The notes under the pieces: generated by a model
The model's database searches: none
Told to the model about the DNA's origin: nothing
What the model saw: only the letters and a program-made list of their open reading frames with translations
Made by a program: the position numbers and the translations under genes
Assembly (NCBI RefSeq): GCF_000007145.1
Contig: NC_003902.1
Coordinates: forward strand, 2,077,436 to 2,109,435
DNA length: 32,000 nucleotides
Reading direction: 5' to 3'
DNA from: Xanthomonas campestris pv. campestris str. ATCC 33913
Lineage (GTDB): Bacteria > Pseudomonadota > Gammaproteobacteria > Xanthomonadales > Xanthomonadaceae
Shown here: positions 1 to 32,000 of the stretch, in pieces
Position numbering within the stretch: the stretch's first letter is position 1
Layout of the letters: every line of letters starts with the position of its first letter

Positions 1-17
1 CAGCGGCGATGCCGCGC

Positions 18-1073
18 TCATAGCGGCCCCACCGCGCCGCCACTGGGCGACTCACGGCGGCGCCGGATTGCATCCACGCACTCGCCGATCAAGCGCGGCC
101 CGCGATAGACCAGGCCGCTGTAGCACTGCACCAGGCTGGCACCGGCGGCCATCTTGGCCACCGCATCGGCGCCGGACGTGATGCCGCCCACGCCGATCAA
201 CGGAATGGACTCGGGCAGGCGTGCACGCAGGCGACGCAGCACCAGCGTGGATTGCCCCAGCAGCGGTGCGCCCGACAGGCCGCCGGCCTGCTCGGCCATC
301 GGATGGCTGGCCACCAGGGTGCGCGTCACCGTGGTGTTGGTGGCGATCACGCCATCCACCGCCAGGTCAGCCAACACGCGTGCGGCCGCATCGATGTCGC
401 GGTCGTTGAGGTCCGGTGCCACCTTCACCAGCATCGGCACGCGCTTGCCGTGTTGGGCGGCCAGGGCTTCCTGGGTTTCGCGCAGATCGGCGATCAGCCG
501 GCGCAGCGCCTGTTCTTCCTGCAGCTCGCGTAAACCGGCGGTATTGGGCGAGGAAATGTTGACGGTGATGTAGTCGGCCAGCGGATACACGCGCTCCATG
601 CAATAGCGGTAATCGCTGGTCGCTTCCTCGTTGGGCGTGTCCTTGTTCTTGCCGATGTTGATGCCGAGCAGGCCACCGCGCCGGCGCGCACGCTGCACGT
701 TCTTCACCAGCACATCCACGCCCAGGTTGTTGAAGCCCATGCGGTTGATCACCGCCTGGTATTCGGGCAACCGGAACATGCGCGGCTTGGGATTGCCCTC
801 CTGTGGCTTCGGCGTCACCGTGCCGATCTCGACAAACCCGAAGCCCAATGCCAGCAGCGCATCGATGTGCTCGCCGTTCTTGTCCAGCCCGGCGCCCAGG
901 CCCACCGGGTTGGGGAACATCAGCCCGAAGGCAGGCGTGGGCAGGGGCACCGGCCGGGTGGCCACCAGCGCCGTGGTGCCGGTGCGGTAGGCGGTGTCGA
1001 TGGCGCGCAGGGCCAGCGCGTGGGCGCGCTCGGCGTCGAAGGCGAACAGGAAGGGGCGGGCGAGCGAATACAT
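18..1073 (-). CDS. pyrD: dihydroorotate dehydrogenase (quinone), class 2
   Basis: The ORF 18..1307 contains [18 protein letters not shown]... and the motifs [26 protein letters not shown] and NISSPNT. The start was trimmed to the ATG at 1071-1073 (Met79 of the tracked ORF), giving 351 aa, a typical PyrD length. Confidence 0.9.
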
Positions 1074-1078
1074 GCGGG

Positions 1079-1846
1079 TCAGTTCAATCTCCCGGCAAAC
1101 ACGCGGGTCTGGTAATGGAAATCGATGTGCCCATCCTGGGCATGTGCATCGAACAGGGCGCGCAGCGCGGCAAGCATCGGTGCATGCCGCGGATCGTGCG
1201 CCAGGGGCGCGTATGACGACGACAGCAAGCGGCCGCGCAAGGCCTCGAAGTCCAGCTGCTGCACGTTGGGAAACTTGGCCATCGCAACGAAACCCTCGCC
1301 GAACCACGCCTGCATGGTGGCATCGTCCTGGTAACGCTCGGCCACGGCGGTGTAGTCGGTGCCGTAGTCCAGCAACAGCTGCTCATAGCCGCGCAGGAAC
1401 GCGGTGCTGTCCAGTTCGCGGCTGTTCCAGTACACCACCGCCAGGCCGCCGGGTTTCAGGATGCGCGCCCATTCGGCACGCACCGCGAGCATGTCGAACC
1501 AATGGAAGGCCTGCGCCGCAGAGACCACATCCACGCTGGCATCGGCCAGCCCGGTGGCCTCGGCAGTGCCGTCGACCGCCCGGAATTTGGCATAGCTGGC
1601 CAGCCATTGCTGCGCTGCTTCGCGCATGGCCGGATTGGGTTCCACTGCGGTCACCGGGTAGCCGGCCTCCAGGAACAACCGGCTGGAAATCCCGGTGCCG
1701 GCACCGATGTCGGCCACGTGGTTGGCGGGCGTCACGCCGAGCTGCTCATGCAGCCAGCGCAAGACCTGCGGCGGGTAGCTGGGCCGGTAGCGCACGTATG
1801 CGGCCACCCGGTCGTTGAACCGTTGCGCGGAGGATGGCGCGGCCAT
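1079..1846 (-). CDS. class I SAM-dependent methyltransferase
   Basis: Lies within ORF 1079..2179. Start chosen at the ATG at 1844-1846 ([22 protein letters not shown]...). It carries motif [11 protein letters not shown]. Its stop is 5 nt upstream of the pyrD start, consistent with one operon. Confidence 0.8.
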
Positions 1847-1848
1847 GC

Positions 1849-2133
1849 TCACGCGTTTGCCGCCGCAAACCAGGCCAGGCCGCCGAAGAACAGGACGAAG
1901 ATCGCCACGCCCGCAATCCACATCGCCACCGAGATCCAGCCCAGGAGCAGGCCGCCAACAGCCAGCCCATCGCCTTCCAGGCCTTGCGGATTGCGCCGGA
2001 TCTCGCCGCGCGCCAGGTGGCCGGTGATGATGGCGCAGACGCTGCCCAGGAACGGCAGCAGGGTCCAGCCGAGAATGCCTGAGACCAGGCTGACGATGGC
2101 CAGCGTGCTGGTCTGTCGAACGACATGATTCAT
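1849..2133 (-). CDS. small DUF4190-like integral membrane protein
   Basis: Lies within ORF 1849..2319. Start chosen at the ATG at 2131-2133, preceded by a GGAG. The product (MNHVVRQTSTLAIVSLVSGILGW...) has two long hydrophobic segments. Its stop is 2 nt from the methyltransferase start. Confidence 0.65.
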   Translation of the reverse strand: MNHVVRQTSTLAIVSLVSGILGWTLLPFLGSVCAIITGHLARGEIRRNPQGLEGDGLAVGGLLLGWISVAMWIAGVAIFVLFFGGLAWFAAANA

Positions 2134-2427
2134 CACAACTCCTTGGGTGGCCGCGGCCAGAGGGCAGGGCGCCGCACAATTATCCCAGAGCGGGCACGCA
2201 AATGGCGTGCGGTCTGCGGCGGAATGACGGTTGTGCAGTATGGCCTGCGGCCGTGCATCGGGTCGGGGCCGAGGCGTGAGGCGGTCTTTTGCGCACTGGG
2301 CAAGCGCTGGGTGTTGCATGTGCTCGCGTTGGCCCTGGCGGGGCAGCGCGCAGGAAGCCGTACGTGCGTCGCTGCAGGCAGTGGTGCCAACAGGCGCAGC
2401 GAGCGCCAGGTGCCAGCATCGGACAGT

Positions 2428-2444
2428 GCCCCGGAGCCCGGGGC
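2428..2444 (-). terminator. possible terminator hairpin downstream of the aldehyde dehydrogenase gene
   Basis: Perfect GCCCCGG-AGC-CCGGGGC hairpin about 20 nt beyond the stop at 2463. It can be extended by CAG/CTG pairs. No U tract follows, so the call is weak. Confidence 0.3.
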
Positions 2445-2462
2445 GCTGCGATCACAGAGCGA

Positions 2463-3995
2463 TCAAAGGTCGAACTTGATGCCTTGCGCCAGCGGCAGCG
2501 AATCGGAGTAGTTGATGGTGTTGGTCTGGCGGCGCATGTAGACCTTCCACGCATCCGAGCCGGATTCGCGACCGCCGCCGGTTTCCTTCTCGCCACCGAA
2601 CGCGCCGCCGATCTCCGCACCCGAAGTGCCGATATTGACGTTGGCAATGCCGCAGTCGCTGCCGGCCGCCGACAGGAACTTCTCGGCCGCCTTCAGGTTC
2701 TGGGTGAAGATCGACGACGACAGGCCCTGCGGCACGCCGTTCTGCAGATCGATCGCCTCGTCCAGCGTGCTGTACTTCATCACGTACAGGATCGGCGCGA
2801 AGGTCTCGTGCTGCACCACCGCGTCGCTGTTCTTCAGCCCGGTCACGATCGCCGGCAGCACGAAATTGCCGGGGCGATCGATCGCGGTGCCGCCCACTTC
2901 GACCGTGCCGCCGGCGGCCTTGGCCTTGGCGATGGACTCCAGGAACTGCTCCACCGCACCGCGGCTGTTGAGCGGGCCCATCAGGTTGGCCGGGTCGGTG
3001 GGGTCGCCGATCTTGCTGTCGAGCTGCTTGTACGCCTTGACCAGCGTGGCCAGCACGTTGTCGTAGATGGATTCGTGCACGATCAGCCGGCGCGTGGTGG
3101 TGCAGCGCTGGCCGGCGGTGCCCACCGCGCCGAACACGATGCCCGGCACCGCCAGCTTCAGGTCGGCGGTTTCATCCAGGATGATGGCGTTGTTGCCGCC
3201 CAGCTCCAGCAGGCAGCGGCCCAGGCGGCGGGCGACCTTCTCGGCGACCACGCGGCCGATCTGGGTCGAGCCGGTGAAGCTGATCAGCGGCACGCGTCCG
3301 TCTTCGACCAGCTTCTCCGACAGGGAGGTGCCGGCATCGTTGATCAGGAAGAAGATGTCCGGGAAGCCGGCTTCCTTGAGCGCGGCATTGCAGATCTTCA
3401 TCGTGGCGATCGCGGTCAGCGGGGTCTTGTTGGACGGCTTCCAGATGCAGATATCGCCGCAAATGGCCGCCAGGAACGCATTCCACGCCCACACCGCCAC
3501 CGGGAAGTTGAACGCACTGATGATGCCGACCAGGCCCAGCGGTTGGTACTGCTCGTACATGCGGTGGCCCGGGCGCTCCGAGTGCATGGTGTAGCCGTAC
3601 AGCATGCGGCTCTGGCCCACGGCGAAGTCGGCGATGTCGATCATCTCCTGCACCTCGCCATCGCCTTCGGGCTTGCTCTTGCCCATTTCCAGCGCCACCA
3701 GCGAACCGAGCGCGTCCTTGTGCGCACGCAGTGCCTCGCCGCACAAGCGCACGGCCTCGCCACGACGCGGCGCCGGGGTGGTGCGCCAGACCTTGAAGGC
3801 CGCCTGTGCGCGCGCCACGATCAGCTCGTAGTCCTGCGGCGTGGTGGCCTGCACATCGGCGATCACCGCATTGGTGGTCGGATTGAGCGGCTGCAGCACC
3901 CCGGCACCGGTGGCCTGCGACCAGGTCCCCTCGCCAAGATAGGTGCCGGCATTGGACGGGGCGAGGTCGAGCGCCTTGAGCAGGTCAGCGGACAT
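2463..3995 (-). CDS. NAD-dependent aldehyde dehydrogenase, ALDH7 / piperideine-6-carboxylate (aminoadipate-semialdehyde) dehydrogenase-like
   Basis: Lies within ORF 2463..4121. Start chosen at the ATG at 3993-3995 with GGAG upstream ([23 protein letters not shown]...). ALDH motifs are present: [19 protein letters not shown] and a C-terminal [16 protein letters not shown]. 510 aa. Confidence 0.85.
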
Positions 3996-4094
3996 GGAAT
4001 CTCCAAGAAAGTCGGGACGGCCGCAGCCCGCACCAGGCGAGACGCAACGCGAGTAGCCGCCGATTTTAGCAGGCTCCCCGCACCACCCGCCGGC

Positions 4095-4122
4095 TTGGCA
4101 AGCCGGACGAACATGCGACAAT
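4095..4122 (+). promoter_or_regulatory. candidate sigma70 promoter for tRNA-Arg
   Basis: TTGGCA (4095-4100), a 16-nt spacer, then GACAAT (4117-4122), ending 9 nt before the tRNA 5' end. The -35 element sits inside the palindrome CCGGCTT-GGC-AAGCCGG (4090-4106). Confidence 0.4.
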
Positions 4123-4131
4123 GCCGCCCTT

Positions 4132-4208
4132 GGCCCCGTAGCTCAGCTGGATAGAGCGTCCCCCTCCTAAGGGGAAGGTCGCCCGTTCGAATCGGGCCGG
4201 GGTCACCA
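4132..4208 (+). tRNA. tRNA-Arg (anticodon CCT)
   Basis: Folded by hand as a 77-nt cloverleaf. Acceptor GGCCCCG/CGGGGTC, D arm GCTC..GAGC, anticodon stem TCCCC/GGGGA with loop CTCCTAA, T arm GCCCG-TTCGAAT-CGGGC, and an encoded CCA. Confidence 0.9.
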
Positions 4209-5089
4209 GAAGTTTTGACGCTCTGACTGGCTTGGGGCACAAAGCCGCAATGGTGTCTTCACTGTCGATCAGTTCGTAATCCAGGGCTCCGCACCAGCGA
4301 TTGATTCGCCCGTATCCGGGCACTCGTGGGATCACGTTGCCCTTACCCGGTGCTGCGTGCTTGGCGAGGCCATTCTGAAAAGCTCGTTGAGTCGAAAGAT
4401 GGTTTCAAGCTCTTCCCAATTTTCATCAGTGCGCTCGCGGCAAGTGGAATCCGCTATGTATCTCGCAACCTGATCTTTATCTGATTTCCATGGTCAGGTT
4501 CAGTGGGTTGTCATCGCCTGAGATGCCCTTGGACAAGCTGCCCCTCGCTAGAACCTGACTTCTTCATCGCCTAAGCCCTCGCAGCAACGGGGCATATGCC
4601 GGCGAATTCTATGTAGATGCGCCTGTTAGGTGAATACGCCCGAGACCTCCCGCAGGCACTAGCAGCTAACCAGCCGCCGGCTTCTGTTCAAGCAGCGGCA
4701 ACGTGCTTGGCAACTTTGCTTTTCCTTGATGATCCAAACGGCCTGTTGGCAATATGAAAGCTATGCCCTTAAGAACATCCCTTAGATAAAAGTATTTAGG
4801 GGAATTTGGAAGACGTTAGGCGCCAAGTCTCAACTTGCCACCCAGTTATCCACGTCCTCTGCTTCGCAACTCAGATTTATTTATGAGATTTGCGTCACAA
4901 ATTGAAAAGGGTGGGACTTTTCTTACAGGAAGCTCCCTACACGCAGCGTTGACCCCCTGTTCACGTTCCAGCAAAGTTGCGCCGGATTTGCGTGCTGACG
5001 GGTTGGATCGCCATTTTGGCGACCAGGCACGCCGATGCCAGCGGGGTCGCGCAGCAGCGCGGTAACGCTGTCAACAGGGGCAAGACACG

Positions 5090-6790
5090 ATGTGGAAACG
5101 ATCGGCGCCTTTTGCGCTGGCGGCTTGCCTATGGGCGGTTGCCGGGCAGGTGGCTGCACAACAGGCAGCACCCACCACGCTGGACCGGCAGGAGCAGTTG
5201 CGTCAGGCCGAAGAGATCCAGCGCCGGCAGGAGCAGGAGCGCCAGGCGCCGTTCGCCGGCCCGCGCGAGGATGCCGAGCGGGTTGATGCGCGCAGTACTG
5301 TGCTGCCCAAGGAGGAACTGTGCTTTGCGATCACCCGTGTACGTCTGTCCGGTGCTGGGGCGGATGGAGCGCGTTTTGGGTGGCTTTGGAAATCCCTGCG
5401 CCGGTATGAAGGCCGTTGCATCGGGCGCGCGGGTATCGATGTCATTCGCCGCCGCGCGTTGGACCAGCTGGTTGCACGGGGCCTGGTAACCACGCGCATC
5501 GGCGTGCCCGAGCAGGATCTCTCACGCGGCGAACTCCGCTTTGAATTGATGCCTGGCCGCTTGCGCGACGTGCGCATCGTGTCCGATCAGGGCAGCGCGT
5601 ATTGGAAGAATGCGTTGCCACTGCGCCGTGGCGACTTGCTGGACCTGCGCGCGATCGAACAGGCCGTGGAGCAGTTCAAACGGCTGCCATCGCAGGACGC
5701 CAAGATCGATATCGCACCCGGTGATGCGCCAGGCGAATCGGATCTGGTCATCACCCTGCAGCACGGCCGTCGCTGGCGCGGCGTACTCAACGCCGACGAT
5801 TCGGGGGTTGAGGCGACGGGGCGGATGCAGGGCGGTCTGGACGTATCTTTCGACAATCCATTTGGCCTCAACGATGTGCTCAGCGTCGGCTACAGCCACG
5901 ATCTGGCCACCCGCGACGAAGAGCGCGGCACGCGCGGCAACAGCCTGAGTTACAACCTGCCGTGGGGATGGTGGACGCTGGCGCTGTCTGCGTCCTCGTA
6001 TCGTTATCACCAGCGGGTGGATGGGTTTCTGCAGACTTTCCAGTCCAGCGGCGAATCCAGCAACGCACAGCTGGATCTCCAGCGTGTCCTGCATCGCAAC
6101 GGCACCAGCAAGACCTCTGTCGGCGTCACGGTGGGGCGCCGGCGTGCACGCAGTTATCTGGATGGCGTGGAAATCGGCATCCAGCGTCGCGATACCAGCA
6201 GTGCGGAATTCTATTTCACCCATCGGCGCTATTTGGGGGCGCTGCAACTCGACGTGCGGCTTGCGCACCGGCGTGGCACGCCGTGGTTCGACAGCCAATG
6301 GACTGGCTATGACCCGCAGATCGGTTTCCCCTCGTTTCGCTATGGCGTCACCACGCTGGACGTCAGCACAGCGCTGCCGTTCAAGCTGGGTGCGGTGCCG
6401 TTTGCATGGGAAAGCAGCCTGCGCGCACAGACGGCGGGCGAGCTGTTGCTCGGGTCGGAATTCGTCACCATTGGCGGCCGTTACAGCGTGCGCGGGTTCG
6501 ACGGCGAAGCCACGCTGGGTGCCGAGAAAGGCGCCTATTGGCGCAACACGCTCAGCCTGCCTGTGCAGCAACTCGGCATAACGCCGTACCTCGGCTTGGA
6601 TGCAGGCCGCATTGATGGCAGCAGTGCCAGCGGCCTGCGCGGGCGCAGCCTGGTCGGCGGTGCCGTGGGCCTGCGTGGCGGCTGGTTCGGCGCCAGCATC
6701 GATGCCTTTGCCGGTTGGGCGATCCATCGCCCGGATGGTTTCGGCAGTGCTCAGCCTGCGTACGGCGCACGGTTGATCTACCAGTTTTGA
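5090..6790 (+). CDS. fhaC: TpsB outer-membrane transporter (ShlB/FhaC/HecB family) of a two-partner secretion system
   Basis: 566-aa ORF with a signal peptide (MWKRSAPFALAACLWAVAGQVAAQ), a POTRA-like N-terminal half, a beta-barrel C-terminal half containing GGRYSVRGF, and a terminal F. It lies directly upstream of a TpsA gene. Confidence 0.9.
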   Translation: MWKRSAPFALAACLWAVAGQVAAQQAAPTTLDRQEQLRQAEEIQRRQEQERQAPFAGPREDAERVDARSTVLPKEELCFAITRVRLSGAGADGARFGWLWKSLRRYEGRCIGRAGIDVIRRRALDQLVARGLVTTRIGVPEQDLSRGELRFELMPGRLRDVRIVSDQGSAYWKNALPLRRGDLLDLRAIEQAVEQFKRLPSQDAKIDIAPGDAPGESDLVITLQHGRRWRGVLNADDSGVEATGRMQGGLDVSFDNPFGLNDVLSVGYSHDLATRDEERGTRGNSLSYNLPWGWWTLALSASSYRYHQRVDGFLQTFQSSGESSNAQLDLQRVLHRNGTSKTSVGVTVGRRRARSYLDGVEIGIQRRDTSSAEFYFTHRRYLGALQLDVRLAHRRGTPWFDSQWTGYDPQIGFPSFRYGVTTLDVSTALPFKLGAVPFAWESSLRAQTAGELLLGSEFVTIGGRYSVRGFDGEATLGAEKGAYWRNTLSLPVQQLGITPYLGLDAGRIDGSSASGLRGRSLVGGAVGLRGGWFGASIDAFAGWAIHRPDGFGSAQPAYGARLIYQF

Positions 6791-6797
6791 CATTGAC

Positions 6798-6823
6798 CAC
6801 GCTGCCGTCCGGCAGCGTGTTTT
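6798..6823 (+). terminator. intrinsic terminator-like hairpin between fhaC and fhaB
   Basis: Perfect 10-nt arms, CACGCTGCCG-tc-CGGCAGCGTG (6798-6819), followed by TTTT (6820-6823). It begins 8 nt after the fhaC stop. Confidence 0.6.
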
Positions 6824-6859
6824 CGGATTGATGCCGCCATTGGCGGGCGAGAGAGACAC

Positions 6860-9800
6860 ATGGACAAGCAAACGATGGGCATGCGTGGTTACGTGGCCGA
6901 ACAGTGCAAGCGCGGACTGGCGCTGCTGCTGTGCTGCACGGTGACCTGGACATCGTTTCCGGCGTGGGCGCAGGTTGCGCCAACGCCCAATCCCGGCGGT
7001 CAACAGCCCGGCCAGCAGGTCGCGGCCAACGGCGTGCCGGTGGTGGACATCGTCGCGCCGAATGCGCGTGGCATCTCGCACAACCGCTACAGCAACTTCA
7101 ATGTTGGCCCCAATGGATTGATCCTCAATAACAGCGCGCAGATTTCCAAGACCGAACTTGGCGGCTACGTGGCCGGTAACAACAATCTGCAACGCAGCGG
7201 CGCGGCCTCGTTGATCCTCAACGAAGTGACCTCGGCCAGCAGCCGCCTGCAGGGCTATACCGAAATTGCAGGCGCCAAGGCGCAATTGGTCATCGCCAAC
7301 CCCAATGGCATTTCGTGCGATGGCTGCGGCTTCCTCAACACCTCGCGTGTCACTTTGACGACCGGCGCGCCCAACCTGGGTAGCGATGGTGCATTGAACG
7401 GCTTCACGGTGACTGGCGGTGCGTTGAGCATCGGTAGCAATGGCCTGGATGCGTTCAATGTGGACCGTCTGGACCTGCTGTCGCGCCAGTTGAGCGTGGG
7501 CGGTTCCATCTGGACCAAGGAACTGGTAGCCACGGCCGGTACCGGCCGTATCAATTACGACGGCATGCTGCTGGATGTGTTGCCGGGCACCGATGGTGGC
7601 GCACCGGCGATCGGTATCGACGTTGCGCAGCTTGGCGGCATGTATGCGGACCGGATTCGCCTAATTGCCACAGAGGCCGGTGTCGGCGTGGTAAGTCGCG
7701 GGACCTTGGCCGCGCAAAGTGGTGATCTGCAGATCGATGGCGCAGGGCAGGTGAGCTTGCGTGGCACCACGGTCGCGCGCGACGGCTTGAGCGCGCGTGC
7801 GGCTGGCGATCTGGAGCAGAGCGGCGTGCTTGGATCGCAGCAGGGCACGGTCAGCCTGCGCGGCGCACAGCTGCGTCTGGGGGGCGATCTGGTCGCCGCA
7901 GGTGCACTGGATGCGCAGGCCAGTGGCACGCTGACACACAGTGGGCGTAGCAGCGCGGGCTCGATCCGTCTGTTCGGTTCTCAATTGAACGCGGACGGCA
8001 GTTTGCATACGCAAGGTGTGCTGGACCTTGGCGCCGATGGGCTGCTGCGCACCGGCGGGGTTGCTTATGCAGGTGCGGGTGCGACCCTGCGCGCCGTGCG
8101 CCTTGGCGTGTCGGGGACACTGCAGAGCGGTGCTTCGATCAGCATGCAGGCGAACGAGATCGATGCACTGGGAACGTTGGACGCAGCGACCGCGTTGCGG
8201 GTGAACAGCACAGGCGGCTTGCGCCTGGCGGGGCTGGCCCAGGCGGGGCAGGATGCCGATGTGCAGGCCGGCGGCCCCCTGGAGCTGCAGGGCCAGCTGG
8301 TTGCTGGCAATGCGCTTTCGTTGGGTGCAGGCAGCGCGCGTATCGCGCAAGGCGCGGCGGTATCGGCGGGTGGCGATCTGGCCATGCGTAGCGTCGGGTT
8401 GTTGGAGACGGCCGGTAGCGCCTATGCAGGCCGCGACCTTCAGGTCCAGGCGGGTGCGCTGAACAACGCCGGACGCCTGTCTGCTGTGCGCGCTGCGCAA
8501 GTGGCGGTGGATCAGGCGGTGGACAACAGCGGCACGCTGGTCGCTGGCGCAACCTTGCGTGTGGATGCGGGGCAGCTGGACAGCCGCGGCGATGTGGGCA
8601 GCCAGGCGGCTGACACTGTGGTGCGGAGCCGCAGCAGCCTGAATCTGCGCGGCAATACCGTGGCAGGCGCGGCCATGACGCTGGATGCCGCGACCACCGC
8701 CGATGTCTCCGGCACGCTCAGTGCGGGCCGGCTGGATCTGCGCAGTGGCGGCAACGCCACACTTGCCGGCGCGATACAGACCAGCAGCGGTGCGCTGACC
8801 GTGGCGTCTGCTGCAGCGCTGACCAGCAGCGGCATCCTGCGGTCCACGGGCGAGCTGGCGTTGCAGGCCAACGGGTCCCTGCTGCAGCGCGGACAACTGC
8901 GCAGCGACGGCAATCTGCTGCTCGCAGGTGCGGCCATCGATAGCGACGGCACCGTGGACAGTGGTGGCAACCTTCGTCTTGCCAGCCAGGGCGACATGCA
9001 GCTAGCCGGCACCCTTCAAAGCGCAGGTGCAACTGCGCTACAAGCCAGTGGCCGGGTGCACAACGGCGGTGCAGTCGTTGCGGTGGGCACGTTGGGCCTG
9101 GATGCCGCAGCGCTGCGGAATGCGCAAGGTGCGGCGTTGTCGTCTCAGGGTGATGCCACCTTGCGTACCGCCGGCCTGCTGGATAACGCGGGCAGCCTGT
9201 CTGCCGGCGGCAACCTGCAGCTCACTGCAGCGAACGTGGTGCAACAGGGCAGCGCGACTGCGGGCAACGCACTGACCGCTTCGGTCAGCGAAACGCTCGA
9301 CAACACCGGCAGCCTGGTCGCCAAGCAAGCCGTGCAAATCGATGCCGGCGCGTTGCGCAGCAATGGGCAGCTTGGCAGCGAGTCGGCCGATGTTCGATTG
9401 AATTCGCAAGGCGATATGCGCTTGGGCGGCGTGGTAGCTGCGGCAACCGAGCTCCAGGCAGCGGCTGCCGGAGATCTGCAGCAAGACGGCGCCTTGCGTG
9501 GGCAATCGGTGACGGTGCAGGCTGGGCGGGACCTCACCACTGCAGGTAGCTTGCAATCCACCAACGCGCTGGACCTGCAGGCGCAGCGCACGCTGACCTT
9601 TGCTGCGCAGGGTGCGGTCGGCGGCGATGCGCGTCTGCGTGCAGGCACGCTCGCCACCACCGACGCTGCGGTGCTCCAGAGCGCCGGTGCGATTGGCCTG
9701 GACGCTACGGCCATCGACAGCCGCGGCAAGCTCGATGCTGCGGGCGACCTACGTGCCAGCAGCCAAGGAGATCTGCGGCTTGCCGGTGTTGCGCAAGGCG

Positions 9801-12800
9801 GGCGCGATGTCACGCTGAGCGCTGGTGGAAACCTCGAGAATGCTGCGCAAGTGTTTGCCGGCGGCGATTTGGCCGCACAGGCGCAGCGCATTGAAAATGC
9901 CAGCGCCGGTGTGTTGGCCGCCGAGCGGGATGTTGCGGTGGACAGTACTACGCAGCTGGTCAATGCCGGCCGCGTGCAAGCCGGTCGGGATCTTCAGATC
10001 ACCACTGCCGGCTTCGAACAGACGGGCAGCGCCTCTGCAGGCGCTGCACTGACCGCAATGATTGCAGGCGCTCTGGAAAACAGCGGCAACCTGATTGCCA
10101 AAGATGCGCTACGCGTTGATGCCGGCACGTTGCGCAGCAGCGGCCAGTTGGGCAGTGAGCGTGCCGCCGTCAGCTTGAACAGCCTGGGCGAAATGCAACT
10201 GGCGGGCGTGGTCGCTGCGGCAACCACCTTGCAGGCCACTGCAGCAACCGACCTGCAACAGGCCGGCGCGCTCAAGGCCCAGTCCATCGCACTCCAGGCT
10301 GGGCGCGATCTCGCTGCCGCCGGCACCCTGCAGTCCACATCCACGCTCGATCTGCGCGCGCAACGTGCCTTGACCATCACTGGTCAGGCATCCAGCAGCG
10401 CAGCGACTTCTCTCACCGCCGGGACGATTGCCACCGGCGTCGATGCCGTCGTGCAGAGCGGCAGCGGCATCACCCTGGACGGGCAGTCCATCGACAGCCG
10501 TGGTGCGCTCGATGCCGCCAGTGACCTGCAGATTTGCAGCACTGGCGCACTGGCGCTGGCCGGTGTTGCCCAGGCCGGGCAGGACGTGGTGCTGACCGCC
10601 GGTGGCGCCTTCGACAACGCAGCACAGGTTGTTGCGGCGCGCGATCTGCGCCTGCAGGCGGCCACTGCCAGCAATGCAGCTGGCGGAACATTGGGGGCAT
10701 TGCGCGATCTGCACGTGGAGACGGCTGGCGTGTTCGACAACGCCGGCAGCCTGCATGGCGAACGCAGCCTGGCGCTGAGCACGGGCGCGCTGCTGCAGCG
10801 TGGGCGTTTGTACAGCGGTGATGCGCTGTCGATCACTTCGCAAGGCGCATTCGACAATAGCGGCCAGTTGGTGTCCGGCAATGATCTGAGCATTACCGCA
10901 AGCCGCATCAGCAGCAATGGCCAGTTGGGATCGGTGAATGGCGCGGTGGCGCTGACCAGCCAGGGCGATGTCGACCTGAAGGGCGTGGTATCTGCCGCCA
11001 CCACCCTGCAGGCCACGGCCGGCGGGGACCTGCTACAGGCGGGCACGCTCTCTGCGCAGTCTGTGACGCTGAATGCCGGGCGCGACCTCAGCGCTTCCGG
11101 TACCTTGCAGTCTGCCTCCACCTTGGACATGCAGGCGCAGCGCGCACTGCGCATAAGTGGCCAAGCCCAGGCAAACAGCATCGCCTTGCAGGGCGGTAGC
11201 GTGGCAACAGGGACTGGCGCCGTCGTCAAGAGTGTCGGTGCGATCACGCTGGACGGCGCTGCCATCGATAGCCGCGGTACGTTGGATGCCGGTAGCGATC
11301 TGTCATTGCGCAGCACCGGTGACCTGTCTGTCGCCGGCATCGCGCAGGCAGGTCGCGACGTGGTGCTGAGCGCTGCGGGAACCGTGCAGAACGGCGGCCA
11401 GGTGGTAGCCGGTCGCGACATGTCGGTGCAGGCAGGTCGTGTCGACAACACTGCTGCCGGCGCGCTTGGTGCGGGTGGAGCACTTACCGTGGTCAGCGCT
11501 GGCGCGTTGCAGAACGACGGCGCCCTGCAGAGTGGCGGCGAGCTGCGCATGACCGCAGCAAGCCTCGATCAGAGCGGTAGCGCGTTCGCCGGCAATACGC
11601 TGGTTGCAAACATCACCGGTACGCTGGACAACCGCGGCAGTCTCACCGCCAAAAATGCATTGCAGCTGGACAGCGGTGGCTTGCGCAGCAGCGGGCAGCT
11701 GGGTAGTGAGACAGCTGGCGTCACGCTGCACAGCCGGGGCGATCTGCAGTTGCAGGGCGTTGTTGCCGCGGCGACCACCTTGCAGGCCACTGCGGTGGGC
11801 GATCTGCAACAGGCCGGCTCGCTCAAGGCGCAGTCCGTTGCGCTGCAGGCCGGCCGCGACCTGGGTATCTCCGGTACGCTGCAATCGGCATCGTTACTCG
11901 ACCTGCAGGCGCAGCGCACGCTGGGCATGACAGGGCAGGCGAGTGCCGCCGGCAATGCCAGCTTGCGCGGTGCGCAGGTGGTCACCGGTCAGGCGGCGGT
12001 GCTGCAGAGCGGTGGGGCCATCACCGTGGACGGTGCGGCGATCGATAGCCGCGGCGCGCTGGATGCAGCGACCGACCTGACGTTGCGCAGTACCGGCGAC
12101 CTTGCGGTGGCCGGCATCGCGCAGGCAGACCGCAATCTCACTTTGGCCGCCACAGGCGCGCTCAGCAATGCGGCGCAGGTCGTTGCCGGCCAGGCGCTCG
12201 GCGTCACCGCAAACAGCGCGAGCAATGCCGCGACCGGTGTACTACTCGCCCAGGGGAGCACCACGCTGGCGATCGGCGGCCTGTTCGATAACGCCGGCGC
12301 CGTGCGTGCGGGCAACCAGCTGAGCATGAACGTCGGCAGCCTGCGCCAGACCGGGCAGGCCTACGGTCTGCAGGGCCTGGGGTTGATCGCCGGCGGCGCG
12401 GTGGACAATCGTGGTGATCTGATCGGCGGTAACGCGTTGCGTGTGGAAGCGGCGCAGCTGAGCAGTAGCGGCCAGCTGGGCAGCGAGCGTGGCGATGTCG
12501 CACTGATCAGTCGCGGCAACCTGCAACTTGGCGGCACGCTCGCAGCGGCAGGGGCGTTTTCGGCCCAGGCGGATGGCGCGTTGGCGCAGAGCGGCAGCGT
12601 GAGTGCCGGCTCCAATGTGGAGCTGCGTGCGAAGGGTGACCTGAATGTTGCTGGCCAGCTTGGCGGCCAGCAGATCACCTTGAACAGCGATGCGGTCCTG
12701 CGCCAGCAAGGCGTGGTCAGCGGCACCACTGTCGGTTTGCAGGGTGCGCGTATCGAAAATGCCGGCCAGACCACAGCCTCCGGCAATCTCACCTTGCGCG

Positions 12801-15616
12801 CCGGCGACATCAGCATTGGTGGCACCGTTGGCGCCGGTATCGCAGGCGATGGCAGCTTGGGCAACGGCAACACGCTCAGCGTGATCGCAGACCGCCAACT
12901 CACTGCGTCCGGCAAGTTGCTGGCCGGCGGCAATCTCATCGCACAGGGAAGCCAGTTGCAGTTGGCCGGTGCCAGCACGCGCGTCACTGGCAACGCCAGC
13001 TTGACCACGGGCGGTGATCTGGATCATCGCGGTGGCGATCTACTTGCGGGCGGTACGCTTAGCCTGCAGGCGGGTGGCCGTATCGATCACGGTCTGCTTG
13101 GATCGGTTGGCGGAAAGCTGCAGGCCAACCAGATCAGCATCGATGGCGGCAGCTTGAACAATGCCGGCGGCCAGCTGGTGCAAAGCGGCAGCGGAGCGAC
13201 CCGCGTCGTGATCGGCGGTGCATTCGACAACACCGGCGGCACGCTGGCCAGCAATGGCCAGGATCTGACCATCAGTGCCGGCAGTGTGGAGAACGCGCAA
13301 GGCCGCATTGAACACGCCGGTGCCGGCAGTTTGTCGGTCACCAGCCGCGGCGCCTTGGGTAACAGCGGTGGGCGCCTGGTCAGCCAGGGTCAGCTATCCG
13401 TCGGCGCAAGTGCCGCGTTGAATAACCAGAGCGGCGTGATTGCCGCGGCGGGTGATGCAGTGGTTACGGCCGCCAGCCTTAACAACGTTGGCGGCTCGGT
13501 GGCAGCGCGTGGATTGACTGTGCAAACCACCGGCGCGGCCGACAATCGTAATGGCCTGCTGCAGGCCAACGGCGGTGCACTGATCCTGCGTGCAGACAGC
13601 CTCAGCAACGCCGGCGGTACCGTGCACGCACTGGCCAATGCAGGCGTAGGCGGAGGCTTGCGCGTCGAACTGACGCGTAGCCTGGATAACGGCGATGGCG
13701 TGATCGGTGCCAGCAACGATGCAGTAATCACGGCGGAAAACATCAGCAGCAGCGGTGGCAGCCTGCAAGCCGGGCGTGACCTCAATGTCACTGCGCGCGG
13801 TCAGCTGGACAATCATCAGGGTGGCAAACTCAGCGCCGGGCGCGACCTCATCGTTGTGGCGACCGGTGCGCTACTCAATAGCGGTGGCCAACTGGATGCC
13901 GGCAATGCACTGACTGCATCGGCGGGCCGGATCGACAACACTCAAGGCAGCATCGTCAACAACGGAGGCGGGCTGACCCGCATCACCACCGGCGGTGCGC
14001 TGACCAACACCAGCGGCAATCTCGGTGGGCGTGGCAGCGTGGTCATCGATGCGGCCAGCATTGCCAACAACAGCGGCCAGCTGGTCGCTGGTGGCGATTT
14101 GATTGCCAACACCAGTGCGTTGAACAACCAGGGCGGCAACGTTTACGCCGGTGCCAACTTCCGCCTGGAGCGCAGCGGCGCCACGTTGGATAACCGCAAC
14201 GGCAAGATCAAGGCCGAGCAGTCGGTCCGCCTCAATGTGCAGAGCCTGAGCAATGCGGGCGGGCAGATCGGCGCCGGCAGCACGACCGGTGGCGCTGGCG
14301 ATGTCGTGATCGATACTGTCGGCTTCGACGGTGGCGGCAGCATCCTCGCGCAGAACCTGCTCGACATGACCCTGCGCAGCGACTATACCCACCGCGCCGG
14401 GGCCGACCTCACCAGCAATGGCGATTTCAATCTGCGCGTGGGTGGCAACCTGGTCAACGAAGCCACCCTCACGGCGACGCGCCGGCTGGACATTACTGCC
14501 GGCAGCATCACCAATCGCGCCGGTGCCAACATCGCGTCCAATGACACCCGCCTCAATGGGGGCGGCGTCATCGATAACGCGGGCAGCATCTCCGGCAATG
14601 GCGCGCTGTCGCTGGTGGCGAACAGCATCAATAACACCGGCAGCATTGTCGGTGGCAATGTCTCTGTGAACACCGGCACGCTGGTCAATGGCGCGGATCT
14701 TGGTGGCGCCACCGACAACGCCGCGTACGGCTCCGCGTTGCTCGGCTCGACCGGCAACATGAGCCTTATCGTGCGCGACCAGCTGCTCAATCGCGACGCA
14801 CGCATCTTCAGCCTGGGCAATATCGCCATCGGTGGTGCGCAGGATGCCGGCGGCACGCTGGTGTCGCGCACGGGTGTGGTGAACAACTTGTCGGGCAGCA
14901 TCGAGGCGGATGGCAATATTTTGATCGCGGCGAATCAGATCAATAATCGGCGCCGTGTGGTCGATGCTAGAACCGGCCCGCTGACCGACGCTGAACGTTT
15001 TGCGGCAAATGCAGCGATGCCTGAAGATGAAATTCGGCGTGATCCCAGCCCAGGGGCGACCGTCATGGGCATTCGCTACACAGGACATCAGCCGGGGCTC
15101 TATCGTGCGTATAGCGTACGCGAGCGTGAACAGCTGATCGCCGTTAGCGCCGAAGGACGCATTGCTGCTGGCGGTAGTATCGCGTTGTCTGGATACGTGA
15201 CGAACAATGTGTCCACCATCGCCGCCGGTGGAGCGCTACTGTTAAATCAACGCGGCGTCGGTGGTTTATCGGACGCAATGCTCTCCGACAGTGACGATGT
15301 GCTCAATCAGTCGCTGGCGCTAAGGCAAGTTGTCGATTACACGGACACCGAATACAGGGCAATGCCGATCAACGGCGACTGTATGCATCGTCCCGGTCAA
15401 AATCTTCCTTGCTATTGGGAAGAGGAGGCACGCGTTTTCGGATCCGGCACATTGGACAACAGCTATCTCGCCCTCGGCGCCAGCATGACCGGTGGCCAAG
15501 GCGTCAGTATCAATGGTGCCAACATCAGTAACGGCGCAGTGGGGAGTGATGGGCGTAATGTCAGCGGCGCCTCGCTTGCAGCCGGCGTGACCTGCCCCCA
15601 TCGTCCGTACCAGTGA
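6860..15616 (+). CDS. fhaB: filamentous-haemagglutinin-like TpsA/CdiA-like exoprotein, C-terminally truncated by an IS insertion
   Basis: 2918-aa ORF. The N-terminal TPS domain is present (VVDIVAPNARGISHNRYSNFNV, LILNN, ANPNGISCDG), followed by very long Gly/Ala/Leu-rich FHA-type repeats. Native sequence ends at 15587. The last 8 codons (TCPHRPYQ) and the stop come from the IS inverted repeat. Confidence 0.9.
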   Translation: MDKQTMGMRGYVAEQCKRGLALLLCCTVTWTSFPAWAQVAPTPNPGGQQPGQQVAANGVPVVDIVAPNARGISHNRYSNFNVGPNGLILNNSAQISKTELGGYVAGNNNLQRSGAASLILNEVTSASSRLQGYTEIAGAKAQLVIANPNGISCDGCGFLNTSRVTLTTGAPNLGSDGALNGFTVTGGALSIGSNGLDAFNVDRLDLLSRQLSVGGSIWTKELVATAGTGRINYDGMLLDVLPGTDGGAPAIGIDVAQLGGMYADRIRLIATEAGVGVVSRGTLAAQSGDLQIDGAGQVSLRGTTVARDGLSARAAGDLEQSGVLGSQQGTVSLRGAQLRLGGDLVAAGALDAQASGTLTHSGRSSAGSIRLFGSQLNADGSLHTQGVLDLGADGLLRTGGVAYAGAGATLRAVRLGVSGTLQSGASISMQANEIDALGTLDAATALRVNSTGGLRLAGLAQAGQDADVQAGGPLELQGQLVAGNALSLGAGSARIAQGAAVSAGGDLAMRSVGLLETAGSAYAGRDLQVQAGALNNAGRLSAVRAAQVAVDQAVDNSGTLVAGATLRVDAGQLDSRGDVGSQAADTVVRSRSSLNLRGNTVAGAAMTLDAATTADVSGTLSAGRLDLRSGGNATLAGAIQTSSGALTVASAAALTSSGILRSTGELALQANGSLLQRGQLRSDGNLLLAGAAIDSDGTVDSGGNLRLASQGDMQLAGTLQSAGATALQASGRVHNGGAVVAVGTLGLDAAALRNAQGAALSSQGDATLRTAGLLDNAGSLSAGGNLQLTAANVVQQGSATAGNALTASVSETLDNTGSLVAKQAVQIDAGALRSNGQLGSESADVRLNSQGDMRLGGVVAAATELQAAAAGDLQQDGALRGQSVTVQAGRDLTTAGSLQSTNALDLQAQRTLTFAAQGAVGGDARLRAGTLATTDAAVLQSAGAIGLDATAIDSRGKLDAAGDLRASSQGDLRLAGVAQGGRDVTLSAGGNLENAAQVFAGGDLAAQAQRIENASAGVLAAERDVAVDSTTQLVNAGRVQAGRDLQITTAGFEQTGSASAGAALTAMIAGALENSGNLIAKDALRVDAGTLRSSGQLGSERAAVSLNSLGEMQLAGVVAAATTLQATAATDLQQAGALKAQSIALQAGRDLAAAGTLQSTSTLDLRAQRALTITGQASSSAATSLTAGTIATGVDAVVQSGSGITLDGQSIDSRGALDAASDLQICSTGALALAGVAQAGQDVVLTAGGAFDNAAQVVAARDLRLQAATASNAAGGTLGALRDLHVETAGVFDNAGSLHGERSLALSTGALLQRGRLYSGDALSITSQGAFDNSGQLVSGNDLSITASRISSNGQLGSVNGAVALTSQGDVDLKGVVSAATTLQATAGGDLLQAGTLSAQSVTLNAGRDLSASGTLQSASTLDMQAQRALRISGQAQANSIALQGGSVATGTGAVVKSVGAITLDGAAIDSRGTLDAGSDLSLRSTGDLSVAGIAQAGRDVVLSAAGTVQNGGQVVAGRDMSVQAGRVDNTAAGALGAGGALTVVSAGALQNDGALQSGGELRMTAASLDQSGSAFAGNTLVANITGTLDNRGSLTAKNALQLDSGGLRSSGQLGSETAGVTLHSRGDLQLQGVVAAATTLQATAVGDLQQAGSLKAQSVALQAGRDLGISGTLQSASLLDLQAQRTLGMTGQASAAGNASLRGAQVVTGQAAVLQSGGAITVDGAAIDSRGALDAATDLTLRSTGDLAVAGIAQADRNLTLAATGALSNAAQVVAGQALGVTANSASNAATGVLLAQGSTTLAIGGLFDNAGAVRAGNQLSMNVGSLRQTGQAYGLQGLGLIAGGAVDNRGDLIGGNALRVEAAQLSSSGQLGSERGDVALISRGNLQLGGTLAAAGAFSAQADGALAQSGSVSAGSNVELRAKGDLNVAGQLGGQQITLNSDAVLRQQGVVSGTTVGLQGARIENAGQTTASGNLTLRAGDISIGGTVGAGIAGDGSLGNGNTLSVIADRQLTASGKLLAGGNLIAQGSQLQLAGASTRVTGNASLTTGGDLDHRGGDLLAGGTLSLQAGGRIDHGLLGSVGGKLQANQISIDGGSLNNAGGQLVQSGSGATRVVIGGAFDNTGGTLASNGQDLTISAGSVENAQGRIEHAGAGSLSVTSRGALGNSGGRLVSQGQLSVGASAALNNQSGVIAAAGDAVVTAASLNNVGGSVAARGLTVQTTGAADNRNGLLQANGGALILRADSLSNAGGTVHALANAGVGGGLRVELTRSLDNGDGVIGASNDAVITAENISSSGGSLQAGRDLNVTARGQLDNHQGGKLSAGRDLIVVATGALLNSGGQLDAGNALTASAGRIDNTQGSIVNNGGGLTRITTGGALTNTSGNLGGRGSVVIDAASIANNSGQLVAGGDLIANTSALNNQGGNVYAGANFRLERSGATLDNRNGKIKAEQSVRLNVQSLSNAGGQIGAGSTTGGAGDVVIDTVGFDGGGSILAQNLLDMTLRSDYTHRAGADLTSNGDFNLRVGGNLVNEATLTATRRLDITAGSITNRAGANIASNDTRLNGGGVIDNAGSISGNGALSLVANSINNTGSIVGGNVSVNTGTLVNGADLGGATDNAAYGSALLGSTGNMSLIVRDQLLNRDARIFSLGNIAIGGAQDAGGTLVSRTGVVNNLSGSIEADGNILIAANQINNRRRVVDARTGPLTDAERFAANAAMPEDEIRRDPSPGATVMGIRYTGHQPGLYRAYSVREREQLIAVSAEGRIAAGGSIALSGYVTNNVSTIAAGGALLLNQRGVGGLSDAMLSDSDDVLNQSLALRQVVDYTDTEYRAMPINGDCMHRPGQNLPCYWEEEARVFGSGTLDNSYLALGASMTGGQGVSINGANISNGAVGSDGRNVSGASLAAGVTCPHRPYQ
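8519..12400 (+). repeat. in-frame tandem super-repeat inside fhaB, period 777 bp (259 aa), five full copies
   Basis: The repeat-unit anchor motif (V/L/F)(D/E)N-x-G starts at 8519, 9296, 10073, 10850, 11624 and 12401, giving spacings of 777, 777, 777, 774 and 777 nt. Blocks such as IDSRG-LDAA-DL...AGVAQAG-DV recur at the same offset. A more diverged copy probably sits upstream (about 7742) and a partial one downstream (to about 12650). Confidence 0.85.
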
Positions 15617-16669
15617 TTACTGATAAAGCCCGGGGTTGAAGGGTACTGCGTTGTTGGCTTGTTGTGTACGGTAGTTGGCGGCGAACTGTGCCGGCGGGAT
15701 GCGACCACAACTGCTGTGCGGCCTGATCTGGTTGTAGTGGCGTCGCCAGTCTGCGATCACGTCCCGGGCTTGTGCCAACGAGGTGAACCAGTGCTCGTTG
15801 AGGCACTCGTCGCGGAACTTGCCGTTGAAGCTTTCGATGTAGGCGTTCTGCGTGGGGGCACCCGGCTCGATCAGGATGTGCTCGATGCCATGTTGCTGCG
15901 TCCAGGCAATGAAGGCGCGACTGGTGAACTCGGGGCCATTGTCGGTGCGGACCGCGCGTGGATAGCCACGGAAACACGCCGCCTGATCGAGCAGGCGCAC
16001 TACGTAAGCCCCGCTGATGCCGTGATCCACGGCAATGTCCACGCTCTCGCGAGTGAAGTCGTCGACCACGGTCAGGCACTTGATGCGGCGTGCGTTGGCC
16101 AGCGCATCGAACACGAAGTCCATGCTCCAGGTGTCGTTCGGCATGGAGGACGCCAGCAGTTTCTGCCGCTCACCCACCGGACGCTTGGCCTTGCGCCGTT
16201 TGCGCACCTTCAGCTCGGCTTCCTCGTACAGGCGATAAATCTTTTTGTGATTCACGGATGGAAACTCCGGGCGCAACAAATCATGCAGTCGGCGATAGCC
16301 GAAGCGGCGGTGGGTCTGGGCCAGCTCGACCAGCCGCGCCGACAGCGCCTGCGTGGCTGGCGTCGGCACGGGTGCGTGGCGGAAAGCATCGCGGGACAGC
16401 CCCGCAAGGCGGCAAGCCCGGCGCTCGCTCAACGGGGTGTGTTCGAGCATTCGTCGGATTGCCTCGCGCTTGCGTTGCGGGGCTAGCGTTTTACCCCGAA
16501 GCCAACCTTCAGCGCTTCGATGTCCAGGTGCGCCTCGGCCAGCAACTTCTTCAATCGAGTGTTCTGGACCTCCAGTTCTTTCAGCCGCTTGGCCTCGTCG
16601 GCCTCCATCCCCCCGTACTTGGCCCGCCACTGATAAAAGCTGGCCGGGCTGAAACCATGCCGACGGCAC
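15617..16669 (-). CDS. IS3-family transposase OrfB (DDE integrase domain), presumably expressed as an OrfAB -1 frameshift fusion
   Basis: The ORF is in the -1 frame relative to OrfA and overlaps it at 16483-16669. The rve-type core includes WSMDFV, VDDFTRE and RTDNGPEF. I could not identify the slippery heptamer. Confidence 0.85.
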   Translation of the reverse strand: MPSAWFQPGQLLSVAGQVRGDGGRRGQAAERTGGPEHSIEEVAGRGAPGHRSAEGWLRGKTLAPQRKREAIRRMLEHTPLSERRACRLAGLSRDAFRHAPVPTPATQALSARLVELAQTHRRFGYRRLHDLLRPEFPSVNHKKIYRLYEEAELKVRKRRKAKRPVGERQKLLASSMPNDTWSMDFVFDALANARRIKCLTVVDDFTRESVDIAVDHGISGAYVVRLLDQAACFRGYPRAVRTDNGPEFTSRAFIAWTQQHGIEHILIEPGAPTQNAYIESFNGKFRDECLNEHWFTSLAQARDVIADWRRHYNQIRPHSSCGRIPPAQFAANYRTQQANNAVPFNPGLYQ

Positions 16670-16749
16670 AACTCTGCCACGGCCATGCCCGCGTCGGCCT
16701 GTTTGATAAACCCGATGATCTGCTCGGTGCTGAATCTGCTCTTCTTCAT
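16483..16749 (-). CDS. IS3-family transposase OrfA (HTH)
   Basis: 88 aa: MKKSRFSTEQIIGFIKQADAGMAVAELCRRHGFSPASFYQWRAKYGGME..., followed by a leucine-zipper-like tail. This is the typical IS3/IS407 OrfA. Confidence 0.9.
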   Translation of the reverse strand: MKKSRFSTEQIIGFIKQADAGMAVAELCRRHGFSPASFYQWRAKYGGMEADEAKRLKELEVQNTRLKKLLAEAHLDIEALKVGFGVKR

Positions 16750-17087
16750 GTCCGTCCTCTTGGGTTCACGGACTTTATAGCTTCAGCTGGTACGGCTCAG
16801 TGGGGGCAGGTCAGCAGGTCACCCTTTCCAAACAAAGAGTATTTGCCTCAGTTCTTTTTTGAAATAGCGAAAAATATTTCCGACCTTATGCTTTATCGCT
16901 ACTCTCGCGGGGATGATATCAATCTAATAGGGCGGAGATTCGATACATTGCTAGACTCATGGGAGAAATCCGTCGGGCTGGGAAATGATATCTGGGACGA
17001 AGATACTAAGCGAACTAGAACTTCCTGGGATGTCAATATTGATTTTTATTCATATTGCCTGCGCCTTGTAGGATTGTCTTTGTTGTT

Positions 17088-18595
17088 AGTCGCCCCTGAA
17101 AAACCCCCTTCAAGCACCAAGTGTCATCGGCGACAGCGGCACGGCGCTAAAGGATGGCCATCCCATCGCCCGCATCCAGGCACGCAAAAACGCGATCCAG
17201 CGCAGCAGCCAGCGCAGGTTGTAGCCGGCGGCGCAGCCGAGTACGTGCAGCGCATCGCCTTGTGCACCTTTCAGCCTGCAGCGACGCAACCTGCAGTCGT
17301 CTTTCAGATGTCCGATCACCGGTTCCACCGCCTGCCGTCGTTTGATCCAGCGCCATTGCCGTCGCGTCAGCGTCTTGGCCTTGCCACGATGGAGCACCTG
17401 CACGCCATCGACCTCGCGCCCGCGATAGCCCAGGTCCACGATCGCCACCGTCGGTTCTACGCTCAGATCCTGCAGCAACCCGCGTGTCTGCTCCAGCTGC
17501 TCGGCCAAGGTGTCGCCGTCGTACGGGTTGCCCGGGAAGCTACGCGCACCCACGACCAATCCCTTGCAGGCGGTGACCGCAATGCCGACCTTGACGCCGA
17601 ATTCGTACGCTTGACGCGCCTTGCCCTTACCGATGCATTCCACTTCCGGGGCATGCAATGCGTACAGTTTTTGTTTGTCCTTCGGACGCTGCGTGTACAG
17701 CCGTTGCGCACGTTCCAGCCAGACCGCGATGCGCTCGCGCACGCCGGGTTCCACCTGGTCCAGCTTGCGCGCGATATCGCGCAACACCCGCCCCAAGACC
17801 GTGCGTTGACGTCGCAGCACGCGCTGCATGCGCTTGAACTGGCGTGCATGCGCATAGCGGCCCGCCTTGCGGCTCAGGGCCGGACCTTGCCGTGCGTAGC
17901 TCTGCCGCAACCCGATGCCGTAACGCTTGGCCAGCAGCACCAGTTTCTTGCGTGCCACCTCCAGCAACCGACTATCGGTCGGATAGGCAATCGCCTTTTC
18001 CTGCACCGTGGTGTCCACGATCACCCGCGACAACTCGCGTGCGTCCACCGCCTGCATGGCATGTGCAGCGTTGATGGTGTGTGCCAGCAACTCTTCCATC
18101 CCCGCTTCGTCAAGCCGCTGACGCCAGCGCGTCAGCGAGCTGGCATCGCACGGCAAGCGCGTCTGGAACACGACCTCGCCAGTGAAAAACTGCCAATACG
18201 GATTTTCCAGCCAACGCTCGCACACCGCCTCATCGGACAGGTCGTAGGCGTGTTTGAGGTAGAGCAAACCGGCGATCAGCCGCACCGGCAATGCCGGCCG
18301 ACCGCCACCAGCCTGGGTGGCCGGCAAGCGCGATGAAAGTGCTTGCTCCAACGCCGTCCACGGCATCCGTTGGCTCAGCTGCGCCAGCGGATGCCGCAGA
18401 TCGATCTGGTTCTCCAGGCGCGAACGAAACAACTCCTCGGCAGGCATGTGCTCGGCAGCAGGACGGCGTGTATGCATGAGTGGAAATTGCCAGAAACCAG
18501 CCTTCAGCGTAGCGAAAACTGGTAGTTCTGGCACGCCACTGCAGACATCAAGGCCTTGCGGGCGTTGGGTGATTGGGGGTTTTTCAGGGGCGACT
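17088..18595 (-). mobile_element. IS5-family insertion sequence (about 1.5 kb)
   Basis: Perfect terminal inverted repeats: AGTCGCCCCTGAAAAACCCCC at 17088-17108 and its reverse complement at 18575-18595. Flanking duplication is TGTT (17084-17087 and 18596-18599). The boundary and duplication are ambiguous, because TTGTTAG is also repeated. It contains a single DDE transposase ORF. Confidence 0.85.
17110..18477 (-). CDS. IS5-family DDE transposase
   Basis: The tracked ORF 17110..18534 starts at a GTG. In-frame ATGs occur at 18477 (MHTRRP..) and 18447 (MPAEELFRSRLENQIDLRHPL..). The body is typical of IS5-group transposases (..VIVDTTVQEKAIAYPTDSRLL.., ..AIVDLGYRG..). Confidence 0.85.
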   Translation of the reverse strand: MHTRRPAAEHMPAEELFRSRLENQIDLRHPLAQLSQRMPWTALEQALSSRLPATQAGGGRPALPVRLIAGLLYLKHAYDLSDEAVCERWLENPYWQFFTGEVVFQTRLPCDASSLTRWRQRLDEAGMEELLAHTINAAHAMQAVDARELSRVIVDTTVQEKAIAYPTDSRLLEVARKKLVLLAKRYGIGLRQSYARQGPALSRKAGRYAHARQFKRMQRVLRRQRTVLGRVLRDIARKLDQVEPGVRERIAVWLERAQRLYTQRPKDKQKLYALHAPEVECIGKGKARQAYEFGVKVGIAVTACKGLVVGARSFPGNPYDGDTLAEQLEQTRGLLQDLSVEPTVAIVDLGYRGREVDGVQVLHRGKAKTLTRRQWRWIKRRQAVEPVIGHLKDDCRLRRCRLKGAQGDALHVLGCAAGYNLRWLLRWIAFLRAWMRAMGWPSFSAVPLSPMTLGA

Positions 18596-19407
18596 TGTTA
18601 GATTTTCCTGCTCCCAAATGGCAGCGGCTCATAAGTTTGGTTGGCAATGAGGGGGAGGATGAAGTTCTTGATCGAATTATTGCTCATAGATCTCCGGGGA
18701 GAATTATCGGATCTAGAGTTTGCTTTCCGCAAGCATATAGTTCGCTCCTGGAGGTGATGAGGGAGCGCGATGAAAATCAAGCGTCGCATTTAAAGCAATT
18801 TATCGCGGGATGGTTTCAAAGTTTGCGCGATGCGGGATCCACAAGTGTTCCCCCTCCACACCGCACGCCATATTGGTGGAAGTCCTGTGCCGATGAGGCG
18901 TTTGGCATGCAGGGCAGTTATCACGGTTGCTGGTGCATTGAAGCAGCAGTCGTCGCAAGATTATGTCAAATAGACGATAGTGCCTGCGTGGAGATGCCAT
19001 TTTATCCTGCCGACCTTGTCTCAGACGGCCGAAGCCCTCGATACCCTGATGTCCCATCTTCTTTTGAGCTCAGGCTGGATCAAAAAAAGAAGAGTTTTAG
19101 TGGGCTAAGAGGAATATTTAATTTCCGTAAAAAGTGAATTCGACCTGATCGCCACCGGCGGTGGTGAAGACAGCAACCTCCTGGTGCGCGGCAGCGACAT
19201 CAAAGCCGGCAACAACCTGCTGTTGGCTGCCGACAACAACATCACCCTGGAAGCGGCGCAGGACACCTTCGAGCAGCACAGCACCAGCAAGAGCAAGAGT
19301 GCAGCGATCGGCGTGGCGGTCACCTATGGTGCGGACGACTTTGCCGCCGGCATCACCGCCAGCGCCAGTGGCTCGCGTGGCAAGGCCGGTGATAACGGGG
19401 TCAGGTT

Positions 19408-20757
19408 CTAAGGTATCCCCACGTTTTACACCGTAAGCGTCATCTGCTCGCGCACTGCCGCAGGCAGTGCGCGCAAGCGCCCTATCCACCGTGAGACGGG
19501 TTCCATCGGCCACTGCCTGACCAGCGCTTCTCGGCCGATGCGTAGCGTGGAGTAAAGCTTGCGTGTGCTGTTGCGAGGAGACAGCCACTGGGCGATACCG
19601 GTCGCTTCGCATCCCAGCCCCGCCAACCAGCTGGCGAATGCAGCCAACGTATTGATCAGCAGCAGGATCTGCAGTCGCTCGCCGCGTCGGGTCAAACTGT
19701 CTTCCAGCGCCTGGCCGTAGCGATGTGATTTCAGATCGCGAAATGCAAGCTCGATCTGCATCCGTCGTGCGTACACATTGACCAACTGCTTTGCGCTGGG
19801 CGCCTGCAGCTGCGGGGATGCAACGATGAGCCAAGGCTCGCGCTCGCGCGCTGCGGCCTTCAGACTCGATGACGCACGCGAGACTTTGGCGGGTGAGCGG
19901 CGATTGCACTGTTTGCGCCCTTGCCGTGCCTTGGCGTAAATCACCAACCTGCAATCGAGTGGATCGCTGCGATTGGCCTGCATCGGCGGTAACTCGCATG
20001 CACGATTGGACGCCAACACATGCAGTTTCCGGCTGTCGATCCACTGATCTGCTTCATCCCGCACGTCCTGCGGCTTGACTTGCGTGCGCCCGCGCAGTCG
20101 CCCAACCCAACACCAGCCCATGGCCGATACAGCGCGGAACCACGGTGTCCGGAAGCCGGCGTCAGTGACCAGGATCGGGCGAACATCGTCCGGAACCAGT
20201 GCCCTCAGTTGTTGCAAGAAGCGTCTTTCTGCACCAGGCGATCCCTGCTGCTTTCCTGGCACTACCATGTCCAGCAAGGTAAGCGTGCGGCCGCCCACCG
20301 GCACCGCTGCGCGCAGCAGACACCACGATTTGTCTGGCTTCAGATCGCTCCAGTCGATGACGATTACCGGCTGCGCGCCGCGCAGCAGCCAGTGCGCCAT
20401 CTCGTGGTCGATCACTGATCGCTCGACCTGCAAATTGCGATTACTCAACAGGCGATCAACTGCCTTGAGCGGCGCGCGCACCCGCAGTGCGCTCGGCCAC
20501 GAACGTGCGATGTCCATCAGTGTCAGCCTGCGTCCGTGCAACAACGCCTCGACCGCATGCAGCAACGCGCGTTCGCGCAACGCATGCATCCCGGACAGTG
20601 AGTTGGGCAGGCACTTCTGCAATACTTCGCTGGCGCGCATGGTCGTCAACCTTCTCTGGCTTAGTCACCTTGAAGATTGCGCCATGCGCGCACTTTCTTC
20701 CAGGCAATTACGTCGCAAGTGATTGATTTGCCAGGAGGAAATGTGGGGAAACCTCAG
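19408..20757 (-). mobile_element. IS4-family insertion sequence (IS10-like), 1350 bp, with 9-bp target-site duplication
   Basis: Inverted repeats: CTAAGGTATCCCCACGTTTT (19408-19427) against the reverse complement of 20738-20757, CTGAGGTTTCCCCACATTTC (16 of 20 identical, IS10-like CTGAG..ATCCCC ends). The direct repeat GGTCAGGTT flanks both ends (19399-19407 and 20758-20766). Confidence 0.85.
19426..20640 (-). CDS. IS4-family DDE transposase
   Basis: The tracked ORF 19426..20649 starts at a TTG; the likely start is the ATG at 20638-20640 (MRASEVLQK..). It carries the IS4 Y-(2)-R-(3)-E-(6)-K signature in YARRMQIELAFRDLK. About 404 aa, comparable to the IS10 transposase. Confidence 0.85.
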   Translation of the reverse strand: MRASEVLQKCLPNSLSGMHALRERALLHAVEALLHGRRLTLMDIARSWPSALRVRAPLKAVDRLLSNRNLQVERSVIDHEMAHWLLRGAQPVIVIDWSDLKPDKSWCLLRAAVPVGGRTLTLLDMVVPGKQQGSPGAERRFLQQLRALVPDDVRPILVTDAGFRTPWFRAVSAMGWCWVGRLRGRTQVKPQDVRDEADQWIDSRKLHVLASNRACELPPMQANRSDPLDCRLVIYAKARQGRKQCNRRSPAKVSRASSSLKAAAREREPWLIVASPQLQAPSAKQLVNVYARRMQIELAFRDLKSHRYGQALEDSLTRRGERLQILLLINTLAAFASWLAGLGCEATGIAQWLSPRNSTRKLYSTLRIGREALVRQWPMEPVSRWIGRLRALPAAVREQMTLTV

Positions 20758-20943
20758 GGTCAGGTTCACTTATCAAGTGAGCCGGCGTCAGTTTAACGAC
20801 TGGCAGCCTCGCCTAAAGTTGATTCATCCATGATCACAGGTCTGCGCTCTGTTTGCATCGCCTGGACAGTCTATGTGGCAACGTGCGCGACATTCGAATG
20901 CCTGAATAGCATGCGCTCACTCGCTAGCTGTATGGAGATGTCG

Positions 20944-21431
20944 ATGACAAAGAAAGCGCAGTGGCTTGGACTGGTGGGCTGGTTGGTGCTCTGCTATCTG
21001 GTGGCGGCTTGGGAGCGGCGGCGTCGATCCAGGCAGCCAGCTTCTACGCCGGGTTGCAGCGGCCGGGCTGGGCACCGCCGGGGTGGTTGTTCGGGCCGGT
21101 GTGGACTGTGTTGTACGGGATGATGGCGGTGTCGGTGTGGTTGATCTGGCGGCGTGGCGGGTGGGGTGGGGCGCGCGGTGCGCTGACCGTGTTCGTGTTG
21201 CAGCTGGGGCTCAATGGGTTGTGGAGCTGGCTGTTCTTTGCGTGGCACATGGGGGCGTGGGCATTTGCCGATATCGTGGCGCTGTGGTTGGCGCTGGTGG
21301 CGACCATCGTGACGTTCGCTCGGCACAGCCGTAGTGCTGCGTGGTTGTTGGTTCCCTATCTGCTGTGGATCAGCTTTGCGGCGGCGCTGAACTATGCGGT
21401 GTGGCAGCTCAATCCTCAGCTGCTTGGGTGA
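20944..21431 (+). CDS. tspO: TspO/MBR tryptophan-rich sensory protein, with an apparent frameshift near 21004-21012
   Basis: Frame B (GTG 20961..21431) encodes the conserved body: FYAGLQRPGWAPPGWLFGPVWTVLY..LNGLWSWLFF..LLVPYLLW. The ATG at 20944, with GGAG 6 nt upstream, opens a different frame that encodes a textbook first transmembrane helix (MTKKAQWLGLVGWLVLCYLVAAW). My hand count of third-position GC favours frame A before about 21006 and frame B after it. Confidence 0.7.
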
Positions 21432-21975
21432 GCGGTAAGGTCCACGCGGCATGTTCGGGTCGCCTGGCTGCGTTGACTCTGCGTTGGAGCGCTGCGCGCG
21501 TAGCGAGCGCAAAACAATGATTTGGTCGTCCCAATTCTGGGAAAGACCTCGAAATGCTCAGCTGGCGTGTCGTCGTCCCTGACGTCCAGAGTCATTGCTT
21601 GCCGCTGGCCCTCATTGACCTGCATCAGATCATCGGAACCGCCGAAGTCCTAACTCTGCTGTGAAGCGAGCGACGCATTCGCTAGAAGCGAGCTCTGTAA
21701 AGCGCGCGACCAAGCCGCCAGAAGCGACGCCCGAAGCCAGGTCTCACACCTGCCAAGTTGCGCAGCGATCGACTCCGCGCCCATCAGAAAAGTTTCCATA
21801 GCAATCAATCGCTTGTGGTGGATTTGCTTAAATCTTTGTCCTGCAAGGCTTTCTGCATGCACGTGGCGTGGCGCGCAGCGCTTGCAACCCGGCCTGCTTG
21901 ACAGGCTTCACCCCGGTGATGTCTTTTGGATGCATGCGTAACGCCTTCGCCACCGCTTGCCCCGTGATGCCGCCG

Positions 21976-22062
21976 ATGCGGCCAGGTGCGGGCGTGGCCG
22001 GCATTACCACCACCATTACCACCGCCACCATTCGCCCGGTGCGGTCCGTCGTCTTCGCGTAA
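21976..22062 (+). CDS. thrL: candidate thr operon leader peptide (Thr/Ile-rich)
   Basis: MRPGAGVAGITTTITTATIRPVRSVVFA*. Six Thr and three Ile codons fall within 10 consecutive codons (22001-22030), about 95 nt upstream of thrA. The start is uncertain: in-frame ATGs also occur at 21967, 21934 and 21919, and none has a clear SD. A TTGACA sits at 21898-21903. Confidence 0.55.
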   Translation: MRPGAGVAGITTTITTATIRPVRSVVFA

Positions 22063-22116
22063 CTTCCGAAAACAACGGCCCCGCACCCGGATCAGGATGC
22101 GGGGGTCTCCCTCTCT
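22036..22116 (+). promoter_or_regulatory. candidate transcription attenuator (alternative antiterminator/terminator hairpins) upstream of thrA
   Basis: Terminator-like stem: CCCCGCA (22079-22085) pairs with TGCGGGG (22098-22104), followed by a T/C-rich stretch GTCTCCCTCTCTC. Competing stem: GGTGCGG (22038-22044, at the end of the leader ORF) pairs with CCGCACC (22081-22087) and overlaps the terminator's left arm. Confidence 0.5.
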
Positions 22117-22154
22117 CACCTGAAGCGGACGGGGCCTCCCAACGAGGTCTGTCG

Positions 22155-24662
22155 ATGTCATCGCCTGTCGTTTCTTTTGAACCCGCCGCTGTCCCAACGC
22201 CTTCCGCCCGCACCGTGGTGCATAAATTCGGTGGCACCTCGGTTGCCGATGCCGAGCGTTACCGGCATGTGGCGCAGCTGTTGCTGGCACGCGATGAGAC
22301 CGTGCAGGTGACGGTTGTCTCGGCGATGAAAGGCGTGACTGATGCGTTGATCGAGCTGGCCGAACTGGCCGCGCAGAATCGTCCAGAGTGGCGCGAGCGC
22401 TGGCATGAAACGCGTGCGCGCCATCGCGGTGCGGCGGTGGCGTTGCTGGGCGAGCATTCCGGGCCCACCGTGGAGTGGCTGGACGAGCGCTTCGAGCATC
22501 TGTCACAGATCCTTGCGGCGCTTGCAGTCATCGGCGAGCTGCCGCGCGAAGTGCTTGATCGCGTGCAGGGGCTGGGTGAGGTGTATTCCGCGCAGCTGCT
22601 CGGCGACCACTTCCGTGCACTGGGCGAAGACTGCGCAGTGCTGGATGCACGCGATGTGCTGGTGGTCAATCGTGGCGAGCTGGGCGTGGATGTGGACTGG
22701 GCGGTGAGCGCGCAGCGGCTGGACACCTGGCGGCAGGCGCATCCGCAGACGCGGGTGGTGGTCACCGGGTTTGTCGCGCGCGATCGCGGCGACCGCATCA
22801 CCACGCTGGGGCGTAACGGCAGCGATTATTCGGGCGCGATCTTCGCGGCCTTGTTCGATGCTCACGAGCTGCACATCTGGACCGACGTGGATGGGGTGCT
22901 CTCGGCCGATCCGCGCGTGGTGCCCGAGGCGGTGCAGCTGGAAACCCTGAGTTACGACGAAGCCTGCGAGCTAGCCTATTTCGGCGCGAAGGTCGTGCAT
23001 CCGCAGACCATGTCGCCGGCGATCGAGCGCGGTTTGCCGATCATCATCCGCAATACGTTCCAACCCGAACATCCGGGCACGCGCATCACCGCCAGCAGTG
23101 CGGTGAGCGGGCCGATCAAGGGGCTGACGCTCAGCCCGGATCTGGCGGTACTGAATCTGGAAGGCACCGGCCTGATCGGTGTGCCGGGGACGGCCGAGCG
23201 TGTGTTCGCGGCGCTGCGCACGGCGCAGGTGTCGGTGGTGATGATCTCGCAAGGCTCGTCGGAACATTCGATCTGCTGCGTGGTCAAGCAGCATGAATCC
23301 GAGCGTGCGCGCAATGCGCTGCTGCAGGCATTTGCGCACGAGATCACGGTTGGCCAGGTGCAGCGCGTGCAGTTGACCACCGGCATCAGCGTGCTGGCGG
23401 CGGTGGGCGATGGCATGGCCGGGCAACCCGGTGTGGCGGCGCGGCTGTTCGAGTCGCTGGGCCGCGCGCAGGTCAATATCCTGGCGATTGCGCAGGGCTC
23501 TTCGGAGCGCAACATCTCGGTGGCGATCGATGCGGCGCATGCCACCAAGGCCTTGCGCGCGGCGCATGCCGGCTTCTGGTTGTCGCCACAGACGTTCTCG
23601 GTGGGTGTCATCGGGCCGGGCAATGTGGGTGCGGCGTTGCTGGATCAGCTGCGTACCGCGCAGCCGCAACTGCTCGGCAAGGCCAACCTGGATCTGCGCC
23701 TGCGTGGCGTGGTGTCGCGCGGGCGCATGTTGCTGGAAGAGCGCAGCGTGACCGGCGATTGGCGCGATGCATTTGCAGCGGCGTCTACGCCCACCGATCT
23801 GGAGCGCTTCACCGCGCATCTGCTCTCCGCGCACCTGCCGCATACGGTGATCATCGATTGCAGCGGCAGTGCGGAAGTGGCCGACCGCTATGCGGGCTGG
23901 CTGGCAGCCGGCATCCATGTGGTGACGCCGAACAAACAGGCCGGCTCCGGGCCGTTGGCGCGCTATGAGGCGATCCGTGCCGCCGCCGATGCCAGCGGTG
24001 CGCGCTTCCGCTACGAGGCCACGGTCGGCGCCGGCCTGCCGGTGATCACCACGCTGCGCGACCTGGTCGATACCGGCGATGCAGTGACCTCGATCGAAGG
24101 CATTTTCTCCGGCACGCTGGCGTGGCTGTTCAATAAATACGACGGCAGCGTGCCGTTCTCCGAGCTGGTGACGCAGGCGCGCGGCATGGGCTACACCGAG
24201 CCAGACCCGCGCGATGACCTGTCCGGCGTGGATGTGGCGCGCAAGTTGGTGATCCTGGCGCGCGAGGCGGGGCGGGCGATCAGCCTGGACGATGTCAGCG
24301 TGGAAAGCCTGGTGCCCGAGGCGTTGCGCCAGGCCAGCGTGGATGACTTCATGGCACAGCTGCAGACAGTGGACGCCGGCTTTGCGCAGCGGCTGGCCGA
24401 CGCGCATGCGCGCGGCAACGTGCTGCGCTATGTCGCGCAACTGCCGCCAGATCGCGCGCCCAGCGTGGGCCTGGTGGAATTGCCTGCGCACCATGCGTTC
24501 GCCAATCTTCGCCTGACCGATAACGTGGTGCAGTTCACCACGCGCCGCTACTGCGAGAACCCATTGGTGGTGCAAGGCCCGGGCGCAGGGCCGGAAGTGA
24601 CCGCGGCCGGCGTGTTTGCCGATCTGCTGCGCGTGGCGGCAGGCGAGGGGGCGCGCTTGTGA
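22155..24662 (+). CDS. thrA: bifunctional aspartate kinase / homoserine dehydrogenase I
   Basis: Lies within ORF 21957..24662. Start chosen at the ATG at 22155 ([22 protein letters not shown]). It has an aspartokinase N-terminus, ACT region and a C-terminal homoserine dehydrogenase ([17 protein letters not shown]). 835 aa. Confidence 0.9.
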
Positions 24663-25627
24663 ATCAGATGGTGGACATGAGCCACGCCGTGCCCACCGCG
24701 CGTGGGCTGCGCGAGGCGCGCGCATTTGCGCCGGCGTCGGTGGCCAACGTGGCGGTGGGCTTCGACCTGTTGGGCTACCCGCTGGATGGCGTGGGCGACA
24801 CCGTGACCGTGCGCCGCATCGACGCGCCGGTGGTGCGGATTGCCGCCATTCGCGGCACCACCGTGGCGCTGCCGCTGGAGGCCGAGCGCAACACCGCCGG
24901 CGCGGCGTTGATGTCGCTGCGTGCGGCATTGGCGCTGCCGTTCGGCTTTGAACTGGAGATCGACAAGGGCATCGCCTTGAGTTCGGGCATGGGCGGCTCC
25001 GCTGCCTCGTGCGTGGCTGCGCTGGTGGCGGCGAATGCCTTGCTGGACACACCTATCAGCACCGACCAGCTCTATCAGCACGCACTCGATGGCGAAGCGG
25101 TGGCCAGTGGCAGCCGGCATGGCGACAACCTGGGGCCGTTGTTCCTGGGCGGGCTGGTGCTGTGCACCTTGGAGCGGCTGGTGCCGATCGCAGTGCCGGA
25201 GGCGTGGCACAGCCTGGTGGTACATCCGGAGGCAGTGCTGGAAACCCGCCGCGCGCGCGAAGCCCTGGCTGGCGACTACCGCCTGAGCGAGTTCGTGGCG
25301 CAGAGCACCAACCTGGCGCTGGTACTGGCCGGCTGCCATGCCGGCGATGCGGACCTGGTCCGTGCCGGCCTGCGCGATGTGCTGGTCGAGCCGCGGCGTG
25401 CGCCCTTGATTGCCGGCTTTGCGCAGGCGAAACAGGCTGCGCTTGCGCATGCTGCGCTGGGCGCCAGTATTTCCGGTGCCGGCCCCAGCGTGTTTGCCTG
25501 GTTCGAAACCCGCGCGGCTGCCGCGGCGGCGGCGCCGGCGGTGCAGGCCGCATTCGCCGGCGTGGGCCTGGACAGCCAGGCCTGGGTGACGCCGATTAAC
25601 AGCCCCGCGGCACGGCTGCTTGCATGA
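24659..25627 (+). CDS. thrB: homoserine kinase
   Basis: GHMP kinase motif [14 protein letters not shown]. The GTG at 24659 overlaps the thrA stop (GTGA). Alternative ATG starts lie at 24668 and 24677 ([10 protein letters not shown]..). Confidence 0.85.
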
Positions 25628-25658
25628 GCCAGCGCACGCGTTGTTCGATCAAGCATCA

Positions 25659-25685
25659 GCGGTGCGCGCAGCATGCACGCACCGC
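25659..25685. terminator. possible bidirectional terminator hairpin between convergent thrB and the EthD gene
   Basis: Perfect 8-bp stem, GCGGTGCG...CGCACCGC, with an 11-nt loop. It lies 32 nt after the thrB stop and 10 nt after the EthD stop. Neither side has a clear U tract. Confidence 0.35.
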
Positions 25686-25695
25686 GATGGCATGT

Positions 25696-26010
25696 TCATC
25701 CCACGACCACTTCGCTGATCTGCATGACTGGCGCGAGATCGGTGTAGTTGGCGATATCGGCAAGTATCTCGGCCGCGTGCGGCCCGAAGCTGCCGTTGAA
25801 GGCCTCGACCGAATCGCAAAAGATGTGGCACATCCCGATGTACGGCGGCGTGCTGCCGGGCTCACCGCCGCTGATGCCCTTGTCCACCGTGTAGCTGAGG
25901 CAGGCCGCGCCCATGCGCGCGCTCAACAACGGCATGTGGGTGTCGCTGTAGTAGGTGTGGTCGAAGCGGGCGCCATCGCGGTACGGGTACATCACACTGA
26001 CCTTGATCAT
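25696..26010 (-). CDS. EthD-family protein (small dimeric alpha/beta barrel, TIGR02118-like)
   Basis: Lies within ORF 25696..26118. Start chosen at the ATG at 26008-26010 (MIKVSVMYPYRDGARFDHTYYSDTHMPLL..). 104 aa, typical of the family. Confidence 0.7.
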   Translation of the reverse strand: MIKVSVMYPYRDGARFDHTYYSDTHMPLLSARMGAACLSYTVDKGISGGEPGSTPPYIGMCHIFCDSVEAFNGSFGPHAAEILADIANYTDLAPVMQISEVVVG

Positions 26011-26171
26011 TTGCGGGCTCCACGGGAAGGTGCGCGCAGCATAGCGCCGCGCCGGCAACCCCGTGCGACCGCCTGGCGGCGCGCCGCGATGTCCAATGCC
26101 GCCGCTCACCCGCAGCATCCGCCTTTCTCGTTGGTGGGCGCTGGCCCGTTTCCGCTCTGCCTGGAGTCCGC

Positions 26172-27479
26172 ATGATGTTCATCTCTACCCGTGGCGCCGC
26201 ACCTGCCGTGAGCCTGAGCCAGGCGATCGCCGCCGGCCTGGCCCCGGACGGCGGCCTGTACGTGCCGCAGACCCTGCCGCCGGCGCGCACCCTGCAGGCC
26301 GGCGCAACGCTGGCCGACACGGCCACCACACTGCTGCAGCCGTTCTTCGAAGGTGACGCGCTGGCAGGCGAGCTGGCGGCCATCTGCGCCGAAGCGTTCG
26401 ATTTCCCGGCGCCGCTGGTGCCGCTGGCCACGCCGGGCGACTACGCGCTGGAGCTATTCCATGGCCCCACCGCGGCCTTCAAAGATTTTGGTGCGCGGTT
26501 TCTGGCCGCTTGTCTGACGCGGCTGCGGCGCGCCGAAGACCGCCCGCTGACCATTCTGGTGGCTACCTCCGGCGATACCGGCGCGGCCGTGGCGGCGGCG
26601 TTCCATCGGCAGCCCGGCCTGCGGGTGGTGGTGCTGTATCCGGATGGCCGCGTGTCGCCCCGGCAGGCGCATCAGCTGGGCTGCTTCGGCGACAACATCC
26701 AGGCATTGCGTGTGGCCGGCACCTTCGACGACTGCCAGGCCATGGTCAAGCAGGCCTTGAACGATGGCGAGCTGCAGGCGCAGCTGCCGCTGAGTTCGGC
26801 CAATAGCATCAGCCTGGGGCGGCTGCTGCCGCAGATGAGCTACTACGCGCACGCAGCGCTGCAGCACCACGCTGGCTCCGGGGCCGCATTGAACCTGGTG
26901 GTGCCCACCGGCAACCTGGGCAACGGCCTGGCCGCGATCCTGGCACGCGCGCTCGGCGTGCCGCTGGGCCAGATCGTGCTGGCGTCCAACGCCAACCATG
27001 TGTTGCCCGACTACTTCGCCGGCGACGACTACGCACCGCAACCCAGCGTGGCCACCGTGGCCAACGCGATGGACGTGGGTGCACCCAGCAATTTCGAACG
27101 CCTGCGTTGGCTGTATGACGGCGACGATGCGGCCCTGCGCGAGGCGTTCCGTGCGCTGTCGGTGGATGACACGGCGATCCGCCATACCGTGCAGCAACGC
27201 TTCGCACGCTACGGCGAGGTGCATTGCCCGCATACCGCCACCGCCGTGCACGTACTGGAGCAATTGCGCGCGGAAGGGGTCGAGGGCGGCACCGGCGACT
27301 GGGCGGTGGCGGCCACGGCGCACCCGGCCAAGTTCGAGGCGGTGGTGGAGCCACTGATCGGCCGCGCGGTGGAGATTCCGCCGGCGCTGGCGGCGCTGTT
27401 GCAGCGTCCGGCGCATGCCGAACCGCTGGCACCGGACTACCTGGCGTTCCGGCAGCGTCTGCTCGCGGATGCGCCCTGA
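26172..27479 (+). CDS. thrC: threonine synthase
   Basis: 435-aa ORF: MMFISTRG.., the PLP-lysine context GPTAAFKDFGARF, and TSGDTGAA. GGAG lies upstream of the ATG. Confidence 0.9.
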   Translation: MMFISTRGAAPAVSLSQAIAAGLAPDGGLYVPQTLPPARTLQAGATLADTATTLLQPFFEGDALAGELAAICAEAFDFPAPLVPLATPGDYALELFHGPTAAFKDFGARFLAACLTRLRRAEDRPLTILVATSGDTGAAVAAAFHRQPGLRVVVLYPDGRVSPRQAHQLGCFGDNIQALRVAGTFDDCQAMVKQALNDGELQAQLPLSSANSISLGRLLPQMSYYAHAALQHHAGSGAALNLVVPTGNLGNGLAAILARALGVPLGQIVLASNANHVLPDYFAGDDYAPQPSVATVANAMDVGAPSNFERLRWLYDGDDAALREAFRALSVDDTAIRHTVQQRFARYGEVHCPHTATAVHVLEQLRAEGVEGGTGDWAVAATAHPAKFEAVVEPLIGRAVEIPPALAALLQRPAHAEPLAPDYLAFRQRLLADAP

Positions 27480-27578
27480 CCGAACACGTTCAGCCAGCCG
27501 GGGTTGGAAACCGGGCCGGATGCGGCTATCTCTAGGGGGTGCGGGCCCACGTGGCACCGCGTCCCTGTGGGTTGTTGC

Positions 27579-28319
27579 ATGTCTTATCGATTGATCGCCG
27601 TTGCCGCCGCGCTGTGCGGATGGGCAACAGCCGGCACGGCGGGTGCCGCCGACGCCATCGCTGCCTCGCCTGTGTCGCCCCTGGGCACACCGCAGGCAGG
27701 CCTGGTCGATGCACTGGCCCGCCAGGCACCGGCGCTGGACCGGCAGGTCCTGGCCCTGGCCACCGAAGCCCTGCAATGCGCGCGTCAACGCCAGCAGGTG
27801 GGCACCGAGCGGGTGCTCAGCGTCATCGACTACAGCCGCCCCTCCACCGAGCGGCGGCTGTGGGTGTTCGATCTGGCCCGCCAGCGGCTGTTGTTCGAAG
27901 AGTGGGTGGCGCATGGGCGCAATACCGGCAACAACCTGGCTGCGAAATTCTCCAACGACGACGGCAGTTTCCAGTCCAGCCTTGGCGCTTTTACCGCGCA
28001 GGAGGCCTACACCGGCCACAACGGCTACTCGCTGCGCCTGAAGGGGTTGGAGCCTGGCTTCAACGACCATGCACGCGACCGCGCGATCGTGATCCACGGT
28101 GCGCCGTATGTCAGCGAAGCGGTGATCCGCAGCCAGGGCCGGCTGGGCCGCAGCCTGGGGTGCCCGGCGGTACGGCCGGCGGTGGCCAAACAGTTGATCG
28201 ATACCTTGCGCGAAGGCGCCTTCGTGTTCGCCTATTACCCGGACCGTGCCTGGTTGCGCCAATCGCGCCTGTTGAGTGGCGGTTGCGGCGCTGCCGTTGC
28301 CAGCGTGGGTGGGCGCTAG
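27579..28319 (+). CDS. secreted YkuD-like L,D-transpeptidase catalytic-domain protein
   Basis: Lies within ORF 27504..28319 (TTG start in the track). The ATG at 27579 gives a signal peptide, MSYRLIAVAAALCGWATAGTAGAADA. The catalytic-type motif IHGAPYV...GRSLGCPAV (His...Ser-x-Gly-Cys) is present. Confidence 0.7.
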   Translation: MSYRLIAVAAALCGWATAGTAGAADAIAASPVSPLGTPQAGLVDALARQAPALDRQVLALATEALQCARQRQQVGTERVLSVIDYSRPSTERRLWVFDLARQRLLFEEWVAHGRNTGNNLAAKFSNDDGSFQSSLGAFTAQEAYTGHNGYSLRLKGLEPGFNDHARDRAIVIHGAPYVSEAVIRSQGRLGRSLGCPAVRPAVAKQLIDTLREGAFVFAYYPDRAWLRQSRLLSGGCGAAVASVGGR

Positions 28320-28410
28320 GGGCGCTGCGGCTGGCGTTGCCGGAGATGTCGCAGCCAGCGATTGCGATGCTTGCCCGCTCCGTTTCGCCGCCAGCGCATG
28401 GCGGCCGGGC

Positions 28411-29172
28411 TCAGACCTCGTCGCCGGCCAGCTTGCGTAGCGCCGGGTAGTCCAGGATCTGCACCAGATGCAGCTGGGGCAGGGCGATCAGGTGCTGCTG
28501 CTTGAGCTTGGTGAAGGTGCGGCTCACCGTTTCCATGGTCAGGCCGAGATGGTCGGCGATGTCGCTGCGGCTCATCGGCAGCGCCACGGTGTCGCCGGAT
28601 GCGCCCGGGCGGGTGGAGCGTGCGGCCAGGCGCAGCAGGAAGTGCGCCAGCCGTTCGCTGGGTTGCAGGCGCGCCAGCAGCAGGCCGGTGTCCTGCGCTG
28701 CGGCCAGTTCCATGCCAGCACGCTGCAACAACTTGCGTTCCAGGCTTGGGTAGCGCTCGCGGAGCTGACGCATCTGCGCCAACGGCGTGCGGCAGACCCG
28801 GCTGTCGATGATGGCTTCGATATCGTGGCGATGGTGGCTGGTTTCGGTGAGCCCGACATAGTCGCCGGGCAGCACGAAGCCGGTGATCTGGCGTCGCCCA
28901 TCGGCCAGGGTGCGCACCATGCGCAGCGCCCCGGAAGTCACGGTGTAGACGTGGTGGCGCGCCTCGCCGGCCCGCACCAGCGCGCTGCCGGTGGCATAGG
29001 CCTGCGCGCTGGTGGCCTGGTCCAGCGCGGCCATCTCTTGCTCCGAGAGCGCCGCGCAGATCGCCCGGCCGCGCACCGCACACAACGCGCATTCGGAGTC
29101 ACGGGCGGTGGCGCCAGTGGCCTCGGCCGGGGCCGGGCAGGTCACGCTGGGGTCTGGAAGCTGCCGGTACAT
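28411..29172 (-). CDS. Crp/Fnr-family transcriptional regulator with an N-terminal Cys cluster
   Basis: This is the C-terminal 253 aa of ORF 28411..30396. It has the cluster [12 protein letters not shown], a cNMP-binding-like fold, and the [26 protein letters not shown]. Start chosen at the ATG at 29170-29172 (MYRQLPDP); an alternative ATG lies at 29209-29211. Confidence 0.75.
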
Positions 29173-29280
29173 GGGCCACGCACTGCTGGGACGCGGCGAA
29201 TGATACGCCATGCGGTCAGCACGGCCGCCCAGCCGGTAGAATTGCGCGTTCGCCCCACTCGATACGCAGGAGTTTCGCTC

Positions 29281-30714
29281 GTGATCAAGCCCCGTACGCC
29301 GCCCGGCATCATGGAATTGCTGCCGCGCGAGCAGATCGCGTTCCAGCGCATGCTGGACGTCATCCGCCGCAACTACGAGCGGTTCGGGTTCCTGCCGGTG
29401 GAAACCCCGGTGTTCGAGCTCTCCGATGTGCTGCTGACCAAATCCGGCGGCGAAACCGAGCGCCAGGTGTATTTCGTGCAGTCCACCGGCGCGCTGGCCA
29501 ATGCCGCCGCGGCTGCCGACGAGGGCGCCGAGAGTGGCGGCCTGCCGGAGCTGGCGCTGCGCTTCGACCTGACCGTGCCGCTGGCCCGCTATGTGGCCGA
29601 GCACGAGCACGAATTGAGCTTTCCGTTCCGCCGTTACCAGATGCAGCGCGTGTACCGCGGCGAGCGCGCCCAGCGTGGCCGCTTCCGCGAGTTCTACCAG
29701 TGCGACATCGACGTGATCGGCAAGGATGCGCTGAGCATCCGCTACGACGCCGAAGTGCTGGCGGTGATCCACGCGGTGTTCGCCGAGCTGGGCATTGGCG
29801 ATTTCAAGGTGCAGTTGAACAACCGCAAGCTGCTGCGCGGCTTTTTCGAAAGCCTGGGCGTGGCCGAGGGCGAGCTGCAGCTGGCGGTGCTGCGCGAGGT
29901 CGACAAGATCGACAAGCGCGGCGCCGAGTACGTGCGCGACACCTTGGCCGGCGAAGGCTTCGGCATTGCGGCCGCGCAGGTGGACAAGATTCTGGCCTTC
30001 GTGGCGGTGCGCTCCAACGGGCATGCCGATGCGCTGGCACAGTTGCAGGCGCTGGAGACCTCGGTGGGCGCGAGCGTAACGCTGGGCGAGGGCATTGCCG
30101 AGTTGCGTGAGGTGCTGGAACTGGTCAAGGCGCTGGGCGTGCCCGAGACCGCCTACTGCCTGAATTTCTCGATCGCGCGTGGGTTGGATTACTACACCGG
30201 CACCGTCTACGAGACCACGCTGACCGATCACCCGCAGATCGGCTCGATCTGCTCGGGCGGCCGGTACGAAAACCTGGCCAGCCACTACACCAAGTCCAAG
30301 CTGCCGGGCGTGGGCATTTCCATTGGCTTGACGCGGTTGTTCTGGCAGCTGCGCGAGGCCGGCCTGATCGCCGGGATCGCCGAGAGCAGCGTGCACGCGA
30401 TGGTGGCGCTGATGGACGAGTCGCGCCTGGATGATGCGCTGGATATCGCGCGCCGCCTACGCATTGGCGGCATCAATACCGAAGTGCAGATGGAGCCAAA
30501 GAAGGTCGGCAAGCAGTTCCAGTACGCCGCGCGTGCGGGCATCCGCTTTGTGGTGCTGGCCGGCGACGACGAGCTGGCGCGTGGCGTGGTGGCGGTGAAG
30601 GACCTGGTGCGCGAGCAGCAGTTCGACGTGGCCCGCGACGAGCTGGCCAGCACGTTGCAGGTGGAGCTGGAGCAGGCCAAGGCGATGCTGGTGTCGGGGA
30701 TCGCGGCGAACTGA
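29281..30714 (+). CDS. hisS: histidine--tRNA ligase
   Basis: Lies within ORF 28468..30714. Start chosen at the GTG at 29281, with AGGAG 8 nt upstream ([18 protein letters not shown]..). Class II motifs are present: [25 protein letters not shown] and GGRYENL. 477 aa. Confidence 0.85.
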
Positions 30715-30740
30715 TCGCGCCCATTGCACGGGCGTTGCGG

Positions 30741-30780
30741 GCAGCTGGCCGGAGCGATCTGGCCGGCTGCTTTCGTTTTC
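30741..30780 (+). terminator. rho-independent terminator of hisS
   Basis: 12-bp stem, GCAGCTGGCCGG / CTGGCCGGCTGC (two G.U pairs), with loop AGCGAT, followed by TTTCGTTTTC. It begins 27 nt after the hisS stop. Confidence 0.7.
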
Positions 30781-30793
30781 GGGGCAGGATGCG

Positions 30794-30829
30794 TGGCGGT
30801 GGCGGTGGCGGTGGCGGTGGCGGTGGCGC
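30794..30829. repeat. hexanucleotide microsatellite (TGGCGG)5 plus one imperfect unit
   Basis: TGGCGG occurs at 30794, 30800, 30806, 30812 and 30818, followed by TGGCGC at 30824. The repeat is intergenic, between the hisS terminator and the TrpR-like gene. Confidence 0.9.
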
Positions 30830-30918
30830 TGCGGTAGCGATACCAGGGCGCGTCCGTGCAGGGCGCTCTGCATGAACACCGCAAGTTCGCCCGCTTGTCC
30901 TCATGGCCCCGTTTGCGC

Positions 30919-30944
30919 TAATGTACTAACACGCTATTACATTA
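30919..30944. promoter_or_regulatory. AT-rich inverted repeat (candidate operator) abutting the TrpR-like gene start
   Basis: TAATGTACTA (30919-30928), a 6-nt spacer ACACGC, then TATTACATTA (30935-30944). The arms are complementary at 9 of 10 positions. The half-site TGTACTA resembles the E. coli trp operator half-site. It ends 5 nt before the ATG at 30950. Confidence 0.45.
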
Positions 30945-30949
30945 ACGCG

Positions 30950-31276
30950 ATGAAACAACGACCTGCTCCCCGCGAAAGTACCGATGTCGCCGCCTCGCTG
31001 AAGATGCTGTCCGAGGCACTGGCCTGCCTGGAGGCGCCCGGCGCCGTCGAGGCCTTCCTGCGTGACCTGTGCACGCCGGCCGAACTCGAAGCCATGTCCG
31101 ACCGCTGGCGGGTGGTGCCGTTGCTGGTCAAGGGCGTGCCGTATCGCGAGATCCATGACCTGACCCAGGTCAGCGTCACCACCATCGGGCGTGTCGCGCG
31201 CACCCTGGAACACGGCGCCGGCGGCTATGCCGCGGCCCTGCGCGAGCAATCGTCGCGCCCTGTCGAATCCCACTGA
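30950..31276 (+). CDS. TrpR-related YerC/YecD-family DNA-binding protein
   Basis: Lies within ORF 30872..31276. Start chosen at the ATG at 30950 (MKQRPAPRES..). The conserved core is FLRDLCTPAELEAMSDRWRVV..GVPYREI..TQVSVTTIGRVARTLEHGAGGY. 108 aa. Confidence 0.75.
   Translation: MKQRPAPRESTDVAASLKMLSEALACLEAPGAVEAFLRDLCTPAELEAMSDRWRVVPLLVKGVPYREIHDLTQVSVTTIGRVARTLEHGAGGYAAALREQSSRPVESH

Positions 31277-32000
<724 letters not shown>

Follow-up and report, generated by a model that had tools for sequence, protein, structure and literature searches.

PoNe toxins occur fused to the delivery domains of contact-dependent-inhibition (CDI) systems, and 90% of them lie directly upstream of a DUF1911 (PoNi) gene (PMC6688995). 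In Xanthomonas oryzae, as far as the citation of earlier work in PMC7777525 goes, the two-partner secretion genes fhaB and fhaC were lost between ISXo5 copies in an IS-mediated manner. Here, we describe a window of 32,000 nucleotides (the whole stretch of DNA analysed) from Xanthomonas campestris pv. campestris (Xcc), which very probably contains a decayed CDI locus of this pathovar.

An exoprotein gene truncated by IS476

The upstream gene of the locus, fhaC/cdiB (5090..6790, plus strand), encodes a TpsB transporter of 566 aa with Pfam matches to POTRA_2, POTRA_3 and ShlB (E = 1e-104), and many Xcc genomes encode an FhaC/CdiB protein identical to it. It adjoins a truncated fhaB/cdiA gene (6860..15616, plus strand; 2918 aa), in which Pfam identified an N-terminal TPS domain and FHA-1 repeats (11 Fil_haemagg stretches). 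This arrangement is that of a TpsA/TpsB pair, and matches to the NCBIfam models TIGR01901 and TIGR01731 were obtained as well. Pfam detected neither Fil_haemagg_2 nor PT-VENN in the 2918-aa protein, and the toxin-delivery features of CdiA (FHA-2, the pretoxin VENN motif and a variable C-terminal toxin) are missing from the product. An earlier reading of the letters alone (the sequence-only reading) had placed the cut at about codon 2909 and the stop within the IS end. By our count, exactly 2909 native codons precede the IS and end at 15586, with 15587 as the first base of codon 2910; the final nine codons (V-T-C-P-H-R-P-Y-Q) and the stop are supplied by the IS, and the reading frame ends at 15616. 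The 2918-aa filament protein with its TPS domain is probably still exportable, and the locus would export at most a toxin-less filament.

The interrupting element is IS476, of the IS3 family and IS407 group (15588..16813, 1226 bp, transposase on the minus strand). Its full length is 100% identical to IS476 copies in 32 plasmid records of Xanthomonas, where it is annotated as 'IS3-like element IS476 family transposase', and NCBIfam transpos_IS3 scored 241 bits against a cut-off of 160. The element has a perfect 13-bp terminal inverted repeat that starts with TG and ends with CA: TGACCTGCCCCCA at the transposase 3′ end (15588..15600) and its reverse complement TGGGGGCAGGTCA at the orfA-proximal end (16801..16813). 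These are the sole two matches in the window, and the ends are as unambiguous as had been claimed. Two overlapping frames are present on the minus strand, orfA (16483..16749, 88 aa, HTH_Tnp_1) and the orfB reading frame with its rve/DDE core (15617..16669; Pfam rve, rve_3 and HTH_21); in identical copies elsewhere, orfB is annotated within a 377-aa OrfAB fusion spanning 1133 nt. Shifted boundaries with identical flanks, which the sequence-only reading had named as a way to overturn its proposal, are ruled out by the complete identity to annotated IS476.

Simple insertion of an IS3-family element leaves a 3-4-bp target-site duplication. At the window IS476, the flanking 4-mers differ, as had been noted from the letters, with GGCG at 15584-15587 and GCAG at 16814-16817. 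Since a duplication describes the insertion event and not the element, its absence points to rearrangement rather than to non-membership in the family. However, differing 4-mers are the chance expectation, and a 4-bp duplication was absent at five of the six plasmid IS476 copies checked (the remaining one, in L044, has ACAC; the related ISb in L029 has GGCT). The missing duplication is therefore real but not rare, and the argument built on it stands as to the absence and loses much of its weight, because alone it is weak evidence. The window's two other ISs show clean duplications and sites that are empty in relatives, which makes the loss specific to IS476.

The segment missing from the window

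As far as sequence comparison goes, the case for a deletion is decided by the comparative genomes. The Xcc record L022 (CP101170) has an uninterrupted fhaB of 4464 aa; the window matches it up to 15587 and no further, and its empty site reads GCCGGCG followed by GTCAGCAAACGG. Two related Xcc records, L029 and L055, keep the distal fhaB with FHA-2 repeats, DUF637, PT-VENN and a C-terminal domain of ~390 aa. When an IS5-type element (TTAG duplication) and ISb (GGCT duplication) are removed from L029, a single frame of 1672 aa results, with Fil_haemagg_2 (E = 3e-73), DUF637 and PT-VENN (E = 5e-11) followed by the C-terminal domain. PoNe toxins carry a C-terminal nuclease domain of the PD-(D/E)xK type. 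The putative toxin domain of the relatives has no match in Pfam or NCBIfam; a D...EYK-type motif was seen in it by eye. In the relatives, a 299-aa PoNi gene begins 31 bp after the end of the domain.

Because the relatives keep the distal fhaB and the PoNi start, and the window resumes at PoNi codon 33, we conclude that ~6.9 kb of native DNA is missing, a figure obtained with a reference composed of L022, L034/L029 and a gap of ~300 bp whose size was scaled on X. hortorum L001. As L022 has a shorter intact allele (4464 aa), the ancestral distal length is uncertain for the lineage to which the window belongs. The alignment to relatives with an uninterrupted fhaB that the sequence-only reading had proposed thus located the missing segment, and its expectation that fhaB had lost its distal, toxin-bearing portion and the downstream gene its 5′ end agrees with what L022, L029 and L055 hold. 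It had also named relatives with contiguous flanks as contrary evidence; in the relatives compared, the two flanks are not contiguous in this way.

A simple IS476 insertion, with the duplication mutated or the boundaries misplaced and nothing deleted, is practically refuted by these flanks. That the element is 100% identical to other IS476 copies fixes its boundaries, the left flank goes on as fhaB in L022, and PoNi codons 1-32 and the toxin domain precede the right flank in L029 and L032.

The right junction and the immunity gene

Between the right end of IS476 and native DNA lies an 8-bp filler, GCAGGTCA (16814..16821), which repeats the final 8 bp of IS476 in tandem and is missing from native PoNi. 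Where L029 and L032 read GCTAGCGAG followed by CCCTTTCC, the window reads GGTCA, GCAGGTCA and then CCCTTTCC. If the 8-bp copy is taken as the IS end, the flank becomes CCCT, which still does not repeat GGCG. Such a filler is predicted neither by a clean transposase-mediated deletion nor by homologous exchange between two IS476 copies.

From 16822, the window corresponds to L029 from position 7539, i.e. PoNi codon 33. The first PoNi fragment (16822..17089, plus strand) covers codons 33 to ~121 without a start codon and is 100% identical to L029 7539-7806, with the L029 PoNi start at 7443. It matches PoNi_N (DUF1910) over profile positions 47-106 with 30.9 bits (cut-off 22.4), and the C-terminal part (18595..19137, plus strand) matches PoNi_C (DUF1911) with 69.7 bits (cut-off 25; E = 4.5e-19), the cut-offs being Pfam gathering scores; the intact 299-aa homologue carries both domains. 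The right flank had been described as very low in GC and in mid-frame without a start, and 19 G/C in the 60 nt at 16821-16880 bear this out. GC content is 41.7% over 16814-17089 compared with 65.6% for fhaB, in a low-GC fragment only ~280 bp long, as a second IS starts at 17090. The sequence-only reading had overlooked both this early end of the fragment and the 8-bp filler.

That second IS is an IS5-family element of 1505 bp inside PoNi (17090..18594, minus strand; NCBIfam transpos_IS5_1, NF033578, 549 bits). It is bordered by a 7-bp duplication, TTGTTAG, at 17083-17089 and 18595-18601, and its site is empty in L023 and L029, where the C-terminal part of PoNi is contiguous with the first fragment. 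Being both truncated and interrupted, the window's PoNi copy is a pseudogene. The proposal that an immunity-like gene was kept was accordingly right about its identity as an immunity gene (PoNi) and wrong about its being kept: the start and first 32 codons are gone and the IS5-family element occupies 17090-18594. Judged by its 5′ truncation and this split, the cognate immunity gene is predicted to be dead in the window.

Downstream of PoNi, an orphan FHA-2 (Fil_haemagg_2) fragment (19121..19408, resuming at 20768-20833, plus strand) was recognized through its L029 homologue, an unbroken ORF of 117 aa (8326-8679; Fil_haemagg_2, E = 3e-18). The interruption is an IS4-family element of 1348 bp (19409..20756, minus strand; NCBIfam transpos_IS4_2, NF033591, 358 bits) with an 11-bp duplication, GGGTCAGGTTC, at 19398-19408 and 20757-20767, and its site is empty in L029. 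IS4-family elements produce duplications of 9-12 bp.

The same junctions in other strains

Many strains inherited the window junction: L045-L047 and L049-L052 carry it with 100% identity, and so do 11 further similar places. N gaps at the IS in the drafts L023, L030, L031 and L033 might raise the suspicion of an assembly artefact, with a repeat collapsed at the IS. Such an artefact is nevertheless very improbable given this recurrence, which includes the gap-free complete genomes L037/L050, L046, L047, L049 and L051.

At the left junction (fhaB codon 2909), other strains carry IS476 in either orientation or ISb(+), and a third IS (ISc) lies 1 bp away in still others; IS476(+) is the form found in strain 8004. 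The right end points are nested: IS476 is joined to GCTTTTTAG in L031/L032 and ISb to GGCTTTTTAG in L035, and in L038 ISb is joined to TCGTCGC, deep within PoNi. L032, which has the nearest precursor-like junction, belongs to a different fhaB sequence clade (22 SNPs over 3.8 kb).

L035 has GGCG as its left flank and GGCT as its right flank, just as expected if an IS at codon 2909 had recombined with the ISb copy that has the GGCT duplication in L029. This exact fit for ISb, together with the multicopy state of IS476 in these genomes, speaks for a similar origin of the window junction, by a single RecA-dependent homologous recombination between two direct-repeat copies of IS476, located at fhaB codon 2909 and in PoNi. 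For the window, however, we consider such an event unlikely. A normal second insertion would put native PoNi directly after the IS tip, whereas the window has GCAGGTCA before CCCTTTCC and native PoNi has GCGAG there, and no strain was found with IS476 at that PoNi position.

A further explanation, possible though on the doubtful side, is serial IS replacement. An IS3-family element would have inserted a few bp at most from the tip of an IS407-group element already in place, and this resident would then have been lost by recombination through the shared 12-13-bp termini or between whole copies; the 8 bp would consist of GCAG, a 4-bp duplication, and GTCA, the final 4 bp of the vanished resident. 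The shared use of the left junction by IS476(-), IS476(+) and ISb(+), with ISc 1 bp off, is in line with this, as are the right junctions of IS476 and ISb 1 bp apart in the toxin region and the joint of a fourth IS (ISd), which in L058 lies 8-9 bp away from the PoNi junction of the window. Of the 14 junctions in 8.3 kb, three pairs are no more than 9 bp apart (P ~8e-4 under random placement), although the junction positions were picked after the fact, the coordinates are approximate and sequence-specific hot spots would produce identical clustering. Every IS476 and ISb copy, in any orientation, has TGACCTGCCCCC at its left end, and IS911 reportedly shows targeted insertion beside IR-like sequences, which also counts for replacement. 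However, no intermediate with abutting ISs was observed. That codon 2909 and the two other junctions are all sites of serial replacement, with GCAGGTCA as the stump of a vanished element, seems rather unlikely to us. If serial replacement did take place, one flank would stay fixed while IS type and orientation change and the other flank is progressively eroded.

Discussion

Overall, we propose, with a probability of roughly 0.85, that an IS407-group insertion followed by one or more tip-anchored deletions up to PoNi codon 32 shaped this locus. The ancestral order would have been fhaC, an fhaB/cdiA of ~5,170 codons, PoNi, the orphan FHA-2 fragment, tspO and thrA, with an exoprotein consisting of TPS, FHA-1, FHA-2, DUF637, PT-VENN and the ~390-aa C-terminal toxin. 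An IS407-group element would have inserted into fhaB after codon 2909, and a later event or events, each with the right-hand IS tip as its anchor, would have removed ~6.9 kb up to PoNi codon 32. What would remain is IS476 between the unrelated GGCG and GCAG, with 8 bp of its own tip repeated where the new joint was made. The comparisons show which IS is present, where exactly the left and right break points lie, what the missing segment contained and that many strains inherited this junction. We infer the order of events and the chemistry of the deletion; the first step is deduced, as none of the strains seen combines IS476 at codon 2909 with a GGCG duplication and a complete distal fhaB. Most likely, the IS was first active locally and IS ends or copies then recombined, with aberrant end-joining at the IS tip as an alternative. 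The two causes suggested by the sequence-only reading, a deletion beside the IS and recombination of two IS copies, fit the nested right end points, but a clean two-copy exchange leaves the filler unpredicted.

The widespread Xcc lineage with this junction has thus lost the weapon of its CDI system and kept a long TPS filament gene, and in the window the antidote is lost as well. This bears on competition among Xcc strains, at least one of which (CP101170) keeps a full-length allele. It also bears on the annotation of Xanthomonas fhaB, since many 'hemagglutinin' genes are IS-truncated remnants. Seen across strains, this compact locus preserves a natural record of IS-driven erosion that happened repeatedly, and its recurrent break points could be used for studying target choice by IS3-family elements near other IS ends.

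Compared with CdiB/CdiA loci, the window has the upstream TpsB, the TPS domain, the FHA-1 repeats and, farther downstream, the cognate immunity gene with an orphan FHA-2 fragment behind it. FHA-2, DUF637, PT-VENN and the C-terminal domain are present in its relatives, whereas the window has lost its FHA-2, pretoxin and toxin portions by deletion and its immunity gene is reduced to a pseudogene. The PoNe/PoNi pairs (Jana et al. 2019, PMC6688995) share with this locus a gene with PoNi_N and PoNi_C, placed directly after a polymorphic toxin C-terminus on CDI delivery domains. In contrast, the upstream C-terminal domain of the relatives is only a putative PoNe, and the toxin is altogether absent from the window. 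The IS476 copy is like other copies in its full 1226 bp, its 13-bp perfect TG...CA repeats, its orfA/orfB organization and its rve core, and stands apart in the 8-bp tandem tip copy outside its right end and in the lack of a 4-bp duplication, which is also missing at five of the six plasmid copies checked. As in the X. oryzae ISXo5 case, to the extent that PMC7777525 recounts it, TPS adhesin genes are flanked or replaced by ISs, and IS-associated losses set strains apart; relative to that account, the loss here is confined to the distal half of fhaB and the beginning of the immunity gene, the element is IS476, and the left break point is common to several IS types. The IS476-linked loss is an ordinary form of IS-driven gene decay, with good documentation at this locus.

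IS476 truncates fhaB without a target-site duplication

The element at 15588-16813 ends in a perfect 13-bp inverted repeat (TGACCTGCCCCCA and TGGGGGCAGGTCA, the sole two matches within the window) and encodes on the minus strand an 88-aa orfA with an HTH_Tnp_1 domain and an orfB with the rve/DDE domain. Its full 1226 bp are 100% identical to X. euvesicatoria and X. campestris plasmid copies annotated as "IS3-like element IS476 family transposase", and its boundaries are therefore exact; we rejected a shift of the boundaries because identity to these other copies fixes the limits. The sequence-only reading, that an IS element truncates fhaB without a target-site duplication, was confirmed. The flanks differ (GGCG and GCAG), exactly 2909 fhaB codons lie upstream, as its estimate of about codon 2909 had put it, and its hand count of 19 G/C at 16821-16880 in the low-GC right flank is correct. 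The fhaB frame stops after nine IS-encoded codons. Absent from that account, positions 16814-16821 (GCAGGTCA) are a tandem repeat of the last 8 bp of IS476; when these are counted into the element, the flanks become CCCT and GGCG, still without a flanking repeat. Exact removal of the IS places the fhaB and PoNi fragments in one frame, which we treated as a 1-in-3 coincidence.

Several complete genomes free of gaps carry this junction unchanged (100% identity), so an assembly artefact was rejected; there are 11 further similar places, and an exact copy of the 2918-aa product occurs in 198 blocks of the collection.

A missing duplication is nevertheless insufficient alone to infer a deletion. 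Among six full-length, 100%-identical copies of IS476 on Xanthomonas plasmids (loci L039-L044), only one carried a 4-bp duplication (ACAC), and the other five had unrelated flanks. The lack of a duplication is thus common for this element, whose copies are often end points of rearrangements. It is the comparative genomes that justify the deletion.

Organization of the locus

Upstream of IS476 lie TpsB (5090-6790; POTRA_2, POTRA_3 and ShlB) and TpsA (6860-15616), which retains the TPS domain and FHA-1 repeats only. Downstream, the N-terminal domain of the immunity gene PoNi (16822-17089, matching from profile position 47) is separated from its C-terminal domain (18595-19137) by a 1505-bp IS5-family element starting at 17090 (17083-18601 with its 7-bp duplication, TTGTTAG; minus-strand transposase, NF033578). 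Past the PoNi stop, an orphan FHA-2 fragment is interrupted by a 1348-bp IS4-family element at 19409-20756 (19398-20767 with its 11-bp duplication, GGGTCAGGTTC). The IS5-family site is empty in loci L023, L029 and L046 and the IS4-family site in L029; both elements are plain insertions, and IS476 is the only one of the three ISs in the window that lacks a duplication. Elsewhere, the IS5-family element sits between PoNi and the orphan fragment (L035 and L059) or within IS476 (L048 and L049), and L051 has two tandem copies of the IS4-family element.

The surroundings vary as well. The tRNA-Arg(CCT) gene (4132-4208), directly upstream of fhaC, is a synteny break, next to which we found a phage-type integrase and DUF4011 helicase island in strain 8004 (L020) and L047, T4SS-coupling-protein genes in L024 and L027, and aldehyde dehydrogenase and housekeeping genes in the window. 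On the other side, tspO (20900-21431) appears N-terminally disrupted: judged against the 166-aa homologue of X. hortorum, its first transmembrane segment (MTKKAQWLGLVGWLVLCYLVAA...) and the remainder lie in different frames; annotated tspO products have 156, 140 or 98 aa only.

The segment missing between the flanks

Exact-protein look-ups with FhaC, ThrA, truncated FhaB and TspO assigned the window to X. campestris pv. campestris and yielded many structural variants of the locus. The 350 native residues of FhaB that precede the IS, used as the query, matched Xanthomonas only, and best of all X. hortorum (96% amino-acid identity). Its 4498-aa FhaB extends approximately 4.7 kb beyond the corresponding position, and tspO and thrA come next, just as they do in the window. 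An uninterrupted fhaB of 4464 aa is present in L022 (CP101170); its identity to the window stops exactly at 15587, and its empty site reads GCCGGCG and then GTCAGCAAACGG. This allele differs from the window's fhaB at 52 positions (22 nonsynonymous and 30 synonymous), strongly clustered at 7663-8816 and 12229-13088, a pattern that suggests recombination or gene conversion among repeats rather than even divergence. When the 401 residues that follow the L022 junction were used as a protein query, only proteins shorter than approximately 700 aa came back, the 4464-aa allele not being among them.

The distal region of fhaB is present in L029/L055 (CP062066) and L034. Once an IS5-type element (TTAG duplication) and ISb, a relative 81% identical to IS476 (GGCT duplication), are removed, a single 1672-aa frame is regained that carries Fil_haemagg_2, DUF637, a PT-VENN motif (AENN) and a C-terminal domain of approximately 390 aa. 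A 299-aa PoNi begins 31 bp past this frame, and position 16822 of the window corresponds to its codon 33. Fusion to CDI delivery domains is known for PoNe nuclease toxins, 90% of which have a DUF1911 gene directly downstream (PMC6688995). The C-terminal domain had no match among Pfam or NCBIfam models; hence, we term it PoNi-associated and do not claim PoNe identity. In the PoNi protein search, a 100%-identity representative was found only on two 1.1-kb metagenome contigs, whose surroundings were uninformative.

Between the window flanks, we estimate a loss of approximately 6.8 kb of fhaB, the 31-bp spacer and 96 bp of PoNi, that is, approximately 6.9 kb of native DNA; the reference is a composite in which L022 (1.2 kb beyond the junction) and L034/L029 are joined across a gap of approximately 300 bp, its length scaled from X. 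hortorum. The uninterrupted allele in L022 is itself shorter. The proposed deletion of distal fhaB was thus correct, and comparative genomes now define its end points and content. A simple insertion that had lost its duplication was rejected, as the distal segment is present in relatives and absent between the window flanks, and entry of the IS into a pre-existing deletion was rejected because a duplication would have remained. However, the accompanying claim that an immunity gene was retained fails in the window, where PoNi starts at codon 33 and is split by the IS5-family element. A different and larger loss occurs in L025 (CM002605, 20200-21130), in which fhaB homology ends at window position 15325; beyond it lie ends of the IS5-family element and, after these, sequence from immediately before tspO. 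In the literature, we found no account of this locus beyond a remark that fhaB sits in a variable region, and nothing about duplications of IS476.

Route of the deletion

The right-hand end points beside the IS are nested across strains. In L031 and L032, IS476 is oriented as in the window and followed by GCTTTTTAG within the toxin domain, with PoNi intact; the window and many other strains show IS476, the 8-bp filler and PoNi codon 33; ISb is followed by GGCTTTTTAG in L035 and by sequence deep within PoNi in L038. The flanks in L035 (GGCG left and GGCT right) are those expected if the IS at codon 2909 had recombined with an ISb copy bearing the GGCT duplication of L029. The nested end points and this flank pattern make both mechanisms put forward from the sequence, an IS-adjacent deletion and recombination between IS copies, reasonable for the locus, and DNA was probably lost in steps.

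The final junction in the window speaks against a clean exchange between IS476 copies that had each inserted normally, since PoNi natively reads GCGAG ahead of CCCTTTCC, not GCAGGTCA. The filler may instead stem from templated slippage at the tip of the IS or from aberrant processing of its end, or it may be what is left of another IS (a 4-bp duplication and 4 bp of the element) whose tip IS476 entered. A reciprocal junction, if one exists, would place an IS476 or ISb tip beside GGCGGTCAGCAAACG or an IS tip after PoNi codons 1-32.

Recurrent use of junctions

The junction after codon 2909 is common to IS476 in the window's orientation, to IS476 in the opposite orientation (8004, L024 and L027, placed by the left junction, as the 10-kb flank from fhaC ends within the IS) and to ISb in L035; L030, L033 and L036 probably carry ISb there as well. 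A third IS3-type element lies 1 bp to the left in L034/L055, where 1.5 kb to its right is lost. Within the final 3.8 kb of native sequence, fhaB forms two clades, 22 SNPs apart, each with two different occupants. On the right, the toxin-region junctions of IS476 and ISb are 1 bp apart, and in L058 (CP066953), a fourth IS joins 8-9 bp downstream of the window's PoNi junction. Three junction pairs no more than 9 bp apart among 14 junctions in 8.3 kb have a probability of approximately 8e-4 under random placement, a post hoc value from approximate coordinates. The fourth element, also of the IS3 type, occurs twice in the PoNi region of L058 (5150-9330; termini TGCGACGTCC...GGACGTCGCA, 367-aa transposase), and the tip of the copy joined to PoNi is apparently 1 nt short.

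The left end reads TGACCTGCCCCC in all IS476 and ISb copies, in either orientation; therefore, short-homology or whole-IS recombination with a downstream copy would swap the occupant and keep the left junction. To the right of the oppositely oriented IS476 in 8004, a second, inverted IS476 followed by GCAGGTCACCC would favour a deletion between terminal repeats. In L027 (CP012145, 20470-21701), IS476 appears inverted, without its last 64-72 bp or so, and next to it comes another orfA-proximal end in the opposite orientation; the region, unique fhaB sequence included, is rich in N and ambiguous calls, and the structure reflects a genuine foldback rearrangement, a mixed population or a poor consensus. 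Insertion targeted to IS ends, as known for IS911, is another candidate source of the recurrent junctions.

That junctions are used repeatedly is a side observation of modest interest. The finding itself is ordinary, because IS476, CdiA/CdiB, PoNi and this type of event are already known.

What the first reader, a model, noticed from the sequence alone, without database searches (positions are those of the whole stretch)
16814..19137. Low-GC immunity-like gene downstream of the truncated TpsA, hit by two different IS elements; the IS5 insertion can be removed cleanly in frame
Seen in the sequence:
- One reading frame spans 16814-17087 and resumes at 18600-19137.
- Deleting the IS5 element plus one TGTT copy (1512 nt, a multiple of 3) rejoins it as ..CLRLVGLSLLLDFPAPKWQRL...
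- GC is far below the surroundings, and the gene ends exactly where high-GC fhaB-like sequence restarts at 19138.

From memory, not from a search: the C-terminal pattern SYHGCWCIEAAVVARLCQIDDSACVEMPFYPADL and the N-terminal YRYSRGDDI resemble the DUF1911/DUF1910 (PoNi-type) immunity proteins. Those pair with polymorphic nuclease toxins in CDI, Rhs and T6SS loci.

Inference: this was the immunity gene for the lost FhaB/CdiA C-terminal toxin. If the family call is right, that toxin may have been a PoNe-type DNase. The intact duplication suggests the IS5 insertion was a simple, relatively recent event.
Basis: partly seen in the sequence, partly recalled or inferred. Interest (0 to 1): 0.7.

Follow-up and report, generated by a model that had tools for sequence, protein, structure and literature searches.

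The report
IS-wrecked PoNi immunity gene remnant
This is the dead remnant of a PoNi immunity gene at the end of a contact-dependent inhibition (FhaB/CdiA) locus in Xanthomonas campestris, cut at its 5' end next to one insertion sequence and split by another; it is an ordinary, already annotated case of toxin-locus decay.

Summary
Removing the 1,512 nt of IS1478 plus one target duplication rejoins 16816-17088 and 18601-19137 into a 269-aa frame. That frame is identical, residue for residue, to a natural IS-free X. campestris allele (P0052) and to residues 33-299 of the intact 299-aa allele (P0048).

The family call made from memory is correct:
- Pfam PoNi_C scores 68.7 bits and PoNi_N 34.2 bits.
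- The profile matches the solved PoNi of the 9WAQ complex.
- An AlphaFold model of the intact allele has the PA2201 (2FEF) fold.

The toxin inference is supported:
- Syntenic X. campestris strains keep a PoNe DNase remnant directly upstream (E 3e-62). The window has lost it.
- A Stenotrophomonas CdiA shows VENN, then PoNe, then PoNi as one collinear module.
- 64 of 79 homologous loci have PoNe directly upstream.

- Thirty-two 5' codons are missing, and 16814-16821 is an 8-nt copy of the IS3 end, not gene sequence.
- The toxin was lost in two steps, and it is already frameshifted in related strains.
- The duplication can be read as 4 or 6 bp.

RefSeq already names the 3' fragment a PoNe immunity protein. 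Interest is low.

The parts
5090..6790 (+). TpsB/FhaC-type outer-membrane transporter (CdiB equivalent)
   Evidence: Pfam ShlB 350.6 bits, POTRA_2 and POTRA_3
6860..15587 (+). TpsA/FhaB (CdiA-type) gene, 2,909 native codons. It is truncated before the FHA-2, pre-toxin and toxin regions. The called ORF runs on to 15616 inside the IS.
   Evidence: Pfam TPS 187 bits and Fil_haemagg 237 bits, with no Fil_haemagg_2 or PT-VENN. The IS end starts at 15588.
15588..16813 (-). IS3-family (IS407-type termini TGACCTGCCCCC) element, 1,226 bp, with orfA 16483-16749 and orfB 15617-16669 on the minus strand. It has no flanking target duplication.
   Evidence: Inverted repeats located. Pfam HTH_Tnp_1, rve and rve_3. 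NCBIfam transpos_IS3 241 bits.
16814..16821 (.). 8-nt filler GCAGGTCA, an exact repeat of the IS terminal 8 nt, at the junction of a 1,035-nt deletion
   Evidence: Relatives have IS end|GGCTTTTTAG...1,035 nt...CCCTTTCC, whereas the window has IS end|GCAGGTCA|CCCTTTCC.
16822..17088 (+). PoNi pseudogene, 5' piece: codons 33-121 of the 299-codon gene (most of the PoNi_N domain)
   Evidence: 100% nucleotide identity to L001 and L084-L089. PoNi_N 34.2 bits, profile positions 47-116.
17089..18594 (-). IS1478 (IS5 family), transposase at 17110-18534 on the minus strand, 20-bp perfect inverted repeats. The target duplication is TTGTTA at 17083-17088 and 18595-18600 (or TGTT if the IS is taken as 17088-18595).
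   Evidence: Transposase is identical to the annotated IS1478 transposase AAM39851.1. NCBIfam transpos_IS5_1 548.7 bits. Junctions.
18601..19137 (+). PoNi pseudogene, 3' piece: codons 122-299 plus stop, holding the complete PoNi_C (DUF1911) domain. RefSeq calls a 193-aa ORF here (18556-19137) that starts inside IS1478.
   Evidence: PoNi_C 68.7 to 69.7 bits. Exact match to WP_407470082.1.
19139..19408 (+). Relic of a CdiA FHA-2 region (orphan fragment), first part
   Evidence: Pfam Fil_haemagg_2 64.8 bits, profile 30-110 of 170. It follows PoNi in all relatives and in L001.
19409..20756 (-). IS4-family element, 1,348 bp, transposase at 19426-20649 on the minus strand. 11-bp target duplication GGGTCAGGTTC at 19398-19408 and 20757-20767.
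   Evidence: NCBIfam transpos_IS4_2 358 bits. The site is empty in L084-L089. Borders.
20768..20833 (+). Last 21 codons and stop of the FHA-2 relic ORF. This is the right edge of the CDI island. The TspO gene follows at 21009-21431.
   Evidence: Reconstruction across the IS4 site. Gene calls in relatives.

Best explanation
The region is the inactivated remnant of a PoNi (DUF1910/DUF1911) immunity gene. It was the last gene of a low-GC PoNe-toxin/PoNi-immunity cassette carried at the C-terminal end of the FhaB/CdiA contact-dependent inhibition gene of Xanthomonas campestris.

Intact PoNi is a compact all-helical protein. It binds its cognate PoNe PD-(D/E)xK DNase and so protects the producer and its kin.

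The locus decayed stepwise in this lineage:
1. An IS3-type element replaced the FHA-2, pre-toxin and N-terminal toxin part of fhaB. This state is shared with other strains. The remaining PoNe 3' part also carries a frameshift.
2. A 1,035-nt deletion next to that IS removed the rest of PoNe and the first 32 codons of PoNi.
3. IS1478 inserted between PoNi codons 121 and 122.
4. An IS4-family element hit the downstream FHA-2 relic.

The strain now has neither toxin nor a functional immunity protein from this cassette.

Shown: anatomy, family membership, order of events, and the toxin type in relatives. Inferred: that PoNe was the toxin of the main FhaB, and that neither fragment protects.
For: Family membership:
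- Pfam PoNi_N and PoNi_C score above cut-off on the reconstruction and on the intact allele.
- The reconstruction is identical to natural alleles P0052 and P0048.
- The PoNi family profile matches chain A of the solved PoNe-PoNi complex 9WAQ (E 2.7e-13). The upstream-toxin profile matches chain B, VP14465 (E 4.6e-5).
- The AF2 model has pLDDT 91.5, and its top fold hit is 2FEF PA2201, TM 0.62-0.65 over 284 columns.

Toxin context:
- Syntenic X. campestris loci show IS3 end, PoNe remnant, intact PoNi, FHA-2 relic, TspO.
- The PoNe profile scores E 3e-62 in those loci and gives nothing in the window.
- L087 FhaB keeps FHA-2 and PT-VENN. Its post-AENN tail and the PoNe remnant align 52% and 59% to one continuous Stenotrophomonas CdiA, with only 84 residues unaccounted for.
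- 64 of 79 genome loci with a PoNi homologue have PoNe directly upstream, many at the end of 2,500-3,300-aa TpsA-like ORFs.
- GC falls from 61% to about 46% right after AENN.

Likely loss of function:
- In the solved Vibrio complex the toxin pocket is built from N-terminal helices (Y28, K45, R52, W55, D107, S108) plus the alpha9-alpha10 loop (PMC13377157). Loss of helix 1 and separation of helices 2-5 from the rest should therefore abolish binding.
Against: - The interval between the IS5-type insertion in the L087 fhaB tail and the IS3 end before PoNe is an assembly gap of Ns. Continuity of FhaB and PoNe in X. campestris is therefore inferred from collinearity with another genus, not read directly.
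- No full-length X. campestris CdiA-PoNe was found.
- RefSeq annotates the 193-aa 3' fragment as a protein, and it holds a complete PoNi_C domain. Residual function is not formally excluded.
- Neutralisation and DNase activity were not tested for this pair.
Confidence: 0.85

Rival explanations
1. PoNe/PoNi was an orphan toxin-immunity module lying downstream of the main cdiA-CT/cdiI pair. It was not the cognate C-terminal toxin of this FhaB.
For: - CDI loci commonly carry orphan CT/immunity modules with IS elements.
- An FHA-2 relic follows PoNi.
- Homologues in other Xanthomonas (L003, L004, L008) sit in orphan/immunity islands behind IS fragments.
- The L087 interval is an unsequenced gap.
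Against: - The L087 FhaB tail after AENN (WLSQSEVDEANKAIKAC...) is homologous to the segment that directly precedes PoNe in the Stenotrophomonas and Bordetella CdiAs (L006, L010). Only about 84 residues are missing between it and the remnant.
- The GC drop starts at AENN.
Confidence: 0.12
2. The 3' fragment (193-aa ORF 18556-19137, or 166 aa from a later start) is still expressed from IS1478 read-out. It would act as a minimal PoNi_C-only immunity protein against PoNe-armed competitors.
For: - The PoNi_C domain is complete (69.7 bits).
- RefSeq calls it a protein.
- There are no substitutions relative to the intact allele.
Against: - No sigma-70-like promoter was found in 16700-19500.
- The model shows one compact helical fold whose first five helices would be missing.
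- In the solved Vibrio complex, N-terminal residues 20-60 and 107-108 form much of the toxin pocket (PMC13377157).
- Zero divergence is equally expected for a recent insertion.
Confidence: 0.05
3. The gene is a DUF1910/DUF1911 protein with a role unrelated to toxin immunity.
For: 15 of 79 homologous loci show no PoNe signal within 2.5 kb upstream.
Against: - 64 of 79 loci do show it, and the X. campestris gene itself sits directly behind a PoNe remnant.
- Immunity function is experimentally shown for two family members (PMC6688995, PMC13377157).
- Several PoNe-less loci are recognisable immunity islands.
Confidence: 0.02

Closest known systems
PoNe/PoNi effector-immunity pairs (V. parahaemolyticus V12_14465/V12_14460; B. 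cereus BC3021/BC3020; Jana et al. 2019, PMC6688995; complex structure PDB 9WAQ, PMC13377157)
   Same: - Same two Pfam domains in the immunity protein.
- Same gene order, with the immunity gene directly after the toxin.
- The toxin in relatives carries the Kx3GE...GIDx2Y...Yx3ExK motif.
- Association with type V (Fil_haemagg_2) delivery was already reported for the family.
   Different: - Delivery here is by a TpsA/CdiA protein, not T6SS.
- Sequence identity to the Vibrio pair is low. Single-sequence E is 1.3e-4 for PoNi and 0.82 for PoNe; only the profiles are significant.
- In the window the toxin is gone and the immunity gene is a pseudogene.
PA2201 of Pseudomonas aeruginosa (PDB 2FEF), the founding DUF1910/DUF1911 structure
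   Same: Full-length fold match of the modelled intact allele: 284 aligned columns, TM 0.62-0.65, probability 1.00.
   Different: 17-18% identity. The comparison applies to the intact allele, not to the fragments in the window.
CDI (CdiB/CdiA/CdiI) loci with VENN-delimited, horizontally exchanged CT/immunity cassettes and orphan modules
   Same: - TpsB plus TpsA.
- A low-GC cassette starting at the (A)ENN motif in relatives.
- A trailing cdiA fragment.
- IS elements present.
   Different: The window copy lacks FHA-2, the pre-toxin domain, the toxin and a working immunity gene. It is a wreck rather than a system.

Membership tests
PoNi immunity proteins (Pfam PF08928 PoNi_N + PF08929 PoNi_C) | PoNi_C (DUF1911) profile match above the gathering score | tested here: met
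   68.7 bits against a cut-off of 25, profile positions 2-107 of 107. The same holds in the 193-aa fragment and in the intact allele.
PoNi immunity proteins (Pfam PF08928 PoNi_N + PF08929 PoNi_C) | PoNi_N (DUF1910) profile match above the gathering score | tested here: met
   34.2 bits against a cut-off of 22.4, but only profile positions 47-116 because of the 5' deletion. The intact allele scores 44.3 bits over positions 1-116.
PoNi immunity proteins (Pfam PF08928 PoNi_N + PF08929 PoNi_C) | Fold of solved family members | tested here: met
   AF2 model of the intact allele has pLDDT 91.5. Foldseek top hits are 2FEF chains, TM 0.62-0.65. The family profile scores E 2.7e-13 against 9waq_A.
PoNi immunity proteins (Pfam PF08928 PoNi_N + PF08929 PoNi_C) | Encoded immediately downstream of a PoNe toxin domain | tested here: met
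   Met in syntenic X. campestris loci (PoNe core E 3e-62, 31-nt spacer) and in 64 of 79 homologous loci. In the window itself the toxin is deleted.
PoNi immunity proteins (Pfam PF08928 PoNi_N + PF08929 PoNi_C) | Intact open reading frame able to give the full two-domain protein | tested here: not met
   32 codons are missing at the 5' end, and a 1.5-kb IS1478 lies between codons 121 and 122. The copy is therefore a pseudogene of the family.
PoNi immunity proteins (Pfam PF08928 PoNi_N + PF08929 PoNi_C) | Binds and neutralises its cognate PoNe DNase | not testable with these tools
   Shown only for the Vibrio and Bacillus pairs (PMC6688995, PMC13377157).
PoNe DNase toxin (for the lost C-terminal domain) | Motif Kx3GE...GIDx2Y...Yx3ExK and similarity to VP14465 | tested here: met
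   The remnant in relatives reads KRVVGE, GIDDLY and FVVIEYK, with F in place of the last Y. The profile of 38 upstream CTs hits 9waq_B at E 4.6e-5. The single sequence gives only E 0.82. No Pfam model exists.
PoNe DNase toxin (for the lost C-terminal domain) | Mg-dependent DNase activity | not testable with these tools
   An experiment is needed.
Contact-dependent inhibition / two-partner secretion locus | TpsB transporter, plus TpsA with a TPS domain and FHA-1 repeats | tested here: met
   ShlB and POTRA domains; TPS and Fil_haemagg.
Contact-dependent inhibition / two-partner secretion locus | FHA-2, pre-toxin VENN domain and C-terminal toxin on the TpsA | tested here: not met
   Absent from the window FhaB. 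Present in strain L087 (Fil_haemagg_2 122 bits, PT-VENN 42.9 bits).
IS1478 (IS5 family) | Transposase identity, terminal inverted repeats, target duplication | tested here: met
   The transposase has the exact sequence of the annotated IS1478 transposase. Inverted repeats are 20-22 bp and perfect, and the duplication is 4 or 6 bp.

The most novel reading that the evidence does not exclude
X. campestris may keep PoNi as an orphan immunity gene under selection long after its own PoNe toxin died. The intact 299-aa allele is seen on about 200 contigs, while every toxin copy seen is truncated and frameshifted.

On this reading, the nested series of natural alleles (intact, lacking 32 N-terminal codons, IS1478-split, IS1478 at the stop codon) marks lineages that have escaped, or are losing, pressure from PoNe-armed competitors. 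A variant of this reading is that the PoNi_C-only fragment retains partial protection.
Probability: 0.15. Interest if true: 0.35.

Novelty: already known. Interest (0 to 1): 0.18.

Why it matters
It matters little beyond annotation. It documents how a CDI toxin-immunity cassette in a plant pathogen is eroded by three different insertion sequences.

The 193-aa RefSeq protein is a gene fragment, not a working protein. The strain is predicted to have lost both the PoNe weapon and protection against it.

The allele series across X. campestris strains could serve as a natural test of whether orphan immunity genes are maintained by selection.

Tried and rejected
- NCBIfam has no model for PoNi, and Pfam has none for PoNe. 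The toxin call therefore had to rest on the published motif, a home-made profile and the PDB sequence of VP14465.
- A search with the last 609 residues of the truncated FhaB found only 2 hits, because repeat-derived candidates saturated the word filter. It did not deliver full-length orthologues. Synteny was obtained instead through an exact look-up of ThrC.
- A first regex for the PoNe motif was too strict (24 of 79 loci). It was replaced by an HMM scan (64 of 79).
- The promoter scan found nothing reading into the 3' fragment.
- Literature searches for PoNi in Xanthomonas or CDI orphan modules in X. campestris found nothing relevant.
- I considered and rejected a simple IS3 insertion as the cause of the 5' truncation. 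There is no target duplication, and 1,035 nt present in relatives are missing.
- The Foldseek PDB copy predates the 9WAQ/9VY2 entries, so the fold comparison is with 2FEF only.
Full report
**What is in the sequence**

The window is Xanthomonas campestris DNA.
- Its ThrC is identical to AAM41092.1 of pv. campestris ATCC 33913.
- The transposase at 17110-18534 (minus strand) is identical to the annotated IS1478 transposase.

Upstream lie a TpsB transporter (5090-6790) and a TpsA/FhaB gene (6860 onward). The FhaB gene has a TPS domain and FHA-1 repeats but no FHA-2, pre-toxin or toxin region.

FhaB stops being FhaB at 15587. There an IS3-family element begins (15588-16813; termini TGACCTGCCCCC; orfA and orfB on the minus strand).

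From 16816 one frame runs to 17088. It is interrupted by a 1,506-bp element with perfect 20-bp inverted repeats and resumes at 18601, ending at the TGA at 19135-19137.

The element is flanked by TTGTTA on both sides. Either way 1,512 nt come out and the frame is kept.

GC is 41.6% and 48.5% in the two pieces, against 65.1% for the window.

**Is the reconstruction real?**

Yes, and this does not rest on argument alone.
- The rejoined 269-aa product is letter for letter the protein P0052. That is a partial PoNe immunity protein called on eight other X. campestris contigs without the IS.
- Residues 3-269 of the reconstruction equal residues 33-299 of the intact 299-aa allele P0048, which is seen on 197 contigs.
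- A metagenomic contig (L001) and six syntenic loci (L084-L089) match both halves at 99.7-100% nucleotide identity. The two matches overlap only by the duplicated bases, which is the empty site.

**What family?**

- Pfam gives PoNi_C at 68.7 bits (cut-off 25; full profile).
- Pfam gives PoNi_N at 34.2 bits (cut-off 22.4; profile positions 47-116 only, because the N-terminus is missing).
- The intact allele covers PoNi_N positions 1-116.
- A profile of 28 homologues hits chain A of the solved Vibrio PoNe-PoNi complex (9waq_A, E 2.7e-13) and PA2201 (2fef).
- An AlphaFold2 model of the intact allele (pLDDT 91.5, pTM 0.88) is a compact all-helical protein. Its only significant PDB fold matches are the 2FEF chains, with 284 aligned columns and TM 0.62-0.65.

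**What toxin, and whose?**

Exact look-up of the window's ThrC retrieved syntenic X. campestris loci. These carry, in order:
- an IS3-type end;
- 1,035 nt that the window lacks;
- the rest of PoNi;
- the FHA-2 relic;
- TspO.

The extra 1,035 nt encode the C-terminal approximately 290 residues of a toxin plus the first 32 codons of PoNi. The toxin part contains KRVVGE...GIDDLY...FVVIEYK, which is the published PoNe motif Kx3GE..GIDx2Y..Yx3ExK (PMC6688995).

A profile built from the toxin ends upstream of PoNi homologues in other genera gives these results:
- It scores E 3e-62 on the X. campestris toxin part.
- It finds nothing in any frame of the window.
- It hits the solved PoNe domain VP14465 (9waq_B, E 4.6e-5).
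- Across 79 genome loci with a PoNi homologue, 64 have a PoNe match directly upstream. Many of these sit at the end of 2,500-3,300-residue TpsA-like ORFs.

Strain L087 still has the FhaB FHA-2 and PT-VENN domains. The few dozen residues after its AENN motif, before another IS cuts the gene, align to the Stenotrophomonas sp. C3 CdiA at 52% identity. The PoNe remnant aligns to the same protein at 59% identity. That CdiA is continuous, with only 84 residues lying between the two aligned pieces.

GC drops from about 61% to about 46-49% right after AENN. I therefore conclude, by inference, that PoNe was the C-terminal toxin of the main FhaB and PoNi its cognate immunity gene. The gap of Ns in L087 leaves an orphan-module reading possible, at about 12%.

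**Order of events**

1. The junctions fhaB(15587)|IS and IS|PoNe-remnant are shared by several strains, so this deletion is old. The PoNe remnant also carries a 1-nt frameshift near its end in every copy seen. No full-length X. campestris PoNe-CdiA turned up.
2. The window lineage lost a further 1,035 nt next to the IS end. The same junction (..GQVSRSPFPNK..) is read in IS1478-free alleles on roughly 90 contigs (P0049, P0051, P0052, P0058).
3. IS1478 then entered between codons 121 and 122. This state is seen on only 3-7 contigs (P0047, P0057) and carries no substitutions.
4. An IS4-family element (19409-20756, 11-bp duplication) hit the FHA-2 relic. It is absent from all six relatives.

Other strains carry an independent IS1478 at the PoNi stop codon (P0055).

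**Function now**

The model shows five helices (residues 9-120) before the IS1478 site.

In the solved Vibrio complex the toxin pocket is formed by N-terminal helices (Y28, K45, R52, W55, D107, S108) together with the alpha9-alpha10 loop in the DUF1911 part (PMC13377157).

The window copy lacks helix 1 and separates helices 2-5 from the rest. No promoter-like site reads into the 3' piece.

The 193-aa ORF that RefSeq names WP_407470082.1 starts inside IS1478 and is best regarded as a fragment. This is inference; residual function is given about 5%.

**Comparison and novelty**

PoNe/PoNi pairs are published, including their association with type V/Fil_haemagg_2 delivery (PMC6688995) and a complex structure (PMC13377157). 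RefSeq already labels both the intact gene and this fragment as a PoNe immunity protein.

The held literature has nothing on this locus in Xanthomonas. Even so, what is here is an ordinary decayed CDI locus.

The finding is confirmed and its interpretation supported, but it is of low interest.

**Unexplained details**

- An 8-nt copy of the IS end lies at the deletion junction (16814-16821).
- Two IS3 variants, about 88% identical, sit in opposite orientation between identical junctions in different strains.

Noticed in passing
window 16806-16821: The last 8 nt of the IS3-type element (GCAGGTCA) occur twice in tandem. The second copy fills the junction of a 1,035-nt deletion that removed the PoNe remnant and 32 PoNi codons. 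It is not a target duplication, and the mechanism is unknown.
   Followed up: partly
window 15588-16813 versus L084, L086, L088 (positions about 1900-2500) and L087/L089: The same two junctions (fhaB|IS and IS|PoNe remnant) hold one IS3/IS407-type variant in the window and L085. In other strains they hold an approximately 88%-identical variant in the opposite orientation. A precise swap or inversion of this kind is not explained.
   Followed up: partly
window 19409-20756: An IS4-family element with an 11-bp target duplication (GGGTCAGGTTC) interrupts the FHA-2 relic. The site is empty in all six syntenic X. campestris loci.
   Followed up: yes
L084, L086, L088 around positions 4120-4320: An independent IS1478 insertion lies at the PoNi stop codon in the opposite orientation. 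It gives a 328-aa read-through product (P0055). Its target has the same T-NNNN-A ambiguity (4- or 6-bp duplication) as the window copy.
   Followed up: partly
L084-L089 and L001, about 90 nt before the PoNe stop: All X. campestris copies of the PoNe remnant share a 1-nt frameshift (..HTDPNGGV then out of frame). The toxin was therefore dead before the window lineage deleted it.
   Followed up: yes
L003 and L004 (Xanthomonas assemblies GCA_003363885.1 and GCA_003363845.1), positions 2500-14900: A 75%-identical PoNi lies in an island of immunity genes (CdiI_4, CdiI, Imm42) together with IS3 fragments and a Fil_haemagg_2 fragment. This looks like an orphan/immunity array.
   Followed up: no
L007 (Vulcaniibacterium tengchongense), positions 9071-10831: Two PoNi genes lie in tandem, with a PoNe core about 0.9 kb upstream of the second.
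   Followed up: no
window 18556-19137: RefSeq carries this 193-aa ORF (first 15 residues encoded by IS1478 and the duplication) as protein WP_407470082.1. ATCC 33913-type records carry a 166-aa version. Both are fragments of a disrupted gene.
   Followed up: yes
alignment A2 (toxin ends of Pseudomonas-type loci such as L016, L018): The segment between the pre-toxin motif and PoNe in these proteins matches the N-terminal (entry) part of PDB 7vmc_B, a tRNA nuclease CdiA (E 4.8e-16). The same translocation module is thus combined with different toxins.
   Followed up: no
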